From a virus: a stretch of DNA of 64,000 nucleotides. Position numbers and translations under genes: made by a program. Below, piece by piece: positions 1-64,000 of the stretch (position 1 is the first letter of the stretch; every line of letters starts with the position of its first letter). The stretch covers positions 1-64,000 of IMG/VR virus record IMGVR_UViG_3300044675_001894. The stretch is one strand, 5' to 3'. The notes below the pieces were generated by a model. The model ran no database searches and was not told where the DNA came from. It was given only the letters and a program-made list of their open reading frames with translations.

Positions 1-523
1 CGCCAGCAGGCGCACCAGAAGCCACACGGCTTAGTGAGGACGAAGCAAATGCTCGCTTATCTACAACCAACTCTGTGGTGTAGGTGGTATTAAAAGTATT
101 CTTTACATAGACGGCATACAGCGGAATTTGTGTGTCAGCCAGCGTTGGGAACACTGGGTTAGTTGCACTAGATGTTCCCTGTACTACGTCAAACTGGAAA
201 GTACCACTGTTGTTGTATGCAACGATAATGTCAAAGCGGGTGTCGCTACTAATTGGAGCGGCAGCAACAACGACAGTTGATCCTGTAATAGATCCGTATG
301 TGTTACCAATACGGACCTCTACAGTACCGAGAGTTACGTTGAGGTAGGCAGGCGTTGCGTTACCAGCGGCACTAGCCACTGCAGTAATGTTTGCTCCACT
401 GATTACACCATGTCGGTGATCACCAATACTTGAAAAGTCAAGAGAGTCTGGCTCTGACTGATCTAATGAGGCAATATTCCCAAGTCCAAAATCGGTTGCG
501 TTAGGGACTGTAAAGCCTGCCAT
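1..523 (-). CDS. Virion structural protein, partial (runs off left edge)
   Basis: Not in ORF track. Translated manually from ATG at 523: MAGFTVPNATDFGLGNIASLDQSEPDSLDF...TRFDIIVAY..., open to the edge; follows the capsid gene. Confidence 0.7.
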   Translation of the reverse strand, partial: MAGFTVPNATDFGLGNIASLDQSEPDSLDFSSIGDHRHGVISGANITAVASAAGNATPAYLNVTLGTVEVRIGNTYGSITGSTVVVAAAPISSDTRFDIIVAYNNSGTFQFDVVQGTSSATNPVFPTLADTQIPLYAVYVKNTFNTTYTTELVVDKRAFASSSLSRVASGAPAG

Positions 524-531
524 TTGTTACC

Positions 532-771
532 TCACAAGGTGTCGTAGATGTTTCCGCTTTTCTTCAAATAATTGTAGAGGTCACGTGGAAGCGTGTAGCG
601 GGTACCATCTTCAAAATTAAAAACTAATTGTCCCCAGAACATCGTCCACGTACCCTTAACACGGGCAGAGACTTGGTCACTGGATACTTCAAGCGGTTGT
701 ACTTCTACAACGACTTCTTCTGATTCTGTATCAACAGCCTCAGCAAACTGACTGACTTTTTTGGTTGCCAT
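532..771 (-). CDS. Small hypothetical protein downstream of capsid gene
   Basis: 79 aa ORF with GGAG RBS, co-oriented with head genes. Confidence 0.7.
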   Translation of the reverse strand: MATKKVSQFAEAVDTESEEVVVEVQPLEVSSDQVSARVKGTWTMFWGQLVFNFEDGTRYTLPRDLYNYLKKSGNIYDTL

Positions 772-804
772 GATTACTCCTGTTTGTTTAAGTTAACTAT
801 GAAT

Positions 805-830
805 AAAGGGGCGGGTTTTACCCCGCCCCT
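805..830 (-). terminator. Putative intrinsic terminator after major capsid gene
   Basis: 9-bp GC stem AGGGGCGGG/CCCGCCCCT, short T run on minus strand. Confidence 0.5.
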
Positions 831-853
831 TAACTCTACTTCATTTTGCCTAA

Positions 854-1930
854 TTAGGCAGAGGCGATAGCGCCACCCTTGGTGTTGATCAACACTCGGG
901 ATTCGTGCGTGATTACGCCGAAGCCCCAGATTGCGTACCAAGCGAGACCATGCTCACGACCGAAGTCAATTACGCCACCGTCACGGAGTTCAACTGGCAA
1001 GGCGATTGCCTGACCAAATGCGTTGTCACCGATCATCATTGCGCTGTACGAGGTTGCGCTTGGGTCGTTGATTGAACCACCTGGGGTTACGTCAACGATT
1101 CCAGTGCCACCCTGAAGTACTTGAGTGGTTTCAATGAACACTACGTCGTAGATACGACCGATTTCACCGAGCATGAAGTTTCCTGGAGCGGCATACTTCG
1201 TGACTTCAATGAATTCAGGCCAGTCACGGAGCGAGCGGCTCTGCGATGGGTGAACGAAGCACACGTATGTGTCGCCAAGGCGTGGGATGTTCTGACCAGC
1301 AAGGATTTCAACTGCGTCCTTGATAGTTGCAGGCGAGAGGTAACCAGGAGCCGATGCTGAACCAGCGCTTGAGTACTCGTAAGGAGCGATTGAGCCACGG
1401 GTTGAGCCGTTGGTCGTACGACCGAAGACTACCGATGGAGCAACTGCTGAACCGCCGCCGAATGGAACGCCTGCCGAGTACAGCGTGTTGCGTGCCTGAA
1501 CGTCCATGGACTGTGCCATGTGACGACCGAGCAAGCGGCTGGACGAAGCCATAACGTCATCAAACGATGCGTTCAAGAGAAGTTCGGTTACTGCAACCGA
1601 CTTACCTTGTTCTTTAACGGTGATTTGAATCTGCGATGCAGTCAACGCCGTAGGTTCCATGCGGGTACCTTCGGTAAGTTCTGAACCACTTGCGCCAACC
1701 GAAAGGTTGTTGTAACGCATGAAGTTGACGGTGAGTCCTGGCATTACACCAAGTTCCGTCTTCTTTACTGCGAACTGTTCAAAACGTAGGACTGGCATTG
1801 CCTGGAACAAGATTTCCTTGGACCAGATTTGCTGAATTGCTGGGGAGAGTGCGGTTGCCGAGCCGTAGCCGTTTGGACTAATGCTTGCGGAACTGGTTAC
1901 TACTCCACCTGTTGGGGCTGGAAAAGCCAT
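854..1930 (-). CDS. Major capsid protein (N4 gp56-like family)
   Basis: 358 aa; motifs WSKEILFQAMP, LTEG, YVCFVHP, GEIGRIYDVVFIET, DFGREHGLAWY; follows scaffold and portal. Confidence 0.9.
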   Translation of the reverse strand: MAFPAPTGGVVTSSASISPNGYGSATALSPAIQQIWSKEILFQAMPVLRFEQFAVKKTELGVMPGLTVNFMRYNNLSVGASGSELTEGTRMEPTALTASQIQITVKEQGKSVAVTELLLNASFDDVMASSSRLLGRHMAQSMDVQARNTLYSAGVPFGGGSAVAPSVVFGRTTNGSTRGSIAPYEYSSAGSASAPGYLSPATIKDAVEILAGQNIPRLGDTYVCFVHPSQSRSLRDWPEFIEVTKYAAPGNFMLGEIGRIYDVVFIETTQVLQGGTGIVDVTPGGSINDPSATSYSAMMIGDNAFGQAIALPVELRDGGVIDFGREHGLAWYAIWGFGVITHESRVLINTKGGAIASA

Positions 1931-1968
1931 GTTCTAATCCTCCTAGGATTAAGTGTTGATATTAGGTT

Positions 1969-2766
1969 TTAGAACCGACCCCTATTGGGGCGGGCATTAA
2001 GTAGCCGATCTCGCATTTTTGCATACTGGTCCATTGTCATGTTACGGATGTCATCCGCATTCAACGTTTGGTATTCCGTCTGAGTTTCCATTGGCCCTAC
2101 AGGAGGCGCCGTTACTGGTGCCCCCCTCAAACGACCTTGCTGTTGCGCAGTCGCTTGTTGGATTGATTCCATAATAGCATTACTTCGGTCACGAAGTACA
2201 CTAATTGATGTTTCAATCTCATCTTCCGTATTACCCGATACGAGATCAATCAATTCAGGGATGATTTCTTCCTGAGTTTCCTGAAGTCGGCGGTTACGGT
2301 AAGAACTGAGTTCCTGAAGACGGCGCTCTTTTTCAATGATTGCCTCTTGGGCTTGGCGCTGTCCTTCAATCTCCTCAAAACGACGCTTGTATTCACCGTC
2401 AATTTCCTGGAGTTTTACGTTGAACTCTTCTTCACGCTTAAGGAGTAGTTCCTTGGCGCTTAATTCGTCAACTTCTCGCTGGCGCAAGATGTCGGATTCT
2501 TTAGCCGCACGTGCTTCAGCCTCTTTTTTAGCGGCTTCACGTTCGGCGGAGATTACGCTCATCTGCTCTTCCATGCTCTTTACACGGGTATCCGCTTCTT
2601 CAAGACGCTTATACATCTTGTCTTTTTCTTGCTTGCGGATGCTTTCAACTTCATCTTCGGTAAATACCTTGGATGTTTTCATTGCCGACTCTACGAACTG
2701 TTCCACCATTGGGGCGTCCGCAGGTACGCTGATAATGTCCCCTTCGGGACTGGTATTTCTTGCCAT
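1969..2766 (-). CDS. Capsid scaffolding protein
   Basis: E/K/R-rich coiled coil, C-terminal MTMDQYAKMRDRLL, located between portal and capsid. Confidence 0.8.
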   Translation of the reverse strand: MARNTSPEGDIISVPADAPMVEQFVESAMKTSKVFTEDEVESIRKQEKDKMYKRLEEADTRVKSMEEQMSVISAEREAAKKEAEARAAKESDILRQREVDELSAKELLLKREEEFNVKLQEIDGEYKRRFEEIEGQRQAQEAIIEKERRLQELSSYRNRRLQETQEEIIPELIDLVSGNTEDEIETSISVLRDRSNAIMESIQQATAQQQGRLRGAPVTAPPVGPMETQTEYQTLNADDIRNMTMDQYAKMRDRLLNARPNRGRF

Positions 2767-2815
2767 GTCTGTTCCTTAATGTGTTGTTTGGCGAATAATA
2801 ACTGTTTTTTTAAAC

Positions 2816-4504
2816 TTAATTGTCTTCGTCTGGGTTACGGCGCTGGGCGAACCTTGCTCCGTATGCCCGTGAAACTATCTTGTTTACTAACTCTTCTTCA
2901 ATCGGTGGAACCCCTGGTAAAGGACCATTGCCACCGTCTGACGAAGTTACATTACCATCTCCAGGTGAGGTGGGTGCGGGAGCCGCTCCACCGTCTGGAG
3001 TCGCAACCATTCCAGTAGCCAACATAATGGCTTGCTGAATTTGGGCACGCATCATGTCAAGAGATCCCTGATCCAGGGCGTCTTCTTGAAGTTCTTCAAA
3101 GATTTCAAGCATCTTTTCGTTCGGGAATTCCTCACCAAGTAGACGTAGAGCGCCACGCTTGGACTCAAGACCAAGAGCCATCTTGGCTTGTACTTCATTG
3201 AGTTTGATGAGTTGATCAACAGGCAATGGTTCAGGCCAGTGAACTGTTGTTTTATAAGTCACAGGGTCACCAGGATTTAACTGCGGTAACTGGTCTGTCT
3301 CAGGTTCAGCAGCAAGCAATGGGTTGTAGGTCAACCACTCAGGTTGGAAGATAGCAACAGTACGAATGATCAATTCGTTTACACGCTCAAGACCCTTTGT
3401 AAAGTGGATCTTTTTCATCATGAAACGGTTCATCATTGGCTGGTATTGAATAGCCAAAGCAACACCTGAGGTGTTAGACACTGGCTGGAATTGACCCAAC
3501 GCAGTTTCAGGAACACCTGTCATTTCGTGCATGGTGCGCTTAATAAATGCGATGTACTCCAAAGCGCCAGCCATCTCACCACGAGATTCAAGGTTGAATA
3601 CGTTTGCGTCTTTAGGAAGACCTGCCCAAACCTTCTTAGGACCACGCTCAAGTTGTGAAGCCTTAGCACCAGTGATGATCGTTACAGGAGCGGCGTGGTA
3701 GTTAATGATGTCTGAGACTTCAACCATCTTCTCGTTGAGTTCACGGTTGAGAGGGATGATGTCCCAAATGTCTGACTGACCCCAAGGTGACGACGAGATA
3801 GTGGAGTTAGGAATGTGGACAATAGGGATCGTTCCCAAAACGTTGTCGTACTGGTCAATAAGTTCATCGTTAATAAACTGTTGAACTGTTTCATCAGTGA
3901 GGATCTCAGTAAATGTATAAACCTGACGAGTACCTTCTGGTGATGTTCCCCAGAAACGATACTTAAGTTTGAATCTAATGATTCTGTCACGGTCGTGTGG
4001 GTGATACTCAGGGAAGCAATGCGCTGGGTTCAAAGGAATGATGCGGACACGACCCTCATGCGGGATTCCAGCAGGATCAACAAATGGCTCTTCAAAAGCA
4101 ACTTTGACAAAGGCGTCACCAGTTACAGAAGCAAGTTGACCTAGTTCCCAAAGAACGTAATGCTTGTTGTTGTCTTGATCCCAAACTCTATGAAGTAGGT
4201 GCGGGATAATCGCACCGTTCTGCTCAGGGACTTTAAATTGAACGCCCTTACCAAAACAAAAGTTGGTGATGTAATCCGACATGGTGCGGACATAGTTCAT
4301 GTAGAACTGTGACTCACCCATCTCACGGCGGTATGACCAGTGGTGACCTAGGTACCAAGCCCAAGCGGCGCCGTACCTGTTTAGGCGAGGTCCATGGACT
4401 TCAAACTCTTCGTCTGCGAGTTCAACTAACCCAAGCGGGGATATAGCAACTGTTAGGTCGCTTGAAGATGCTCTATATGATGGCGACCAAAAATCAACTG
4501 CCAT
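2816..4504 (-). CDS. Portal protein (SPP1 gp6-like)
   Basis: 562 aa; motifs IPIVHIPN, WGQSDI, SGVALAIQYQP; head-module position. Confidence 0.9.
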   Translation of the reverse strand: MAVDFWSPSYRASSSDLTVAISPLGLVELADEEFEVHGPRLNRYGAAWAWYLGHHWSYRREMGESQFYMNYVRTMSDYITNFCFGKGVQFKVPEQNGAIIPHLLHRVWDQDNNKHYVLWELGQLASVTGDAFVKVAFEEPFVDPAGIPHEGRVRIIPLNPAHCFPEYHPHDRDRIIRFKLKYRFWGTSPEGTRQVYTFTEILTDETVQQFINDELIDQYDNVLGTIPIVHIPNSTISSSPWGQSDIWDIIPLNRELNEKMVEVSDIINYHAAPVTIITGAKASQLERGPKKVWAGLPKDANVFNLESRGEMAGALEYIAFIKRTMHEMTGVPETALGQFQPVSNTSGVALAIQYQPMMNRFMMKKIHFTKGLERVNELIIRTVAIFQPEWLTYNPLLAAEPETDQLPQLNPGDPVTYKTTVHWPEPLPVDQLIKLNEVQAKMALGLESKRGALRLLGEEFPNEKMLEIFEELQEDALDQGSLDMMRAQIQQAIMLATGMVATPDGGAAPAPTSPGDGNVTSSDGGNGPLPGVPPIEEELVNKIVSRAYGARFAQRRNPDEDN

Positions 4505-4605
4505 TAGGACATGTGCCCCTATTCAAATTTGTAGGTGTATAAATTGTAGCCTGAGATAACAATAGCGTGTTGTGAGTCGGTGTGGGAGGAGGTATCGTGG
4601 ACGCC

Positions 4606-4776
4606 ATGGGAACTGGAGTATGGGAAAACATAGAACGTTTAGTCAAATCACCAACATGCGTGGTATGTGGTGAAGAGACAAACCTGGGCGGAAAAGGAAA
4701 GTATGAATTGTGCAAAAAACACAATTCGTGGATGACTTACTTTTTCTTACGGTTTAACAACTCTTCAGAAGCGTAA
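4606..4776 (+). CDS. Small Cys/His protein antisense to head operon (probably leaderless)
   Basis: CVVC...LCKKH; TATCGT -10-like hexamer 7 nt before ATG 4606. Confidence 0.4.
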   Translation: MGTGVWENIERLVKSPTCVVCGEETNLGGKGKYELCKKHNSWMTYFFLRFNNSSEA

Positions 4777-5321
4777 ACTCCAGCCATTTCTTCTCGGCTA
4801 GGTATAATCTTCACGGTCTTTTCTGCTTGAGAAACCGCTGGTTTCATTGGGTCCTTTGCAGTCCCAGTTGACCAATCATTACCTGAATGTAGGTGTTCTG
4901 GGATATCAACGCTTCCAGCGTACCCACCTGTCTCATTGACCTCACCAATTGCTTGCTGACGGTTACGAGCGCCTTTTGTGTAGGCGGTCATAAACCCTTC
5001 ATCTGTGCGTGGAAGTGCCTCTGAGACGTCCTGAGTGCCTTCTCCTTCGGCAGGTACCCACCCGCCGTGGTACATGTCAGCACCCTTAAGAAGACCCTTA
5101 AACTTTCGTTGGTAACGGCTAATTGCACGAGACTGAACAGGGGCTGTAATGGTTTCTTCTACCCGTTCTTTAGGTAGTGCAACCATGTACGAGTCTTTAG
5201 CCTTTGCTCCAGCGTTCGCACCATAGGCGACTCTGGACCAGCCTGAACTACCGTCTTGGGCAATCTCTGTGTTTACTTCTTTAGCAAGTGTAGAGACTTC
5301 TCGCTTGGGCATTTTTGCCAT
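4737..5321 (-). CDS. Hypothetical protein
   Basis: 194 aa ORF, start overlaps upstream stop. Confidence 0.65.
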   Translation of the reverse strand: MAKMPKREVSTLAKEVNTEIAQDGSSGWSRVAYGANAGAKAKDSYMVALPKERVEETITAPVQSRAISRYQRKFKGLLKGADMYHGGWVPAEGEGTQDVSEALPRTDEGFMTAYTKGARNRQQAIGEVNETGGYAGSVDIPEHLHSGNDWSTGTAKDPMKPAVSQAEKTVKIIPSREEMAGVYASEELLNRKKK

Positions 5322-5587
5322 TACTTTTTAGCGGCGGCTTTCTTAGCAGGAGCCTTCTTGACAGGTACGTTTGTCATAGCGGCGGCTACTTCTTTAGCGG
5401 CTGGGAGGCGACCAAAAGCACCATCGTTAGGGTTGATTGCTCGCAAGGCTACTGGAGCAAGAGCCGCCAATAGTGAGTAAGCAAGTGTCTGTGGGTCAGT
5501 TACACCCGACATGTAGAGAGCAAGACCAGCACCGAGTACTGAACGTCCGTACGATGCGAGCATGCTTTTTAGTTGTTCTGTGTTCAT
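5321..5587 (-). CDS. Putative holin
   Basis: Two hydrophobic segments, RAINPNDGAFG motif, basic K/A-rich tail. Confidence 0.6.
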   Translation of the reverse strand: MNTEQLKSMLASYGRSVLGAGLALYMSGVTDPQTLAYSLLAALAPVALRAINPNDGAFGRLPAAKEVAAAMTNVPVKKAPAKKAAAKK

Positions 5588-5614
5588 AACACTCCTTGAA
5601 TAGGTTTAGATTGA

Positions 5615-6247
5615 TTATACCGTTTTACGGGTTCTGGTGCTTTCTTGTCCTTGAACATACGTTTGGTATGGGGGACCTGTATACGGGTCAAACCTAGCCG
5701 CAATATTAAGAGCCTTAAGGGCACTCGTTTTAGCCTGCTGGGCTGTCCACTTCTTTTTGTTCATCATGACCTGTAGAGCACCTAGGGCGTAATGCGCCCC
5801 AGACCCTATGGCGTAGATACCACTGGATTCTGAGCACCATGCGTAGTCGCCATCAACCATGTAGATAACGCCATTGACTACCACAATGATGCTGGATCCT
5901 TGTTCTGCAATGTGCTGTTTGTTTTCATTGAGGTCTGGAATTGAATAACCCTGTGCATCAAAGCACTCACGCAATGAAGGAATGAACTTGGCAGTAAAGA
6001 ACTGATCAAGTTTCTTTCCCTTTAGATTTGGAGGTACTGCTGGGGGCTGGAATACATGGTGCAAGATATTGATTGCACGCACATCTCCAGCCGCTCCTAG
6101 CAAGTATTTACCATTAGTAGACACCTTGCTTGAACCTTCACGAAGCGTTCCAGTTTGAGCAAGACCGTCAGCAAACATAGTTGAGATACGTGAGTCAACA
6201 CATACCACAGCAAAGCCGTCACCTTGAATGCCAACGATTGTTGTCAT
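5615..6247 (-). CDS. Proteasome beta-subunit/HslV-like Ntn threonine protease
   Basis: N-terminal M-TTIVG, DSR, K, AGD, AIGSG..YALGAL, D..TG: Ntn-hydrolase signature. Confidence 0.85.
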   Translation of the reverse strand: MTTIVGIQGDGFAVVCVDSRISTMFADGLAQTGTLREGSSKVSTNGKYLLGAAGDVRAINILHHVFQPPAVPPNLKGKKLDQFFTAKFIPSLRECFDAQGYSIPDLNENKQHIAEQGSSIIVVVNGVIYMVDGDYAWCSESSGIYAIGSGAHYALGALQVMMNKKKWTAQQAKTSALKALNIAARFDPYTGPPYQTYVQGQESTRTRKTV

Positions 6248-7401
6248 TAGTCTGCTTGGTATTCTTTACCTTGGTACATTCCCCATCCGTTGTAGATAGG
6301 AATGACGTCGTAAGAGAAACGATGTTGGTTGTCATCTTCGTAACGAACTATTCCTAAACCTTGTTGCCAGTTTTCGTGACGAGTCAACGGGCGTCCGTCA
6401 AGATCTACGCCTCCACGTGTGGACGGAATCGCTCCGTCAATACGGGCAAGGCAACCAGGAGAAGCAGCCATGATGGTGCGTGGACCATCAAAGTCTTCAC
6501 GTGTTTTAAACGCCGTTTCAATGCGGTGAATATGCCCATAGATAACACTCGTCTTCTCTTGGTTGAGATAGATGTGCGCAGTTGAACCTGACGACTTCAC
6601 ACGATCGCCGTGGATGATTCGGAGTTTCTCATTGACCCAGTAATCAGATGCTGGGTATCCTGGCTTGTAAACAACATTGAAATCGTCCATACGACAAAGG
6701 TATGGAACACTCAAAACAGGCCATGATTCTGGGGTGTTTCCCTTGCGCAAACCATAAGCGGCTGATGCATTTACCAAGAGGTACTTAGGCATACGCTCTT
6801 CGTGGTTACCAGCAAGCCAAACGATTTCTGCATCAGGAGCCGCAGAACGCACCTGTGCACAGAACACTGTTGCACGATCAATTGATGCTTGTGTTGTTTG
6901 TGCATACGCAGGGTATGTCAAGTACTTACCCATCTCAGGGAAGTCAAGGTTGTCACCAACACAAATAACAGCATCAGGATTTAATTCTTCAATGATCTTG
7001 AGTGCAACACTAAGTGCCTTCTCATCATGAGTTGGTTCTAGTGTTCCATCACGTCCACGGTAGTAACCAATTTGAATGTCAGGAACAACAACACATGTTT
7101 TGAATGTTGATGCTTTCTTTACCTTTGCTTTAGGCGTTGGCATTTTGATTGCAGGACCTTGTTTAACAACAGGCCACTCTGGACCAGTTTCCCACTTAGG
7201 AGAAAACTGAATAGCGGCGAGGTCATGGATATGCGCCTCACCTTCTGAGTCCTTTGACATTGCTTGGTACAACTTGACACGCTTGATGTCACCAATTTCA
7301 TTGATGTCAATGTTCTTGCTTTCAAGCATTTCAACTAACTTGCCAAGCAACTTACTCTTGTCTTGTGGTGCGGTTGTTAACGCTTTTGCTAGTTCACTCA
7401 T
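6247..7401 (-). CDS. Calcineurin-like metallophosphoesterase
   Basis: PDIQ, GDNLD, GNHE, HGD, GHIH motifs; start moved to MSELAK (7401) after an AAGGAG RBS. Confidence 0.85.
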   Translation of the reverse strand: MSELAKALTTAPQDKSKLLGKLVEMLESKNIDINEIGDIKRVKLYQAMSKDSEGEAHIHDLAAIQFSPKWETGPEWPVVKQGPAIKMPTPKAKVKKASTFKTCVVVPDIQIGYYRGRDGTLEPTHDEKALSVALKIIEELNPDAVICVGDNLDFPEMGKYLTYPAYAQTTQASIDRATVFCAQVRSAAPDAEIVWLAGNHEERMPKYLLVNASAAYGLRKGNTPESWPVLSVPYLCRMDDFNVVYKPGYPASDYWVNEKLRIIHGDRVKSSGSTAHIYLNQEKTSVIYGHIHRIETAFKTREDFDGPRTIMAASPGCLARIDGAIPSTRGGVDLDGRPLTRHENWQQGLGIVRYEDDNQHRFSYDVIPIYNGWGMYQGKEYQAD

Positions 7402-7697
7402 TGTGCATCTCCTTGGTAACAGCAACACTCTTTGTTGACGTGTCGCTGGATTGTGCTTATACTCACGTTGTAACCATGTTGACGCATAACTTTAGTAAGC
7501 CATGATGCGCTGTATGATTTGCTTTTACCTAAACCGTTGTCCTCACGAATGAGTTCAATTGCACGGTTTATTGCTTCTTGTTCGTCAGCAGACATTTTGT
7601 CTACTGTTCTGGTGAACTTGCATGCGTCTGCCGAAAGATTAGTTCGGGGAGAAAGCAGGGCGTCCAGCAGTGTTATTTTCTGCTCTTGTTGTTTCAC
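7398..7697 (-). CDS. Small HTH-like protein
   Basis: SASWLTKVMRQHGYNVSISTIQRH resembles an HTH; coupled to phosphoesterase gene. Confidence 0.55.
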   Translation of the reverse strand: MKQQEQKITLLDALLSPRTNLSADACKFTRTVDKMSADEQEAINRAIELIREDNGLGKSKSYSASWLTKVMRQHGYNVSISTIQRHVNKECCCYQGDAQ

Positions 7698-7771
7698 AAA
7701 TACCTAACCTTTTCCAATTCAGAATTACGGTCAGGAATATCCTAGCACCCAATTCATGGGTGTGTCATGTA

Positions 7772-8008
7772 TCACTTCTTAGCGTCTAGGTGCCAATCAA
7801 TGTGGTTCTCAAGACGTTCGGATACTGCTTCTACTTTGTCTCCGACGCTGTCAACACTGCGTCTTACACTCTTTAAATGAAGCATGACCATTCCGTGGTC
7901 ATTGCGGTTCTCTCTACGGAGTTCTTTTAGTTGTTTAATTCCTGCGCCAACAACTCCAGCAACAGTGGTAATAAGGGTGGCGATAATAAGCGCCCATGCA
8001 TCGGTCAT
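7772..8008 (-). CDS. Small membrane protein (TM plus coiled coil; possible lysis accessory)
   Basis: N-terminal hydrophobic helix; C-terminal RLENHIDWH. Confidence 0.6.
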   Translation of the reverse strand: MTDAWALIIATLITTVAGVVGAGIKQLKELRRENRNDHGMVMLHLKSVRRSVDSVGDKVEAVSERLENHIDWHLDAKK

Positions 8009-8010
8009 AG

Positions 8011-8769
8011 TTAATCAACTATTCCCCTCTGTCGGCGCCAGTTTACCCAACCTACAGCCTGTGCTTGGCTTGGGAGCATCCCTAAGTTACCAGCGGCATT
8101 ACGATGCGCTTCAGAAAATGTGTTGTATCTAGTAGGAGTCTGTAGCCCACGGTCAGCACTCCCAAGTACACGACCAACAGTAATATCGTGAGCATGACGA
8201 TCAACTGTCACGGCTTCAGGGTCATCTGGGTTAACAATGTTTTTAAAGAAGTTCCCTGTTTTCCTGTCCATTGGTAAATATTGTTCTGGCTGTGCGGAAC
8301 CCTCAAGGACTGAACGAGCCTGTGATACCTGCCGCCCAGTTACAAAACCACCACTAGCGGTTCCAGTATCCCTTAATTGGCGTGCCATACGCTGGTTGTC
8401 ATTCCAACCAACCTGCGAACTTAGGATTGCAATAGCGCCAGCCCCACGGCGTACATCGCCTTTTCCAATTTCAGTTGCAAAATCATGGGCACGCTTATAC
8501 CAGTCCATACCAGATTTAACATCTTCTGGACTAGCCGTTTTTACGGCGTGGGTGACGTTATGAACCATGCGATTAAATTGGCTTGGATGTAACTTATCCA
8601 TACGAGCACCCAATGCATTAGTAGGGTCCCAAGCACCAATGTTCTTACTTCCCTCTTTTGGAAGTACTCGTTTATAACCATGTGCTACAGGATCAAAGCC
8701 ACGACCAGTAGGAAGGCTTAGTTCTCCACTGTTTTCTGGTACATACAAATCGCCAGTATCCTTAGCCAT
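8011..8769 (-). CDS. Helical DNA-glycosylase-like protein (DUF7178-like)
   Basis: GMDWY, AILSSQVGW..N, KTGNF..NI, VTVDRHA, QAQAVGW motifs; family recalled, not searched. Confidence 0.6.
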   Translation of the reverse strand: MAKDTGDLYVPENSGELSLPTGRGFDPVAHGYKRVLPKEGSKNIGAWDPTNALGARMDKLHPSQFNRMVHNVTHAVKTASPEDVKSGMDWYKRAHDFATEIGKGDVRRGAGAIAILSSQVGWNDNQRMARQLRDTGTASGGFVTGRQVSQARSVLEGSAQPEQYLPMDRKTGNFFKNIVNPDDPEAVTVDRHAHDITVGRVLGSADRGLQTPTRYNTFSEAHRNAAGNLGMLPSQAQAVGWVNWRRQRGIVD

Positions 8770-9227
8770 CAGATGCCATCCTTATTTTCAGGGTTAGCCT
8801 CTGCGTACGCACGGGTACCTTGTGCACGTCGTCGCATTGGGTCTTGTGGGCGGTGGTTCATACGAACACCTGTAGAAGTTTTATTTAAACCAGATCGCAT
8901 AGGCTTAAACAGATCAAGCGCATCTTGATAACCAACACCAAGTCCTGACATGTTGCGCTTCATGTCAATACCACCCCTAGGTCCTGGGGTTTTTCCAATT
9001 AGTGGATTGCGGTCGCTTGTACCGTAATCAGGGCGTCGGTACTGTTGATGGGTGTCGTGGAATTGTTGTTTACGGGATTTCATTGCCCCCGTAAAGAATC
9101 CTGCCCCAGCATAAACTTGACCAATCGCTATCCCAGATTGGGTATTAGTAGGGGGAGTCGTTGGACTCCCCCCACTTTCAACAGCGCTGTCAGTTGTGCT
9201 GGCGCCTGCATCGGCGCCGCCTTCCAT
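8769..9227 (-). CDS. Hypothetical, predicted disordered protein
   Basis: 152 aa, G/R/P-rich, coupled to neighbours. Confidence 0.6.
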   Translation of the reverse strand: MEGGADAGASTTDSAVESGGSPTTPPTNTQSGIAIGQVYAGAGFFTGAMKSRKQQFHDTHQQYRRPDYGTSDRNPLIGKTPGPRGGIDMKRNMSGLGVGYQDALDLFKPMRSGLNKTSTGVRMNHRPQDPMRRRAQGTRAYAEANPENKDGI

Positions 9228-9229
9228 AA

Positions 9230-9631
9230 CTAGTCGTTAACGACTGTTGGATTCATGCGGTTCATTTTACCGCCGCTGTTTTGCTCGTACTCAAATGCTG
9301 GCATACCGTCGCCTGACATTGAACCTTGAACGAATTCTGAAAGAACCGCAGGTGCTTCAATCCATGAAGCCGAACCTACGTGAGCACGCTCACGCATTGT
9401 CTCTTCAGGGTACTTGTAGAACATTTCTGGGTTGTTGTGGTTCTGACGACCAGGAGCCGACGATGGGTCAGCATATGCACCACGAGCAAAGTCGTTAGGT
9501 ACATCTGTGTCAGTTGCTACGCCTTCTTCAAAGCGAAGTGGTCCACGGTTGCCTGGGATACTTGGCGCCATTGAACGCTCAAAAACGTTCGGTGAGCGCT
9601 CTGGGAATTGTGGTGCTGGTGCTACGTTCAC
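9230..9631 (-). CDS. Hypothetical protein downstream of terminase
   Basis: 133 aa, GGAGG RBS, GTG start. Confidence 0.7.
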   Translation of the reverse strand: MNVAPAPQFPERSPNVFERSMAPSIPGNRGPLRFEEGVATDTDVPNDFARGAYADPSSAPGRQNHNNPEMFYKYPEETMRERAHVGSASWIEAPAVLSEFVQGSMSGDGMPAFEYEQNSGGKMNRMNPTVVND

Positions 9632-9677
9632 GTAAGCCTCCGTAATAGGGGTTTTTTAACTTGTTACTAGAGTACCA

Positions 9678-11237
9678 TTAATTAAAGAATGGATTTTCTG
9701 CTACTTGGATCGTAGGCAGGGTGTCATGCATAGACATGAAACAGGCAATAGCCAAGGAGTCTGGGTAGTCGTCAAAAGCACCCTTTTCATCAGGTGCCTC
9801 AGCCAACATATACGGACCACGATAGGTCTTTTCTAGATCGCTCATCTGCTGATTAAAGCGCTTCCATCCACGAGTACGCCGTGCTTTAGAGTGCCCTGGA
9901 ATTATTAATTGATCTCTCTGAATCAACTCTGTAAGATGTACCCATCTCTCATGCTGTGCCTTTGAGTCTGATGAGACTGCAACAACATCTATGTCTGGTA
10001 GAAGTACTTGGAAGCGCTCCGCTACAGCACCACCAACACCTTGAGAGTCAATGCCGATTCTGATCGGGTCATAGTTTCTTAAGAAGTCAATGATCTGGAA
10101 GTACTGGGATTCCCATTCTTCGTTGTTAATCTCCAACCAGTTAAGAACACGGTGCTCATGGAAGCCGAAAGGGTCTGGGTGGTCCCAGTCAACCCAACAG
10201 ACTGTCACTACGGTGGAGTCATTAGATCGGGCAACGTCAATACCGACTACTACAGGAGTACGCCACCACTGCTTTACAAGAGCCATAGAGGGGTCATACA
10301 GGCGTTCTAAGCGCTCATCGGTTACAAACATACCTCGGTCAAGCACCCACTTGTTACAGTAGGACATCTGGAACTCGTCTGAGTCCTCACCGATTCGCAA
10401 TTTCTCTTTAGCAATAAACTTGGCGTAGTTAGGGTTGTACTTTGAAGCAACACGGTAGTCATACTCAAAGTGACATGGGCGTGTTTTCTTACCGTTGACC
10501 ATGCGTCGCTTGTTGTACTGGATCATCTTATAGAAGTAAGACTTGTTACGGGTAGCCGTTCCCGTCAAACAGATACTGCCGTTGTTAAACGCCAACATCG
10601 GCTTAATTGATTTAGCAATCATGTACTCGTCGGCTTCTTGAGCCTCGTCAATCATGACGAAGTGGTACGTCTTTGATTCAATCTTTGCTTTTGGGTTACA
10701 GGTCTGCATACGGCAAAGCGAGCCAGAGTGCTTCAAAGTAATGATGCGACCTTTACCACGGGCACCACCTGAAGTTGCCTTATCGTCAATCTCGGGGTCT
10801 AACAAGAAGTCCATTGCGTGGTCGCTAGTAAGTTTGCCAACGATACGACTGAACACCGTATCTGCTTGATCTTCTACTGGGGCGAACACTCCGCACCAAA
10901 AACCCTTATCAAACTTGTCAAGCCATGTTGGATAAACCTTTGCTAACTTAGGCAAAATCACCATGAGTGAAGCCATGACGTTAGAGAGAACCTCAGATTT
11001 ACCTGACTGACGTGTAGCCACTACCGTCATTTCTTCACCGTCACCAAGGATGACAGATTCAATCAATCGGTAGGCAATAGGTACCTGATACGGGAATAGT
11101 TCCACATCGCAGAACTCTTCGGTAAACACAATGATGCGCTTTACCAGCACGTCTATGAATTCGGCTGAAGTCTCGTCCAGTTCTTCGGCTACGTCCTCGG
11201 CTAAGAGGTTATCGTCTAGTTCTTCGTCTGTTAGCAC
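9678..11237 (-). CDS. Terminase large subunit
   Basis: Walker A TRQSGKS, Walker B VMIDEAQ, GTA coupling motif, nuclease VGIDVA and DDYPDS. Confidence 0.95.
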   Translation of the reverse strand: MLTDEELDDNLLAEDVAEELDETSAEFIDVLVKRIIVFTEEFCDVELFPYQVPIAYRLIESVILGDGEEMTVVATRQSGKSEVLSNVMASLMVILPKLAKVYPTWLDKFDKGFWCGVFAPVEDQADTVFSRIVGKLTSDHAMDFLLDPEIDDKATSGGARGKGRIITLKHSGSLCRMQTCNPKAKIESKTYHFVMIDEAQEADEYMIAKSIKPMLAFNNGSICLTGTATRNKSYFYKMIQYNKRRMVNGKKTRPCHFEYDYRVASKYNPNYAKFIAKEKLRIGEDSDEFQMSYCNKWVLDRGMFVTDERLERLYDPSMALVKQWWRTPVVVGIDVARSNDSTVVTVCWVDWDHPDPFGFHEHRVLNWLEINNEEWESQYFQIIDFLRNYDPIRIGIDSQGVGGAVAERFQVLLPDIDVVAVSSDSKAQHERWVHLTELIQRDQLIIPGHSKARRTRGWKRFNQQMSDLEKTYRGPYMLAEAPDEKGAFDDYPDSLAIACFMSMHDTLPTIQVAENPFFN

Positions 11238-11255
11238 AGACCAATCATAGACTAA

Positions 11256-11525
11256 TTAGTAATCGGTTTTATCAAACTTGAGTTGGAGTTGCGATTCGTC
11301 GTTAAAGACTGGGCGTCGTGGGCGCAATTCTGAGATTAAGGCGGCTGAGTCCTCAATGATCATAATGAGGCTCTTGAGGTCTACGGAGACACTCTCAGGG
11401 TCTTCTTCAGAGGTCTGGAAGACCTTCGGGGAATACGATTCAGTAACCAAAAAGAGGTCATGAACTGCATTGATAAGGCGTCGTTTTTCGGTTGCTTCTA
11501 GGTTGTTGATAGTTGGTTTTGACAT
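11256..11525 (-). CDS. Hypothetical protein
   Basis: Probable start MSKP (11525), TACTAT 7 nt upstream; track extends to 11591. Confidence 0.55.
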   Translation of the reverse strand: MSKPTINNLEATEKRRLINAVHDLFLVTESYSPKVFQTSEEDPESVSVDLKSLIMIIEDSAALISELRPRRPVFNDESQLQLKFDKTDY

Positions 11526-11544
11526 GAATTTGATAGTACCACTT

Positions 11545-11787
11545 CTATTTGGTGGCATCAACCCGTCTTTGTAATTCTTCCCAAATATCATCTAGAGCCT
11601 TAATGAACTCTGTTACTTCACCTTCAGGACCACCGTGATAACGCCAACGGTCAAACGAAGCGCCGAGACCCATGATGGTGGTGTCAAACCACTGAAGTAA
11701 TGAGGCTCGGTCTAAGTTCTGTACACGCTTAGGCACATCTCTTCTGGCTGTTTGCTCTTCTTCTTTTTTAAAGAAACCCATCACCAC
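11545..11787 (-). CDS. Hypothetical protein
   Basis: 80 aa ORF coupled to neighbours. Confidence 0.6.
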   Translation of the reverse strand: MVMGFFKKEEEQTARRDVPKRVQNLDRASLLQWFDTTIMGLGASFDRWRYHGGPEGEVTEFIKALDDIWEELQRRVDATK

Positions 11788-12047
11788 ATTCCAATCTCTT
11801 GTGCAGGTGTGTCCATCTCACGACCACCTATTGCTTGTAGAACACCATCTGTTTCATCTTGCATTTGAATACGCTTACATAGACCTACTTGCGCTGTGTA
11901 CTTGCGGGTGCGCAACTGTATACCTTTACCATGTCTCCATGGGTAGTCAGTTTCTCTTACAATACCCATAGAAACAAAAGGGGTATTAAGGTTTGCGAAA
12001 TCTCTAACAACCCAGTAAAGGCGTCCAATGGCATGGAGCCTATTCAT
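11781..12047 (-). CDS. Hypothetical protein
   Basis: 88 aa ORF in operon. Confidence 0.6.
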   Translation of the reverse strand: MNRLHAIGRLYWVVRDFANLNTPFVSMGIVRETDYPWRHGKGIQLRTRKYTAQVGLCKRIQMQDETDGVLQAIGGREMDTPAQEIGMW

Positions 12048-12049
12048 AA

Positions 12050-12505
12050 CTACATCTGAGATTGTACGAAAAACGTGCTCTCTTCATCGCCTGACGCCCT
12101 ACTGTTTGGAAAGTTATTAAGTACCGAGTTAATATAGCGCCCTTTTGATTGAGCAGACGCAAATGATTGATAAACATGTTCTGGGACGTTCAAGTATTTC
12201 CAAGGAGTGCCGTTTTTAATAAAACGAACAAAGAGTATGCCGTTGTAGCCAATTGCTCCAGATGTACCTTCAGTAGCGACATATCGGAAGGCTTCTACAC
12301 GACTGCTCTCATCAGAGGCATGGTAGTAAGTGGTATTTGGATCCCATTGAATTGGAATCATTTCTGATGGCTTAAACTTCGTTTCGTTTGCACGAGTACG
12401 AGTACGCTCTTCTTGAATAGCGTATTGACCTGAGTAGTAGTTTAAACCTTCAGCCAAACGATCTTTTGCTGATCTACTTAGTCCTGGTTTAGGTCGTGGT
12501 GCCAC
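12050..12505 (-). CDS. KTSC-domain protein
   Basis: SSRVEAFRY...LFVRF..G..WKYLNVP..VY..F..A.SKGRYIN. Confidence 0.8.
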   Translation of the reverse strand: MAPRPKPGLSRSAKDRLAEGLNYYSGQYAIQEERTRTRANETKFKPSEMIPIQWDPNTTYYHASDESSRVEAFRYVATEGTSGAIGYNGILFVRFIKNGTPWKYLNVPEHVYQSFASAQSKGRYINSVLNNFPNSRASGDEESTFFVQSQM

Positions 12506-12509
12506 TTAT

Positions 12510-13277
12510 TTATTTTAGTCCTAAAAGTTGCTTTACTTTTGGACCGACAACAAAGTCCGCACCAAGTTTGTTAGCAACCTTAAACGCCTTCACGGCTTCA
12601 TCCGTTGCTGAGTCTTTTTGACCAGTGACTTCACCCTTGTAGAAGCCTTTTGCCTTGAGGGCTTCTTGAAGTTTCTTGATGTCATCCCCACCTGCTGGGG
12701 CGGGGGCTGGAGCCGTACCTACTGGTGCAGTTACCCCATTGGCATCCATCCATGCTTTTACTGATGCTGGGATATTGTCGCCACATACATAACGAAGGTG
12801 CCATGGCTCGCTTGGGACAACTTCCCATGAGAAACCAAATTCCTTCACGTTTGCAATCAACCAGTTGAGGCGCTTTGGCTCTGATGCTGAGTGAATGTCA
12901 ACCGCCAAGCCGAGGTTATGCTGCGATTTACCAGGCGTGGCAAGCATCGCCATACCTTTCTTGAGGTACCAAGTCTTGCCTTCAAATGTCTTGGTGCTGG
13001 TTCCGTCCACTTTGTCAAGTGTGTAGCGGGTCAAAAATCCTCGTTTTTGCAACTCGTAATCTCTATATGTATCGCCGCTGGAAGTTGGTTTTAGTTCAAC
13101 GCCTTCAGCCTTAGCCTTTTCAACCATTGCGGTCCATGCGCATGCGGCAATCCAATGCATCTTGCCGCCACCAGGAACGGCTTTCAAAAGGTTGGCAGGG
13201 AGTTTTCCTGGTTCAATACCTTTGAGATCTTTTGGAAGTACTACTGGAACAATGTAATCCCATGCAAGTTTGCCCAT
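12510..13277 (-). CDS. Endolysin: M15B/VanY-like peptidase plus C-terminal peptidoglycan-binding domain
   Basis: YR, PGKSQHNLGLAVD, EPWH; IKKLQEAL...T.EAVKAF PG_binding_1-like tail. Confidence 0.85.
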   Translation of the reverse strand: MGKLAWDYIVPVVLPKDLKGIEPGKLPANLLKAVPGGGKMHWIAACAWTAMVEKAKAEGVELKPTSSGDTYRDYELQKRGFLTRYTLDKVDGTSTKTFEGKTWYLKKGMAMLATPGKSQHNLGLAVDIHSASEPKRLNWLIANVKEFGFSWEVVPSEPWHLRYVCGDNIPASVKAWMDANGVTAPVGTAPAPAPAGGDDIKKLQEALKAKGFYKGEVTGQKDSATDEAVKAFKVANKLGADFVVGPKVKQLLGLK

Positions 13278-13334
13278 GATTTTCCACCATCTTTCCTGTT
13301 ACACACAGCGTTGTCTTGGCACTATTTTACACCA

Positions 13335-13934
13335 CTAGTAAACGAAAGAAATCCAACCAGTAGCAATATACTTTGTATCGTTTTGAGAGGTAACGCCCCT
13401 GTGTGTGTACATCCAATCAGCAGGAAATATGATAGTTAGCCCTTTTTGTGGCTGTATTGACAGTTTTTGATGAAACCATTCTGTTGTCCCACCATCAAAA
13501 ACATCATTTAAGTAGGTGTTAAAGACTAATAGTCTCTTAGATACCCCTGATGTTTGTCGTTCAGAATGCCAAGCAAAAAACCCTTCATTAGGCAAATACC
13601 TCTGAATGTTTATTCTTTCAGTGACCCCCCAATGGTCTAGTTCACCGAGTACAGGAAATAGGTTCTTATACTCAGTAACTACTTTTTCAAGTTCATGTGT
13701 GTACTTAACAAACGGGGTATCCCCACAGTCCGTGACAATTGATAGGTCTGTTGACTTCTTCCAATCCTCACGAAGAACTGGGGTAGTTCCGTTGTAGGTC
13801 ATTCCAGCGCTTTTATTTGGGCTGCTTTCAAAATAAGAAATTAGATCATCACACACCTGACCATCTATGTACCATCCCTTTAAAAAAGGGTCAGCATGAT
13901 TCATTTCGTATGATTCAAGCATTATGTAACCCAA
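13335..13934 (-). CDS. 2OG-Fe(II) oxygenase
   Basis: IQRY..GFFAWHSE, YLNDV..GG.TEW, THRG, KYIATGW. Confidence 0.85.
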   Translation of the reverse strand: MGYIMLESYEMNHADPFLKGWYIDGQVCDDLISYFESSPNKSAGMTYNGTTPVLREDWKKSTDLSIVTDCGDTPFVKYTHELEKVVTEYKNLFPVLGELDHWGVTERINIQRYLPNEGFFAWHSERQTSGVSKRLLVFNTYLNDVFDGGTTEWFHQKLSIQPQKGLTIIFPADWMYTHRGVTSQNDTKYIATGWISFVY

Positions 13935-14523
13935 AGTTAAAAGAAATAACTATCTTGCGGTCACCAACAAGGGCTGGGCACCCGTGCATGAAGTCGCTTT
14001 TAAACATTAATAATCTTGCTGGAATGCACTTATATGAAACGTCTTCAAAAGAGTACTTATTAGGAAATGGAGCAGGGCTTATCATGTTCTGCGGGTTGTC
14101 ATAGAACTTAATAATGTCCTTGTCATCACAATCAACGTAATAAGCGCCACTAATAAAACTGCTTGGATGATTATGTGGAAATAGATAATCTCCCTCAACT
14201 GATAGGTTTGACCACATATTTTCTAATATTAAGTGCTGTTCCCTTAAATCATAACCAAGGGCTACCGCAAACTTTCGTGCTTCGTTTGTTAACTTCCTTA
14301 TAAACTCTGCAAAGAAACTTTCTTTTTCTAAATTTACTTGATTGTGGGTTGAGTTTACATTCAATTCTGGTGTTCTTTTGAAGTCACTATTGAATAGGAA
14401 CATTTCAGACAACCATATATCCATTTCTTCTATGGTTTCAGAACAAAAGTTATCTAATAAATAGATTGGCTTTGGAAACCATTGTTCAATTTTTGCTTCG
14501 TTATTTACAAATAAAGTTGACAT
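13915..14523 (-). CDS. 2OG-Fe(II) oxygenase (TIGR02466-like)
   Basis: MWSN, PHNHP.SFISGAYY, LLMF.S..MHG, ISFN. Confidence 0.8.
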   Translation of the reverse strand: MSTLFVNNEAKIEQWFPKPIYLLDNFCSETIEEMDIWLSEMFLFNSDFKRTPELNVNSTHNQVNLEKESFFAEFIRKLTNEARKFAVALGYDLREQHLILENMWSNLSVEGDYLFPHNHPSSFISGAYYVDCDDKDIIKFYDNPQNMISPAPFPNKYSFEDVSYKCIPARLLMFKSDFMHGCPALVGDRKIVISFNFGLHNA

Positions 14524-15040
14524 TTATTGCAATCCTTTTTGTGTGACTTACTGGATTTGAACCATGGTGCACAACTGTATTATCTAAAATAAGACACCTA
14601 TTAATAACTGGCTCAATTTCGTGCTTTGAGTCATTCTGATAGTAATAAAAGTTACCGTCAGATTCAATTGGGTAATAAACAGCAGTTAGTATACCCTTAC
14701 TTGCAGGTTGATTTGGTATGTCTACATGCTTTATGTTTTGATGTTCTTTTCCAACATTTGTTGTCATTACGCATCTTATTCTCAGTATTTCCGATAACTC
14801 AACGTCAAGTCGGGTTTCAATGCTGCGCAATATTGGAATGACATACTCAAAAAATGAACTTCTTTGCTCTAAATCACGAGAATAAAAGTCGTGTGAAAAA
14901 CCGTAGTTGGAAAAGTCTCCTAAAAAAGAGTCTTCATAGTCAATGTCTTCGTGAAAGTAATACGGGAAATTTCGTGATACAACCAAATTTGACAATGCAT
15001 CAAGTTCTTGCGCACTTAACAAACTATCCAGTATTTGCAT
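14501..15040 (-). CDS. 2OG-Fe(II) oxygenase
   Basis: HVD, TAVYY..SDG, HHGSNP, RIAINVNF. Confidence 0.8.
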   Translation of the reverse strand: MQILDSLLSAQELDALSNLVVSRNFPYYFHEDIDYEDSFLGDFSNYGFSHDFYSRDLEQRSSFFEYVIPILRSIETRLDVELSEILRIRCVMTTNVGKEHQNIKHVDIPNQPASKGILTAVYYPIESDGNFYYYQNDSKHEIEPVINRCLILDNTVVHHGSNPVSHTKRIAINVNFICK

Positions 15041-15046
15041 AGATCG

Positions 15047-15334
15047 TCAGTCTATGCCAGGTTGCACGTACCATTCTTCAGTTACTGGATTCCACATCCA
15101 TGCTGCTCTTGTTTCTGGTTGTGGCACTGGGTTCAACCAATGACCAGCACCATCTCTAGTAAAGTTTGGTGAAGGCTTAGGGGAATAAAAGTATCCGTCA
15201 ACGTAGTCACCATCAATAAATGCTGGGTTTGAGTCAAAGTACTCTATTTCGTTTTCTTTTAGAACATAGTCATCTGGACAAACAATAGCGTTGACAACAA
15301 TGTTGCCTTCCATAATTGCAATAGTTTTACTCAT
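15047..15334 (-). CDS. Small fibre-associated protein (related to 18067..18432)
   Basis: NIVVNAIV...FYSPKP..W..PVPQP...W.W; follows a Gly-rich gene. Confidence 0.6.
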   Translation of the reverse strand: MSKTIAIMEGNIVVNAIVCPDDYVLKENEIEYFDSNPAFIDGDYVDGYFYSPKPSPNFTRDGAGHWLNPVPQPETRAAWMWNPVTEEWYVQPGID

Positions 15335-16269
15335 GGTATTGGGAACCTAATAACAACAACTCCTGCTTTACCTGAACCACCGTCATGATGAGTACCGAAA
15401 CAATTTGCACCACCACCACCGCCTGAACCAAAAGAGTTTGCAGAACCGCCACCTCCACCGTATCCACCGTCTCCTGCACCTGATGCTCCACCTGAAGGCG
15501 TACCACCGTTGTTGCATTCTCCACCACCACCGCCACCTGAACCAATAACTGTATAGCCAAGAATTGTGGACAAGTACGCATCAAGGTTATTAACAGTTAA
15601 GCCAGCACCTCCACTACCAGCAGCAGCGGCAGCAAAACCACCACCCGAAGAACTATAACGACCACCAGAGCCACCAGTATTACCTTCGCTTGGAGAGAAG
15701 CCACCTTCGTTACCACTACCGTTCACTGAACCATTTACTGAGTGACCACCACCTGAACCACCAGTAATTCCAGCAGTTGTACCAATTCCACACCCTCCAC
15801 CACCACCACCATTAGTGGTCAAACTACCAATAGTAGAACTTCCACCTTTTCCACCTCTGTCACCTGAAGATGCAGCACCAGCAGCACCGACAGTAACTAA
15901 AACTGTTCCAGCAGAAAGAGAGACTTCTTGCCAAGTTGGACTACCGACAGAAGTAGCAACACGAGCGCCACCACCGCCGCCACCACCGCCACCAGCCCTA
16001 CCTCCGCCACCACCGCCACCCACAACAAGTGCTTGAGCGGTTCCGCCAGAAGATACAGTCAAGTTTCCTGTAGCGGTATAGCGGATATACCTAAAACCGT
16101 TGTAGTCAGTTGTTGTGAACGTTCCAGTTGCACCAACAGCGGCAAATGGAGAGTCACCACCAGCCCAATAGGACGTAACTTGGTTAGTACTACCACGAAG
16201 TGATCGTGGAGCCAACGATCCACCACTAACGGCTTTACCACCAGATGTACTCTTTAGAAAAGAAGCCAC
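15331..16269 (-). CDS. Glycine-rich fibre/tip protein
   Basis: LVVGGGGGGG...GSGKAGVVVIRF Gly-rich domain. Confidence 0.75.
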   Translation of the reverse strand: MASFLKSTSGGKAVSGGSLAPRSLRGSTNQVTSYWAGGDSPFAAVGATGTFTTTDYNGFRYIRYTATGNLTVSSGGTAQALVVGGGGGGGRAGGGGGGGGGARVATSVGSPTWQEVSLSAGTVLVTVGAAGAASSGDRGGKGGSSTIGSLTTNGGGGGGCGIGTTAGITGGSGGGHSVNGSVNGSGNEGGFSPSEGNTGGSGGRYSSSGGGFAAAAAGSGGAGLTVNNLDAYLSTILGYTVIGSGGGGGGECNNGGTPSGGASGAGDGGYGGGGGSANSFGSGGGGGANCFGTHHDGGSGKAGVVVIRFPIP

Positions 16270-16278
16270 TAAGACTCC

Positions 16279-16650
16279 TTACGCCGTAATGCGGTTAACG
16301 TACCCGTGCATCACAATGACGTTAGTAGTTGCGGCAAATGCACGTACAACTTTAGCGGTAGCGTTACCTTGCAACAAAAGACCTGGAACGATTAAATAAA
16401 GTCCGTTCTCAGCCTTAACCGTATATTCAATGTTTCCATCAGGGGCAGTTGCTTCGCCCCACTCAATCGTCAACTTCACATCAGATGCAGAAGTGTTTAC
16501 CGCATACAACCAAATTTCGTCAATGGTGGTAGCAGTTGCTGACGCTGTGTGGATTGCCGTACCAGCAGTTGCCGTAGCGGCGACCTTGATACCAAGGCCA
16601 GTTCCAGTTGAACCTGCTGGTTGTAGCGCTAATTTAGTGAATGTTGCCAT
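16279..16650 (-). CDS. Fibre adaptor-like protein, type B (paralogue of 21193..21564)
   Basis: KLALQPAG..G.GLGI.VAATATAGTAIHTAS...DE.WLYA...GYVNRITA. Confidence 0.7.
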   Translation of the reverse strand: MATFTKLALQPAGSTGTGLGIKVAATATAGTAIHTASATATTIDEIWLYAVNTSASDVKLTIEWGEATAPDGNIEYTVKAENGLYLIVPGLLLQGNATAKVVRAFAATTNVIVMHGYVNRITA

Positions 16651-16658
16651 TGTTTCTC

Positions 16659-16916
16659 CTAACTAAAAACTTGTGAACTAATTACAGCCTGGTCTGTATC
16701 GTACACGGCGTTGGTACCGTTGGTACCGTTAGTTCCATTTGTACCGTTGGCTCCAGTAATACCACCATATGCCAGGCTAGTCCATGCGGTAAGCCCATCA
16801 CCAATCTTAAACTGGTCGGTATCTGTCTCAATACCCATTTCACCTTCAGCAAGGGTTGGGTTGGCACTAGTCCATGCCGATGCAGTACCACGCCTAAATT
16901 GAATTTGAACAGCCAT
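16659..16916 (-). CDS. Short fibre segment (hyaluronidase/Mtd N-terminal-like plus GXN triplets)
   Basis: QIQFRRGTASAWTSANPTLAEGE..ETDT..KIGDG; GTN repeats; ends DQAVISSQVFS. Confidence 0.7.
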   Translation of the reverse strand: MAVQIQFRRGTASAWTSANPTLAEGEMGIETDTDQFKIGDGLTAWTSLAYGGITGANGTNGTNGTNGTNAVYDTDQAVISSQVFS

Positions 16917-16933
16917 AGTGCTACCAGTTTACC

Positions 16934-18067
16934 TTATGCAATAGCAAACGAACCTGACGATAAAAATGTATGTATGGTGTACAACCCTGATGTTGTAATA
17001 CTGCCACCAGTAACAGTTCTACCAGTACCGTCAGCAGTTAAATACTTGATGACGACTATTCCTGAACCACCTGATGCGGCAAGGTTTCTATCTTGATGTG
17101 CAGAACCACCAGCGCCACCGCCAGTGTTAGTTCCTCCAGCACCACCTTTTCCTGTTGTTGTACCTACACCAACACCAGCGGCACCATTGTTTAAAGCATC
17201 AACACCGCCTGTTCCTACAGCAGAACCGCCACCGCCTCCACCTCCACCTCCACGACCACCGTTGCCTGAAGAACCCGTATAACCACCGCCACCGCCACCG
17301 CCAGCCCAATAGTAGTTTGGTCCTAATATGGTATTTAGTACACCTACACCGCCATTAATGTTTGTAGAAGCACCACCTGCACCACCACCACCACCAGAGT
17401 TCCATTCCGTACCTGTAAAACCTCCAGTAAAACCTTGACCAGCGGTTCCTGCTCCAGGGTTTGTCATACGTCCTGCGGCACCACCACCAGAACCACCAAC
17501 TTTTCCTGCTTGGTTGACTTGGGTATCGCCACGGTGTCCACCACCACCACCACCACCTGCAATAGATACAAAAGACACACCTATAGACGAGTTACTACCA
17601 CTCTCACCTCCTGGTGACGCACCCAGGTATGCGGCGTTGCTTCCAGCGCCACCTGCACCAACTGTAATGGTATACGAAGTACCTGATATAAAAGTTGAAG
17701 TACCTGCTAAGTAGCCACCGCCACCGCCGCCACCTCCCATGTCAGCGCCACCTCCACCGCCTCCAGCAATGACCATGTATTCTGCGGAAAACGCAATTTG
17801 TTGACGCATACCAACAGACCAACCAGTAGACGTATACACACGCACATAGTTTGTGTCAGTTTCAAAGATCATTTGACCAACTGTTGGGGATACTGGTTTA
17901 GTTGTAGAAGTGCAAATGGTCATACCACCAGCACCAGATGCAATCTTTGCAGTAGTCACCGCACCATCGGCTAGTTTTGCCGTGGTGATTGAACCGTCTG
18001 TTACAGCACCAAGATTATATTTAGTCTTGTTCTCTACAAACCTTAACTCAAAGTCAAGTGGGTCCAT
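16934..18067 (-). CDS. Glycine-rich fibre protein with CTSTTKP module
   Basis: ITTAKLADGAVTTAKIA repeats, CTSTTKPVSPTVGQMIFETDT, Gly-rich C-domain. Confidence 0.75.
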   Translation of the reverse strand: MDPLDFELRFVENKTKYNLGAVTDGSITTAKLADGAVTTAKIASGAGGMTICTSTTKPVSPTVGQMIFETDTNYVRVYTSTGWSVGMRQQIAFSAEYMVIAGGGGGGADMGGGGGGGGYLAGTSTFISGTSYTITVGAGGAGSNAAYLGASPGGESGSNSSIGVSFVSIAGGGGGGGHRGDTQVNQAGKVGGSGGGAAGRMTNPGAGTAGQGFTGGFTGTEWNSGGGGGAGGASTNINGGVGVLNTILGPNYYWAGGGGGGGYTGSSGNGGRGGGGGGGGGSAVGTGGVDALNNGAAGVGVGTTTGKGGAGGTNTGGGAGGSAHQDRNLAASGGSGIVVIKYLTADGTGRTVTGGSITTSGLYTIHTFLSSGSFAIA

Positions 18068-18432
18068 TAGGCAGGGAGTTCTACTTCATCCCAAGTTTGT
18101 GCTTCTTCGTTCCATGTGTAGAAACCTTCTTCAGGGCGAGCAACTGGTGCTTCCCATTCAGTGGTGTCTTCATCAAGTGACCATGATGGGTAAGGCTTTG
18201 GAGCAATAAATGCGTCCAAGTCTGATCGGTATGTGTAACCCATACCTGCATAACGAGCACGCATGTTGCCGTTATATGAGGTCTGCTTCCATGTTCCACC
18301 AAGAAGGTTGCGACAGAATTCAGCGCCTACAGCCTCTGATTCGTTGCCCTCTGAGTCTTTACAATCATCATTAGATACTACGATTACTCGCAATACGATG
18401 TTGTCTTCGCCAAGTTCTGCAAAATGTGCCAT
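18067..18432 (-). CDS. Small fibre-associated protein (MAHFAEL type)
   Basis: MAHFAEL...WKQTSYN...DAFIAPKPYPSW...WEAPV. Confidence 0.7.
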   Translation of the reverse strand: MAHFAELGEDNIVLRVIVVSNDDCKDSEGNESEAVGAEFCRNLLGGTWKQTSYNGNMRARYAGMGYTYRSDLDAFIAPKPYPSWSLDEDTTEWEAPVARPEEGFYTWNEEAQTWDEVELPA

Positions 18433-18443
18433 TTAAGTTTCTC

Positions 18444-19424
18444 CTAAAAAGTTATACTGCCCGATGCAGTAAAAGTATATATCCTGTAGCCACCTGTGGT
18501 TGCTACGGTTGGTGAGCCAGTTGTAGAAACTGCTTCAGCATTTGTATCTGGGTATCTGATTATTACTACGCCTGAACCACCAGCACCACCACCTACTGGG
18601 GAGCCGCCGCTTTCTGTTTGTCCGTTTCCGCCACCGCCACCGCCTGTGTTTGCTGTGCCTGATTCACCTGACCAACTCGTACCATGTCCACGACCACCAC
18701 CGCCAGAACCACCAGTACCACCAATAACACCATTTCCAGAAACTCTTGCGCCGCCTCCACCACCACCGCCACGAGTTACCGAAGTTCCAGTTATTGAGGA
18801 TGCGACACCAGCACCACCAGCACCACCAGTTCCAGAAGCACTACCACCAGTTCCAGAAGCACCACCTCCGCCACCACCAGCAGGAGAACCGCCACTATCG
18901 TTACCAGACCCACCAGCACGACCCTCGTTCGCTGTTCCAGACCCACCACTACCAGGAGGAGCACCAAAGCCTGCGTTACCACCACCACCAGAACCGCCAG
19001 AACTACCACCAGCACTTTGACCCTGAGAACCTCTACCACCGCCCGTGCTCGTGATTGTTGTAATACCAGAACCCGAAAGCAAACTGTTAGCACCGCTAGA
19101 GCCAACAGCACCACCAGCACCAACAGTAACTGTATATGTGCTTCCTGCTGTGAAAGTTACTGGCGACGCTGCCGATGATCCACCACCGCTTAATTCTCCA
19201 ACAACAGAGGATCGGTAACCACCTGCACCGCCACCACCAGTACATGAAGAATTGCCAGCACCACCGCCTCCTGCGATGATTAGATACTCAACAAAAGTAG
19301 GAGGTTGTGCACCCCAATTAGCGGCTCCACGCTCACGTTGAGCATCACGGATAGCCCAAATACCAGAAGCAGATAATGGGCTTATTGTTTTTTTAGCACC
19401 AATAACACTTCCATTAGATCGCAT
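18444..19424 (-). CDS. Glycine-rich fibre/tip protein
   Basis: VEYLIIAGGGG...GSGVVIIRY...YRIYTFTASGSITF. Confidence 0.75.
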   Translation of the reverse strand: MRSNGSVIGAKKTISPLSASGIWAIRDAQRERGAANWGAQPPTFVEYLIIAGGGGAGNSSCTGGGGAGGYRSSVVGELSGGGSSAASPVTFTAGSTYTVTVGAGGAVGSSGANSLLSGSGITTITSTGGGRGSQGQSAGGSSGGSGGGGNAGFGAPPGSGGSGTANEGRAGGSGNDSGGSPAGGGGGGASGTGGSASGTGGAGGAGVASSITGTSVTRGGGGGGGARVSGNGVIGGTGGSGGGGRGHGTSWSGESGTANTGGGGGGNGQTESGGSPVGGGAGGSGVVIIRYPDTNAEAVSTTGSPTVATTGGYRIYTFTASGSITF

Positions 19425-19777
19425 TAACTAATTTCCTCATAACTACATACTGCTTCAAGGTCAGAGTTAGCAGATGCGGTAAGGCGCAATTCGTCGCCTT
19501 CTTCTAGATAAATAGATTTACTAATAACATCTAGCGTTGCGTCTGCTGGGACGGAAACAGTGTGGGCAATCTCATAGGAAACAGAAGACCGAAGAATTGC
19601 AACCGAGATGTCAGCCGCCGCCGCACCATCAACGTTTGATATATACAAAGCATTGATTTTAAATACTTTGTTTGAACCTGACGAGTTTGTAACAATAGCG
19701 GTAGCAGAGGTAGTTACCTGTTGTACTGCGGTCTTACCAATGATGGTTGTTACGTTAACAATGTTTGGTGCTGTCAT
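19424..19777 (-). CDS. Fibre adaptor-like protein, type C
   Basis: MTAPNIVNVTTIIGK...SNVDG...VPADATL...YLEEGD...SYEEIS. Confidence 0.7.
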   Translation of the reverse strand: MTAPNIVNVTTIIGKTAVQQVTTSATAIVTNSSGSNKVFKINALYISNVDGAAAADISVAILRSSVSYEIAHTVSVPADATLDVISKSIYLEEGDELRLTASANSDLEAVCSYEEIS

Positions 19778-19780
19778 AAA

Positions 19781-20029
19781 TCATCCTCCAAAGACGATAG
19801 CCATGGCAATGGATTTGCCAGTTGAGGCAGGTGTATAACCTAAAGCGGTGGTAACTGATGTACTGTCAATATTAGGAAAGTAAGCCAAAGAAGTCCATGC
19901 CGTGGAACCATTTCCAACTTTCATTTTATTTGTGTCAGATTCAACGGCTAATTCACCTGCGGCAAGAATAGAGTTAGCGGCAGTCCACTCAGCGGCTGTT
20001 CCTCTACGGATTTGAATTTGGTAATACAT
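19781..20029 (-). CDS. Short fibre segment (hyaluronidase/Mtd N-terminal-like)
   Basis: QIQIRRGTAAEWTAANSILAAGE; ends GKSIAMAIVFGG. Confidence 0.7.
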   Translation of the reverse strand: MYYQIQIRRGTAAEWTAANSILAAGELAVESDTNKMKVGNGSTAWTSLAYFPNIDSTSVTTALGYTPASTGKSIAMAIVFGG

Positions 20030-20241
20030 CAGGTAACCGTTCCTGCGTCTACAGGCCCCATAACAAAGAATTGAAGTGTATTAGGTCTACCACCGTCTAG
20101 TGCGGTAGTACTTGGCTCAATAGTAATTTCCGTAGTAGAGGTAACCAAAAGCCAGGCAGAACCATCATAGCGCCATGTCTTACCCCCAGAACTAAATAAC
20201 TGATTGGTTGTAGGAGAATTGGGAAAATCTATAGCCGCCAT
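20029..20241 (-). CDS. Short fibre segment (IDFPNSP type)
   Basis: [10 protein letters not shown]...[11 protein letters not shown]; LDGG near C-terminus. Confidence 0.65.
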
Positions 20242-20252
20242 TTAAGTTTCTC

Positions 20253-21188
20253 CTAGAAGGTAATACTGCCAGACGCAGTAAAAGTATAGACCCTATACCC
20301 AGTTGGGTTTGTTACTGTTGGGGAACCAGTAGTTGCTGATGCTAAAGCAAATGAGTCTGGATAGCGAATAACTACTACACCAGAACCACCATTTGCAGCA
20401 GTATTGCTTGGGTAGTTACTACCTCCACCACCTCCACCACCACGATTTGTTGCACCAGCACCCGAAGCAGAAACTCCATTTTTTGCTCCAGCGCCACCAA
20501 TACCACTACCTCCAGCGCCTGGACTTCCCGATGAGCCGCTACCAACGCCACCGCCACCGCCACCTGAATAGAATAATCCAGAGCCAGTTATAGATGAAGA
20601 AATACCAGTACCGCCCACACCGCCAGTGTTTCCGCCCGAACTTCCACCACCGTTACCACCAGCACCTCCACCGCCTGTTCCAGCAGCAGCACCGCTTCCA
20701 GCAAGTGTTCCAGTGCCACCACCATTGAGTCCTTGGTTTGCTGTTCCACTTGATGAAGTAACCGTGTATGAGCCACCACCACCGCAACCACCTGTCACAC
20801 CAGCGGCACCATTTTCACTCATTCCTCCAGCGCCACCAAGTGATGTTATTGTTGAAAAAACCGAGTTTCCACCAGCCGACCCGTTTGTTAGGTTGACACC
20901 TCTTGCTCCTGCACCGCCAACCGTTACTGTATATGAAGTTCCTGCGGTTACTGAAAACGCTGACTCTGCCGATGAGTTTGCTCCAGACGTAGCGCCAGAC
21001 ACATTGGTTCTAAAACCTCCGCCACCGCCACCTCCAGCGTATGCATCGCCGCCGCCTCCGCCACCAGCGATGACCAAGTATTCAACTGTAGGTGGGGCAA
21101 ATACTGTTGTACCTAAACCACCAAAAGCAGGGTTCAACCAAGTACCAATACTTGTATTTAGCCTACTGCGTACACCAAATGCAGTCAT
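20253..21188 (-). CDS. Glycine-rich fibre/tip protein
   Basis: VEYLVIAGGGGGG...YRVYTFTASGSITF. Confidence 0.75.
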   Translation of the reverse strand: MTAFGVRSRLNTSIGTWLNPAFGGLGTTVFAPPTVEYLVIAGGGGGGDAYAGGGGGGGFRTNVSGATSGANSSAESAFSVTAGTSYTVTVGGAGARGVNLTNGSAGGNSVFSTITSLGGAGGMSENGAAGVTGGCGGGGSYTVTSSSGTANQGLNGGGTGTLAGSGAAAGTGGGGAGGNGGGSSGGNTGGVGGTGISSSITGSGLFYSGGGGGGVGSGSSGSPGAGGSGIGGAGAKNGVSASGAGATNRGGGGGGGSNYPSNTAANGGSGVVVIRYPDSFALASATTGSPTVTNPTGYRVYTFTASGSITF

Positions 21189-21192
21189 AGAA

Positions 21193-21564
21193 CTACGCCG
21201 TTATACGATTGACGTACCCAAAGATTGAGATTTGGCTTCCTGTTGCGGCAAATGCCCGAATTACCTTGGGTGTTGCGTTTCCCTGAACTAAAAGACCAGC
21301 AACTACAAGGACTAAACCATTTTGAGCAGTCAAGGTCTGTTTAATTACATCTTTAGGTGCGGTAACTCCACCATACTCAATGGTTAGAAGGATAGAAGAA
21401 GAATGATTATTGTAGGCGTATAGCCAAACTTCATCAACCGTTGTGGTAGTTGATGACGCAGTGTGGATTGCTGTACCTGCTGTGGCAGTAGCCGCAACCA
21501 AAATACCAAGACCGTCACCCGTGGTTCCCGCTGGTTGTAACGCTAATTTACTTAATGATGGCAT
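21193..21564 (-). CDS. Fibre adaptor-like protein, type B
   Basis: Clear paralogue of 16279..16650, both 123 aa. Confidence 0.7.
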   Translation of the reverse strand: MPSLSKLALQPAGTTGDGLGILVAATATAGTAIHTASSTTTTVDEVWLYAYNNHSSSILLTIEYGGVTAPKDVIKQTLTAQNGLVLVVAGLLVQGNATPKVIRAFAATGSQISIFGYVNRITA

Positions 21565-21577
21565 AAGTTACTCCTTA

Positions 21578-21931
21578 TTAAGACCATATCTGTGTTGCTA
21601 AAAAAACTTGATCGTTAAACGCATCAAAACCGCTTCCTGTAGAAGCCGCAGTTAATCTGCCTTGTGCATCAACAGTAATGTTTGCTGTTGTGTAAGTGCC
21701 CGCTGTAACAGCAGTACTTGCAAGTTTTTCAGCAGTTACTGCCCCTGCGTTAATTTTGACCGTAGTAACAGAGTTACTTGCCAATTCAGTAGCACTAATA
21801 GAACCACTAGCAATACTTAAAGTAGCAGGGGTCTGGACAATATCCCAAGACGTTCCGTTAAAAGTCCAAGCCTTACCATTTGATTCAAAGTAAGCATTGT
21901 TTGCTGGGGAGTTAGGGAAATCTATAGCCAT
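21578..21931 (-). CDS. Short fibre segment (IDFPNSP type)
   Basis: MAIDFPNSP; ANITVDAQGRLTAAS; ends DQVFLATQIWS. Confidence 0.65.
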   Translation of the reverse strand: MAIDFPNSPANNAYFESNGKAWTFNGTSWDIVQTPATLSIASGSISATELASNSVTTVKINAGAVTAEKLASTAVTAGTYTTANITVDAQGRLTAASTGSGFDAFNDQVFLATQIWS

Positions 21932-23040
21932 TATGCAATCACCAAACTTCCAGAGGCTGTAAACGTGCGAACTGTGTATGAACCAGAAGTTGTTGCTGTT
22001 CCGCCAGTGATTGTTAAACCAGAAGCATCAGCCGTTAAATATTTACAAATAACAACACCCGAACCGCCAGCGCCACCAGTTACCGCACTTGCAGTCGCAC
22101 CACCAGCAGCACCACCATTTCCCCTATTCGCTGTACCAGCAACACCGTTGCCATCGTTGGGTTGTGCGCCAACACCACCAACTGCATAAGTCACACTTGA
22201 ACCAGTAATTAAGTTCGCTGTACCAGCACCAGCAAGCCCTCTGGTATTGCCTGCTGCGTTACCACCGACCCCACCTGCACCACCACCACCACCACCTGAT
22301 GAGTTAGCACCATCAAAGCCGTTACCACCATTGTTGCCTTGCGATGGACTAACACTTGGCGTGTTACCCGCACCACCCGTGCGTGTCGCACCAAGATAGT
22401 CACCTCCACCACCGCCACCTGAACCACCAGCACCACCATTACTTGATGGCATACGACCACCACCAAAACCGCCACCAGTAGAGGTAATTGAACCAAAAAC
22501 AGAATCACTACCTGCGGCTCCGCTGGCACCAGTATTTGCACCTCCAGTACCACCACCACCCACAGTCACCGTAGATGTAGTACCAATAGTTAGCGACAAA
22601 GTTCCTGTGCGATAACCGCCAGCGCCAGCGCCACCAGCGCCACCGTTGTTAGCGTTTGAACCACCGCCACCTCCGCCTCCTGCGACGACAAGGTACTCAA
22701 CAAAAAGCGTGTCCGTATGTGTGAATCCACTTGACCATACAGAACCTAGCCAAACTTTCATTTTATTGGTGTCAGTTTCAAATATAGTTTGACCAGTAAA
22801 TGGTGACACAGGTTTTGTGCTAGAAGTACAAATAGTGACACCAGATAGTGCTGAATCAAGTTTTGCTTGCGTCACAGCGTTTGCCGCAATCTTGGCTGTA
22901 GTAACGCCCAAGTCTGGTAGTTGGGCCGTAACAATCTTACCGCCAGTCATTTCCCATACAGAACCAGTCCATGTATAGGTACGGTTGTTTACTGTGTATG
23001 TGTCATTAACAGCGGGGGAAGCAGGGAAGGAGAATGCCAT
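21931..23040 (-). CDS. Glycine-rich fibre protein (FSFPASP + CTSSTKP + Gly-rich)
   Basis: Three recognisable modules shared with neighbouring genes. Confidence 0.75.
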   Translation of the reverse strand: MAFSFPASPAVNDTYTVNNRTYTWTGSVWEMTGGKIVTAQLPDLGVTTAKIAANAVTQAKLDSALSGVTICTSSTKPVSPFTGQTIFETDTNKMKVWLGSVWSSGFTHTDTLFVEYLVVAGGGGGGGSNANNGGAGGAGAGGYRTGTLSLTIGTTSTVTVGGGGTGGANTGASGAAGSDSVFGSITSTGGGFGGGRMPSSNGGAGGSGGGGGGDYLGATRTGGAGNTPSVSPSQGNNGGNGFDGANSSGGGGGGAGGVGGNAAGNTRGLAGAGTANLITGSSVTYAVGGVGAQPNDGNGVAGTANRGNGGAAGGATASAVTGGAGGSGVVICKYLTADASGLTITGGTATTSGSYTVRTFTASGSLVIA

Positions 23041-23228
23041 TATATATCTCCGTTTTCTTCAGGTGCCCATTCTTCGGCGGTGTTACCTTCAGCAACCCAC
23101 GCATCGTATGCGGCTTTGTTTGGGTTGTCGTCAGTTAGGGGAAATGACTTAACAGCACCGTCTGCTAATGGTTGCAGGATGTGGCGTTGCACTTGCCCGA
23201 ATGATTCAAGGTCAATATAATAAAACAT
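23040..23228 (-). CDS. Small fibre-assembly-like protein
   Basis: FP..D.N....Y.AWVAEGNT; follows a receptor-binding-like gene. Confidence 0.55.
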   Translation of the reverse strand: MFYYIDLESFGQVQRHILQPLADGAVKSFPLTDDNPNKAAYDAWVAEGNTAEEWAPEENGDI

Positions 23229-24439
23229 TATAACTCCGCACTGATTTCCACATAACCATTAATGTTGTTGTCACTCAATAACCGACCGAATGTCGCTGTG
23301 ACAGAAGTAGCAATGGTCCCATATACCGAAGCAATATCAGGTGTCGTGCTGTATGTGCCTATTCCCAAAGCGGTAATTGAATGCGAAACATTGGCTGCTG
23401 TGTTTATCATCAGATTTTGGTAAGTGAGTGAGGTTGGTATTGCTCTCATTGTTACTGGAAGAGGTAATAAACATTCTACAAATGTTTGTTGCACTGCCCC
23501 TAGTGCGTGAGCAGCGTAAGCAAGACCTGTCGTGGAAGCGTTTGTTCGGAAAAGGTATCTCTGACATTTTGCGAGTGTTGTGCTGTGGTCTTCAAACTCA
23601 AATGGTGTAGCGACAGCACCAGCCTCAAACTGGACTCCAGTAACCTGCCAATAGTTACCCACCGTAGATGCAACATTGGGTTGACCAACATATCGGTTTG
23701 CGTTTGTTGTTGTCGCCCAAACAGTACTCAGCGTTCCAGATGTGTAATTACTTCCAGCGACCAAAGCAAACTGAACAAATAGGCTAATTTGATTGTCGTT
23801 ATCAAAAGCACCTGTTGTGTCAGCAGGAAAAGTTATGATCTTCTTTTCCCAAGTCGCTGAAGCAGAAATCGTATATGGTGCCGATACCGTGCGTGTGTTA
23901 TCTGGGTCGGACAAGTTCGCAATATATGTTCCAGTCACATTTGATTTTACCCAAAACGACAAAGTGAAAGGTTTTGCAGACGCAGTACCTTTTGCGAAGT
24001 GTTGAAGATTTTGACCCTCTATGCGTTGTTGAAGAGTCAATATGTCACCAGCATCAGGAGAGGCATCGGCAGTAGTGCAAAGCATCTTTAGCGATTTTCT
24101 AAATCCTGTACCTGTTGGTGCATCATTTTCCACAGATTGAGTCCAAGTTCCAGCAGTTATAAGTTGTAAGGCAAAACGGTCAGCCGTGAAATAGGTGTTA
24201 GCGGTAATTGATGCTGAAGAGGTTCCACGTTGATGTATCTGCATGGCACCGTTGTGGATCACATTACGGTTACGGTTACGGTCAAGTCCAGACCATGAGG
24301 TTCCATCCCAAACGGCAGATTGGTCTACATCTGTCATGTAAATGACTTGCCCAATATATGGTGACGCAGGACGAGTAGACGACGTGCATACACCTGGTTG
24401 CATGATTGATGATGAGCCAATAACAGATGAAAGAGGCAT
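23228..24439 (-). CDS. Fibre protein with carbohydrate-binding-like domain
   Basis: CTSSTRP module; RNVIHNGAMQIHQRG, QRIEG, TLSFWVKS, GVQFEAGAVATPFE, CQRY. Confidence 0.75.
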   Translation of the reverse strand: MPLSSVIGSSSIMQPGVCTSSTRPASPYIGQVIYMTDVDQSAVWDGTSWSGLDRNRNRNVIHNGAMQIHQRGTSSASITANTYFTADRFALQLITAGTWTQSVENDAPTGTGFRKSLKMLCTTADASPDAGDILTLQQRIEGQNLQHFAKGTASAKPFTLSFWVKSNVTGTYIANLSDPDNTRTVSAPYTISASATWEKKIITFPADTTGAFDNDNQISLFVQFALVAGSNYTSGTLSTVWATTTNANRYVGQPNVASTVGNYWQVTGVQFEAGAVATPFEFEDHSTTLAKCQRYLFRTNASTTGLAYAAHALGAVQQTFVECLLPLPVTMRAIPTSLTYQNLMINTAANVSHSITALGIGTYSTTPDIASVYGTIATSVTATFGRLLSDNNINGYVEISAEL

Positions 24440-24448
24440 TAGTACTCC

Positions 24449-25057
24449 TTAACCAACCAACTGTATGGAAAATTGAGTAAATCTATCGCTAGTAAAGTTG
24501 TACAAAGCACCTTGATTTATACGGAAAACAATATAATCATTAGCGTTTAACGAAACAACACTATCTATAGCCACTGTGTCATATGTTGAGGCTTCTCTGT
24601 AGGCATGACCCCAGTTGTTTGATGAACTTGGTGTGTCGGTGTTAATACCAACAGTAACACGACCAGCACCAGAACCAGTATTAAAGAATGGATTAATAGT
24701 AATTCTATAAACACCAGCAATAGGGACTGTGAAACGTCTTGTTGTGGCGTTGTATGTAATTCCACGAGAAACCCAAAATTCATCAAACGGGATAATTTGG
24801 TCAGAAGCCAAAGCACCAGTAGCAAAAGAACCAACACGACCAGAAATAATTGGTTGGTTAGCCATGTTGACATAACCAGCACTGCTGATAACTAAACTAG
24901 TTGCTGAGGCAACAGATATCCAAGCAGAACCATTCCAAACTCTAACTGCACTAGTGTCTGTTTCATAAATAACCATACCTACATATGGGTTAGCAGGACG
25001 ATTAGTAGAAGTACAAACTCCTGGGCGCATGCCCTTATCTGATGCTGAAATACTCAT
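24449..25057 (-). CDS. Fibre protein with C1q-like domain
   Basis: CTSTNRP module; YNATTRRFTVPIAGVY, VSLNANDYI. Confidence 0.7.
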   Translation of the reverse strand: MSISASDKGMRPGVCTSTNRPANPYVGMVIYETDTSAVRVWNGSAWISVASATSLVISSAGYVNMANQPIISGRVGSFATGALASDQIIPFDEFWVSRGITYNATTRRFTVPIAGVYRITINPFFNTGSGAGRVTVGINTDTPSSSNNWGHAYREASTYDTVAIDSVVSLNANDYIVFRINQGALYNFTSDRFTQFSIQLVG

Positions 25058-26070
25058 GCTATTACCAAACTACCAGAGGCTGTAAACGTGTGAACTGTGT
25101 AAGTTCCTACTGTTGTTTTTGTTCCACCAGTAATGGTGTAGCCAGTTGCATCTGTTGTTGTATAACGGCAAATTACAATACCTGAACCGCCAGCACCACC
25201 GTTACCACCACCAGTTGCACCGCTTCCAATTCCACCCTGACCACCTCCGCCACCACCAGTGTTTGCAGTCCCTGCTGTACCAGCAGCACCTTTACCACCT
25301 GCTCCACCTCCACCAGTGCCCCCCGAGCCAGCAGAACCAGAAGAAGCGTTGTAAAGACCACCGCCTCCACCGCCAGCAAAATATGTTGCAGTGCCATTTA
25401 TAGATGTTTGAACGCCAATACCACCGTTCCCAGTTGTACCACCTGTTGCACCAACAGCACCTGCTCCGCCGCCGCCACCACCTCGGTAGATTTGAGTAGT
25501 GCTACCCTGACCACCTGCGTAACCTTGTCCTGATGTTCCAGAAGCACCAGCAATATTGTTTTCGCCACCGCCACCGCCACCAGAGCCACCAGCAGACGGA
25601 TAATATCCTGCGTCGTAAGGACCACCACCTCCACCACCTAGTGAGATTATTGTGCTGAAGACTGAGTTTTGACCTACAGTGCCCGTTTGGTATGTTCCGT
25701 CACCAGACCCTCCTGCACCACCAGCACCAATAGTTACTGTATGTGTTCCTATTGGCAAACCTAAAACAGATTCAATGGTGCTACCACCACCAGTTGATTC
25801 GCCAACAACGGATGATCGGTAGCCGCCTGCGCCTCCACCACCAGCATATGGTCTTCCACCGCCACCACCGCCAGCAACAACAACATATTCAATAGCAAGA
25901 GTGACTGAGTGTTTAAAACCTGCAGACCATGCAGTGCCAAGCCACGCACGTACTAATTTTGTATCAGTTTCAAATATTGTTTGACCTACAAAAGGTGAAG
26001 CAGGGCGAGTAGTACTAGTGCAAACACCTGTTCTAATAGAACCAAGACCGTAGGCAGAACTAAGACCCAT
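25054..26070 (-). CDS. Glycine-rich fibre protein with CTSTTRP module
   Basis: CTSTTRPASPFVGQTIFETDT, Gly-rich domain, HTFTASGSLVIA. Confidence 0.75.
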   Translation of the reverse strand: MGLSSAYGLGSIRTGVCTSTTRPASPFVGQTIFETDTKLVRAWLGTAWSAGFKHSVTLAIEYVVVAGGGGGGRPYAGGGGAGGYRSSVVGESTGGGSTIESVLGLPIGTHTVTIGAGGAGGSGDGTYQTGTVGQNSVFSTIISLGGGGGGPYDAGYYPSAGGSGGGGGGENNIAGASGTSGQGYAGGQGSTTQIYRGGGGGGAGAVGATGGTTGNGGIGVQTSINGTATYFAGGGGGGLYNASSGSAGSGGTGGGGAGGKGAAGTAGTANTGGGGGGQGGIGSGATGGGNGGAGGSGIVICRYTTTDATGYTITGGTKTTVGTYTVHTFTASGSLVIA

Positions 26071-26408
26071 TAGGCGGTTTGCTTCTCCCAGCCAACGGCT
26101 GTAACTGTTACTTTGGCGGCTGTATCTGACAAACCTTGCAGTGTCTCACCAGCGGTTAATACGATGGCGGTGTCAAACACCATGAGATCGTTTGCGCCAA
26201 TAGGAAGAGCCGACATCAAACGGTTAGCGGCTGTTGCGGCTGAACCAATAGCCAACGTTACAGTACGGTCAATGGTGTCAGTGTTACAGATAATAATCTG
26301 TTTAATGATGTCAGCGTACCCTGTAGCGGCTGTAGCAATGACTGTGGTCGTTGTTCCTAGTTGAACTGGGCCACCAAGCCGTGCTTCGTTTCTGTCTCCG
26401 ATTGCCAT
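26070..26408 (-). CDS. Fibre adaptor-like protein, type A
   Basis: IIKQIIICNTD...IGAND...IVLTAGETLQG. Confidence 0.7.
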   Translation of the reverse strand: MAIGDRNEARLGGPVQLGTTTTVIATAATGYADIIKQIIICNTDTIDRTVTLAIGSAATAANRLMSALPIGANDLMVFDTAIVLTAGETLQGLSDTAAKVTVTAVGWEKQTA

Positions 26409-28724
26409 TTACGCTCCTATAGCCATAGTTACTAGTGCTCCTTCAGATGAAGTATTTAAACCACCGCCACCTGCCGCAATTGTTTCCCATTTTACTCCAT
26501 AGGTTGCGGCTGGATCAACGGTAAGAACTTGTCCTGTTGTGCCAACTGACAACTTGGCGGCAGTATTATCTGCGCTACCAACAAACATGTCACCTTTAGC
26601 ATCTAAAAGATTAAGTAAGTTGTTTACAGGTACAGCACCAACTTCTGTCCATGCACTGCTGTAATAGATGTAGGTACCACCGTTAAGAGAATTAAACCAA
26701 ACTTGTCCTGTTACGGGGCTGGATGGGGCGGTATCTGAAACAATTGCTGTTGGGGCAAGTCCACCAACTTCAACCCAGAATGAGTCGTAGTAGATGTACG
26801 TACGAGCCGTGTCTGACTCAAACCAAAGGTTTCCTGAACTAGGTGATGCTGGAGGTGTTTGAGAGACAGTAACACTGGCTCCACCGCCTCCCGCTGATGC
26901 GGCTGTCCATGCGGAGCCGTTATAGGTAAGGACATCTCCAGCGGAAGCGCCACTTGTATTGACGTCATAAATATCGTCAAGAACAACACTTGCCATTGCT
27001 GTTGAGTGGTCTAGTGCATCATGGCGAGCGTCGGTTAAGTACTGAGTGTGGTCATCATCTGCAAGACCAGTCATTGACCCGTGGTCGGAAACAGGTGTTG
27101 AAGGGATTGCATCACCGCCAGAAGAGACACGGCGTAAGTCGTAAATACCACGAATAGCAGCATTTACAGAGTTAGTGAATGAATCGGTTCCTTGGAATAC
27201 AACCTTATGCAATGGGCGGAATTCAAAGATTGGGAATCCGTCAAGGTTAAGGTCTTCCCAAATAGCCGCTTCTGCTTCGCCAATGGTGTTGTATGAAGCC
27301 TGCCCCATGATTGCAATGACTGGCTCATTCAGGTTGTTCGTAGCAATAATCCAAGAGATAGCAAACTTATTGTTATCAATGTCTACCGTTGACCAGTTTG
27401 GTGCGCTGTACGAGTTATATCTTGGGCGAGAAGTACCTTGTTTAAATGCAAACTCTGTTGCTACATCTTTAGTCCAATGCGAGTTCAGTTTGTAGAAAAC
27501 TGGAATCTCAGCATTGCCTTCAAGTACCTGTTGCCAAGTATTTGCTGTAGGGGTGTTTGAATGAACAATGTCAACCTGGAGGTCTTCGTCAAAGAATGTT
27601 CCACCAGCAAGGTCAAACTTGGCATGAGCATCAGATGAGCCGTTGCCAACAATTGAGTAGTTTGATACACCAAAACCGTTCGCAATGACAGCACCACGAG
27701 TTCGGTGAAGATATTCGTGTGTTGCCCAGTCAAGGGTTATACCGTGTCGTTCATCGGCAAAGAAGTATGCCTTATTGTCTACTTCGTTCCAGTAGATATA
27801 GGCAGTTGGGGTATCAGTATCCCAAGTGAAATATGTTGTCTTGTACGCCAGAGCACCTGAAGAGTTAAAATAAATGTAGTAAAGACCAGAAGTGTCTGGA
27901 ATAGTAACCGTTGAAGTGGTTGTTTTTACAAAGCGCTTTCCAGCACACCACACGGTGTATGAAGCAGAAACTGGAGCAATAGAGAATGTGCGTGTGCCTT
28001 CATTAAAGGAAATTACGCTGTCGTCTTTGTTCTCGTGACCCATCGGTTCATTTGATGGGCGAACTGTGTTAACCCAGTTTGTTCCGTTGTATACAAGTAT
28101 TTGACCATTGGTTGCTGATGTAATGGTAACGTCAGTAAGACCATCAAGGTTGGTAGCACCAACAGTTGAGGAAGCAACGTTTACCCATGCTGTTCCGTTC
28201 CACTGGATTAGATCACCGTTTGATGGAGAAGGTGCGGTTACGTTTCCAATGTCATCTAGGCTTGCAACACCACCAGAACCACCTACTTCAACCCATGATG
28301 AGTCATAGTAAACGTAGGTTCTGGCGTTAGTGGAGTTAAACCAGAGGTCGCCCACTTCTGGTGATGCAGGCGCTGTATCAGAAACAGTAAGTGAGGCACC
28401 ACCTGATGCGGCAACATCTCCTGGAACAAACTTGACACCGTTAAAGACAAGTGCTTGAGTTGTTGTTGCACCTGTAGTGTCAATTTCAATGTTGTCTACG
28501 AATAGAGCAGGAGTTTTAAAAGTGTCATCTGTCTTTAGAACATCAGCAGAATCACGATAAAGGTTTACGTCCCCAGCAGATGCGCCAGAACCCCAAGTAA
28601 GACGACCGCCTGCTTCAACTTTTAAGCGAGAAAAGGTATCTTGGTCAACATAAACGGTGACAGCATCAGAACCAGCAGACGCAAGTTGCTTGACAGTAAT
28701 AGGTACTGTAAATTTCTGTGCCAC
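26409..28724 (-). CDS. Long tail fibre protein
   Basis: Three VS.T.P.SP..G.(L/V)WF...YY.S.W.EVG repeats, L.D..DV....G..L.YNG..W repeats, AKGDMFVG; ends GALVTMAIGA. Confidence 0.8.
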   Translation of the reverse strand: MAQKFTVPITVKQLASAGSDAVTVYVDQDTFSRLKVEAGGRLTWGSGASAGDVNLYRDSADVLKTDDTFKTPALFVDNIEIDTTGATTTQALVFNGVKFVPGDVAASGGASLTVSDTAPASPEVGDLWFNSTNARTYVYYDSSWVEVGGSGGVASLDDIGNVTAPSPSNGDLIQWNGTAWVNVASSTVGATNLDGLTDVTITSATNGQILVYNGTNWVNTVRPSNEPMGHENKDDSVISFNEGTRTFSIAPVSASYTVWCAGKRFVKTTTSTVTIPDTSGLYYIYFNSSGALAYKTTYFTWDTDTPTAYIYWNEVDNKAYFFADERHGITLDWATHEYLHRTRGAVIANGFGVSNYSIVGNGSSDAHAKFDLAGGTFFDEDLQVDIVHSNTPTANTWQQVLEGNAEIPVFYKLNSHWTKDVATEFAFKQGTSRPRYNSYSAPNWSTVDIDNNKFAISWIIATNNLNEPVIAIMGQASYNTIGEAEAAIWEDLNLDGFPIFEFRPLHKVVFQGTDSFTNSVNAAIRGIYDLRRVSSGGDAIPSTPVSDHGSMTGLADDDHTQYLTDARHDALDHSTAMASVVLDDIYDVNTSGASAGDVLTYNGSAWTAASAGGGGASVTVSQTPPASPSSGNLWFESDTARTYIYYDSFWVEVGGLAPTAIVSDTAPSSPVTGQVWFNSLNGGTYIYYSSAWTEVGAVPVNNLLNLLDAKGDMFVGSADNTAAKLSVGTTGQVLTVDPAATYGVKWETIAAGGGGLNTSSEGALVTMAIGA

Positions 28725-28772
28725 GACCTCAATCGCTTCCTATGTTGTGACCCCTCAAGGTCTATTTAATTA

Positions 28773-30071
28773 CTAACCTACTACAACAATAGTGTAATCG
28801 TTAGCAGAGATGGTGCCGTACAAGACAACTGAGAGAGTGTCTGCGTTAGCACGGGTCACGTCCCCAATTACCGTTGCACCAGTTGATACTTCGTAAATCT
28901 GCACGTTTACATCTGTTGTATTAAAGTTGTGAGTAACTGTGGTGGTTGATACACCTGTGCTACTTGCGGCACAACCCTGCTTGGCAATACGAGCAAGTGT
29001 TGAGGTTGATGTTGTGACTGCACCAGCACTGGTTTTAATACCAAGGTTCGTACGAGCAGTTGCCGCATCACTTGCGCCAGTACCACCGTCTGTAACAGCA
29101 ACGTCTGTACCGTTCCATACACCCGTGGTGATCGTACCAAGGGTTGTAATGCTGGATTGACCAACGTAGTTGGTAGAGATGTCTACAGCGTCTGAACTGA
29201 CCGAGATACGGTCTGTTGTACCTACAACGTTGAGGGTGTTCCCAGTCTTGGTAAGACCGTCACCAGCAAAAATGGATCCAGCAACCGAGAACAAAGCCCA
29301 TGTGAGACCAGTTACACCTACGTTGATGGTTCCGTTGGTGGTGAGTACCCAACCGCTGTCTGCGTTGAGTGTTCCTTCTTCAACAAAGGTGAATGCACCA
29401 GGAGTTACTTCTGCGTTAGAGTCAAAGTCTGTTGCACGAACTGCGGCACCTGAAGCCTGAACAACGTAGATACCATTCTCAGATGCTGTGCTCTGGTCTT
29501 TAACGAGAACACGGTCACCAGCAACAAGCGTTACGTTGGTGTCAAGAGTATCGCCAGCCTCAAGTTGGTTTGCAAGGTTTACAGGGCCAGTAGTTGCGGC
29601 ACGAACTGATTGCTTAACATCAAGCCCTGAACGAGCAGCGTCTACATAACCTTTAGTTGCGGCGTGTGCGTCATCGGTAGGAGTGCCAAACTTGGCTTGA
29701 CCGTTAGCGTCACGGATAACCAACTTGTTGGCGGTTGCTTCTGAAGTAGCATCTGCCAACTTTGAGAAGTCTGAAGCCGATAGAAGACCAGCACTTGCTG
29801 AAGTAGCAAGGTTTGGTGTAATGGTAATAGCACCATTAGATTCGTTAATAGTAAGGGCGGTTGACTGGGAACCAGCAGAGGTAACCCCAGTGATCATCTT
29901 TCGCCATGCGGAGGCGGTAGCGTCGTAAACCTTAATAGTACCTTCAGTGCTATTAAAGATCATGCGACCATCAAAGTTGCCCGTGTTAGGGTCGGTGCCT
30001 ACAACCTCAAACGTGCCGTTAAGCAGTTGATTCTGATTGAGGTCAATATTAGTTAGAAACTTTTGAGCCAT
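28773..30071 (-). CDS. Tail fibre/baseplate-proximal protein
   Basis: AATKGYVD..GLDVKQSVRAATT, GDRVLVKDQ..SENGIY, FTFVEEG, VTHNFNT. Confidence 0.75.
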   Translation of the reverse strand: MAQKFLTNIDLNQNQLLNGTFEVVGTDPNTGNFDGRMIFNSTEGTIKVYDATASAWRKMITGVTSAGSQSTALTINESNGAITITPNLATSASAGLLSASDFSKLADATSEATANKLVIRDANGQAKFGTPTDDAHAATKGYVDAARSGLDVKQSVRAATTGPVNLANQLEAGDTLDTNVTLVAGDRVLVKDQSTASENGIYVVQASGAAVRATDFDSNAEVTPGAFTFVEEGTLNADSGWVLTTNGTINVGVTGLTWALFSVAGSIFAGDGLTKTGNTLNVVGTTDRISVSSDAVDISTNYVGQSSITTLGTITTGVWNGTDVAVTDGGTGASDAATARTNLGIKTSAGAVTTSTSTLARIAKQGCAASSTGVSTTTVTHNFNTTDVNVQIYEVSTGATVIGDVTRANADTLSVVLYGTISANDYTIVVVG

Positions 30072-30080
30072 TAAGATTCC

Positions 30081-30512
30081 TTACGTGAGGTAGGCATAGC
30101 CAGAGAACGCTGATGTAAAGTTTACTACAACTTGTGTGGTACTTGAGTAGGTAACTTCCCCGATAACTACTGTTTTGGCGCTATCCACAATGGAGACCGA
30201 AGGGTAGCCACCTAAAGCATGGTTAATTGTCCATGTTGTAGCGACTGTTCCTTGAGTGTGGACGTGGCGAACAGATGCGGGGTAAACAAGATTTAGTACT
30301 TGATTTGGAGCAATACCAGTAATATTGGCGCTTGCGGTCTCGGCAACCGTAACTGTCCCAATGCTAAGAACGTTTGGAGGGCCAGCGACACCTGGGTCAT
30401 GAACTTCAATTACTTGGTCAGCAGGATCCGTGACAGTAGAAACCGTTTTCTTCTGCGTTACCGTAACGTACTTGTTCGGTTGCTTGGTTACCTCAACGGT
30501 TTTGGTGGTCAT
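30081..30512 (-). CDS. Virion structural protein
   Basis: HTQ..ATTWTINHALG.YPSV...FTSAFSGYAYL; start moved to MTTK (30512), which overlaps the upstream stop. Confidence 0.65.
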   Translation of the reverse strand: MTTKTVEVTKQPNKYVTVTQKKTVSTVTDPADQVIEVHDPGVAGPPNVLSIGTVTVAETASANITGIAPNQVLNLVYPASVRHVHTQGTVATTWTINHALGGYPSVSIVDSAKTVVIGEVTYSSTTQVVVNFTSAFSGYAYLT

Positions 30513-31225
30513 GCGGGCGGTGTGGAGATAGCGGCTTCTACAACAACAGTTCCAGATGCCAAACAATCCCAATCACCAGCCGAGTCCTGAACAAACAAAT
30601 CAAAGTTGTAACTACCTGCGGCAATTGTGTTTTTGTCTGAAATATGCATTTCTAATGTGGAACCAGCAATTGGAGCAAGATAACCTCGGCGCTCCACAGG
30701 GAGTGCAATAACGGTCGCTTCTGATGGGGTAGACGAGTACCAGCGCAAGTCCAACACAGTGGTGCCTGCGGTGTCCTTTGCCTGCATGTAGGCGTTCTGA
30801 ACGGTAAGGACGTCGCCATCGGCGTCTTTCCATGTAAATGTGCGACGGAAGTCCACACGTTGCTTGAAACGGATTTCCATTGCCTGTGAGTCCTCCATCG
30901 GGGTTATATTGTCAAGAGCCGACACAACGATTGTACCCCGTGCAACAGGGCGCTGAATATCGTCAATAGTGGCGAGGACGTCATATTCAAGTTCTCCTAG
31001 AGGGAGGTCTTGGGTCTCTTCGGCGCTCAAGTAGAGCATAATGCCATTTGCACTTGTTATTTCAACAGTCACTTCTTTTTTAGCCAAATTCGTTGTCTGG
31101 ATAAATGACCGAGCCTCAGTAGGCTTTATCTGTTTACGGGTGCGGCGATCCTTGACAATGATCAAGCGCTCCCAAGGTAACCCACGGACAATTGAATAAT
31201 TAACGGTGTGGGCACTAGTAGTCAT
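30509..31225 (-). CDS. Virion structural protein with two related domains (BppU-like)
   Basis: Internal duplication ending YDVL...GTIVV and FDLF...GTVVV; leaderless (TAAACT 6 nt upstream). Confidence 0.6.
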   Translation of the reverse strand: MTTSAHTVNYSIVRGLPWERLIIVKDRRTRKQIKPTEARSFIQTTNLAKKEVTVEITSANGIMLYLSAEETQDLPLGELEYDVLATIDDIQRPVARGTIVVSALDNITPMEDSQAMEIRFKQRVDFRRTFTWKDADGDVLTVQNAYMQAKDTAGTTVLDLRWYSSTPSEATVIALPVERRGYLAPIAGSTLEMHISDKNTIAAGSYNFDLFVQDSAGDWDCLASGTVVVEAAISTPPA

Positions 31226-31234
31226 GTTATAAGT

Positions 31235-31408
31235 TTACTCTACGGAGTCGTCACCTTTTAGAAGGGCGCCAGCGAGGTGTATCACCAAGGAGGCGATTGT
31301 AATCCAGATGCCCCACTTCAGTGTCTGCCCGCTAAGGGTAATCAGGACCATGCCCGTACCACCCAGCGTCCAAGCCAGAGCGTGCATTTCATTAATAAGT
31401 TTCTTCAC
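31235..31408 (-). CDS. Small two-TM membrane protein
   Basis: Manual translation MKKLINEMHALAWTLGGTGMVLITLSGQTLKWGIWITIASLVIHLAGALLKGDDSVE; AGGAG RBS. Confidence 0.65.
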   Translation of the reverse strand: MKKLINEMHALAWTLGGTGMVLITLSGQTLKWGIWITIASLVIHLAGALLKGDDSVE

Positions 31409-31435
31409 AAGTCTCCTAGAAAAAGGTCAGATGGG

Positions 31436-33319
31436 TTATCTACGTCTAGAAACGACTGGTGCAGGCAATATAAATGATACCGTAGTTACGGCGATGATAA
31501 CTCTGCGTCCACTGACAGGTATCCCTGATCCAATTGCGGTATAGGTGTCAAAGACACCCTCGTAGATATTTAATTCTTCTTCAAAAGATTCCTTAACGGG
31601 TTCTGGGGCATCTTGCACAGCGTCAACAATGGCAAGACCATCCTCTGGGGTTACAGCCGAAGCCACAATCGCATCAAACACCTCAGCCGCTTGCTCTCCC
31701 GAAACGCTTTCCAGCACTTTGGCGCTCGTAGCCAGTTCGGTGGCTTGTCCTTCACTTACTCCACCTTCTTGAGAAATGACCAAATCCACTACTTGAGCAA
31801 CCTGATCGTTTGTAATGGTGTCATTTTCAAGGATATTTACTACTTCCTCAAACTTACTGTCCGACAGTTCAGGAGTTAAAATGGCATCAAAAGTTTGTGT
31901 CAAAACTTCATCAGATACTTCTTCGTCAAAAATGGCATTGATTACCGTTGCAAACTCGTTGTCATCAAGTGGGCTACTAAGGATCTCTTCAACGAGGGCA
32001 ACAGTTGCCTCATCGGATAAGTCTCCGTCAAAAGCAGCCGTAAAGACCGCTTCCAGTTCTGCCAAAGAAAGGTTAGAACCCAGCAAGTTCTCAACAATTG
32101 CTCCCATCTCTTCTACGCTTGCTTCTGCGCTAAAGACGGTATCCATCACAATTGTAAGTTCTTCACCTGAAAGATTAGAACTCAGCAAAGAAACTAAGAC
32201 TTCAGATACTTGCTCGGTATCAGTCGTATCAGCAAGTACGGCATCCATTACGGCAGTAAATTGTTCTGTAGAAAGGTCGGCGCTCAGAATCTCATCAAGT
32301 GCATCCGTTATCTCTTCGGTAGAAGCATCGGGGGTAAAGATGTTCTCAAGGATGTCTGTCAATGGCTCTAAATTTGGCTCTAAATTTGGCTCTAACTCAG
32401 TTGTGATTGTGGGTTCTTCCACGATAATCTCAGGGGATGTTTCAGTTATCGTGGTTGTTTCTTCGGGAAGCGGCTCCTCTGTCATGGGTTCCTCTACTAC
32501 TGTCGTTGTGGTGCCTGTCGGCACTTCTACGATCACTTCGGGAACGGGAGGCAATGTAGATGTTGTGGTGGTGCTTGTTGTATTCTCCACTAACGTGGTA
32601 CTTGTTGCTGGCACTGTTGTGGAAGTTGAAGAAGTAGATGTTGTCGTCGTCTGAGGTTCAGTACTTGTTGTGGTCGTGGATTCCGTGGTCGTTGTCGGCG
32701 GTATTGTTGTTGTGGATGACGTCGTCGTCGTCGTTGTGGAAGTGGTGGAAGAAGTAGTAGTTGTTGTAGAGGTACTAGTGGAAGAAGTAGTAGAAGTGCT
32801 AGTGCTAGTGGAAGAAGTAGTCGTTGTTTGTGAAATACCGTTCCACAAAGACAAATTACTAATTGTAAGATGACCTGGCTGGCAGCAGGTATCTATTGAG
32901 TATTGACGGAACGTGAACACGTCACCCTCGTTGACGGGTACAGACTTGGTTCCTGTCGCATTGTTCTGTTGTGTAAGCAAGGTGTATACACCGTTAACTG
33001 CGTACTGCGGTGGATCATAGACCCAACCATCATTGGTTTGATATGACCAAGTGAAATCTATTGTGTCTACATCTGCGGGAATTGTGGTCTCAATTTTGAC
33101 CCAATGCGCTCCCCCACAAGGTGATCCTTGCGGCGCTAATTGATTATCAGGACCATGCAGAGTTATGGCGTCGTTTACGACTTCAATGTACCCACCACAA
33201 TAAGTAGACTCACTGTATGTCCATTCACCGAGAGCGTCTGCTTTAACAGAAGTGATTGGCGAAATCCAAGCAAAGAGTGCTACAGGGAAGTAGATCCAAA
33301 AGCCTTTACGAAATCTCAT
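31436..33319 (-). CDS. Secreted/membrane protein with Thr/Ser-rich linker and acidic helical repeats
   Basis: Start MRFRK (33319) after AAGGAGG; signal-like N-terminus, long T/S tract, C-terminal hydrophobic segment then RRR. Confidence 0.75.
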   Translation of the reverse strand: MRFRKGFWIYFPVALFAWISPITSVKADALGEWTYSESTYCGGYIEVVNDAITLHGPDNQLAPQGSPCGGAHWVKIETTIPADVDTIDFTWSYQTNDGWVYDPPQYAVNGVYTLLTQQNNATGTKSVPVNEGDVFTFRQYSIDTCCQPGHLTISNLSLWNGISQTTTTSSTSTSTSTTSSTSTSTTTTTSSTTSTTTTTTSSTTTIPPTTTTESTTTTSTEPQTTTTSTSSTSTTVPATSTTLVENTTSTTTTSTLPPVPEVIVEVPTGTTTTVVEEPMTEEPLPEETTTITETSPEIIVEEPTITTELEPNLEPNLEPLTDILENIFTPDASTEEITDALDEILSADLSTEQFTAVMDAVLADTTDTEQVSEVLVSLLSSNLSGEELTIVMDTVFSAEASVEEMGAIVENLLGSNLSLAELEAVFTAAFDGDLSDEATVALVEEILSSPLDDNEFATVINAIFDEEVSDEVLTQTFDAILTPELSDSKFEEVVNILENDTITNDQVAQVVDLVISQEGGVSEGQATELATSAKVLESVSGEQAAEVFDAIVASAVTPEDGLAIVDAVQDAPEPVKESFEEELNIYEGVFDTYTAIGSGIPVSGRRVIIAVTTVSFILPAPVVSRRR

Positions 33320-33435
33320 GTCCCTCCTTAGACACGAAAGACGGGCCGCCCGCAGGCAACCCGTCCTCGTTGAGTCTCGGTAATACATTGTACTACATTT
33401 GTAACAACGTACTTATAAAATAGTTTGGAAAACAC

Positions 33436-33579
33436 CTAATATACCCCTTCACAGCAGGCGTCTCTGGACCCGCACTCAGGGCAACGGTAATGGGCATGTT
33501 CTGGGCGCATACGAGCGCCGCACCGAACACACTGCTCGCTACAGTCGGTTACTTCAGTACTTGGAGTTTTACTTCCCAT
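33436..33579 (-). CDS. Small zinc-ribbon protein
   Basis: Manual translation ...CVRCGARMRPEHAHYRCPECGSRDACCEGVY (47 aa). Confidence 0.6.
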   Translation of the reverse strand: MGSKTPSTEVTDCSEQCVRCGARMRPEHAHYRCPECGSRDACCEGVY

Positions 33580-33707
33580 GCACCTGCTCCTACAGACCGA
33601 ATGTTTAATAAAACAGACGACTTGTAGCCATGAGCCTTAGCAAGACGCATTGCTTGATCAATTGCGTCCTGCATAGCAGGGGTGTGTATCGGGTAAGTAA
33701 CAATCAC
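33549..33707 (-). CDS. Small hypothetical protein (leaderless GTG)
   Basis: 52 aa; TAGACT 6 nt upstream. Confidence 0.5.
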   Translation of the reverse strand: MIVTYPIHTPAMQDAIDQAMRLAKAHGYKSSVLLNIRSVGAGAWEVKLQVLK

Positions 33708-33723
33708 ATGTATAGTCTACATC

Positions 33724-34488
33724 ATGGATTTATCTGACCTGACTATACCTGCACCGCTTCCTGGTCCTGCTGATTGGAATGATGACGGCTTTGTCATTAA
33801 AAAAGGATTGCTTCCAGAAGACCTAATGGTTGCATATGAGCAGTGTTGGGTAGAACATAATGAGGCAAGACCTGGTGGTTGGCCTGACTGTACTCCGTAC
33901 CGTCGTCACCCAGAAGTATTAAATATTCTTACCCATCACATGATTAACGACACGATGGAACAATTGATTGGCGAACCTGCCGCTGTTCACTTAAACCTAA
34001 CTGGTTGGGTTACTACTCGCCGTAACTGGCATCAAGACACTTATCTCAATCCATCACACGTTGGTGACTACTACGTTGCAATTTGGATTGCACTGGAAGA
34101 CATCCATCCAGATTCTGGTCCATTTCAATTTGTTCGTGGATCACACAGGTGGCCTACGGTTACAAGAGAAAAGATCCTTAACGCATTAGACCCATCTGAG
34201 CGTGACCATACATGGCCTAAGCACAGTGAGCGCTTGCTCACTCCGTTGTTTGAAGCCGAGATTGAAAAGCGTAATGCGGAAGTAATCACATATCTTCCAA
34301 AACGTGGAGATGTTTTGTTCTGGCATGGTCGTTTGCTACACCGTGGTTCTGAACCAAACGTTCCTGGAATGCAACGCAAATCATTAATTGCACATTACTC
34401 AGGAGTTAATCACCGACAAGATATGCCTACTGCTGTACCCCATGGTAGTGGTTGGTACTTTCCAATTGATGGAGGAAATGTTCAATGA
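33724..34488 (+). CDS. Phytanoyl-CoA dioxygenase-family 2OG-Fe(II) oxygenase
   Basis: WHQD, WIALED...SGP...GSHRW, GDVLFWHGRLLHRG, R.SLIAHY. Confidence 0.85.
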   Translation: MDLSDLTIPAPLPGPADWNDDGFVIKKGLLPEDLMVAYEQCWVEHNEARPGGWPDCTPYRRHPEVLNILTHHMINDTMEQLIGEPAAVHLNLTGWVTTRRNWHQDTYLNPSHVGDYYVAIWIALEDIHPDSGPFQFVRGSHRWPTVTREKILNALDPSERDHTWPKHSERLLTPLFEAEIEKRNAEVITYLPKRGDVLFWHGRLLHRGSEPNVPGMQRKSLIAHYSGVNHRQDMPTAVPHGSGWYFPIDGGNVQ

Positions 34489-35066
34489 AACTTTTAAATG
34501 TTGGTTGTGGAACACACTACGCACAGGGTTGGGTAAACGCAGATACATGGGAAACAGATGACACTAAACCAGATGTCAAAGTAACTCCTGGTGAACCATA
34601 TCCTTTTGAAGACAATACGTTTGATGCCATCTATATGGGACATGTATTGGAGCACATTCCTTGGTTAGAAGTATCTACCTTCCTTAAAGATATGCAACGC
34701 ATTGCTAAACCTAATGCACCGATGCTTATTGTTGGACCCGACGTCCATAAAACTATTAAGCGATGGAAAGACGGACAAGAGCCATGGTGGCTAGTTGAGT
34801 CAGTTATGGAGCATTTAGATGTTCCCGACACACATGTCCCTGGTTTGGAATGGTGGGATGGTGCACACCATCATTGGAACTGCCACGAGACAAGAGTTGA
34901 GAAGTTATTGACTTCGTTGGAGTTCAATAGCATTGTTAATCAGTTTGATGTAATACCTAATGATCCAAACGGTAAGTCATGGTTTGACGCAGACAACCAG
35001 ATTGAATGGCCTGTTGTAGGTAAATACTATTGGCAATTAGCCTTTAGTTGTAAAAACCTTATTTAA
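34485..35066 (+). CDS. Class I SAM methyltransferase (type 11-like)
   Basis: LNVGCG, GWVNAD, YPFEDNTFD, HVLEH. Confidence 0.85.
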   Translation: MKLLNVGCGTHYAQGWVNADTWETDDTKPDVKVTPGEPYPFEDNTFDAIYMGHVLEHIPWLEVSTFLKDMQRIAKPNAPMLIVGPDVHKTIKRWKDGQEPWWLVESVMEHLDVPDTHVPGLEWWDGAHHHWNCHETRVEKLLTSLEFNSIVNQFDVIPNDPNGKSWFDADNQIEWPVVGKYYWQLAFSCKNLI

Positions 35067-35712
35067 TCCAAATACCAAGTCTTTCAACTTCATTACCACT
35101 GTCACTAACAAATTTAAAACCTTCTGGCATAGGGTCTGCTTCGTCAAACCACACAGGGATCATACAAGTGTTACCGTAAGCAAAGTCAGGGTTACCTCTT
35201 AAATGAACTTCTATAAGTTTGCCATTAATAAATTCACAATTTATAGTTTTGTATTTAGTGGTTAGGTGTTTTAAGAAGGTAGGTAATGGGTAAGTCTTAC
35301 TGGTCTTCTCCCAGTAAATAAACCTGCTGTACGGGTGTTCTGAATGCTTGACACCAACAACAGACAGTATTGGCTTACCTAACTCGTAATCAATGCTTAA
35401 ATGCTCACCTGTAAAGATTTCACACCAAAACTCACCTGGGTGTAGATGATTTGTACTATCTGTGAGATACTCAACACGTGCTTTAGCACCCATGCCGTTA
35501 ATATTCATAACAGGCTTAACAAAGTAGTTATCAGGTTTTGGAACTGTTACACCTGCGGGACCGCAAGTATGACCAGCATGTCTTGCAACGATTAATTTAT
35601 CAAAGACCCATAAGTCTTCGTTAGATACAAACCCAATCCACGCAATGGCGTCTAGGGATGGTTGCATACTATTCTTGGTCGTCAGGGATCCCGTTACCGT
35701 CTTTGTCTTCAC
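35059..35712 (-). CDS. Hypothetical protein, ATP-grasp-like
   Basis: YFVKP..N..GMG, E.FTGEHLSID, INCEF..GKLIEVH.R; true start may be 35667. Confidence 0.55.
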   Translation of the reverse strand: MKTKTVTGSLTTKNSMQPSLDAIAWIGFVSNEDLWVFDKLIVARHAGHTCGPAGVTVPKPDNYFVKPVMNINGMGAKARVEYLTDSTNHLHPGEFWCEIFTGEHLSIDYELGKPILSVVGVKHSEHPYSRFIYWEKTSKTYPLPTFLKHLTTKYKTINCEFINGKLIEVHLRGNPDFAYGNTCMIPVWFDEADPMPEGFKFVSDSGNEVERLGIWIK

Positions 35713-35950
35713 TGTTACGTCCTGTGGAGATCATTAGACCTGCCAACGTACCTGTGATAAATGTTGCTACGGAAGAAAGAACACCGAAGAACATCTTGTC
35801 ATTCTCGGCTTGAGCGCCAATTGGCTGTGTGACGAATACGAGTGCCCAGAGCACACCGATGGTTGTAATCATGAGAACAAAGCCAAGCATGCATCCGATA
35901 ACGAACTTAAGGCGAGCATCTAGTTCTGCTGGTGTCATACGCTTTTTCAT
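35669..35950 (-). CDS. Two-TM membrane protein
   Basis: Two hydrophobic helices; C-terminal DKDGNGIPD. Confidence 0.7.
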   Translation of the reverse strand: MKKRMTPAELDARLKFVIGCMLGFVLMITTIGVLWALVFVTQPIGAQAENDKMFFGVLSSVATFITGTLAGLMISTGRNSEDKDGNGIPDDQE

Positions 35951-36171
35951 GGGGCAACTGTCTCCTCTGTAGGAACGGTGTCAATAAATAAAGATCCTGA
36001 AAGCGGATCAAAGCCGAGCAATACGTCGGGGCATGCTCCATCTACTTCACATGCTGGTCTTTGGCACTGTGGCGCTTCCCAGTTTTCTGGGTCTTGGCAC
36101 TCATAACGGTACTTACCGTCATAGCCACAACTTGCAAGCAAAACAACAGAAATAAAAAGTAGTTTCTTCAC
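35947..36171 (-). CDS. Small Cys-rich lipoprotein
   Basis: Lipobox LLAS-C; RYECQDP.NW...C..P.C...G.C. Confidence 0.7.
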   Translation of the reverse strand: MKKLLFISVVLLASCGYDGKYRYECQDPENWEAPQCQRPACEVDGACPDVLLGFDPLSGSLFIDTVPTEETVAP

Positions 36172-36188
36172 CTACCAATTATAGATGA

Positions 36189-36398
36189 TTAGACCTTAGA
36201 GCGCCTCTTGAAGTCCGTGTGGGTACCAAGGTATGAGTAAGTCTCATACTCTGGCTCTTCTTTAGGTGCTGGCGAGGTGTATTCGTAAGATTCTACAGAG
36301 CGCATTACAAAACGATGAAATGAACGAATAGCGAATATAATGGCGGCGGCAATAAAGAAGGTAGTCATAAGGGGTTTAAGTATAACCGATTTGGTCAT
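36189..36398 (-). CDS. Small membrane protein
   Basis: One hydrophobic helix. Confidence 0.5.
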   Translation of the reverse strand: MTKSVILKPLMTTFFIAAAIIFAIRSFHRFVMRSVESYEYTSPAPKEEPEYETYSYLGTHTDFKRRSKV

Positions 36399-36401
36399 GA
36401 T

Positions 36402-36575
36402 TCATCCTCCATTGGAATAAAAGCCACGACCGACCAGATTGACGGCTGGAGAGAAGTAGACAGGGCGTAACTGCTCACCGCAGTCTGGACAATTGATTAC
36501 TTGTTGTTCGTCATAGATACTGCGGGTTTCTTCATGACGGTGGTCATTCCCGCATTTGTAAGCATATGTTGGCAT
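36402..36575 (-). CDS. FmdB-family zinc-ribbon protein
   Basis: Manual translation MPTYAYKCGNDH...CPDCG...GRGFYSNGG; TAGACT 6 nt upstream. Confidence 0.8.
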   Translation of the reverse strand: MPTYAYKCGNDHRHEETRSIYDEQQVINCPDCGEQLRPVYFSPAVNLVGRGFYSNGG

Positions 36576-36584
36576 GACAAAAGT

Positions 36585-36953
36585 CTAGTCGTATTGAACG
36601 GGGATTTCTGAACGTGGGTTGATGTCATTGGCAACCGCAATGCGGTGGTGCCCATCTTCAATGACAGGACCTTTGTAATCGGCTCCAGGAAAGTAATCGT
36701 ACATACGACCACGAACACTGAAAGGATGTTGACCTATTGTGATTGGGTCTTGTACACCTTCACTCTTAATTTCATTGTACAAACCTTCAGTTTTTGCTTC
36801 TTGTACTTTACGAGAAGTTACTTGAGGAAGATCTTTGTACTTTTGTGGTTTATCAGTTTCTGGCTGATCTAACGGGATCATATCCATCAACTTGTGTGCA
36901 GGGATGAACATAGCCAATTGGGCTTCGTTCAGGACATGCTTCTTTTTACCCAT
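36585..36953 (-). CDS. ParB/Srx-like N-terminal domain protein
   Basis: IKSEGVQDPI, IEDGHHRIAVA. Confidence 0.75.
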   Translation of the reverse strand: MGKKKHVLNEAQLAMFIPAHKLMDMIPLDQPETDKPQKYKDLPQVTSRKVQEAKTEGLYNEIKSEGVQDPITIGQHPFSVRGRMYDYFPGADYKGPVIEDGHHRIAVANDINPRSEIPVQYD

Positions 36954-37408
36954 TAGCGTTTGTAACGAGCACCTTTTTTACCGAGGTTTACACGACCTAG
37001 ATTATCAGATACATCCTCACCAGTTTCTGGATCAGTCATGGATCCTGGGCGAATCTTTAGAGGCTTACCGCCACGCATGCTGGGACCAATGTTCCCTTTG
37101 ACAAATGTGTTACGTGTCTTAGCACCTGTTGGACTTTCTAAATGCTTTTTAAGTTGTTGAGCATCTATTGCCATAGCGGCGCCGTCTAATGAAACATTTC
37201 GGCTGTGCCCAATAAGACGGCGAGTGTTATCAAGAATGCTGTAAATAGGCTCACCCAAGGCTTTCATAGCAGGGGTGTGCATATGGACGTTGACGGGCGT
37301 GCCTCTAAGACCAATCATGGACTCAGGACTAATAATACGGACAGGTGCTCCACGAACAATATGCTCTTCAGAAAACTGAATGCTATTGAAAGCACGCCTA
37401 CTAGTCAT
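36953..37408 (-). CDS. Hypothetical protein
   Basis: 151 aa, coupled; N-terminal AFNSIQF. Confidence 0.65.
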   Translation of the reverse strand: MTSRRAFNSIQFSEEHIVRGAPVRIISPESMIGLRGTPVNVHMHTPAMKALGEPIYSILDNTRRLIGHSRNVSLDGAAMAIDAQQLKKHLESPTGAKTRNTFVKGNIGPSMRGGKPLKIRPGSMTDPETGEDVSDNLGRVNLGKKGARYKR

Positions 37409-38250
37409 TATTCAATTCCTGGGAGTTTCATCTGCTCGCCTTGCATAGCAGGTCGTTTTTCACGCTTATTTAATCCAGCAAGTTTGTAGGCTGTTTGCCT
37501 ACCTTCAGCAATAGTTTGATTTGACAAACGATCATGATCACTAAAGTCAAGGTGTTCTGGACGATGAGCCATACTCCACTTAGTGTCGTCATTCCTATTT
37601 AGTGTTTGCCTACCTGATTCGTTACTTACGGCTCCCTTAATGGCTCCCTTTTCTATTCCTCTACGAGCCAACCTACTGCTGTATTGCGTCATACTGCTAG
37701 GGCTGTGGAACTCCGCATCAGGGTGATCGTTCATAGCAATACCTATAAGGGTAGGTAAGGAACCACGCAATGTAGGGTGCACGAAAGCATTCTCAAATTG
37801 AACTTTACGTGGCTTACTTGTAAAAAACTCTGTAGGTACAGGAATGTCTTTGCGAGTTTCCGCAGGAGCATTGTGGTCTAATGCAGCACGTAGTTTCTTT
37901 GTAGGTTCAGGGTTACGTGTTGCAACCATGTCGGCTGTTGCTTTTTGGTTTTTGTCCCACATGTAGTGTTGGCTAATACCAGTATCTAAAGTCTGTTGGG
38001 CGTGTGGGTACCTAGGGTCATGGGTGTTTGCTTTTAGGTTGTCCATGTTTTTTTGATCAAAGTCAAAGTTAACAATGGTTTCAGCAGGTTCAATGGTCTC
38101 TACTGCGATATGCCCATACGGTGTGTGAGTTGGGGGTTTCTTAGACATCTCATCAAACTGGTTACCGTGAACCAACTTATCCCCGACAATGGAATACTTA
38201 CTGTTTCTACCACCGTACCAGTGGCTATCTTTCTTATAAAACTTAGCCAC
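37408..38250 (-). CDS. Hypothetical protein, paralogue of 38699..39523
   Basis: Shared K(F/Y)Y...YGGR, AF.H, SSR and Q..LPG motifs. Confidence 0.7.
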   Translation of the reverse strand: MAKFYKKDSHWYGGRNSKYSIVGDKLVHGNQFDEMSKKPPTHTPYGHIAVETIEPAETIVNFDFDQKNMDNLKANTHDPRYPHAQQTLDTGISQHYMWDKNQKATADMVATRNPEPTKKLRAALDHNAPAETRKDIPVPTEFFTSKPRKVQFENAFVHPTLRGSLPTLIGIAMNDHPDAEFHSPSSMTQYSSRLARRGIEKGAIKGAVSNESGRQTLNRNDDTKWSMAHRPEHLDFSDHDRLSNQTIAEGRQTAYKLAGLNKREKRPAMQGEQMKLPGIE

Positions 38251-38261
38251 GATGCTTTATA

Positions 38262-38492
38262 TTAGTATTCTGATCCTGGGTTCATGACCATATGTGCAAT
38301 GTCACGATAATCACAGCAACGTGGACAACCACAGTCACCCGCTACTGCACCAAGAAACGCCGCCTGACGCATAGGGCGGGTTGTAGGGTTTGGCTGATCA
38401 GAGGAACCAATACGCTGTCCAGAAATGCTTGGAGCGCCCTCACTTGGAGAACTTGGATCAGGGTTGTTTCGGTTTACTTTGCGTTTTGCCAT
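38262..38492 (-). CDS. Small hypothetical protein with CGCPRC
   Basis: Start moved to MAKR (38492), TACAAT 6 nt upstream. Confidence 0.6.
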   Translation of the reverse strand: MAKRKVNRNNPDPSSPSEGAPSISGQRIGSSDQPNPTTRPMRQAAFLGAVAGDCGCPRCCDYRDIAHMVMNPGSEY

Positions 38493-38533
38493 GTACCGAT
38501 TGTACAACTAAACAAAATTACCCGCTCACCCCA

Positions 38534-38563
38534 AAAGTATCACTGATGTATACGAGTTGTCAA
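38534..38563 (-). promoter_or_regulatory. Sigma70-type promoter
   Basis: TTGACA-N18-TACTTT with TGn extension on minus strand. Confidence 0.5.
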
Positions 38564-38698
38564 GACCTTTTAGCGAAAAAATACACATGTATATTTCGTA
38601 CACACGTCAGATGGCAGTTAAACTAAGTGTGTAAAGGCTAATAAGCCTCTGTATTAGTGCCTTAACCTACAAGTTGTACTTTCACCAAAAAATTGTGT

Positions 38699-39523
38699 CT
38701 ACTTGTCTTCCATACCAGGGAGTTGTGGCTGACTGAACTGAGGACTCAACGGCTTAGGGGTATTTTTACCAATACCACGGAGTTCCTTGTAGTGTTGCTT
38801 TGCCGAACGCATGGTTGAATCAGGGATCCTCTTAGTACTAGATGTACTAAACGGTGTAGCAGAAGAAACCATGTCTCTATTATCAAAGTCGTAAGAGTTT
38901 GTAACGTCTAGTCCTGGGTTATCTTCACTGCGCTTTACAGGCAGTCCTAGTTTTTCGGCATGTTCAGTCATGCGTGAACTATGCTCTGACAGGTCATCTG
39001 ATGCCGTAAGGTCACCATACTTCTGATGAAGGTATGCTCCCATGACAGGGATATGGGCTTTCATGGATGTATGAGCAAAAGCCCCACGTACTTCTGTAGA
39101 GGCAGGCTCAGGGGTAAACATTTGAGAAGTTGTTTTATGGATTTCATTTATGTTTTGTGCGTAAACTAAGCCGTAATAACGACGACTGTACTGCCTCCCA
39201 CTTGGGTTAGGTTTGTTTTTGTACTCTTCATGAGCCTTAGCCGCCTCTACTGCGTAGTAGTGGGCCTTGTTAGCCTCACCTGTGAGTTCATGCCTGTCAA
39301 ATCCTGTTGCATCAAACACTTTTTGACCTGCTTGGCTTCGTGTAATTTCAGAATTGTCTTCTAATTGCTTGAAATTCTCACGCTCACGGGCTGGTTGGTG
39401 TCTAACGGTCATAGTTGCACGTGGGTACATACCACGAGCGTTAGGGCGGTCACTAATTGCGTGAACTTCTTCGTAAGTCAATCGTCCGCCATAAGGAGTC
39501 TGGTCTGAGTAGTATTTAGTCAT
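38699..39523 (-). CDS. Hypothetical protein, paralogue of 37408..38250
   Basis: Ends PLSPQFSQPQLPGMEDK. Confidence 0.7.
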   Translation of the reverse strand: MTKYYSDQTPYGGRLTYEEVHAISDRPNARGMYPRATMTVRHQPARERENFKQLEDNSEITRSQAGQKVFDATGFDRHELTGEANKAHYYAVEAAKAHEEYKNKPNPSGRQYSRRYYGLVYAQNINEIHKTTSQMFTPEPASTEVRGAFAHTSMKAHIPVMGAYLHQKYGDLTASDDLSEHSSRMTEHAEKLGLPVKRSEDNPGLDVTNSYDFDNRDMVSSATPFSTSSTKRIPDSTMRSAKQHYKELRGIGKNTPKPLSPQFSQPQLPGMEDK

Positions 39524-39858
39524 TACTCGTCCTTTGTAGGAAACTGCTGGTTGGATAGGTATTCACGCCTTCTTTTGGTGTTTCTGTATTTTACTTTTGG
39601 TAATGTGATTTCACCAGAAGACAATCCGTGTAAGTAATCTTCTTGGGCGGATTGGATATAGTCTCCCCATTCAGCCTGATTAGGGCGGATACGACCCATA
39701 TTGCGAGGACCCATTGAGATGTCGCCGTATTCTTCCTGCTCTACATCGTCTGTATATCTGCCCATAGGTTTACGAGGCTCTGAGTCTCCTTTTAACGATG
39801 TGTAGTTAGTTACACGCTCTTTAGCCCGAGGCGGAAGTGGCTTGCGAGGATCCTGCAT
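39523..39858 (-). CDS. Hypothetical protein (leaderless)
   Basis: TATAAT 6 nt before ATG; ends YLSNQQFPTKDE. Confidence 0.65.
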   Translation of the reverse strand: MQDPRKPLPPRAKERVTNYTSLKGDSEPRKPMGRYTDDVEQEEYGDISMGPRNMGRIRPNQAEWGDYIQSAQEDYLHGLSSGEITLPKVKYRNTKRRREYLSNQQFPTKDE

Positions 39859-39900
39859 AAACTAATTATAGACGGTCATCACCAAAAAATTATGCAGATA

Positions 39901-40218
39901 CTACTGACCCATCTTCTTTTTCCAGTTTGCACCTTCATCAGATGAGGTCGGACCAATATCAATTGGACCATAGTGTGACTCGGCGGCGTTAAACATTGCG
40001 GTGGCTACACCTCTGTTTTGATACCGTTTGTTTGTAGCAATACCGAACACTACGTGCTCACGCTCTTGTCCAGAATTAAAACCGAGCATGACGCCTAAGC
40101 GACCAGTAACGGTCTTACCACTGCGTGCTTCAACATCACCGAACGGGTTCGTACGGATCGTGTGCTCTTTACCACGCTTGTCTACGAACTGGTGGCTGAG
40201 ACTCTCATATGCTGACAT
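39901..40218 (-). CDS. GNAT acetyltransferase
   Basis: Motif A YQNRGVATAMF; S.EG..W. Confidence 0.75.
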   Translation of the reverse strand: MSAYESLSHQFVDKRGKEHTIRTNPFGDVEARSGKTVTGRLGVMLGFNSGQEREHVVFGIATNKRYQNRGVATAMFNAAESHYGPIDIGPTSSDEGANWKKKMGQ

Positions 40219-40221
40219 GTA

Positions 40222-40590
40222 CTACGCTCCTGGTCTCTGGTCTACAGAATAACGTACAGGTACTTCCATGTTTGGGTCAATATCATGGGCTGTGGCAATA
40301 CGATGGTCACCATCCCATACTCGTACACCAGAGCCATAATTTGTTAGACGCAGGTGTACAGGGGTTTGAACCCCTTCTTTTTTAATATTGTCGTAAAGAC
40401 TCTCTTTTTTACCCCCATATGGGTGTCCCTCTTTAGATTCTCGCAATTTTGTAGCACGTAGGTTAGGAGACTCAGCCATAGGAAGATAACCTGAACTAGA
40501 TGTTTCCTCACCTGCGGCGGGGTATGTCATCAGTTCCCGTGCAGGGATAAACATGGACAACTGACCACTGAGGTGCTCTTGTGCGGGCAT
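40222..40590 (-). CDS. ParB/Srx-like protein, paralogue of 36585..36953
   Basis: QLSMFIPARELM, IKKEGVQTPV, WDGDHRIATA, EVPVRY. Confidence 0.75.
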   Translation of the reverse strand: MPAQEHLSGQLSMFIPARELMTYPAAGEETSSSGYLPMAESPNLRATKLRESKEGHPYGGKKESLYDNIKKEGVQTPVHLRLTNYGSGVRVWDGDHRIATAHDIDPNMEVPVRYSVDQRPGA

Positions 40591-40607
40591 TTATCTAGTA
40601 TAGAGGG

Positions 40608-40994
40608 TTACTTAACTTCAAGCACATTCTCTGGAGGAATGTGACCCCAGTGCATTGCTGAACCTGTTTGGCGAAGGCTATTCTTCCAGTCACTAGAATC
40701 ATCAGTACGTAGTTTAGACTCATCAAAATTTCTATTTACGCTTGTGTGTACAGGATCCTCAAAGGAGTTCCAGTCCACTTGCAGGTTTCTTGGGTTTACA
40801 CGGACTTTTACGATTGCTGGGTCTTTGTGCATACTGGCGTAGTGTTCAGCCAATTCATGGTCAGGTGTTACATAAACATTGGGCTTACCGAGTCCTGTGC
40901 GTGCACCTATCCCATGTTCTTTAATGTCTTGAGCGTTCTCTTTTGAAGTCCCATGGTACATATGCATGTGGAACTGGTCGGGACTAAGAGCCAT
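40608..40994 (-). CDS. ADP-ribosyltransferase-fold protein
   Basis: YHGTS...I...G, VYVT...A.HYA, IPPE..: H-Y ART/Tpt1-like signature. Confidence 0.65.
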   Translation of the reverse strand: MALSPDQFHMHMYHGTSKENAQDIKEHGIGARTGLGKPNVYVTPDHELAEHYASMHKDPAIVKVRVNPRNLQVDWNSFEDPVHTSVNRNFDESKLRTDDSSDWKNSLRQTGSAMHWGHIPPENVLEVK

Positions 40995-41132
40995 AGTTTC
41001 AAGTATAGGGCTATTTGGGCGGGTTGGGTGGTCGGTCGGATTTTTGGATGGGGCTATTGCGGTGGAGCAGTTCGGGTGGGGCCTGTTGTCTACCCCCCGC
41101 CTCCGCTCGCCCCCTCACTTAACCATGGGGGG

Positions 41133-41232
41133 TTATCCACAGCCCGCTCCATGCCCTGTATGGCTCGCATGGGTTATCCACAGGTACCCCTGTGTACAGC
41201 CTGTGGATACTGTGGAACATCTCTGTGGAACA
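41133..41232. promoter_or_regulatory. DnaA-box cluster
   Basis: TTATCCACA at 41133-41141 and 41174-41182; reverse-oriented TGTGGATAC 41202-41210, TGTGGAACA 41211-41219 and 41224-41232, TGTGTACAG 41191-41199. Confidence 0.75.
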
Positions 41233-41239
41233 TTGGGGG

Positions 41240-41253
41240 CGAACACCCGTTTG
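41240..41253. promoter_or_regulatory. LexA (SOS) box-like site
   Basis: CGAAC-ACCC-GTTTG, one mismatch to CGAAC-N4-GTTCG. Confidence 0.5.
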
Positions 41254-41317
41254 TGTGACGTTCGTCACGTGTGACCATCGTCACATGGATTGTTCCAATC
41301 GTGTGACATTCGTCACA
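41254..41317. promoter_or_regulatory. Three CRP/GlxR-type sites
   Basis: TGTGA-CGTTCG-TCACG 41254-41269; TGTGA-CCATCG-TCACA 41270-41285; TGTGA-CATTCG-TCACA 41302-41317. Confidence 0.75.
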
Positions 41318-41787
41318 AACCCTTGACAAACGCCAAAACGCCTCAGACGCACCACAATGCGTTCTCAGAGGAGGAGGGAGGGATGTAAGGGGTCAAGGCG
41401 GGCAGTGGTACAAAGTACCCTCAGAGAGGCTCTCGTACGCCTACGAATAGGGCTATGAGCCTTGCTGGGTAAGGGTTTGCGGGGTATGGGTAGGTTACGA
41501 AGTACTCGCCACAGCGCCCCAATTGCTATCCACTGCACACTCGCTCCATATCGGCACCTGCACGCAACACAGAGCCTCCTAGGCACCTCTCCTGCCATCC
41601 TGCGGTATTCATTGATCAATTGAATTCTGTGGGTATTCATGCCTCCTCTCTCCTGTATCTCCTCCTCCATCCGATGGATGGCTGGTCGTTGGGGGCGCCC
41701 AATTCCAGCCCTGTCCCCGCCGTCCCGAGGCTCCAGCCCATGCTGGGCAAGGCTCAAAAGAATTCTCAGGAATTGTTTAATTGGGGG

Positions 41788-41818
41788 TTGACAGATGTAC
41801 CCCATCTGTGCGTTTAAT
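41788..41818 (+). promoter_or_regulatory. Putative early promoter with overlapping palindrome
   Basis: TTGACA 41788-41793, TTTAAT 41813-41818 (long 19-nt spacer); ACAGATG-TACCC-CATCTGT 41791-41809. Confidence 0.4.
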
Positions 41819-41941
41819 GGGGGTGGAGGGGGATGCGTCCCCCGCCTCGGTTCCTTGACAAGTGGCAGGTACGGCACGCAGGCTTCGCCCTGCGCATTTT
41901 GCGTTCCTGCCCTCAGAATCAAACATGGTTCAAAATTCCTC

Positions 41942-42068
41942 AGCGTCACGGGCTGGCTTCGGCTGGCTCGTGGCGCTCAATGAGGGCTGGAGGCATTCCC
42001 CCTGCTTCAGCCCTGATTGAGCGCACAGCGCTCCATTGGCACACAGCCAATGCAGTCCTGAGGAGGAC
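41942..42068 (+). ncRNA. Structured intergenic RNA element E0 (hairpins A/B/C plus SD hairpin)
   Basis: A 41942-41977 with c(UUCG)g loop; B 41973-42024; C 42019-42033; GTCCT-GAGG-AGGAC 42055-42068. Confidence 0.75.
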
Positions 42069-42073
42069 ACACC

Positions 42074-43051
42074 ATGGATATTCAACTATCAACACTCAAT
42101 CCTGTGGAACACGATTTGCTGTACATGGAGCGCCTACGGACAGCGTCCAAAGCGAACTACCAGTACCGAATCACCAGCCACTACTTGATCAGTGCCTATG
42201 GCAAGGAGTTGCGTTGGAGCAATGGCTACGGAAGCCGTGACAGCGTTGCTGTCGTGGACTACCGCACCGATCCAATGCCCACCGAATATGCACAAGCACG
42301 TCTCATGGAGTTGTACGGCGAAACTGCCGAGGCAATGTTCAATGACGGCGTGGTCGGCATTTACGGCTCACTGCCAACCCGTGAGGCTGAACGCTTCACT
42401 GAGGCTCGTATCGCAATGGAGGATGCACGGCGTGACCTGCGTGAGTGTGACACCGAATATGACAGCCGTCCTTGGAGTCGTTACTTCTTGGTCACGTCAT
42501 CGGATGGGCACATTCACTCCAGCACACAGTGCTCCACCTGCAATAAGGGCGTCAATGACACTGAGTTTGCACTCGTGCCTTACCTCAGCGGATCCAGTGC
42601 CGATGTTGCGGTTGCCGATCTCGGATCGGCGCTGTGCTCGGTCTGCTTCCCTGATGCTCCCGTGGAGTCACGTGAGCAGGTCAAGATCAGCGCCAGCGTG
42701 GCGTTGACACTTGCCGAGCAGGGCGTGGAGGCATTCCAGCAAGCCCGAGCCAAGGCTCGTGCGAACGCTGTGAAGCGTGCTCAGGAGCGTTGCGAAGGCA
42801 GTGGTCAACCAACGGTCAGAAGTGATCGCTGGCATCATTGCCCAGTATGCGGATATGGACAGCGTGCGGACGGTAAGTCCCGTGCACATCGCCGTCCTCG
42901 CTTCTACGCCACCAAAGAGGTCGGCTACGACACCAAATACTGGAACGGCACCACGTGGGCGCCATCAACCAAGAAGGTTGACCTACTCACTCGTGAGCAG
43001 GCTGAAGCCGTCTTGGTGGCTCACGGTGGCTCACGAGTCATTCAGGATTGA
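42074..43051 (+). CDS. Hypothetical Cys/His-rich early protein
   Basis: GHIHSSTQCSTC, LCSVCFP, CPVCG...H. Confidence 0.75.
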   Translation: MDIQLSTLNPVEHDLLYMERLRTASKANYQYRITSHYLISAYGKELRWSNGYGSRDSVAVVDYRTDPMPTEYAQARLMELYGETAEAMFNDGVVGIYGSLPTREAERFTEARIAMEDARRDLRECDTEYDSRPWSRYFLVTSSDGHIHSSTQCSTCNKGVNDTEFALVPYLSGSSADVAVADLGSALCSVCFPDAPVESREQVKISASVALTLAEQGVEAFQQARAKARANAVKRAQERCEGSGQPTVRSDRWHHCPVCGYGQRADGKSRAHRRPRFYATKEVGYDTKYWNGTTWAPSTKKVDLLTREQAEAVLVAHGGSRVIQD

Positions 43052-43057
43052 TCATTC

Positions 43058-43136
43058 CCCCAGCGCCTAGGGCGTGCCCGTTCAATCGGGACTGGGGACT
43101 ACTGGCACCCGCCAGTTACAACGACCTGAGGAGGTC
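43058..43136 (+). ncRNA. tRNA-like three-way-junction element T1 plus SD hairpin
   Basis: CCCCAG/CTGGGG, CGCC/GGCG, CCCG-TTCAAT-CGGG, ACTGGC/GCCAGT; covaries with T2. Confidence 0.7.
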
Positions 43137-43141
43137 AAGCC

Positions 43142-43828
43142 ATGAATACAGAAGCAATCTACGACAAGGTGCAGGCAATCCTTGATCGTGCCAATCACCC
43201 GAACACGCCACAAGCGGAAGCCGAGACGGCTCTCGCCATGGCACAACGGCTCATGATGAAGCACGGTCTTGAAGAGTCCGCATTCGCCAAGGCTCAAGAT
43301 CGTGACGAGAACATCGTTACCGATCAGATCCCAATCAGTGGTCAATGGCAACTTCGCCGTCTCGGTCTTGCTGGTGCAATCGCTAGTGCCAACTCTGTTG
43401 CCAACTACCGCTCCACATCGTGGGCGGATGGCAAGAAGTCGTTGGTGTTGGTGGTGTACGGCACTGCTGGTGACATCTTCGCTGTCAAGACACTGTTTGC
43501 ATCGGCAGACTTGCTCGCTTCTCGTGTGATCCCAAAGGGTGATCGGTCATTCCGCAATGCGTGGTGGCTCGGATTCTCCTCGGGAGTGCGTGAGGTGTTG
43601 CGCAAGTCCAAGAACGAAGTGATCGCAGAGCAAGGTGCTGGCACTGGGCTGGTGCTCGCTGACAAGTTCAAGCGTGCAGACGCTGAGATGCGTTCAAAAG
43701 TCAAACTCAAGTCCAGTGGGTACTACAGGTACTCATCGGGTAACGGTTACAACGCTGGTCGTTCTGCTGGTCGTTCGTTCAACACTGGTGGCATCGGTAA
43801 CGGTGTCGCTGGAGCGCTCGGACGATGA
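43142..43828 (+). CDS. DUF2786-domain protein
   Basis: KVQAILDRA......EAETALAMAQRLMMKHG; FRNAWWLGF; GYNAGRSAG. Confidence 0.8.
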   Translation: MNTEAIYDKVQAILDRANHPNTPQAEAETALAMAQRLMMKHGLEESAFAKAQDRDENIVTDQIPISGQWQLRRLGLAGAIASANSVANYRSTSWADGKKSLVLVVYGTAGDIFAVKTLFASADLLASRVIPKGDRSFRNAWWLGFSSGVREVLRKSKNEVIAEQGAGTGLVLADKFKRADAEMRSKVKLKSSGYYRYSSGNGYNAGRSAGRSFNTGGIGNGVAGALGR

Positions 43829-44301
43829 GCATCCATGCATACATGGAGGTAGTGCGGGAGGGCGTTGCAAAGCGCTCTCCCAAAATGCCCGAACATCAAG
43901 CCACGGTGTATGCAATTGAGAATGTGGTGGAGCGTCACTTGCCATCGCAAGTGATCGCTACCAAGAACGCATTCGCTTGGCTGGATCGTGTGTGTGAGAC
44001 CGAAGGCTGGGACACGCCGATGGTTGATCGCATCCGATCCACCAAGTGGGCAGGTGTCGCTAGTGCCGAAGGCAATGTCATCGGCATCAGTGGCTCCAGC
44101 ACGACAGCACTGGTACTGGCTCACGAACTCGCTCACATCGTGTGTGGCGAGCGTGGTCACAATGAGTGTTGGCGTAATGCGTTCGTGAACATCGTCCGAG
44201 ATCACATCTCGGTACAGCATGCGTCACTCCTGCATACCTTGTACGAGCGTTTCCAACTTCAATCAGGTCAGTGGAGGCTGACCGACACATCACGAGTGTG
44301 A
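43825..44301 (+). CDS. HEXXH metallopeptidase-like protein (TIGR04338-like)
   Basis: VLAHELAH...GH; coupled to DUF2786 gene. Confidence 0.7.
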   Translation: MSIHAYMEVVREGVAKRSPKMPEHQATVYAIENVVERHLPSQVIATKNAFAWLDRVCETEGWDTPMVDRIRSTKWAGVASAEGNVIGISGSSTTALVLAHELAHIVCGERGHNECWRNAFVNIVRDHISVQHASLLHTLYERFQLQSGQWRLTDTSRV

Positions 44302-44388
44302 ACTCGTGGTGCTGTCATGGCTCATCGGCGCAAGTTGGTGAGTCATGACAGCATCATCCGATGCTGAATAAAGCGACCTGAGGAGGTC
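44288..44388 (+). ncRNA. Structured element E1
   Basis: A 44288-44311 (GUGA loop); B 22-bp stem 44308-44355 (GCAA loop, 5 G-U); C 44349-44366; SD hairpin 44375-44388. Confidence 0.8.
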
Positions 44389-44392
44389 AACC

Positions 44393-44947
44393 ATGAAAAC
44401 ATCAGAGATCAAGCAGATCATTGCCAAGGATCCGAACGCCGTGTTTCGCATTGGCGGTCGTGGTCGGTACACGCACTACGGCTCAATCACAGAGATTAAA
44501 GAAAATGTCGTGGACACTTACAGCAGTTGGGGTCGCAAGACGGGCACCCGTGTCAATGTGTTATTCACAGTGCGTTACGAGTACTTCACTAGTGGCACTG
44601 AGGCTCATTACGGCTACCCCGAGAAGTTGCCTTCAGTAACACTGGAGCGCAACACTTGGACTAAGCCACGTGACATTGAATGGCACGTGTCGGACTTCGG
44701 TCAGACCATTGAAGAATATGTGGTAACGACTGACGCCGAAGTGAAGGCTGACTGGCAGGCAAAGAAGGACAATGACAATGCCAAACAACAACTGATCAAC
44801 CGAATTCTCAACGACTTCGGAATCGTGTTGAGTGTGGGTGATGAAGCCACTGACAAGCGCTGGGATCACCTAAACGATGAGTTGGACAGACTCAGCCTTG
44901 ACACATTGAAAATGCTTGTACACAACTACACACCTTCACGGGTGTGA
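44393..44947 (+). CDS. Hypothetical early protein
   Basis: 184 aa, preceded by SD hairpin. Confidence 0.75.
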   Translation: MKTSEIKQIIAKDPNAVFRIGGRGRYTHYGSITEIKENVVDTYSSWGRKTGTRVNVLFTVRYEYFTSGTEAHYGYPEKLPSVTLERNTWTKPRDIEWHVSDFGQTIEEYVVTTDAEVKADWQAKKDNDNAKQQLINRILNDFGIVLSVGDEATDKRWDHLNDELDRLSLDTLKMLVHNYTPSRV

Positions 44948-44954
44948 TTGGTTC

Positions 44955-45035
44955 CCCTAGCGCCTCGGGCGTGCCGATTCAATTCGGACTAGGGACTGTG
45001 AGCACTCGCTCACTACAAAATACCTGAGGAGGTAT
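44955..45035 (+). ncRNA. tRNA-like element T2 plus SD hairpin
   Basis: CCCTAG/CTAGGG, CGCC/GGCG, CCGA-TTCAAT-TCGG, GTGAGC/GCTCAC, ATACCT-GAGG-AGGTAT. Confidence 0.7.
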
Positions 45036-45039
45036 AGCC

Positions 45040-45363
45040 ATGGCATATCAACTAACAGACTGGGATCTAGAGCAGATCACTGACACGCTGGACATGTATG
45101 AAGCGGGCACCGTGAGGCGGTACTCGGGTCGTGCGATGTACGGCGAGCAGTGTCTCGGCATCGTGACCGAAGATGTGGCATCAGCATTCATGATCCTCGG
45201 ATCAGCACTCGCTGACTTGGGCAATGACGGTAACGCATTGACAAGAAAACTTCTTCGTGAAGTGCGCCAAGACAGCATGGGTCGTGACTCAGCCGTTGTC
45301 TACTTCCCATCCATCACAATGCCCGAGGGTTACGTGGAGGGTGACGAAGACAGCGACAACTAG
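45040..45363 (+). CDS. Hypothetical acidic early protein
   Basis: YSGRAMYGEQCLGI...DSMG...VYFP. Confidence 0.75.
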   Translation: MAYQLTDWDLEQITDTLDMYEAGTVRRYSGRAMYGEQCLGIVTEDVASAFMILGSALADLGNDGNALTRKLLREVRQDSMGRDSAVVYFPSITMPEGYVEGDEDSDN

Positions 45364-45382
45364 TCGTAAGTGGTAGTCGGGA

Positions 45383-45486
45383 GCATCACGGGTTCGCCCG
45401 TGATGCCCTCACAGTGCATCGGCGTTGTGTCGGTGCATTGTGAGGGCATACAATTGCCCGTTCAACTAATAAGACCTGAGGAGGTC
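45383..45486 (+). ncRNA. Structured element E2
   Basis: A 45383-45406 (UUCG loop); B 45403-45449; C 45444-45459; SD hairpin 45473-45486. Confidence 0.8.
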
Positions 45487-45489
45487 ACC

Positions 45490-45744
45490 ATGGATGCAAC
45501 TATTCACAAAGTAACTGGGCTTCGGATTGAGAAGACTGGTGACTCACGACTCCACACGATTGATCTCGTGATTGAGTACGAAGACTTGGCGTTCAGCCGT
45601 CCCCAGTGGGAGCAGGACAACGAGTCATTCGGTTACGCAAAGTTGGAGTCAACGATCACGCTCTTCATCAGTGACACCGCTGATATTGAGACAGTGTTGT
45701 GGAAGGCGATCGCAGATCTCACTTCCGACCTTGCCAATGCGTGA
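45490..45744 (+). CDS. Hypothetical acidic early protein
   Basis: Start moved to MDATIHK (45490), directly after the SD hairpin. Confidence 0.7.
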   Translation: MDATIHKVTGLRIEKTGDSRLHTIDLVIEYEDLAFSRPQWEQDNESFGYAKLESTITLFISDTADIETVLWKAIADLTSDLANA

Positions 45745-45761
45745 GTAATGAGCAATGGGCA

Positions 45762-45868
45762 GTCATGGCGCAAGCCATGGCGTGCTCGGAGTGCACTGAC
45801 CCCCATCGGTGCATTCCGAGGACGCAAGTCCATACTTAGTAATTCAAAACAGAATCTGAGGAGGTTCT
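45762..45868 (+). ncRNA. Structured element E3
   Basis: A 45762-45781 (GCAA); B 45780-45825; C GGAC-GCAA-GTCC; AGAATCT-GAGG-AGGTTCT 45851-45868. Confidence 0.75.
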
Positions 45869-45872
45869 TACC

Positions 45873-46598
45873 ATGGGTGCAATAACACCAAAACAGCAAG
45901 CGTTCATTCGCACAATGCTCCTTGAGCGTGCTTCAACACTCGGTCTTGATGAGGCTGGCGTTGATCAGTACATCATTGATCAGAAGGTGAATGAGTTGTC
46001 AAACAAGTCAGCGTCCACCGTCATTGATGCGATCAAACGCATTGAAATCAAGCGTGTGGGCACCGATCACTTGCCGAAGGCAGAGCGCACCATTGTCAAC
46101 AAGTATGCGAACCCGTGCACATTGTGCGGTCATCCTGTACCTGTTGGTGCTGGTCATGCATTGCTTATCGGTGGCAAGTGGCAGACGTACCACGCACTCG
46201 GTCAGTGCTCCAGCGAAACTGCTGTAGCGCCCGAGCGTGTGAGCAATGAGTTGTTCGGGACATTGCCTGATGGCTTCTATGCAATGAAGTCAACGGGCAC
46301 CAATGACCTCGTGTTCTATGCGGTGAAGACAAACAAGGGTTTTCATGATCCGAAGTTCAAGGGTCACCGCTCCATCTACCTGATCGTAGGTGGACACAAG
46401 GACGAGCGACTCACTGGTGAGCGTGGCGTGAACGCTGTGAAGCGTCTCGTAGCGCTCAACGATGCAGAGCGTGTGCAGGCACGAGCACTGTACGGTCAAG
46501 AGATCGGACGGTGTGGTGTGTGCGGGCGTCATCTCACTGATGAGGCAACACGCAAGCGAGGCATCGGCAATGACTGCGCAAGCAGGTTGGGCATCTAG
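45873..46598 (+). CDS. DUF6011-domain protein
   Basis: ITPKQ..FI N-terminus; YG.EIGRCGVCGRHLTDE..R.RGIG.DC. Confidence 0.8.
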   Translation: MGAITPKQQAFIRTMLLERASTLGLDEAGVDQYIIDQKVNELSNKSASTVIDAIKRIEIKRVGTDHLPKAERTIVNKYANPCTLCGHPVPVGAGHALLIGGKWQTYHALGQCSSETAVAPERVSNELFGTLPDGFYAMKSTGTNDLVFYAVKTNKGFHDPKFKGHRSIYLIVGGHKDERLTGERGVNAVKRLVALNDAERVQARALYGQEIGRCGVCGRHLTDEATRKRGIGNDCASRLGI

Positions 46599-46605
46599 CC
46601 CAAGG

Positions 46606-46699
46606 ATGTCATGGCGTAAGCCATGGCGTCCTCACAACACATCGGGCAACTGGTGTGCTGTGAGGACGCAAGTCCACTAACAATTACCTGAGGAGGTAA
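46606..46699 (+). ncRNA. Structured element E4
   Basis: A 46606-46629 (GUAA); B 46626-46669 (GCAA); C 46664-46675 (GCAA); TTACCT-GAGG-AGGTAA 46684-46699. Confidence 0.8.
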
Positions 46700-46705
46700 C
46701 AGACC

Positions 46706-48238
46706 ATGAATACACAACTAGGAGAACTAAGCGCATTGCTTAGTCGTGTTGAGCGTGTAGCGCCAGCCATCACGGCTGACCCTGCGCTCCATGCGTTAAG
46801 CAGTGCTCACGATGGCGAAGTCGCTGTAGACCTCGCCCAACCTCTCTTCCCATTCCAGCGTGCTGGTGTGGCGTATGCACTCAAGCAACGCCGTGCCATC
46901 ATCGGAGATGAGATGGGGCTGGGTAAGACTCCACAAGGCATCGCAGTAGCAGTGCACGCACACAAGGAGGGACACAAAGTCCTCGTTGTAGTGCCACCAT
47001 CGCTCCGCATCAACTGGCAACGCTCCTTCGCACTGTTCGCACCGTGGCTCTCAACAGCCATTGTGTCGGGCAACAAGGTGACGGCTCTTCCCAAAGCAGA
47101 TGTGCTCATTATTGGTGACAGCATCATTGACACTTGGTCAGTGAGGCTCGTCAATGCCAAGTTCGGCGCACTGATCGTGGACGAGGCACACCGTGCGAAG
47201 AATGCAAAGTCAGGACGCACCAAGGGCATCGCACATATCGCAAAGTCAATCCCGACTGAAGGATATGTGACGCTCTTGAGCGGAACGATCATCGTGAACC
47301 GTCCGAACGAATTGGTCTCGCCATTGTCAATCATTGGCAGGCTTGACCGAGTGTTCGGTGGTAAGTCAGCGTTCCTGTTTCGTTACTGTGACCCGATCCA
47401 CAACGGCTGGGGTTACGTGTATAACGGAGCAACCAACACCACTGAGTTGAACGACAAATTGCGTGGCACCTGCTACGTGAGGCGTAACAAGTCAGATGTG
47501 TTGAAGGAACTACCTGCCAAGCGCCGTGCTCAGGTTGCTACCGAGATCAGCAACACCGATCTCGTGGCATATCGCTCTGCCGAAGAGAACTTCCGTGACT
47601 TCGTCATCGCCAATGGCGGTGTTGAAGCGTGGCAGAGAGCCTCTAAGGCTGAAGTGATTACACGCTTGAATGCATTGCGCAGGTTGCTAGGCATCGCCAA
47701 GATCCCGTATGTGGTTGAGCACGTAGAAGAACTTGTCGCACAAGGCGAGAAGGTCATCGTGTTCGCACACCACAAAGAAGTCATCGCACAACTAAGCAGT
47801 GCTCTTCATGAGCACGGCGTAGTCAAGGTGGCTGGCGGACTCAGCGATGTGCAGAAGCAGGAAGCAGTTGACGCATTCCAAACTGGTAGCGCCAAGGTGT
47901 TCATCGGACAATTTCAATCCGCTGGTGTTGGTCTCACATTGACCGCATCATCGCATGTCGTGTTCGCTGAATTGCCATGGGAGCCAGCCTCCGCAGTACA
48001 AGCCGAAGACCGTGCGCATCGCATCGGTCAAGACAACGCTGTGGTGGCATGGTGGCTACTGGCTGTAGACAACACAAGCGAGATCCCAACAGTGGACGAT
48101 CGCATGTGGGCGCTACTGAATGCCAAACACGAGACAGTCTCGGCTGTCTTGACGGGGCATGGTGAGGACATGGGCGCCGAGGGTGCGACAAGCATCACTC
48201 AATCGCTCATTGAAGGCATCATCGGCAACGGAGGTTGA
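46706..48238 (+). CDS. SNF2-family (HARP-like) helicase/ATPase
   Basis: DEMGLGKT, DEAH, LSGT, GVGLTLT, QAEDRAHRIGQ. Confidence 0.95.
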   Translation: MNTQLGELSALLSRVERVAPAITADPALHALSSAHDGEVAVDLAQPLFPFQRAGVAYALKQRRAIIGDEMGLGKTPQGIAVAVHAHKEGHKVLVVVPPSLRINWQRSFALFAPWLSTAIVSGNKVTALPKADVLIIGDSIIDTWSVRLVNAKFGALIVDEAHRAKNAKSGRTKGIAHIAKSIPTEGYVTLLSGTIIVNRPNELVSPLSIIGRLDRVFGGKSAFLFRYCDPIHNGWGYVYNGATNTTELNDKLRGTCYVRRNKSDVLKELPAKRRAQVATEISNTDLVAYRSAEENFRDFVIANGGVEAWQRASKAEVITRLNALRRLLGIAKIPYVVEHVEELVAQGEKVIVFAHHKEVIAQLSSALHEHGVVKVAGGLSDVQKQEAVDAFQTGSAKVFIGQFQSAGVGLTLTASSHVVFAELPWEPASAVQAEDRAHRIGQDNAVVAWWLLAVDNTSEIPTVDDRMWALLNAKHETVSAVLTGHGEDMGAEGATSITQSLIEGIIGNGG

Positions 48239-48318
48239 TCGTGGGCGCTCGGCGCCTCATGGTCGGCGCCAGTAGCGACAGACGATGTGTTCTTGTCCTC
48301 ACGAGAACCCATCACAGT

Positions 48319-48421
48319 GCATCACGGGCGCAAGCCCGTGGTGTTCTGACAGTACATTGGCACACCGCTTGTGTACTGTCAGAACATCACCCGATGTTCA
48401 AGTAACAACGCCTGAGGAGGC
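48319..48421 (+). ncRNA. Structured element E5
   Basis: A 48319-48344 (GCAA); B 48340-48388; C 48382-48399; GCCT-GAGG-AGGC 48410-48421. Confidence 0.8.
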
Positions 48422-48424
48422 ACC

Positions 48425-48661
48425 ATGAAAGTAAGTCAAGCAATCAAGTTATTGAGTGAGATCAACCCTGACGAAGAGATCGCTATCTCTTGGTGGGAAT
48501 CAAACTTGTTCACTGACAAAGACAACAACCAACTATTGGCAGACTCAGAACTGTGGCTCAAGGCAGTCGCAGTGTTTGACGCCAACGGTGGTTACGACAG
48601 CGTCAACCAATTGGTATGGGATTACCTCAATTACGACATCAATCAAGAAGGAGAGTTTTAA
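48425..48661 (+). CDS. Small acidic early protein
   Basis: 78 aa after SD hairpin. Confidence 0.7.
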   Translation: MKVSQAIKLLSEINPDEEIAISWWESNLFTDKDNNQLLADSELWLKAVAVFDANGGYDSVNQLVWDYLNYDINQEGEF

Positions 48662-48904
48662 ATGGACATTTCAGAAGCAATTCAAACAATGATCACTAAT
48701 CGCCACCTCAAAGAACACGAAATAGTGGTGAGGTGGTCGTGGTGCGACATCCAAGCGATGTACCCACAGTGGACAGAAGACCAATGCCGAGATGCCCTGT
48801 ATGAAGTTGACGATTATGTACACGAGAGAATCGTGGAACTCGGCAACGATGTGTTGAAGCAACTTGTATACGAAATCGTTGAAACGAAATGGGAGAGTGA
48901 ATAA
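48662..48904 (+). CDS. Small acidic early protein
   Basis: 80 aa, AAGGAG RBS. Confidence 0.7.
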   Translation: MDISEAIQTMITNRHLKEHEIVVRWSWCDIQAMYPQWTEDQCRDALYEVDDYVHERIVELGNDVLKQLVYEIVETKWESE

Positions 48905-49209
48905 TGAACAACATCGGAACACCAATCGGTGCATGGGCAATCATCAAGTGGTATGACTCAGGCATTGAGAGCGAGGTATTCATCTCGTTCGGTACATGGA
49001 ATGAGAACGAGTGGAACGGCGAGTTTGACTCGTTCGGGAATCGTGACGATGAGGTCTTCTTCTACTGCGAAGGTGGAGAAGAGGAACTCAAGTCGCTCAT
49101 GGGTGACAGCAAGGAAGACTTCGTGGTCATCAACTACGCAGTTGACTACAGCATCCCGCTCGTGCTCGCTGACATGGACGAGCCAGTATTCAAGGAGGAA
49201 GCACAATGA
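48904..49209 (+). CDS. Small acidic early protein
   Basis: 101 aa, coupled. Confidence 0.7.
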   Translation: MNNIGTPIGAWAIIKWYDSGIESEVFISFGTWNENEWNGEFDSFGNRDDEVFFYCEGGEEELKSLMGDSKEDFVVINYAVDYSIPLVLADMDEPVFKEEAQ

Positions 49210-49469
49210 TCGGTACAAAGAGTTGGCTACTGACAGGTTGTTATGTAGACGGCACACACGGCGTCTACAGCGCCATGGAAGCGTGCAGGATCGCACGAGA
49301 ACTCGGATGGGATGGGCAACAGCCCACAGACATTGAGGACTCGTGGTACCAAGAAGAGGTAGCCACGGAATGGCTGAACGAAATGATCGCTGATGATGGT
49401 CACTCGTTCGGCTGGCATGACGCCGAATACTTCTACATGCCACAAGCATGGTGGGAGGATGTCGCTTGA
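49206..49469 (+). CDS. Small acidic early protein
   Basis: 87 aa, AGGAGG RBS. Confidence 0.7.
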   Translation: MIGTKSWLLTGCYVDGTHGVYSAMEACRIARELGWDGQQPTDIEDSWYQEEVATEWLNEMIADDGHSFGWHDAEYFYMPQAWWEDVA

Positions 49470-49475
49470 TCGGGA

Positions 49476-49586
49476 GCATCACGGGCTACGGCTCGTGGTG
49501 TCCTCACAGCCCATAAATCATATTTGTGGGTTGTGAGGGCACTCAGTGCCCGATAAATTAATTAATCCCTATGACCTGAGGAGGTC
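49476..49586 (+). ncRNA. Structured element E6
   Basis: A 49476-49501 c(UACG)g; B 21-bp stem 49498-49542; C 49537-49551; SD hairpin 49573-49586. Confidence 0.8.
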
Positions 49587-49588
49587 TT

Positions 49589-49948
49589 ATGTTAGAGCCA
49601 GTAATCACGATGACCGTTGAGCAATGGGAAGAGCAATACGAACCCTTTGTCAATCACCTAGATGCAGATGCATCATGGGCAACCGATGACGCCAACGGCA
49701 TCATGTTTGAAACGTACGGTGCCGAAGTTGATTATGTGTTTGCCCGACCGCTCAACCACACATGGACATATGTGGATGGCGAAGAGGGCACATACATTAT
49801 TGCTGGACGCCATCTCGTAAATCGCATCGGTTACTTCGTAACTGCGGTGCCATGGAAGGATGACTTCAACACCAAGTATGAAATTCAAGTAAGCGCCAAT
49901 GATGATTATTACCAAACAGTGTTAGACCTTGAAGGAGGTAGCAAATGA
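49589..49948 (+). CDS. Small acidic early protein
   Basis: MFETYG.E...WT.VDG...G.H.VNRIGYFVT..PW. Confidence 0.75.
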   Translation: MLEPVITMTVEQWEEQYEPFVNHLDADASWATDDANGIMFETYGAEVDYVFARPLNHTWTYVDGEEGTYIIAGRHLVNRIGYFVTAVPWKDDFNTKYEIQVSANDDYYQTVLDLEGGSK

Positions 49949-50166
49949 GCAAGATCAGTTTTGACAATGTGGATGAAGGTACCGAGGTAGAAGTACTCGT
50001 GCAGATATCCCCGAGGGAGACATTCCCGTACACAGGGATCGTTTCACGAGTCAGTGACACCGAGTTGTCAATGTGGACTACAGACAGTCCGAACGACACT
50101 TACGAGACCGAGCGTGAGATTGATATTCCAATCGCAAAGATCCTTGAACTGGACATCTTTGAATAA
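49945..50166 (+). CDS. Small acidic early protein
   Basis: 73 aa, AGGAGG RBS. Confidence 0.7.
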   Translation: MSKISFDNVDEGTEVEVLVQISPRETFPYTGIVSRVSDTELSMWTTDSPNDTYETEREIDIPIAKILELDIFE

Positions 50167-50202
50167 TGAATCGTTAAGCGAGTCCTGAGAGGCTTGTACG
50201 AA

Positions 50203-50327
50203 GGGTGGCATCAGCCTCGGCTGGTGTCATCCCGTGGATGCTCTGCTTCCTATAGGGGGTCAGCGGAGCGTCCACGGGGTGAGGCAACTGTGCAACACCT
50301 GTACATAACAATGATCTGAGGAGGTCA
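50203..50327 (+). ncRNA. Structured element E7
   Basis: A 50203-50232; B 50227-50282; C weak; TGATCT-GAGG-AGGTCA 50312-50327. Confidence 0.7.
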
Positions 50328-50329
50328 AA

Positions 50330-50575
50330 ATGAGTAAATGGAATGTAACGGTCTCGCTCCAAACGGGCGTGTACCTAAAAGAAGTCATTGCAAATGATCC
50401 ATCAACATTGATTGAGGGAGACCTCAATGAAGCAGATGTGATCAAAGCATTGATTGAGCAATTGCAGTCGGGTGATTCAACACTGGACTGGGTAGTGGAA
50501 GAAGTGCAAACACTGGACGGTCGTGTCGTGCGGTTTGACGATGAGGATCGTGTATGGCTCGGAGATGCAGTATGA
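50330..50575 (+). CDS. Small acidic early protein
   Basis: 81 aa after SD hairpin. Confidence 0.7.
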   Translation: MSKWNVTVSLQTGVYLKEVIANDPSTLIEGDLNEADVIKALIEQLQSGDSTLDWVVEEVQTLDGRVVRFDDEDRVWLGDAV

Positions 50576-50778
50576 GCAAAGGCTGGGTCACACAGATCGT
50601 CATGCTTCTCGGTGTCACGGAGATGGAAGCCGAACAGATTGACAAGTACGCCCTTGAAGAAGGGCTGTACAACGAGATAGACAGCAGTGAAGCCAGTGTG
50701 GCAGAACTTAAAGGGTTCTACGCAATGGTTAGCGATGAGTACAGAAGAGCAAACAACATTGAAACAAAGAGCCTTTAG
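50572..50778 (+). CDS. Small hypothetical protein
   Basis: Start MSKG (50572) overlaps upstream stop, GGAG RBS. Confidence 0.6.
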   Translation: MSKGWVTQIVMLLGVTEMEAEQIDKYALEEGLYNEIDSSEASVAELKGFYAMVSDEYRRANNIETKSL

Positions 50779-50789
50779 GAGGGCACAAC

Positions 50790-51086
50790 ATGGGAACAAT
50801 TAATGCACTAGGCATGGCGGAAGCCGTGGAAGACGGAATGATTGAACTGCGTCAGGCGCTCGCATGGCACCTGCAAAGCAATCACTATCCAGCAGTACCA
50901 CTGAACATGGTTGATCCATGTGTTATTGCAATTCAGTTAGTCACCGAAGGTGAGCACGACAGCAATGTCTCGCTCCCCGACGGAATCTTGTGGCGAGGTC
51001 AGCCAGTTGCTCCAGCGTGGGCAGTTGTAGACGCACACCACCTTGAATCATTCATTGACATCAGCGAAGAAGAATGGGGTTTCTAA
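50790..51086 (+). CDS. Small hypothetical protein
   Basis: WHLQSNHYP.VP; degenerate SD hairpin GCCTT-TAGG-AGGGC 50771-50784. Confidence 0.7.
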   Translation: MGTINALGMAEAVEDGMIELRQALAWHLQSNHYPAVPLNMVDPCVIAIQLVTEGEHDSNVSLPDGILWRGQPVAPAWAVVDAHHLESFIDISEEEWGF

Positions 51087-51637
51087 TGAGCGAAGAAACA
51101 GTAAACAAATGTTGTGAGTGCGAGGAGATCGTGGACACCGAAGGTGACTTCGGCTGGAGCACCGTCAAAGAGGATTACCTCTGCTGGGGTTGCTACGAGT
51201 CAGATCAGAACCACGCTTCAACTTTGCAGGTCATTGATGATGGTGCAGTACTCAAGTACTACATCGGAGATCATGTACGCATGGATGAATACGGCGATGA
51301 CATGTTTCGTACCAACATCACGGTCAATCGTGAGTATGTGCACTCCAGTGCATGGCGTGGTTACTACAACACCACGATTGAAGGCTGGACACAGGTCATG
51401 GATGGCTGGACAACGGGAGGCTGGGATGACCCAATCGCTCAACGTAAGCAGACATTCAATGAATGGGCTGAGTCATTAGTGACAGGTGACTTGGTACCGC
51501 CCGTTCCTGTAGCCATCGTGGCTGACCCCACGAGCAATGTGTTCAGCATGGGCATCTCGGTGCTCACACCTGAGCCAGCCAAACTCAAGGAATGGATCAA
51601 CGGAGACTTTGACAAACTTTACGGAGCACTGTCATGA
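51086..51637 (+). CDS. Hypothetical protein with N-terminal zinc ribbon
   Basis: CCEC...LCWGC; AWRGYY. Confidence 0.7.
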   Translation: MSEETVNKCCECEEIVDTEGDFGWSTVKEDYLCWGCYESDQNHASTLQVIDDGAVLKYYIGDHVRMDEYGDDMFRTNITVNREYVHSSAWRGYYNTTIEGWTQVMDGWTTGGWDDPIAQRKQTFNEWAESLVTGDLVPPVPVAIVADPTSNVFSMGISVLTPEPAKLKEWINGDFDKLYGALS

Positions 51638-51918
51638 GAGACTACACAAAGACCAACAACAGGATCACAGGAGCGTTCTATGTGTACCTTGCGGTTCTTG
51701 TAACAGTATTCGTAGTAGTACTGTTCCGAGATTATGTAGAGCGCATGGACTCGTATGTCTGCAACACAAAGCAACACACCGTGACATACGGGGAGAGCCT
51801 GTGGGAGATCGCTCAGAGCAACTGCTCAGGCAATATCCGATCAGCCGTAGATGACCTCGTAGACACCTACGGGTCAACCATCCAAAACGGGCAGGTCATT
51901 GACCTTCCCACAAAATAG
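51634..51918 (+). CDS. TM plus LysM protein (YneA/ChiZ-like architecture)
   Basis: Single TM then HTVTYGESLWEIA...IQNGQVIDLP. Confidence 0.8.
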   Translation: MRDYTKTNNRITGAFYVYLAVLVTVFVVVLFRDYVERMDSYVCNTKQHTVTYGESLWEIAQSNCSGNIRSAVDDLVDTYGSTIQNGQVIDLPTK

Positions 51919-51927
51919 AAATAGAAG

Positions 51928-51956
51928 TTGCAATTCCCAATCCACGGAGGTAGTTT
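51928..51956 (+). promoter_or_regulatory. Sigma70-type promoter for DUF932 gene
   Basis: TTGCAA-N17-TAGTTT, followed by A-rich leader and AAGGAG. Confidence 0.6.
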
Positions 51957-52007
51957 TATCTCAGTGGTACAACAAATCAAATAAGTCAAACAACAAGGAG
52001 AAATAAC

Positions 52008-53033
52008 ATGTCAAGAGAAACCAGCCAGTGGCTCAACCAGAACGTTCTGGTGGGCTTCACATCCAAGCGTGGAAATGCATGGCACTACAAGGCAACTGAA
52101 CAAGGAACCGAGCCAAACCATTATGAGCAGGCGATCCCTGTTGAAGATGTGCGCAGGCGTTTGTTCAACTGGCAGGCTGTTGAAGCACCAGTGTTCGTTC
52201 AAGTTCCTGACAACGCTGGAGTCAACCGTTACATTGCGCAGAATGACCGCAAGGCAATTGTTCGCAACGACACCTATGAGACTCTCGGTCTCTTCAAGGA
52301 CTCGTATCAGATCCACCAGTACAACGAGTGGTTGATCGGAACCATCAGCAACATCATTGATGACAGCAACCTTCAGATCGGCTCTGCGGGCTTGCTCCGC
52401 AACGGTGGAGTTGCTTGGGTCAGCATTGAGATGCCTGAGACAGTTCAGACCAAGGCGGGCTTTGAGTTCCGTCCTCACCTACTCGGAACTACGAGCCACA
52501 ACGGCACACTTGCCACCACCTTCAAGCGCACAGTCACCGCTGTGGTGTGTGACAACACGCTTGCTGGAGCACTTGGTGAGAGCGGATCAGAGTTCAAGAC
52601 CCGTCACAGCAAGTTCAGCAACGGACGCATCCAAGACATCCGTGATGCTCTCGGAATCATCCACACCATGGCAGACGAAGTCAGCCTTGAGATTGAGCGC
52701 TTGTCATCATTGACAGTCACCCAGTCTGAATGGGATGCCATCGTTGACCGCTTGGTGCCAGTGAGTATCACTGATGATGCTCGCCCTCAAGCCGTGAGCC
52801 GTGCTCAGAACAAGCAAGAGTTGATCCGTCACCTCTACAAGAATGACCCACGCTGTGCTCCATGGGTTGGTACCCAACTCGGAGTGTTGCAGGCATTCAA
52901 CACATGGACTCACCACTTCAGTGGCAAGGACGAGTCCCGTGTAGAGCGCAACGCAATGAATGCACTCAACGGCAAGACCGATGAGTTTGACCGTCAGGTG
53001 CTTCGCATCATGAATGACGTGGTACTCGTATGA
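52008..53033 (+). CDS. DUF932-family phage/plasmid protein
   Basis: SAGLL.NG..AW, TSHNGT, VVCDNT, RHS motifs. Confidence 0.85.
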   Translation: MSRETSQWLNQNVLVGFTSKRGNAWHYKATEQGTEPNHYEQAIPVEDVRRRLFNWQAVEAPVFVQVPDNAGVNRYIAQNDRKAIVRNDTYETLGLFKDSYQIHQYNEWLIGTISNIIDDSNLQIGSAGLLRNGGVAWVSIEMPETVQTKAGFEFRPHLLGTTSHNGTLATTFKRTVTAVVCDNTLAGALGESGSEFKTRHSKFSNGRIQDIRDALGIIHTMADEVSLEIERLSSLTVTQSEWDAIVDRLVPVSITDDARPQAVSRAQNKQELIRHLYKNDPRCAPWVGTQLGVLQAFNTWTHHFSGKDESRVERNAMNALNGKTDEFDRQVLRIMNDVVLV

Positions 53034-53422
53034 CCGAAGCGCTGGTGGGGGAGCAATCCCCCACCTATGCTCGGGACACCGAATACACAGCCTTACCATT
53101 CCCCGAAGTGATGGCGGAATGGAGATCGCAAGCCAAGTGCAAAGATGAAGACGGATCACTGTGGTTTGCCAGCAAGCCGAAAGGCATTAACAACTCATCC
53201 ATCAAAGGAAGAATTGTTAACAGCCGTAGGAAGCGGGCACAGCGTATTTGTAAAGTGTGTCCTGTTCAGTATGAATGCCTGCGCTACGCCGTCTTGAATG
53301 ACTTCAGGGATGGCATATGGGCTGGTTATGAAATGGATGACCTCACACATACAGACCGTCAAGTACTTCGTCAGCGTATTAAACGAGCAGAACGAAAGTT
53401 AAGTAAGACTGTCAATAAGTGA
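53030..53422 (+). CDS. whiB: WhiB-family transcription factor
   Basis: W..QAKC...C..CPV..EC...GIWAG. Confidence 0.85.
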   Translation: MTEALVGEQSPTYARDTEYTALPFPEVMAEWRSQAKCKDEDGSLWFASKPKGINNSSIKGRIVNSRRKRAQRICKVCPVQYECLRYAVLNDFRDGIWAGYEMDDLTHTDRQVLRQRIKRAERKLSKTVNK

Positions 53423-54472
53423 ACTGAGGCGGTGTGCTCCGAGGCTGATGTCTCGTGAGCGCACCGCTTCTAGTAAAGCCTCTCCCTCGTCTGCTCGCCT
53501 GACTGGATCCCGAAGATCCTTCAGATGCTTGAGCCACTGCGATGGTTTACTCGCAGTACGACCAATCCCCCAACTCTTACGCAAGCCCTCATACGCTGAT
53601 AGCGATGAACCAATCCATGGAATGCCCGAGGCTGAGTACTCCAGCAACTTGATGTCGCTCTTGGCATGGTTGAATGGTGTGTCACGCAATGGTGCGATAC
53701 CCACGTCCATGGTCAGCAGAGATGGGTACTCCCTAGCGTCTACAGCATTTAGAACGCTTACTTGATCTTCGTGAAGTCCAAGTTTGCTGGCAACAGATAC
53801 TGCATGTGCATAATGCCCACTATGTTGAAACTTAATATCGTTATTAGCAAGCAAAGGGTTGATAACCCCCTTCATAATCTCTAAGTCACTGGAGCGATGG
53901 CTCGTGGCTCCCACCCAACCAACTACAGGAACAGAACTATCGGTGTGCACATGCGGAGTAAACCGTGCGATGTCTACGGTGTTCTCCAGCACAATGATCG
54001 GACAACGAACGAAGGACTTAATGCGATCAGCAAGGTACTGCGTGGACACTGTGACCATATCGCTGGAAGCAATCACCTTCTTGTAATGGTCTCGGTTCTC
54101 TTTTGGGTTTGTCTTTGGGTGCGAGGAATTGAATGCGTCATTGGTTGGATCAAGACCCCAGTACCAATCGTCTAGGTCATTCACTACTATCTGACCAACG
54201 GAACGAGCCTTATAGATGTGATCGGCAAGCGAATCGTGCATGAGGCGTTGCATGATAATCATGTCAACTTCCTGTAGTTCTTCGTACTGGTCACGAATGA
54301 GGAAGCGATCATCCTTCCATGTCAACACGCCTGTGAACACTTCTTTCTCCAAGTGCTCTAACCATTCAACGTACTGACCAAAGCGTGCCCATCCCGAGCC
54401 ACCCCAATGCTCTAATCCATCTTTGGATTTCAATGCTGGCAGGTAGTCTCCACTAGCAAACCCAACCCTCAC
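53399..54472 (-). CDS. Glycosyltransferase (GT-B, family 4-like)
   Basis: DLDD, VTVST..LA, VGWVG..SH..DL, DVGIAPL...FN.AKS.IK.LEY.A.G.P. Confidence 0.85.
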   Translation of the reverse strand: MRVGFASGDYLPALKSKDGLEHWGGSGWARFGQYVEWLEHLEKEVFTGVLTWKDDRFLIRDQYEELQEVDMIIMQRLMHDSLADHIYKARSVGQIVVNDLDDWYWGLDPTNDAFNSSHPKTNPKENRDHYKKVIASSDMVTVSTQYLADRIKSFVRCPIIVLENTVDIARFTPHVHTDSSVPVVGWVGATSHRSSDLEIMKGVINPLLANNDIKFQHSGHYAHAVSVASKLGLHEDQVSVLNAVDAREYPSLLTMDVGIAPLRDTPFNHAKSDIKLLEYSASGIPWIGSSLSAYEGLRKSWGIGRTASKPSQWLKHLKDLRDPVRRADEGEALLEAVRSRDISLGAHRLSSLIDSLT

Positions 54473-54606
54473 TTCTTCTCCACCATTTCTACAGTGAGGC
54501 TGGTGTGCTTTTCAGGGTTAGTACACGTTGGTGGCACCGATGGCTTTACATACACGGTGACGACCTTCCCACACTGTGGGCATTCGTAGTGTCGCTTGTC
54601 GCTCAT
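54469..54606 (-). CDS. Small zinc-ribbon protein
   Basis: Manual translation MSDKRHYECPQCG...PPTC...H (45 aa), overlaps both neighbours by 3-4 nt. Confidence 0.6.
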   Translation of the reverse strand: MSDKRHYECPQCGKVVTVYVKPSVPPTCTNPEKHTSLTVEMVEKK

Positions 54607-54812
54607 TGTTGTGCCACCTTCCATGGACGCCACTCAGCAAGGAATGCCTGAATGTCACGCTTATCCCAAATTGGTGTTGATGCCAAGTTTGCGATTGGTT
54701 GTGGAAACTTCTTCTGCTTACGCAGTGCATGGATGCGCTGTTTGGTTACTCCAAGAATTACAGCGATCTCGCTAGTGCCTGCTAAGTGTTCGGGTTGTAG
54801 TTGATTTGTCAT
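54603..54812 (-). CDS. AlpA/excisionase-like HTH protein
   Basis: GTSEIA.ILGVTKQRI......FPQP......PIW; TAGGAT 6 nt upstream (leaderless). Confidence 0.8.
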   Translation of the reverse strand: MTNQLQPEHLAGTSEIAVILGVTKQRIHALRKQKKFPQPIANLASTPIWDKRDIQAFLAEWRPWKVAQQ

Positions 54813-54844
54813 GTTTACATCCTACCTTGTTGTGTACGTTGTTG

Positions 54845-55342
54845 CTACAAACTCCAGTGACCAAGTCCTCCGTTGTCATACAGATACTTCGCTACCGACA
54901 GGTTGCAATCCACATTGAATAATCCTTTTATTTCTGTCCCGCATATGTTCCTCGTGACCGTTTTCCATGAGGAATTAATCTGTACGAGTCCAAGGTCTTG
55001 TGAGCCGTTTTTGTTTAGAGTGCGGTTCCAAGCATTTACGTTGCACCGACTTTCTCTATACGAGATGTACGAAAATGCAACTACTGGCAAGCCATACTCA
55101 CGGAACTTGTCTTCCCATTGCGGGCATCGCTTTGTTGGGTCTTTCGGTATTCCTTTAGGCACTACCACCTCTTCGGGTGCCAATTCCTTTGCATTTACTA
55201 CCTCAAGTGCTACCGACTGCACTAGTGGGGTTAATTGAACTGTTGTTACTTCGGGCGTTGGTGATTGTGAGGAAATCCCAAGTACCAATGTCATTATTGA
55301 GTACAGGATTGTCCCCGCTACTACTAGCGTGCGATCTAACAA
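54845..55342 (-). CDS. Membrane-anchored lytic transglycosylase (SLT-like)
   Basis: N-terminal TM; RESRC, D.GLVQIN..W, N..VA..LY..GG..HW. Confidence 0.8.
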   Translation of the reverse strand: MLDRTLVVAGTILYSIMTLVLGISSQSPTPEVTTVQLTPLVQSVALEVVNAKELAPEEVVVPKGIPKDPTKRCPQWEDKFREYGLPVVAFSYISYRESRCNVNAWNRTLNKNGSQDLGLVQINSSWKTVTRNICGTEIKGLFNVDCNLSVAKYLYDNGGLGHWSL

Positions 55343-55431
55343 TATTCTTCTCCTTGATAGGCGGATAAAGCAAAACGCCCACAGGATTCTGTGAAGAACT
55401 CTATGGGCGTTACCCTTCTAGTTTACAGGTG

Positions 55432-55848
55432 TTAAGGCTGAATCAACCTAAACTTAAGCATCTCTAAATCAATCTCTTTGTCACCCATCTTAGGAATCTC
55501 TTCAATATTTATTTTATTAATCTCTGCTGACTCTGCTTCCGCACACTCATTACAGCGACAACCTTGTCTGTAACGCACCCAGGTGCCATGTTGACGCATG
55601 ATGCTCGCTTTAGGATGCTCTACAGTGAGCGCTGTTCGCTCTTGTGGTGTGAGACCGCCCCACATTCCCCACTTCTCATCCACCCCATCGTCTAAACATT
55701 CTTTCCACACAGGACATTGGCGACATACTGCTTTAGAAATTATGTAGTAATTATCTGGTACGTCAGTGTCTAGCGGTGGGTACCAAAGGTCAATGGCTCG
55801 GTCTTTGCAAAGTGCGTCAACACGCCAGTCCTCTGCGAACTGTGGCAA
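55432..55848 (-). CDS. whiB: WhiB-family transcription factor with extra HGT...CRC..C motif
   Basis: W...ALC...C..CPV..EC...GMWGGLTP.ER. Confidence 0.9.
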   Translation of the reverse strand: MPQFAEDWRVDALCKDRAIDLWYPPLDTDVPDNYYIISKAVCRQCPVWKECLDDGVDEKWGMWGGLTPQERTALTVEHPKASIMRQHGTWVRYRQGCRCNECAEAESAEINKINIEEIPKMGDKEIDLEMLKFRLIQP

Positions 55849-56316
55849 TTAAAACTCTTCCGTTGGAACTTCATCGTGGATGCGCTTGTCACGAATCGGA
55901 CGAATGGTGTTTTCAATAGCGGTGTATATCGCTGTACTCATGCGTTCTACTTGCTCATTCATCTTTTCAATCTGTCCGAGAAGGGCAACAACCTCACCTG
56001 ACAGGCGTTTGTTTTCTACAGCCAATTGAAGGATATTGTCCCAGTTGTCTAGCAAAATCTCTGCCATGGACAACTCAGCCTGAGCCGAGAACTCTTCCAA
56101 TGTAGGTGTTGTTTCTTGCTTTACAATCTGTGGAATCATGCTGAGGGCGTACGACATACGCTTGCGCTCACGTTCTAGTTCCTGTGCCATCGTCCAATGG
56201 TTCGGTTCACTAGGGTTATAGATGTAGCGTGGGTCTTTTTTTGACATCCACTCATTGTAATAGTCGTGGTTGTTGTGCATCATTGAAGACCCTCTTCCTG
56301 CACTTCGCAATCCCAA
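55849..56316 (-). CDS. Hypothetical coiled-coil protein
   Basis: 155 aa; true start probably at MMHNN. Confidence 0.6.
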   Translation of the reverse strand: MGLRSAGRGSSMMHNNHDYYNEWMSKKDPRYIYNPSEPNHWTMAQELERERKRMSYALSMIPQIVKQETTPTLEEFSAQAELSMAEILLDNWDNILQLAVENKRLSGEVVALLGQIEKMNEQVERMSTAIYTAIENTIRPIRDKRIHDEVPTEEF

Positions 56317-56654
56317 CCGCAGGCTCCGTAACCAATAGCGTCAGTCCAGTGGTCACGCTTTTCAGGAGTCCACGAGAGTCGGGCGATCTTAAGAAGCATC
56401 ATCATTACAGCAACGTCATGTGGTTTGATCTGCACTTCTTGACGGCGGTCAATGATGCGCCGAAGGTAAGTGCTCCACAAGTCCCCTGTGGTGGCAAAGT
56501 CATCAATTGGATCGCCGTAATCGGCGTCTCGGACACCATTTACTAGGTGATCGGCTTCCGCCAAGATGTTGGTACGGTTGGTGGGATTACTAGTCATGGT
56601 GCACCTCGCTGTTGGGTTGCGGGAATTATAGAGGTGCGTGAGCGGTTCTGTCAA
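56280..56654 (-). CDS. DUF6378-domain protein
   Basis: IL.EA..LV.G.R..DYG.P, DVA.MM.LLKIAR, D.W.D..GY. Confidence 0.8.
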   Translation of the reverse strand: MTEPLTHLYNSRNPTARCTMTSNPTNRTNILAEADHLVNGVRDADYGDPIDDFATTGDLWSTYLRRIIDRRQEVQIKPHDVAVMMMLLKIARLSWTPEKRDHWTDAIGYGACGWDCEVQEEGLQ

Positions 56655-58087
56655 TTATCTTCGGATAGATCCAAGATATCTGAGTACATGGAATTGGTCG
56701 CATTTGGTCCCATTCCGCCACCTTCTAGCATGCGATTGGATTCTCCAGCCTTGGCTCCAAATAATCTAGATAAAACTCCGCTGGATCCTCGTGCTTCCAT
56801 CTCTAAACGGATGGTGTCACGGGTGTCTGAGATGTTCTTGAAACGGTCAATCAAGTTGAACAAGCGATCCATTTCGTTGGACAACGCTGGGTCAAGACCT
56901 TGACCTTCTAGTTCTTCAGCAAAGCGAGCGAACATCACACGACCTACTTGCATCTCTAACAGGGCACGCATCGCCGCCTGTAATTGATCCTTTGTGCGTA
57001 TCTCAATCGGCAAGTTAAATGCGCATTCTGTGTTTTCTTTAAATGAAGGACATCTACTGCTCAAATAGCAATTATTGCATTGGCGTAAAGGGTTCGCATT
57101 GTAACGAATTACGTTCACTTTTTCAGGGTCAATTTCTATTGATTCCCCTTGATTATCAACGGTTTGTGAGCCAAAGGAGGTGATCGTTTCCATACCCATT
57201 ACTGGTAGCAATACACGGTCACTCTCGTGCCGCTTGTTTGGTACGTTGATAGCAATAGATGACCCCCCTGAAACCGCTAAAGTGGGGGTATGTGGTTTAG
57301 GGTCAATAGCAATTATTGACCCATCTTCAGTACTACTGATCTCTTGCTCGTCATCGTCATTCATAGGGTCATAGCCCCCAAAAGTATGGGTCTCCCACTG
57401 GCGCCATGAAGCGATAGCGAGGGTACCGATTGCGGATACGTTGTCATCCATTACAGCATCAAAGTCAATACCGAGTCGGATGATGTCCGCTCGGTGCTTC
57501 TTTCGTGAAGACTCTTTCTGTTGTGCTGGGTATCGGCGCAAGCCGTGACCGTCCCACACCTGTGTCTCGCCGTAACGGATAGCGCTCGTCCATGATCCCA
57601 CGATTACGGTGTCCCATGGGATGCGCTCAATCAGATCGGGCTTAGATGTAATGCCGACTAACTTGGCACTCCAGCGCTGTTGTATGGACGCTATGCGCCC
57701 CACATTGCGTCCTGTGACCGCCTTGTCGCTGATCGCAGCACGACCGTACTTCTGGCACAGCCATGTCAGGCGCTCCAGATCTTGCTCGTCATTCCATAGC
57801 GGGTAGTACTTATCACCCAGCCATGTCCCGTCATACTCAGGACGCCCAATCACAATATGTATATTATCTGCGTGATCCCGTACGAACTGATCAAATCGGC
57901 TTGTGTCCTCATCGTTCTCGGATGTGTACACAATGACCTCGCCACCTCCGAAGAGCACGCTGAGGTCTAGTTCTTTCTTCTTGGGGATCGGAAAGTGGGT
58001 CAGGTTGATGGCATGACGCTCTACCCCAGCGTCAATGAGCATCTTCCGATACGTCCCCTTTTCCGCTCCGCCAAAGAAGACTTTCAT
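56651..58087 (-). CDS. Conserved-looking hypothetical protein with C-x2-C-x5-C-x8-C cluster
   Basis: 478 aa; LRQCNNCYLSSRCPSFKENTEC. Confidence 0.65.
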   Translation of the reverse strand: MKVFFGGAEKGTYRKMLIDAGVERHAINLTHFPIPKKKELDLSVLFGGGEVIVYTSENDEDTSRFDQFVRDHADNIHIVIGRPEYDGTWLGDKYYPLWNDEQDLERLTWLCQKYGRAAISDKAVTGRNVGRIASIQQRWSAKLVGITSKPDLIERIPWDTVIVGSWTSAIRYGETQVWDGHGLRRYPAQQKESSRKKHRADIIRLGIDFDAVMDDNVSAIGTLAIASWRQWETHTFGGYDPMNDDDEQEISSTEDGSIIAIDPKPHTPTLAVSGGSSIAINVPNKRHESDRVLLPVMGMETITSFGSQTVDNQGESIEIDPEKVNVIRYNANPLRQCNNCYLSSRCPSFKENTECAFNLPIEIRTKDQLQAAMRALLEMQVGRVMFARFAEELEGQGLDPALSNEMDRLFNLIDRFKNISDTRDTIRLEMEARGSSGVLSRLFGAKAGESNRMLEGGGMGPNATNSMYSDILDLSEDN

Positions 58088-58365
58088 TCGTTTGAAGGAA
58101 GTTCTTCCCAGCCAGCCTTACGCCATACTGACGGGCTGTGGTTCTGCTCTACGAGCATCGCTTCAAGATCATCTACATAAAGACGCAAGATGTGAATGCA
58201 AGGGTCATCGCCCTCGTCCCATGCGCTGTCTTCGTCCTCGGTGGATGGTAACCCGTCATGTGTTGAACACACAGGAGGACCGACCCACTTATTCTCTAAT
58301 CCCATTTTAAGCCATGAGTCAAAATCCAATTTAGACATCGCCCCAATTCCTTTCCGCTCTTGCAA
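58084..58365 (-). CDS. Hypothetical protein
   Basis: C.THDG.P...GDDPC.HI.RL. Confidence 0.65.
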   Translation of the reverse strand: MQERKGIGAMSKLDFDSWLKMGLENKWVGPPVCSTHDGLPSTEDEDSAWDEGDDPCIHILRLYVDDLEAMLVEQNHSPSVWRKAGWEELPSNE

Positions 58366-58813
58366 GAGCCTGCTTCTCGGTTTCTTCTACAATATCGCCC
58401 CACTCTTTCTTAAAGCGGGACTCAGACCATTCAGGTCTAACGGTGTGTGGCACCGTCATTAGCAGTGTAGGGATTCCGTTATGGGCTACACGGGCTATGA
58501 CATTCGGGTCAACGTCAATGTACCAGTTGATGCGTCCATAAACAGCATGCAGATTACTAATTCTTGCGACCTTGGCTTCAACAGTGTTTTCAGGAATAAA
58601 ATCAACCGTTGATGCTTTAAAGTTTTCACGCTTCAACCAACTAAGCAAACCCTCTTGGTTTTCTACACCATGAGCAAACACCACCATTCGTCCGCTGTAT
58701 GCGGGGAACAGTGTGTTCCATAGTTTCCGACCCTCAGGTGTTGGTTGTCTTGCTCCGACATCATCACTTACTGGGCTAGGTACCGAAAGGACATCTAGCG
58801 ACAGGATAATCAT
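58331..58813 (-). CDS. Degenerate HAD-like protein
   Basis: ILSLDVL, WYIDVDP, GIPTLL pattern. Confidence 0.45.
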   Translation of the reverse strand: MIILSLDVLSVPSPVSDDVGARQPTPEGRKLWNTLFPAYSGRMVVFAHGVENQEGLLSWLKRENFKASTVDFIPENTVEAKVARISNLHAVYGRINWYIDVDPNVIARVAHNGIPTLLMTVPHTVRPEWSESRFKKEWGDIVEETEKQALARAERNWGDV

Positions 58814-59277
58814 CAGTCGTAAAGACCCAACTCAATTCGTTGACGGTGCGTGTAGTACTCGGCGGCTGGGCAGTACATGCAGAGATACTGGCGTTTATCT
58901 TTAGGAACACCAACCTTGCGACCGACTGTCTTGTCGTCCGCACACCAGTCAAGACAACCTTGCTTAGGTCGGTTGTGTCGGTTAAAGCACTTGAGTGCAT
59001 CTACCTTTAACTCGTCACGAGTGTCACGGATGTAGACGTCATTCTTTTCTAGTTCACCCTTGACGGCTGTCTCGGTGTCTAGTTTCTTGGCGGTCTCTTC
59101 ATCTGTGCGGAAGATGATGGCGTTACAGTCTTGTGGGTTTGGCACCTGTGCGTTGTGGCGATCGCAGAGTTCACGCAACTCTTGGTCGTACTCTGCTGGT
59201 CCGTCATACGGCTTCATCTTGTACATAACGCCGTGTGTTTTGCATACCAAAAGACGGTGTGCTTGATCATTAGCCAT
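58813..59277 (-). CDS. Hypothetical Cys-containing protein
   Basis: RLLVC, KCF..H.RP..GC, YLC.YCP. Confidence 0.7.
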   Translation of the reverse strand: MANDQAHRLLVCKTHGVMYKMKPYDGPAEYDQELRELCDRHNAQVPNPQDCNAIIFRTDEETAKKLDTETAVKGELEKNDVYIRDTRDELKVDALKCFNRHNRPKQGCLDWCADDKTVGRKVGVPKDKRQYLCMYCPAAEYYTHRQRIELGLYD

Positions 59278-59318
59278 GTTGTGCTCCTAACTTCGGTCTA
59301 GCCGAAGCCTACTATAAA

Positions 59319-59504
59319 TTATTCCGTGTCTGTTCTGCCGTACAAAGGTTGCATAGTCAACAAGCCATCATTGCATGATTTACACAAATGGGCTGTGAGA
59401 TGTTCAGGGCTTTCCTGCTCTGTATCGCAATGAACGCAGGTGCGCTTATAGTCCTTCTTATTGACCGAAGGGTTACCTCTAAACGCCCGATAGTCGGGAC
59501 GCAT
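59319..59504 (-). CDS. Small zinc-finger protein
   Basis: CVHC...LCKSC. Confidence 0.5.
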   Translation of the reverse strand: MRPDYRAFRGNPSVNKKDYKRTCVHCDTEQESPEHLTAHLCKSCNDGLLTMQPLYGRTDTE

Positions 59505-59505
59505 G

Positions 59506-59709
59506 TTATTGGTGCAGGTGTGCTTCGGGAGCGTTAGCCAAAGGGGTGCGCTCTACTATGCCGTATTGTGCTTGGAGTTCCATAGCACGCACTGAAGCGT
59601 CAGTTGGATCAAGGTCACCACCACGGTCTGGTGTGGTGCTCTTAAACTTACCGTCCTTGGCACCAAGGCGAAGGTCGTTGTTCATTGAGCGGGTTTCGTT
59701 TACAGCCAT
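59506..59709 (-). CDS. Small hypothetical protein (leaderless)
   Basis: TAGGAT 7 nt upstream of ATG. Confidence 0.65.
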   Translation of the reverse strand: MAVNETRSMNNDLRLGAKDGKFKSTTPDRGGDLDPTDASVRAMELQAQYGIVERTPLANAPEAHLHQ

Positions 59710-59722
59710 AGTATTAATCCTA

Positions 59723-60391
59723 TCACGGTTTCTGGGTATTTAGAGATTCACGTATTTTGTTAATAGCGTCAGCGCCCATAGACCTACGTTGTGAGCGGGT
59801 CTTTGCTGGTGTTTTAGCAGGTGCAGTACGCTGTGCTTTCATCTGAGCCACTCCAGCAACAGCACTTTGTTGCAGTGGGGTCAATGGTGGGCGAGCAGGG
59901 GGAGGAGTTCCTGGTGCTGGGAACGCTTGGTTCTGCGATGGAGTTCCGAATGGTTGTACTCCTGGCGCTGGTGGTGGCATTGCTTTACTAGGCAATGCTG
60001 GTGCAGGGGACTTTTGAAAAGCGGCTTGATATTGTGCTCGGTTAGCAAGTCCTACATACTGACTATAAAAGTTCTGACCAGCCTGCTGACTCTGTTGAGC
60101 CTGTTGGGCTTGTGCTTGACGGTTCAGGTTTCGGTTAACAAGCCCTTGTCCAATTGCATTAACAGCATCGGCAGTAGCGCCTGGTTTGGTGCGGGTGTCA
60201 CGGATTTCTCCGCCACGCCACGCCTGCTGTACGCCAGCATTTGGGGCTTGGTACTTATTTTGCTGAGTGCGATTACCCTGCTTAAACTCACCCTGCATCC
60301 ATGATGGTGTGCGGTTTAAGTAACTCGCATTCATTGACTGCCAGCGAGAGGTGCTTAAGTTACCAATGTAGTCACTGTCATTGTCAGCCAT
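59723..60391 (-). CDS. Q/P/A-rich disordered protein
   Basis: Low-complexity 222 aa. Confidence 0.65.
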   Translation of the reverse strand: MADNDSDYIGNLSTSRWQSMNASYLNRTPSWMQGEFKQGNRTQQNKYQAPNAGVQQAWRGGEIRDTRTKPGATADAVNAIGQGLVNRNLNRQAQAQQAQQSQQAGQNFYSQYVGLANRAQYQAAFQKSPAPALPSKAMPPPAPGVQPFGTPSQNQAFPAPGTPPPARPPLTPLQQSAVAGVAQMKAQRTAPAKTPAKTRSQRRSMGADAINKIRESLNTQKP

Positions 60392-60393
60392 AG

Positions 60394-60711
60394 TTACATC
60401 CCCAAACTTTGCATTGAATAGCGACTAGAACCTGAGAAGTTGTCTTCCATGAATGTACCATCACGGAACATTACAGGAGCGCCAGAAACCCATGAACGAT
60501 TTGAAGCCGCATAACGGTCAATGTTCAGTACATCCATGATGCCCATTGTCTGTTTCTCAAAGCCACGGTTTTGTGGGAACACTTGCTGTGGGTAGACAGG
60601 GCGAATCTTGCGAATGGTGTCTGGATCAGATATGGCGTTCTGCAATGCCATATCAACGAGCATCTCGGTGTGAGACTGCCACGGGCGTGAAGGTGGGACT
60701 TGTTGAGCCAT
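60394..60711 (-). CDS. Hypothetical protein
   Basis: 105 aa in operon. Confidence 0.6.
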   Translation of the reverse strand: MAQQVPPSRPWQSHTEMLVDMALQNAISDPDTIRKIRPVYPQQVFPQNRGFEKQTMGIMDVLNIDRYAASNRSWVSGAPVMFRDGTFMEDNFSGSSRYSMQSLGM

Positions 60712-60714
60712 TAG

Positions 60715-61125
60715 TTAGTTGTACCAACCGTTTTTGTACTTATCTTCACGGCTTTCACGCTCAGGTAACTTAGGACGTGGCATACCGTATGGGTTTGCAT
60801 CGTCATTACCACTCTTCTTAGGCTTGTCTTTACCAGCATCACCAGTTTTAGTCTTAGGCTTCTTTGGTGGTTGTTTGCCACCTTCGCCTGCCATGGCTTT
60901 GTAAATGTTGCGTGGGGACAAGTCAGAGATACGTGCTTCTTGACCCGTGTACTCAGGGGTGTTGGGGTCATCCAAATCTGGATTTCCTGGACTACCCATA
61001 AGGGCGTTCTTAAGGCGACTAGCGCCTTTTTGCAGACCACCAGACGCAGGATGGTTGCGCATCTTGTATGCGTTCATGTCAACAATACGTGCACCGTTGC
61101 GTGATTCGTCATTACCTTTTGCCAT
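60715..61125 (-). CDS. Disordered basic protein
   Basis: 136 aa, G/P/K-rich. Confidence 0.6.
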   Translation of the reverse strand: MAKGNDESRNGARIVDMNAYKMRNHPASGGLQKGASRLKNALMGSPGNPDLDDPNTPEYTGQEARISDLSPRNIYKAMAGEGGKQPPKKPKTKTGDAGKDKPKKSGNDDANPYGMPRPKLPERESREDKYKNGWYN

Positions 61126-61127
61126 GG

Positions 61128-61619
61128 TTATTTCCAGTTCGGTGCTAGGGATTTGAGTTGAGAACGGCGTTGAAGGCTGATTTCTGTAGCCTCTTCACGC
61201 TTTTGGTCTCGTGAAATACCACGAGGACCGACCTTGCCATCATTAGTAAGACGCACAGGCTCTGCACCAGTTGGCGCAAACTTCAAACCTTGTGCTTGAT
61301 ACTGAAGAGCAGTATAAAGGTTGAACTCATCGGGCCAAATGTAATCGCCCGCATTAATCCGTTCACCTTTATGCACACCACGTGAGTACTGGCGAGCATT
61401 CATTCGGCTGAGTGAGCCGAGGATCTTGTCTTGACGGCGGTTAGCCGACATGGTGCCAAGGTATCCGTCTGGATACTGGGTGTCAGCGCCTGTCTGGTAA
61501 CCAGATAGCGCTAGGTCTTTGGCGTTGCGGAATACTGGGCTAGGACCAAAGTCGGACTGCGTGCCTACACCGTTTTGCGCCGCTGGAGTCATCCATGATG
61601 TAAAAGTGTTTTTGCTCAT
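61128..61619 (-). CDS. Hypothetical protein
   Basis: YPDGYLGT, RGVHKGERI...Y.WP. Confidence 0.7.
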   Translation of the reverse strand: MSKNTFTSWMTPAAQNGVGTQSDFGPSPVFRNAKDLALSGYQTGADTQYPDGYLGTMSANRRQDKILGSLSRMNARQYSRGVHKGERINAGDYIWPDEFNLYTALQYQAQGLKFAPTGAEPVRLTNDGKVGPRGISRDQKREEATEISLQRRSQLKSLAPNWK

Positions 61620-61783
61620 ATGCCCGTTTGACCTTGTCCGCTCGGACTGAGCAGACCACCCATTATACCTCCACCTAGAGGTGAGATTGGGCGTATTGCA
61701 TAGCGGGCACCGCCACGCTCACCAGTCATAGATGCAGGAGTCCTACCGATAGTAGGTTTGCGAGGCTTCTTCTTGGAAGCCAT
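61616..61783 (-). CDS. Small basic protein
   Basis: Manual translation MASKKKPRKPTIGRTPASMTGERGG... (55 aa), fills the gap exactly. Confidence 0.5.
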   Translation of the reverse strand: MASKKKPRKPTIGRTPASMTGERGGARYAIRPISPLGGGIMGGLLSPSGQGQTGI

Positions 61784-61785
61784 GG

Positions 61786-62412
61786 TCACATCTCGTTAGG
61801 TTTTTTGGCTTTAGGGTTAGGAATTGTTGCCTTCGGGTAAGTCTTGTTGGCAACTGAAGGTGCATCAATGCGCTTAGTGCGCTTGCTAGGTTTGTCATTA
61901 GGCAACAATGCCATGCGCCGTTCACGCTTTGCTTTACGGGTTGCGTTTAGTTTTTCTGAAGCCATTGCTTTAACAGTTGCATTGCGCTCTTCAACATACT
62001 TGTCTCTGCCAGCCATGTACTCATCATGAGTAGCAGGGGTGCCTACAGTTCTACCCAGTAAACGTGGATGGTTCTTTTCTAGTTGCTCAGGTGACGCTGT
62101 TTTACCTGTTGACTCAAGTCTTTCAACTGTTTGGGTATTTGGGTCACGCAAAGCAATACGGACGTTTCCTACATCACCAATGTGGCTTGTCTTGGTTGAA
62201 GTGTTGCGCTCAATTTTAATACGGTTAGTCCACTTGACTGGATACCCAGCATCGTCTGGACCCAATGTCCCTGCTTCACGGGCAGGAGTGTGGATCATAG
62301 GAACAACAGTTTCAGTAGGTTCTTCTGAAGACTTACCAGTGTTTGGTAGATCCCAAATCTTAAATGAAGACTCTGAACTTGCTCCAGATGCGAAGTGGTC
62401 TTTACGAGCCAT
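61786..62412 (-). CDS. Basic, largely disordered protein
   Basis: 208 aa, K/R/P-rich tail. Confidence 0.6.
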   Translation of the reverse strand: MARKDHFASGASSESSFKIWDLPNTGKSSEEPTETVVPMIHTPAREAGTLGPDDAGYPVKWTNRIKIERNTSTKTSHIGDVGNVRIALRDPNTQTVERLESTGKTASPEQLEKNHPRLLGRTVGTPATHDEYMAGRDKYVEERNATVKAMASEKLNATRKAKRERRMALLPNDKPSKRTKRIDAPSVANKTYPKATIPNPKAKKPNEM

Positions 62413-62693
62413 TAACGACCAGATACATCGTATGGTTTGGCGTAACCGTTCTTCATGCCCCAGTCTTTATCCATCTGTGATAAGCGTGCATCAACTTGCG
62501 GAGTTGTCATTGCTGGCTTACCACCTGATCCCAGTTTTCCTTGGGCATCAAGTTGCTTAGGAGAGCCAGTTGGGCGAGTTGTTACCCATGATGGTGGTTG
62601 TGGTGGAGCGCTACGCATACCACGATGTGGTTCGTTATTTGAAATACGGCTGTGGATGCTCATGGCTGTTAGTAACCTGCTTCTTTCAACCAA
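62412..62693 (-). CDS. Small disordered protein
   Basis: Start probably MSIH. Confidence 0.55.
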   Translation of the reverse strand: MVERSRLLTAMSIHSRISNNEPHRGMRSAPPQPPSWVTTRPTGSPKQLDAQGKLGSGGKPAMTTPQVDARLSQMDKDWGMKNGYAKPYDVSGR

Positions 62694-62959
62694 CTATCAT
62701 CTTCTTTAGCGGTTGCTTGAGGTTCAGCCGCTTTTGCACGGATTCCGTCACCCCACACATCTCGCTTCATGTTTCCAACCTCATCTTGTTCGTAAGCCCT
62801 GTTTTGAGGAGCCAGAGGTTTTCCGTTTTTGCCATAACCACCAGATGAAAATACGTTTTGTGCACCTGGAACGTACGCTTGACCTGGTTGGGTGAACTGT
62901 TTCTTCTTTGCTGGGTACTCAGGGTACGAACCACCACGAATCTTGCTAAAAATGCCCAT
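62669..62959 (-). CDS. Small disordered protein
   Basis: 96 aa in operon. Confidence 0.6.
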   Translation of the reverse strand: MGIFSKIRGGSYPEYPAKKKQFTQPGQAYVPGAQNVFSSGGYGKNGKPLAPQNRAYEQDEVGNMKRDVWGDGIRAKAAEPQATAKEDDSWLKEAGY

Positions 62960-62961
62960 AG

Positions 62962-63168
62962 TTAGTCTTCTACTTTCGTCAAAAAGGATTTAGAGGAATC
63001 ATAATCAGGATGCTTTTCCATACCTGCTGGCATGTCAAGGTCATCACTGTCTTGTGTTACGCCGTGAGGGTCATCCCCACGACCTGCATTGTAAGCACGA
63101 TGGTGCACCATTTTTGAACGGGCAGCGGCTGGAAGAGTGCCTCGCAATTTTGGGCTGATATCTGCCAC
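62962..63168 (-). CDS. Small hypothetical protein
   Basis: 68 aa, GTG start with GAGG RBS. Confidence 0.55.
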   Translation of the reverse strand: MADISPKLRGTLPAAARSKMVHHRAYNAGRGDDPHGVTQDSDDLDMPAGMEKHPDYDSSKSFLTKVED

Positions 63169-63170
63169 GA

Positions 63171-63461
63171 CTACCTCACAATTGGTTTGAAGGAGATAGC
63201 CGAAATGGATTCTCCGTTATCACCAATAATATCATCAAACCCAATAATGTAAGTAAGATCCACACCACGTGGGGCAACAAAGCCTCTGGCAATTGCGGCG
63301 GCTTTTGCGGCTTGGTTGACTGCGCTTGCACCAATCGCTCGCATCTTTGGCGCTTGCCCTGCGTTCACTGCACGAGCAAGAATGGATCCAACGCTCTGTG
63401 GGTTGCTGGAACCCGAGACTTTGAGGACGTCTTCAATTGGGGAATTAAGTTCTTGTGACAT
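63171..63461 (-). CDS. spoVS: SpoVS-family (Alba-like) protein
   Basis: VLKVS..SNP.SV...A......AIGA.AVNQA.KA.AIARGFVAP.G.DL. Confidence 0.9.
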   Translation of the reverse strand: MSQELNSPIEDVLKVSGSSNPQSVGSILARAVNAGQAPKMRAIGASAVNQAAKAAAIARGFVAPRGVDLTYIIGFDDIIGDNGESISAISFKPIVR

Positions 63462-63505
63462 GTTTGTACTCCTAATAGAACAATGAATTAAATTGTTCCC
63501 AAAGT

Positions 63506-63871
63506 TTAGAAGTACTCTGCCTCTTTCAAGAGTTCTATCAGGTCATCTAGCCTCATCACAGCGTACGACTCACCCAACGCTTTTTCCCCTTTACCTTTCC
63601 TCTTCACTACCAACGCAGGAACGCCGTCACCTAGACGATCCGCCTGCTCTACAGTGTCATTGAGCCAACCACTGATGTTAAATGACTTGTCGTTCTTGCA
63701 CTGGATCGCAACCTCACGTTCGGTAACACGGCGCACAATGCCATTGATGTCACCTGTGTCCATGGCTCCAGCAAGGGCTGTTCTGCGGGCATTACGAAAC
63801 CCTGCACCGATCAAGTAGTCCTTGACCAAAGTCTCAAAGGCTGTTCCTTTGGCTTTGTGTTTGTTACCCAT
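63506..63871 (-). CDS. Holliday junction resolvase (Hjc-type PD-(D/E)XK)
   Basis: KAKGTAFE, D.GDI, IQCKN, LVVKR. Confidence 0.85.
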   Translation of the reverse strand: MGNKHKAKGTAFETLVKDYLIGAGFRNARRTALAGAMDTGDINGIVRRVTEREVAIQCKNDKSFNISGWLNDTVEQADRLGDGVPALVVKRKGKGEKALGESYAVMRLDDLIELLKEAEYF

Positions 63872-64000
63872 TACTTAACTCCTTTACTTATACTTTGTGA
63901 TGACAGGGTACCCAGTCAGTGGGCACATTTCTAAGTCTGGCGATACTGGGCTGGTGTAACTGCGGACAAGCAAACGTTGAACCCAACGGTCGGTCCCGTC

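Follow-up and report, generated by a model that had tools for sequence, protein, structure and literature searches.

Related Systems

Start-associated sequences (SAS) of Cluster K mycobacteriophages were described in 2011 (PMC3203893), and their function was still untested in 2024–2025 (PMC11373665, PMC12699233). They are the closest known elements to a hairpin that precedes ten genes in the 97-kb genome of a freshwater actinobacterial phage (IMG/VR record IMGVR_UViG_3300044675_001894; the window is the whole analysed stretch of 64,000 nucleotides, positions 1 to 64,000 of the record). Both are short asymmetric repeats with a Shine-Dalgarno core and complementary outer parts (GGG...CCC in Cluster K), conserved beyond what pairing with rRNA needs and present in 11–19 copies per genome, only in the non-structural half. 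The start codon, for which ATG is strongly favoured, comes 3–9 nt after the repeat, and the repeats share one orientation; the genes concerned lie behind unusually long gaps (criterion >50 bp) and have a larger second element upstream. In both systems a single reverse copy is found away from a gene start, and both belong to actinobacterial phages. However, the sequences are unrelated (CCTGAGGAGG here, GGGATAGGAGCCC there), and homology was rejected because the consensus GGGATAGGAGCCC is not matched, which makes the hairpin an analogue. Moreover, the whole 13-mer is fixed in Cluster K, whereas here the flanks vary and covary as in an RNA hairpin. The upstream element of Cluster K (ESAS) is read as a promoter or DNA site without support for RNA pairing, whereas the upstream RNA of this phage folds with G·U pairs and relatives carry ribozymes there. 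In the helicase, identity to the nearest isolates is only 34%.

Clustered hammerhead ribozymes flank genes in phages and prophages (Perreault et al. 2011, PMC3088659). Relatives of our phage resemble these arrays in having type II or type I cores between small genes of one operon, and such arrays between genes imply that a long RNA is processed into mRNAs of gene length. The window differs in that it has no hammerhead and other folded elements occupy the slot; besides, a constant hairpin-held binding site after each ribozyme is not described in that paper (PMC3088659). The order of processing element, hairpin and binding site, giving the same 5' context to every gene, is shared with RiboJ, a synthetic insulator that places the sTRSV hammerhead and a 23-nt hairpin ahead of the ribosome-binding site (PMC6206723). 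RiboJ is nevertheless engineered, and the binding site follows its hairpin instead of being part of it, whereas insulation by the natural element is our interpretation.

The early genes of T7 have RNase III processing hairpins between them. T7 and the window share long stable hairpins in early polycistronic gaps, with the next gene's start site after each, but we know of no shared start-site hairpin in T7, and RNase III cleavage is only a candidate process at the window's elements. Further parallels are the c4 antisense RNA of phages P1 and P7 and the sRNAs 6C and RsaE, whose C-rich loops cover Shine-Dalgarno sites. In these, a structured RNA with pyrimidine-rich loops blocks translation in trans, as may be proposed for a leader RNA at 77.6 kb of our phage, which differs in that it would address ten identical sites, each by an exact match over 11 nt, and has a mimic of the 16S tail in addition.

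Start Hairpin and Ribosome Pairing

The sequence CTGAGGAGG occurs in 10 exact copies, all on the + strand between 42.06 and 50.32 kb (Table 1), where 0.32 are expected; ten copies were reached in 0/100 shuffles. Every copy (10/10) forms a hairpin with a GAGG loop and, in the window, a stem of 4–7 bp. The stem ends 2–6 nt before the start codon, which is ATG in all ten cases, and the AGG lies 4–9 nt before it; since this is always a working distance, the module must be at least a translation site. The CT within CTGAGGAGG is merely the complement of AG in the ribosome-binding site.

These start hairpins had been reported in an earlier note made from the sequence, and that observation is confirmed: the extents agree at 10/10 sites, the spacing of 2–6 nt given there is the distance that we measure from the stem end, and its description of an invariant loop with a covarying outer stem is correct. 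A degenerate eleventh site that it added at 50771 does exist and fold, but is not counted here as a member because its loop differs, the stop codon of the upstream gene overlaps it and no structured gap precedes it.

Table 1. Features of the hairpin operon in the window; CTGAGGAGG start is the first position of the repeat.
Feature	Coordinates	Strand	CTGAGGAGG start	Details
Non-coding leader before hairpin 1	41641-42054	+		414 nt
Start hairpin 1	42055-42068	+	42058	GTCCT-GAGG-AGGAC, 5 bp; ATG 42074; 325-aa protein, no Pfam family
Punctuation element type A	43052-43122	+		three-way junction, short hairpin, A/C-rich spacer
Start hairpin 2	43123-43136	+	43126	GACCT-GAGG-AGGTC; ATG 43142; DUF2786/DUF7168 protein
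Punctuation element	44302-44374	+		long perfect hairpin, then short hairpin
Start hairpin 3	44375-44388	+	44378	GACCT-GAGG-AGGTC; ATG 44393
Punctuation element type A, second copy	44948-45019	+		fold
Start hairpin 4	45020-45035	+	45024	ATACCT-GAGG-AGGTAT, 6 bp; ATG 45040
Punctuation element type B	45364-45472	+		tetraloop hairpin, long 15-20 bp hairpin, short hairpin
Start hairpin 5	45473-45486	+	45476	GACCT-GAGG-AGGTC; ATG 45490
Punctuation element type B	45745-45850	+		fold
Start hairpin 6	45851-45868	+	45856	AGAATCT-GAGG-AGGTTCT, 7 bp, one U.G; ATG 45873; DUF6011 protein
Punctuation element type B	46599-46683	+		fold
Start hairpin 7	46684-46699	+	46688	TTACCT-GAGG-AGGTAA, 6 bp; ATG 46706; SNF2-family helicase
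Punctuation element, longer type B-like hairpin set	48239-48409	+		fold
Start hairpin 8	48410-48421	+	48412	GCCT-GAGG-AGGC, 4 bp; ATG 48425
Punctuation element type B	49470-49572	+		fold
Start hairpin 9	49573-49586	+	49576	GACCT-GAGG-AGGTC; ATG 49589
Punctuation element, several strong hairpins	50167-50311	+		fold
Start hairpin 10	50312-50327	+	50316	TGATCT-GAGG-AGGTCA, 6 bp, one U.G; ATG 50330
Look-alike site	50771-50784	+		GCCTT-TAGG-AGGGC, before ATG 50790; folds, -5.5 kcal/mol

The sequence GAGGAGGU is an extended Shine-Dalgarno, with about 8 pairs to the 3' tail of a generic actinobacterial 16S rRNA. This tail, used for all pairing energies, is a generic one and may not be that of the host; the presence of a WhiB gene in the phage places the host among the actinobacteria, but no more precisely. 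In the hairpin, the 3' half of the binding site (AGG and 1–4 nt) is paired to an upstream arm of CCU or UCU plus N, and GAGG forms the loop. For the module, the duplex with the generic tail amounts to -11.5 to -12.9 kcal/mol, against a hairpin cost of -5.7 to -7.4; for the phage's other genes, the medians are -7.3 kcal/mol for the 16S duplex and -2.35 for the local fold. The net energies are thus alike, the stronger duplex being offset by the cost of the hairpin.

Covariation and Stability

Covariation was studied on 125 distinct hairpin copies from this phage and related viral contigs, comprising 23 distinct hairpin sequences. The first variable pair (7–18) is paired in 125/125 copies and shows all four Watson-Crick types (AU 83, GC 29, UA 9, CG 4), and pair 6–19 is paired in 104/125. 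The covariation score was 0.304, whereas shuffles gave 0.111 (0/500) and slid controls did not exceed 0.089; as the sequences are related, independent events are far fewer than the cells of this comparison. The compensatory change that had been claimed for the outer stem is therefore real, with pair 7–18 never unpaired and a score above all controls. The fold under selection is that of the + strand RNA, because its U·G wobbles would turn into A-C mismatches if the opposite strand were folded.

The stability of the hairpin is held in a narrow range near -5.5 kcal/mol. For stems of 4–8 bp the mean is -5.55 kcal/mol with a standard deviation of 0.73, against 2.07 expected (minimum 1.64 in 500 trials) if the composition of the outer pairs were independent of stem length, so that longer stems are made of weaker pairs. 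Loop positions 1–2 (G, A) do not vary in any copy (125/125), yet AAGGAGG would pair with the rRNA tail at least equally well, and hence the loop seems to be constrained beyond ribosome pairing. Deleting the 5' arm in silico did not free the binding site at 9/10 sites, where it paired elsewhere, which is weak evidence.

Structured Gaps and Ribozyme Cores

The module is present at 10/10 genes that follow a structured gap of 71–414 nt and at 0/10 genes with a gap of at most 11 nt, and a strongly folded gap precedes every hairpin in the window. The lone exception to this link is the DUF932 gene (52008–53033; Pfam E 2.8e-35), which lacks the module after a gap of 89 nt. This gap holds a promoter-like match (TTGCAA-17-TAGTTT), and the Shine-Dalgarno of the gene is open, as had been noted before, with AAGGAG unpaired. 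Within the operon, promoter-like and terminator-like matches showed no excess over shuffles. The type A element, whose three-way junction has an invariant UUCAAU loop, was found in 49 distinct copies in relatives and has no Rfam match. For the window's upstream elements, no match was obtained to Rfam families, known ribozymes or RNase site models, and cmscan of the operon at E<=10 gave no ribozyme family. A hammerhead identity for these elements was rejected, as the models RF00163, RF00008 and RF02276 gave 0 matches in the genome of this phage at E<=1.

In relatives, the slot before the start hairpin holds a hammerhead ribozyme core, a candidate for self-cleavage. The sister clade has type II cores upstream of the module (RF02276, 25.8–36.4 bits, E down to 3.6e-7), with ten full-length matches; each match ends 1–13 nt before the module. 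A lineage of lower GC content has type I hammerheads in this place, with six canonical cores found by pattern and 14 distinct copies in which stem I is 100% and stem III 97.6% paired; covariation of both stems was 0.545 vs 0.136, and the predicted cleavage site lies 15–18 nt before UGAGGAGG. The Rfam gathering cut-offs were not reached (type II best 36.4 vs 37 bits, type I 21.6 vs 34), and cmscan at the gathering threshold gave no match. The lower-GC lineage, in its available fragments, shares the hairpin but no early protein with this phage, which points to the ribosome, a partner on the host side, rather than to a protein of the phage.

Leader RNA with the Reverse Copy

Outside the window, a leader RNA at genome positions 77,616–77,775 (+ strand), between a Rep-like HTH gene and two small genes, exposes ACCUCCUCAGG, the exact complement of the hairpin and its sole reverse copy in the genome. 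One reverse copy per genome, 27–29 kb from the cluster, is found in this genome and in 4/5 complete or near-complete relatives. All loci with a Rep-like protein of at least 83% identity (20/20) carry the leader; among its 13 distinct sequence versions the flanks vary but the 11-mer never does. Covariation supports its fold, which has 9 pairs with double changes and many G·U pairs valid only on the + strand, and a conserved promoter (TTGTTA-16-TGcTACACT) lies upstream. Read on the minus strand, the reverse copy lacks the obligatory fourth pair and a start codon, and no cis partner was found for it on the leader's own short transcript. Duplexes between the leader and the hairpin sites are predicted at -23 to -30 kcal/mol. 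A second exposed motif, CUUUCCCUCCUUUCU, is a mimic of the 16S tail.

Interpretation and Perspectives

We think that the module acts in cis as an insulated site for translation re-start, on a polycistronic RNA that is punctuated and probably processed; we give this reading about an even chance. We infer that the operon yields one transcript and that this is cut at the elements, as well as the 'early' timing and any effect on translation. The rightward operon of replication or early type (42.07–53.4 kb) would be read as one long RNA, apparently without internal promoters or terminators, and would be split by the strongly folded punctuation elements. As there would be no translational coupling past such an element, the next cistron would need its own ribosome entry, which the module may supply. 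In every cassette the short hairpin would leave the binding site in one and the same local fold, weak enough to open (about -5.5 kcal/mol); it would also offset an over-strong complementarity to rRNA and stop the purine run from pairing with adjacent GC-rich arms or coding sequence. The outcome might be a uniform initiation rate whichever gene or element is swapped in. The suggestion of the earlier note that the hairpins are coupled to upstream processing gains from the hammerhead cores of relatives and from the folded gap before every hairpin of the window.

Other functions have to be weighed against this re-start site. It is unlikely, in our opinion, that the module mainly shields the processed mRNA, with a bound 30S subunit and the hairpin near the new 5' end blocking decay by RNase J or RNase E, both of which occur in Actinobacteria. 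The STAB-SD element of cryIIIA is a model for such a 30S-mediated block of 5'-end-dependent decay, and the closeness of the module to the ribozymes (15–18 nt after the predicted type I cleavage site, 1–13 nt after type II) and its complementarity to rRNA, far above that of the phage's other genes, would suit it; but a stabiliser has no need of a tuned weak hairpin, nor of always standing at a working distance from the ATG. We regard the role of an RNA thermometer, with the binding site opening as the lake warms, as very improbable: part of the site does lie under a short hairpin of narrow, modest stability, but half of it is already in the loop, the stems are mostly Watson-Crick without ROSE or fourU mismatches or U-runs, and nothing links the early genes of this phage to temperature. 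Rfam thermometer families gave no match, the 5' arm being CCU or UCU plus Watson-Crick pairs. We see equally little prospect for the repeat acting as DNA, be it a stoperator-like site for a phage repressor or a joint for cassette recombination. The copies share one orientation, sit in intergenic gaps and flank highly mosaic cassettes, and one hairpin variant precedes different genes in different relatives; yet what persists in the outer stem is the pairing, in all four pair types, rather than the bases, its U·G wobbles fit one strand only, the distance to the ATG is fixed and the core is a ribosome-binding sequence. An operator of the Cluster A stoperator type was rejected, since the stem is conserved by pairing and not by sequence.

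Against a purely cis device stands the conserved RNA that encodes the exact complement, for which control in trans fits better. The hairpin might chiefly be an operator for this leader, acting in trans; the binding is a candidate one, and we hold this possible but rather doubtful. The exposed ACCUCCUCAGG would pair with CCUGAGGAGGU of all ten mRNAs, perhaps beginning as a loop-loop contact of GAGG with CCUC, so that once the leader is made translation of the first cistrons would be turned off or the duplex marked for a double-strand RNase, and CUUUCCCUCCUUUCU could cover the AAGGAGG sites of coupled cistrons. In favour of this operator are the conservation of the reverse copy and promoter, the covarying fold, the strong predicted duplexes and the want of a minus-strand function or cis partner; moreover, in the Cluster K phage Anaya the single reverse SAS lies in a non-coding gap of 385 bp, where a conserved hairpin holds it in its apical loop. 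On the other hand, a sister clade that retains the hairpins lacks the leader; the complete sister genome G003 has 14 hairpins with no reverse copy, even allowing one mismatch, and no CCUCC motif in the equivalent intergenic region. No covariation is visible between hairpin and leader flanks, as the core never varies, and complementarity between loop and consensus is not general in Cluster K, where Ekdilam and Hammy carry CCUCCUUCCCC and SirPhilip has an unrelated loop. An sRNA operator, one of the proposals made before, thus finds a conserved leader with the exact complement but has G003 against it, and a single obligate trans factor agrees neither with G003 nor with the lower-GC lineage; overall, the earlier interpretation is partly supported.

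It is conceivable, although we consider it somewhat more doubtful still, that the hairpins and the reverse copy form a riboregulatory pair by which the phage silences a class of early cistrons, and that the lone reverse SAS of Cluster K is the same device. If this were true, the Cluster K elements would gain a mechanism after 15 years without one.

Start hairpins in the rightward operon

The virus record is a single one of 96,857 bp, the window being its first 64 kb. In a rough gene map nearly all genes lie on the minus strand, and there are only two rightward stretches, namely the operon listed in the table and a two-gene unit at 77.77–78.2 kb. Judging only from its gene content, the operon may be early. 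The WhiB-family regulator and the DUF proteins of the operon point to an actinobacterial host, WhiB being the best clue. In the helicase protein search the nearest isolates are Arthrobacter phages, with 34% helicase identity; megablast of the operon against isolated phages gave zero matches, and the related contigs come from IMG/VR environmental samples.

The motif CTGAGGAGG occurs ten times in the window, always on the plus strand between 42,058 and 50,316, for an expected number of 0.32. Each forms the core of a hairpin whose stem has 4–7 bp, whose loop is GAGG and whose 3′ arm is AGG plus 1–4 nt; the ten hairpins have ΔG values of −5.7 to −7.7 kcal/mol and end 2–6 nt upstream of an ATG. The coordinates that the earlier note had assigned to these ten agree exactly with ours. 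Its eleventh site, at 50,771, is indeed foldable, but it has a different loop and lacks a structured gap upstream, and it was left out of the set.

Related loci were collected by a helicase protein search (59 loci), with further ones added by a pattern scan. They hold 164 distinct motif contexts, 160 of which form at least four pairs. For covariation, 125 distinct copies were aligned, with the 10-mer and a start codon close by as the sole selection criteria; as they share kinship, they do not amount to 125 independent events, though they still comprise 23 distinct hairpins. The first free pair is paired in all 125 copies (AU 83, GC 29, UA 9, CG 4), and the next one in 104, with five pair types; the third pair of the stem is C-G in 114 copies and U·G in the other 11. 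Covariation scores 0.304, as compared with 0.111 when shuffled (0/500) and at most 0.089 with slid partners. The hairpin also switches between orthologues: the helicase gene has TTACCT/AGGTAA in the window, GACCT/AGGTC in locus L136 and GTACCT/AGGTAT in locus L139, while the DUF6011 gene has AGAATCT/AGGTTCT in the window versus TGAAACTT/AGGTTTTA in L136. Alignment and switches together bear out the claim that the outer stem pairs change in compensatory fashion. The fold is assigned to the plus-strand RNA, because the U·G pairs would be A-C mismatches on the opposite strand.

Small hairpins with other loops (TAATCCT-AGG-AGGATTA, GCCT-CAGG-AGGC and ACT-GAGG-AGT) hold the binding sites of three large minus-strand genes. 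The first of them lies at window 1931–1950, before gene 854–1930; the other two, at genome ~80,913–80,935 and ~82,491–82,512, precede genes 79,290–80,912 and 80,916–82,490.

Folded elements upstream of the hairpins

A start hairpin is present at every operon gene that follows a gap of 71–414 nt, except the DUF932 gene, whose 89-nt gap has a promoter-like match and no hairpin; the ten genes whose starts overlap or are closely spaced all lack it. All the gaps that precede a hairpin are strongly folded, and two forms recur, type A and type B. The type A junction has three covarying helices, is represented by 49 distinct copies in related loci, and could serve as a processing signal or be a new ribozyme. 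It gave no match to an Rfam family, and ARAGORN found no tRNA in the window, so that the junction is not called a tRNA. Type B elements have few conserved nucleotides and thus look more like nuclease substrates than ribozymes. Rfam searches of the whole window at the gathering threshold, and of the operon at E ≤ 10, returned nothing relevant. Sigma-70-like promoters and intrinsic-terminator-like sites are not commoner in the operon than in shuffles.

Positions of the features (genome coordinates unless stated otherwise)
Feature	Position	Strand	Description
Rightward operon	42.07–53.4 kb	plus	Products: DUF2786/DUF7168 protein, DUF6011 protein, SNF2-family helicase, DUF932 protein, WhiB-family regulator, many small family-less proteins
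WhiB-family regulator	window 53030–53422		Last gene of the rightward operon
Type A junction	window 43058–43100 and 44954–44997		~45 nt, three-way; invariant UCCCC, UG, T-loop-like UUCAAU hairpin loop, GGGAC
Type B elements	window 45364–45472, 45745–45850, 46599–46683, 49470–49572		Tetraloop hairpin, 15–20 bp hairpin, short hairpin with A(C/U)(C/U)C or GCAA loop
Rep-like winged-helix gene	77,090–77,575	minus	With iterons
Leader RNA	77,616–77,775 (L177:13616–13775)	plus	190-nt gap from the Rep-like gene to two small rightward genes
Reverse SAS of Anaya	L210:29830–29910 (record 59,830–59,910)	early-gene strand	385-bp non-coding gap gp96/gp97

In relatives, the place directly upstream of the hairpin is held by hammerhead ribozyme cores. 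In the sister clade (G003 and G009, helicase 67–69% identical), type II cores precede most copies; RF02276 gives ten full-length matches there, at 25.7–36.4 bits for a cut-off of 37 bits and with E down to 3.6e-7, and the type II matches end 1–13 nt upstream of the hairpin. In a lineage of lower GC content (L097, L089, L075, L020), the hairpin comes after type I cores, which are fully canonical in six copies, with the cleavage site 15–18 nt upstream of UGAGGAGG. Among 14 distinct type I copies, pairing is complete in stem I (100% of cells) and reaches 97.6% in stem III, and the stem covariation is 0.545 versus 0.136 (0/500). Rfam cmscan of the lower-GC loci gave no match even at E ≤ 1, because its E-values count all 4227 families; single-family searches return full-length, though sub-threshold, hammerhead matches in the relatives. 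Several type I copies carry an A6a insertion; hammerheads with this insertion were reported to be slow by Perreault et al. (PMC3088659). Arrays of hammerheads beside phage genes have been described before and interpreted as mRNA processing (PMC3088659). No hammerheads were found in the genome of the window phage, and therefore its type A and type B elements occupy the slot held by ribozymes elsewhere. Cleavage at the hammerheads is a predicted one, and the type A and type B elements may be cleaved as well.

In the sister-clade type II hammerheads, the catalytic strand CUGAYGA has its complement (CUGAUGAGUCAUCAG or CUGACGAGUCGUCAG) coming after it, for example at L141 1290–1350 and 1575–1635 and at G003:C1:90876–94098, and the downstream base covaries with core position 7. 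An alternative hairpin thus seems to be under selection, one that would sequester the type II core, perhaps after cleavage.

A complementary leader RNA

The genome carries a single reverse copy of the motif, at 77,692, outside the window. Of five full-length relatives, four have this single copy too, 27–29 kb away from the hairpin cluster, and every one of the 20 loci with a Rep-like protein of at least 83% identity has it, in 13 sequence versions. The leader RNA that carries it has a conserved predicted promoter (TTGTTA-16-TGcTACACT, extended −10) and folds into a 17-bp outer stem, an internal loop with the invariant (G/A)ACCUCCUCAGG, and an inner hairpin with a 15-nt loop, CUUUCCCUCCUUUCU (CUUUACCUCCUUUCU in one group). 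ACCUCCUCAGG is exactly complementary to the core of the start hairpin, and CUUUCCCUCCUUUCU resembles the 16S rRNA 3′ tail. Across the 13 versions, double changes occur at nine pairs, and many G·U pairs are valid on the plus strand only; the opposite-strand reading has neither a start codon nor the fourth pair common to 125/125 start hairpins. The predicted duplexes of the leader with the ten sites amount to −23 to −30 kcal/mol. No ribosome-binding site can be seen before the first downstream gene. Four or five iteron-like repeats, GTGACACTAC(T/C), are found at genome 77,180–77,280 (L177:13180–13280), in the 3′ part of the Rep-like gene, and this region is probably a replication origin.

A likeness may be drawn with the start-associated sequences (SAS) of Cluster K mycobacteriophages, the function of which is still unknown according to two recent papers (PMC11373665, PMC12699233). 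The Mycobacterium phage Anaya has 15 forward copies and one reverse copy, downstream of a terminator-like hairpin; in the plus-strand RNA, CCUCCUAUCC forms part of the apical loop of a hairpin that is conserved across 133 Cluster K records. The parallel between this lone reverse SAS and the leader RNA is suggestive only, because in two Cluster K subgroups the loop is less complementary or unrelated. The more distant relative at locus L144 (helicase 52% identical) has no start hairpin and a different repeat, on the opposite strand. That repeat, AGGATTCGTCC, stands on the minus strand ~35 nt upstream of six gene starts with a TAAGGTAA site, and is likely a phage promoter.

Stability and possible function

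With stems of 4–8 bp, the hairpins average −5.55 kcal/mol (sd 0.73), whereas drawing the outer pairs independently of stem length gives an sd of 2.07 (minimum 1.64 in 500 trials); longer stems are therefore built from weaker pairs. Pairing energies were computed with a generic actinobacterial 16S 3′ tail, which may differ from that of the host: on that basis the duplex is −11.5 to −12.9 kcal/mol at the start hairpins, and the phage's other genes have medians of −7.3 for the duplex and −2.35 for local structure. Once the hairpin cost is subtracted, the net energies of both groups are alike.

In our opinion, a cis-acting start module on punctuated RNA explains the findings most economically, and we would give this reading about an even chance of being right. 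A strong binding site would be held in a uniform and weak local hairpin, and with this uniformity translation would restart alike for each swapped-in cassette. Removing the 5′ arm in silico makes the binding site pair elsewhere at nine of the ten sites, modelling that lends weak support to this reading. Control in trans by the leader RNA is a realistic option in the clade of the window phage. The complete sister-clade genome G003, however, has 14 modules and no reverse copy even at one mismatch, and no variant of the reverse copy turned up when the sister clade was searched; the leader RNA therefore cannot be the fundamental need of the module. A protective effect on processed 5′ ends would agree with the cis reading as well as with the trans one.

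As to a protein acting on the hairpin, a phage protein common to all hairpin-bearing lineages was looked for as a candidate binding factor; in the fragments compared, the lower-GC lineage shares none, and it has no early protein in common with the window phage. A boxB-like antitermination hairpin was discarded, since the four-base loop is not GNRA, there is one copy per start codon, and the folded elements come before the hairpin, not after it. A function of the repeat at the DNA level and an RNA thermometer both fit poorly.

We think that the start modules link two questions. SAS have been catalogued in mycobacteriophages since 2011 without, to our knowledge, a mechanism, and the purpose of hammerhead arrays between phage genes remains, as far as we know, open. 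Here a constant module, with a covariation-backed hairpin tuned to one stability and, in one clade, a cognate complementary RNA, stands behind candidate processing elements that are interchangeable, namely hammerheads of two types and two RNA folds that are as yet uncharacterised. These two folds, type A and type B, are candidate new processing signals because they sit in ribozyme slots, and the whole arrangement would be nature's equivalent of the RiboJ-type insulators of synthetic biology.

Follow-up and report, generated by a model that had tools for sequence, protein, structure and literature searches.

The T element, a compact motif that occurs twice in the genome of an uncultured freshwater lake myovirus of actinobacteria, is a real, selected RNA structure of the sense strand. 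It folds as a 40-nt three-way junction behind the stop codon of one early gene and ahead of the next, and probably marks and protects gene boundaries on one long message. The DNA studied corresponds to positions 1–64,000 of the IMG/VR record IMGVR_UViG_3300044675_001894 (this whole stretch of 64,000 nucleotides is referred to here as the window); the full genome is 96.9 kb long. Two WhiB genes, DUF2786 and DUF6011 point to an actinobacterial host. The gene block in which both copies lie is the only long plus-strand block of the genome, and is presumed to be the early/replication operon. The stretch was found in 21 lake-water DNA runs and, at contig level only, in three RNA-labelled runs, two of which are probably DNA. 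BLAST searches against cultured phages gave matches at chance level only, and the region has no near relative among them.

Table 1. Features of the two T gaps and of the surrounding gene block (positions in the window).
Feature	Position	Strand	Remarks
Long plus-strand gene block	41950..53422	+	presumed early/replication operon
T1 leader UUC	43055..43057	+	conserved, single-stranded; upstream stop TGA 43049-43051; spacer 6 nt
T1 three-way-junction core	43058..43097	+	covariance model 73.7 bits
T1 closing stem	43058-63/43092-97	+	
T1 arm 1 (CGCC/GGCG)	43064-67/43071-74	+	loop UAG
T1 junction UG	43075-76	+	
T1 arm 2 (CCCG-UUCAAU-CGGG)	43077-80/43087-90	+	loop 43081-86
T1 junction A	43091	+	
T1 linker ACU	43098..43100	+	single-stranded
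T1 accessory hairpin 2 (ACUGGC-ACCC-GCCAGU)	43101..43116	+	
Shine-Dalgarno hairpin after T1 (GACCU-GAGG-AGGUC)	43123..43136	+	before ATG at 43142
DUF2786 gene downstream of T1	43142-43828	+	
T2 leader UUC	44952..44954	+	upstream stop TGA 44945-44947; spacer 7 nt
T2 three-way-junction core	44955..44994	+	covariance model 75.8 bits
T2 closing stem	44955-60/44989-94	+	
T2 arm 1	44961-64/44968-71	+	loop UCG
T2 junction UG	44972-73	+	
T2 arm 2	44974-77/44984-87	+	loop UUCAAU 44978-83
T2 junction A	44988	+	
T2 linker ACU	44995..44997	+	
T2 accessory hairpin 2 (GUGAGC-ACUC-GCUCAC)	44998..45013	+	
Shine-Dalgarno hairpin after T2 (AUACCU-GAGG-AGGUAU)	45020..45035	+	before ATG at 45040
107-aa gene downstream of T2	45040-45363	+	

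Structure and conservation of the T element

An earlier note on this DNA had described two junctions of shared design, T1 (43058-43116) and T2 (44955-45013), with compensatory differences between the copies in three stems. Its coordinates and sequences are exact, the differences are as claimed, and the same three-way junction is obtained for both copies: an identical junction plus hairpin is both the centroid and the minimum-free-energy structure, whether or not flanking sequence is included, with folding z-scores of -2.5 to -3.7 and equally good folds in 0–2 of 200 shuffled sequences. A 32-nt pattern common to T1 and T2 occurs twice in the 96.9-kb genome, both times within the window, and not once in 100 shuffles.

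T1 and T2 alone would be weak evidence, and it is the copies in relatives that settle the structure as real. The covariance-model search that the earlier note had proposed yielded 115 matches (77 distinct sequences) in about 60 related IMG/VR phage contigs. Among the distinct copies, 99.5% of the 1041 pair cells are paired, versus 25–48% when the partners are slid, and both sides have changed in 245 cells, versus 65 ± 9 in shuffles. Ten of the 14 pairs show double changes, and each of the three helices has compensatory ones; the helices were also recovered by RNAalifold from an independent MAFFT alignment. The fold can be assigned to the sense strand because of its U-G pairs, pair 13-30 being U-G in 29 of the 77 distinct copies. 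The trailing hairpin, presented earlier as a further shared part, is indeed present in both T1 and T2, but is a variable accessory rather than a covarying stem of the family. A sister subfamily (subfamily 2), with the same architecture and a GUCRUA loop, is present in the same contigs. The T element has no entry in Rfam 15, and no named description of it was found in the literature. Pattern matches in genome contigs of a Lentisphaerae MAG and a Butyricicoccus MAG were dismissed as chance, because the model gave no confirmation.

Gene-order maps and linkage analysis revealed that gene cassettes have been shuffled at T elements among related phages, as at the PeSL repeats of T4-type phages (PMC2839356), and the element might be a DNA-level or selfish repeat without influence on the fate of the mRNA: a recombination linker, a self-cleaving ribozyme or a signal in single-stranded DNA. 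This seems very improbable, given that strict sense orientation, U-G pairs possible only on the sense strand and compensatory changes together imply selection on the folded transcript. There is no ribozyme core, no Rfam ribozyme family was detected, either in the window or across 295 kb of related loci, and the junction strands of the T element, of 0, 2 (UG) and 1 (A) nt, do not correspond to those of the hammerhead core (CUGANGA and GAAA).

Whereas the stems drift, the UUCAAU loop, the junction bases (UG and A) and the AC tail are kept across the 77 distinct copies, and the UUC leader is likewise a conserved unpaired stretch. The loop pentanucleotide is UUCAA in 75 distinct copies and UUCGA in the other two. 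In the leader, position -1 is C in 79 of 89 contexts, -2 is U or C, and -3 is U; the linker is ACU in 57, ACA in 18, ACG in 11 and GCN in five of 91 contexts. A mere exonuclease barrier would need no invariant hexaloop or junction bases, and a specific partner or a tertiary fold is therefore implied, which counts against the boundary-module reading preferred below. A pseudoknot partner for the UUCAAU loop was rejected, AUUGA being found upstream in nine of 89 contexts (in stop-codon contexts) and almost never downstream. A reading of GUG...UUCAAU as a promoter was also rejected: it failed the -10 rule, the scan gave no site, and covariation would be left unexplained.

The partner could be a phage or host RNA-binding protein that reads the UUCAAU loop and junction as an operator and through it coordinates how the early genes are translated or their mRNA decays. 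Protein-binding sites typically show such conserved unpaired bases on a covarying scaffold, and T elements are confined to the early operon, most genes of which are of no known function. We nevertheless consider an operator quite unlikely: no RNA-binding domain was identified, the 30–45 nt or so between the element and the Shine-Dalgarno sequence or start codon, with a hairpin in between, is long for direct occlusion, and subfamily 2 has another loop in the same contigs.

Actinobacteria possess RNase J, and the junction could alternatively be an exonuclease-resistant knot, a bacterial-phage counterpart of the flaviviral xrRNA, that halts this 5'-3' enzyme at cistron boundaries. The three-way junction is compact and its 5' leader conserved, and leader bases could contact the junction, C(-1) pairing with its G and U(-2) with its A. 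However, these leader-junction pairs show no covariation (21 of 89 copies have C at position -2 and an unchanged A), the T element is much smaller than known xrRNAs, and a weak match to an Rfam flavivirus repeat falls on the opposite strand and reaches no threshold; such a function is hardly credible.

Position, exchange and inheritance

In all 96 distinct contexts, the T element lies between same-sense genes and in their orientation. The stem begins 6–13 nt (mode 7) after the upstream stop codon, and the core ends about 41–51 nt (about 45) before the next start codon. The stop codons preceding it are TGA (39), TAG (19) and TAA (16), and a recoding or read-through signal was rejected because all three occur. 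A promoter and terminator scan of the T gaps found neither a sigma-70-like promoter nor an intrinsic terminator by consensus, so the flanking genes are probably co-transcribed.

Each operon gap of at least 60 nt, in this phage and ten relatives, holds either a T element or a multi-hairpin element, the stems of which are 17–20 bp long. The orthologues of g44393, g48425, g45873 and the SNF2 helicase gene have T ahead of them in relatives and hairpins here, whereas the orthologues of both genes preceded by T here have hairpins instead in three related loci (L013, L044 and L004). As orthologous genes bear either, the two elements are interchangeable by position, and the interchange with this A/B/C hairpin element proposed in the earlier note holds to that extent.

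The core travels with the upstream gene, and hairpin 2 tends to follow the downstream one. Pairs that share only the upstream gene have a core identity of 0.92 and those that share only the downstream gene one of 0.83, against 0.79 in the background, and the linker plus hairpin 2 displays the reverse trend (0.54 with a shared upstream gene, 0.62 with a shared downstream gene), in a statistic based on 29 and 55 non-independent pairs. Hairpin 2, at dG <= -5 in 65 of 91 contexts, is of several unrelated sequence types and is absent from some lineages. In three loci (L003, L007 and L021), the core closes the gene and is followed by TTGACA-N17-TACGAT, without hairpin 2.

Folding predicts that the T gap is filled throughout with structure (junction, hairpin 2 and Shine-Dalgarno hairpin). 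The element might therefore act as a passive insulator that is never cut, the folded gap denying Rho and RNases a landing site, blocking ribosome sliding and freeing the Shine-Dalgarno hairpin from upstream translation. The minimum spacer of 6–7 nt would match the reach of a terminating ribosome, judging from its known footprint, and an insulator would readily be swapped with unrelated hairpin elements, as T is. It would leave unexplained, however, why the loop, junction bases and AC tail are invariant in 77 distinct copies with drifting stems, and we regard it as a somewhat unlikely function.

Proposed role and resemblance to tRNA

Our preferred, if tentative, reading is that the T element serves the early polycistronic mRNA as a boundary module and is probably cut in the AC(U) linker. 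The 40-nt junction would fold on the transcript right behind the upstream stop codon, with a spacing of 6–7 nt that would just allow it to stay folded beside the terminating ribosome. Together with hairpin 2 and the Shine-Dalgarno hairpin, it would leave only the UUC leader and the AC(U) linker exposed, and a host endonuclease could cut in the latter. One candidate is the actinobacterial RNase E, which cleaves single-stranded RNA on the 5' side of C; in mycobacteria, cleavage occurs immediately 5' of cytidines, preferentially in intergenic regions and 5' UTRs (PMC10641625). The other would be RNase Z, if the junction were read as an acceptor/T-arm mimic with the A as discriminator. After cleavage, the upstream cistron would end in the junction and so be shielded from 3' exonucleases, and the downstream cistron would open with hairpin 2 as a protective structure at its 5' end. 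The operon mRNA would thus be segmented and the stability of each segment set, with the multi-hairpin element doing the same job in other gaps; being repeated, the module could also serve as a joint for the reshuffling of gene cassettes among related phages.

Two observations weigh against this reading. The 5' UUC leader is conserved as much as the 3' AC, and a 5'-side (RNase P-like) cut would be compatible with this. No ribozyme or true tRNA was found to replace T in 295 kb of related loci, and the gaps of relatives therefore lack such an independent mark of a cut site. No phage RNA-processing enzyme was present among the Pfam families listed, in summaries of at most 25 families, for the genes of 28.8–96.9 kb. 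A weak GatB_Yqey match is repeated and partial, inside a 650-aa protein (31436-33388).

The earlier note had read the core as an acceptor stem plus T-arm. If so, RNase P would cut at the 5' edge and RNase Z after the A, releasing a mini-RNA of about 41 nt that could be a decoy or be CCA-tailed. Phage and operon RNAs are among the known substrates of RNase P, and RNases P and Z cut plant mitochondrial t-elements (PMC11143913, PMC1920247). The UUCAA of the loop fits the five-nucleotide T-loop pattern (U at 1, A at 5) and lies in a hairpin loop beside the helix closing the molecule, as in the T-arm of tRNA and the tRNA-like domains of tmRNA and YrlA. The stem is followed by a purine, a C and then a variable base; the first two are comparable to R73-C74 of RCCA, and substrates of RNases P and Z have a 3' R-C-C-A or discriminator. 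The neighbouring arm-1 loop has a conserved 3' G, which could form with the invariant C of the arm-2 loop an elbow-like contact copying G19-C56.

Several defining features of tRNA fail, however. The T arm of tRNA has 5 bp and a 7-nt loop closed by G53-C61, whereas arm 2 has 3–4 bp and a 6-nt loop with a variable closing pair (AU 29, GC 28, CG 20). The closing stem (6 bp) and arm 2 (4 bp) add up to 10 bp split by the conserved A, rather than the coaxial helix of about 12 bp recognized by RNases P and Z. It is arm 1 that is flush with the closing stem, arm 2 being set off by the A, and this geometry would favour the stacking of arm 1, not of the "T arm", on the closing stem. Subfamily 2 has GUCRU in place of UUCAA. 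Searches with the Rfam tRNA and tmRNA models gave no match at E<=10 (14 kb, and 86 nt alone), and ARAGORN reported no gene, whether in the window, elsewhere in the genome or in any related locus; its relaxed mitochondrial mode produced 52 "genes" in 2.3 kb, which is noise. Inheritance of the core with the upstream gene is hard to reconcile with cleavage by RNase P on the 5' side as the principal event and, with no anticodon loop, the target of a decoy is not obvious, an RNA of this kind being presumably a poor decoy for anticodon nucleases. Processing as a tRNA mimic is thus unlikely. A bolder and rather doubtful generalization is that actinobacterial phages punctuate their early polycistronic mRNA in this way, miniature mimics of the tRNA elbow attracting RNase Z and/or RNase P of the host; the junction would then stay as a 3' cap or leave as a small RNA, and mitochondrial tRNA punctuation and mascRNA would have a counterpart among bacteria.

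Comparison with known systems

Structured elements between phage early genes are already known, T7 RNase III sites and PeSLs being examples. The T element is a distinct branched fold with exceptionally strong covariation outside Rfam 15, and the uncultured lake actinophages that carry it form an abundant group. With its fixed place after the stop codon, its conserved, exposed flanks that contain C and a second class of element that can take its place, it is a concrete, testable case for the segmentation and stabilization of mRNA. The specificities of RNase E, RNase J and RNase Z in Actinobacteria differ from those in E. coli; if tRNA-processing enzymes were involved, tRNA punctuation would be extended to phage mRNAs. 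The 40-nt module might also be useful as an operon-insulating part.

To our knowledge, there is no bacterial or phage example of punctuation of the t-element or mascRNA type. T elements resemble plant mitochondrial t-elements and tRNA punctuation (PMC1920247), and 3' processing of the mascRNA type, in being a reduced tRNA-like fold, without decoding, at mRNA boundaries. The t-elements have a canonical GGTTCRANYCC pseudouridine arm, mapped ends and, at times, an added C or CA (PMC1920247), whereas the T element, known here from its sequence, is 40 nt long with three short helices, a loop one base short and a variable closing pair. The best approach to GGTTCRANYCC is GGGTTCAATCCC, which is one base short and found in few copies, most copies having other stem bases.

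Like the RNase III sites of T7-type phages, T elements are repeated structured elements between the early genes of one transcript, and the proposed role, cutting with protection of the ends, is the same. RNase III sites consist of about 20 bp (about two turns) of double-stranded RNA, however, and stacking in the branched T core can extend over 10 bp at most; the multi-hairpin element, with its long stems, is a better RNase III analogue. With the PeSL cassettes of T4-type phages (PMC2839356, PMC4122927), T elements share the status of a repeated intergenic motif beside small, variable early genes with no known function, at the joints of modular shuffling between close relatives. A PeSL combines a promoter with a terminator-like stem-loop (PMC2839356, PMC4122927), whereas T gaps have neither consensus, and selection acts on an RNA three-way junction. 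Finally, the T element resembles the unnamed candidate structured RNAs from IMG/VR (PMC10690425), which come from the same data source and combine covariation with a position upstream of genes, and the motif may be among these 8,495 candidates.

Fold and conservation of the junction element

The two three-way junctions described in an earlier note (T1 and T2) have exactly the coordinates and stems listed there, and folding prediction gives them an identical structure, with flanks included or left off. A closing stem of 6 bp leads without a gap into a 4-bp arm capped by a 3-nt loop (arm 1); UG joins this to a second 4-bp arm, whose loop is UUCAAU (arm 2), and a single A forms the second junction. 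An ACU linker and a 6-bp hairpin (hairpin 2) follow; the last hairpin of both gaps, farther downstream, presents the Shine-Dalgarno (SD) sequence GAGG in its loop. The genome has just two matches to the pattern common to T1 and T2, and shuffled sequences have none. An exact-pattern scan of IMG/VR yielded 19 contigs and a looser pattern 60 stretches, and the covariance-model search proposed in the same note, with a model trained on 11 copies, recovered 115 copies of this element (T), 77 of them distinct. Copy numbers in complete or near-complete relatives are 2, 4, 2 and 7.

Standard pairs occupy 99.5% of the 1041 pair cells of the 77 distinct copies, versus 25–48% when the partners are slid, with double changes at 10 of the 14 pairs; 245 cells are altered on both sides, versus 65 ± 9 in shuffles. 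RNAalifold also recovered the three helices when given 28 copies with their flanks, aligned independently with MAFFT. One pair is U-G in 29/77 distinct copies, and the fold therefore exists on the sense strand only. A subset of the unpaired bases is invariant or nearly so (leader U-U/C-C, junction U-G, UUCAAU loop, junction A and tail A-C), with UUCGAU replacing the loop in two copies. A sister subfamily (subfamily 2), found on 11 contigs of a related lineage, shares the architecture, leader, A and AC tail of T, but its junction is UA, its arm has 5 bp and its loop reads GUCRUA. It occupies the same type of gap and shares contigs with UUCAAU-type copies.

T matches no Rfam 15 family, even with hits up to E = 10 admitted on 86 nt, and a scan of related loci totalling 295 kb brought no RNA family above threshold; neither ribozymes nor tRNAs were found in the equivalent gaps of these relatives. 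ARAGORN found no tRNA in the window, the genome or the related loci, and T was found in no cultured phage. The hammerhead was rejected as a candidate, T being devoid of hammerhead junction strands.

Positions of the junction elements and neighbouring features
Feature	Position	Strand
T1, junction core	43058-43097	+
T2, junction core	44955-44994	+
Subfamily 2, L048	about 434-475	-
Subfamily 2, L049	about 6674-6715	-
Subfamily 2, L054	3627-3668	+
Subfamily 2, L009, L019, L070, L079, L088-L091		
Junction before CAA-repeat leader, L008	650-690	
SD hairpins of ten early genes	42057-50325 (e.g. 43123-43136, 45020-45035)	
Gaps filled by multi-hairpin elements	44285-44370, 45380-45460, 45760-45840, 46610-46680, 48320-48400, 49480-49560	
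Stop codon (TGA) of the upstream gene, enclosed by first hairpin of the gap at 44.3 kb	44299-44301	
Structured gap with PyrR-site likeness	50167-50280	
Complement of early SD hairpin (genome, outside window)	about 77682-77692 (L084, about 13883-13893)	+
650-aa protein	31436-33388	-

Genome setting and position between genes

The IMG/VR record (96,857 bp) is judged complete, the window being its first 64 kb, and most of the stretch is present in 21 lake-water DNA runs. T1 and T2 lie inside the sole long plus-strand gene block (about 41.9–53.4 kb), an operon encoding a DUF2786 protein, a DUF6011 protein, an SNF2 helicase, DUF932, WhiB and many small proteins of unknown function. The genome outside this block is minus-strand (contractile tail, baseplate, family A DNA polymerase, RecA, DnaB, primase); across the whole genome, called genes are all minus-strand and tightly packed except at 33.7–35.1 kb and in the operon, and long structured gaps occur nowhere but in the operon. 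Wbl proteins are known only from Actinobacteria and their phages, and the presence of two WhiB genes points to an actinobacterial host. The 650-aa protein, with repeated partial GatB/YqeY domain matches (profile positions 35–77), is probably a repetitive helical protein rather than a tRNA-binding factor.

T is sense to both neighbouring ORFs in every one of 96 distinct contexts. Its closing stem is set off from the upstream stop codon, which can be any of the three, by 6–13 nt (mode 7), and about 41–51 nt (mode 45) separate its end from the next start codon. No promoter or terminator consensus was found in T gaps. Hairpin 2 accompanies most copies, as several unrelated sequence types, and is absent from copies followed by a CAA-rich leader or by the promoter-like sequence TTGACA-N17-TACGAT. 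In a related lineage (L008, L012, L003, L067 and relatives), hairpin 2 and the SD hairpin give way, downstream of the junction, to a CAA-repeat leader without structure and an SD of the GGGG type; the promoter-like sequence lies between junction and leader in L003, L007 and L021.

The SD hairpins of the ten early genes have 4–6 bp and the form xCCU-GAGG-AGGx, with flanking bases that covary across the sites (GACC/GGUC, UACC/GGUA, GCC/GGC, GUCC/GGAC). The minus strand matches CTGAGGAGGTC at a single site, and the plus strand there therefore carries GACCTCCTCAG. This intergenic sequence, which is exactly complementary to the early SD hairpin, could act on the early genes as an antisense regulator.

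Exchange between T and the multi-hairpin element, and recombination

The SD hairpin closes ten gaps of the operon, eight with the multi-hairpin element (H) and two with T. The interchangeability of T and H suggested in the earlier note is borne out by position in both directions: in relatives, T precedes orthologues of four hairpin-preceded genes, and hairpin elements precede orthologues (86–90% identity) of both T-preceded genes. In gene-order maps of ten relatives, gene order is shuffled, every gap of at least 60 nt holds T or H, and T gaps cluster in the hypervariable 5' part, up to seven in a row in L006. Multi-hairpin stems (17–20 bp) have the length of RNase III substrates. One structured gap shows a sub-threshold likeness to a PyrR binding site (29 bits, where the gathering score is 54; E 1.3), probably by chance.

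T-core similarity is 0.92 when the upstream gene is shared, 0.83 when the downstream gene is shared and 0.79 in the background, whereas the linker and hairpin 2 lean the opposite way, toward the downstream gene. These similarities argue that recombination joints fall between junction and hairpin 2, the junction representing the 3' end of the upstream cassette, and hairpin 2 with the SD hairpin the 5' end of the next. In a wastewater sequencing run (X22), one contig matches downstream of 44992 but has another version of T upstream (its arm is GCG-UUCAAU-CGC and its closing stem is of the ...ACAC... type), apparently a naturally occurring recombination joint within T.

Possible processing role and related systems

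The earlier note likened the core to an acceptor stem plus T-arm. This tRNA-mimic reading keeps some appeal, as UUCAA conforms to the T-loop pattern, R-C directly follows the closing stem, and the arm-1 loop G could pair with the arm-2 loop C, like the tRNA elbow. However, T departs from tRNA in several defining features, the geometry of its junction would favour stacking of arm 1 rather than arm 2, and subfamily 2 lacks the UUCAAU loop.

Structure, strand and position behind the stop codon are observed, and it is beyond these that we infer a mechanism. A terminating ribosome covers 6–7 nt of mRNA downstream of its A site, matching the minimum spacer, so the junction would be able to stay folded while the upstream gene is translated. 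The exposed conserved bases are those of the junction flanks only, with a C in each. RNase Z cleaves after the discriminator base. RNase P cleaves the 5' edge of an acceptor-like stem, phage and operon RNAs being among its known substrates (PMC11143913), and mycobacterial RNase E cleaves immediately 5' of C in single-stranded regions, intergenic regions being favoured (PMC10641625). A cut in the AC(U) linker, which would leave an upstream cistron with a 3' cap and a downstream cistron with a 5' hairpin cap, is tentatively proposed, at somewhat below even confidence, as the most economical model, because the junction is linked to the upstream gene and gene-end copies precede the promoter-like site.

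No description of the motif was found in the literature searched, and T may be among the unnamed IMG/VR candidate RNAs of PMC10690425. Plant mitochondrial t-elements (PMC1920247) and T7 RNase III sites are closest to T in its putative function, and PeSL cassettes (PMC2839356, PMC4122927) in genome dynamics, although T belongs to none of these groups.
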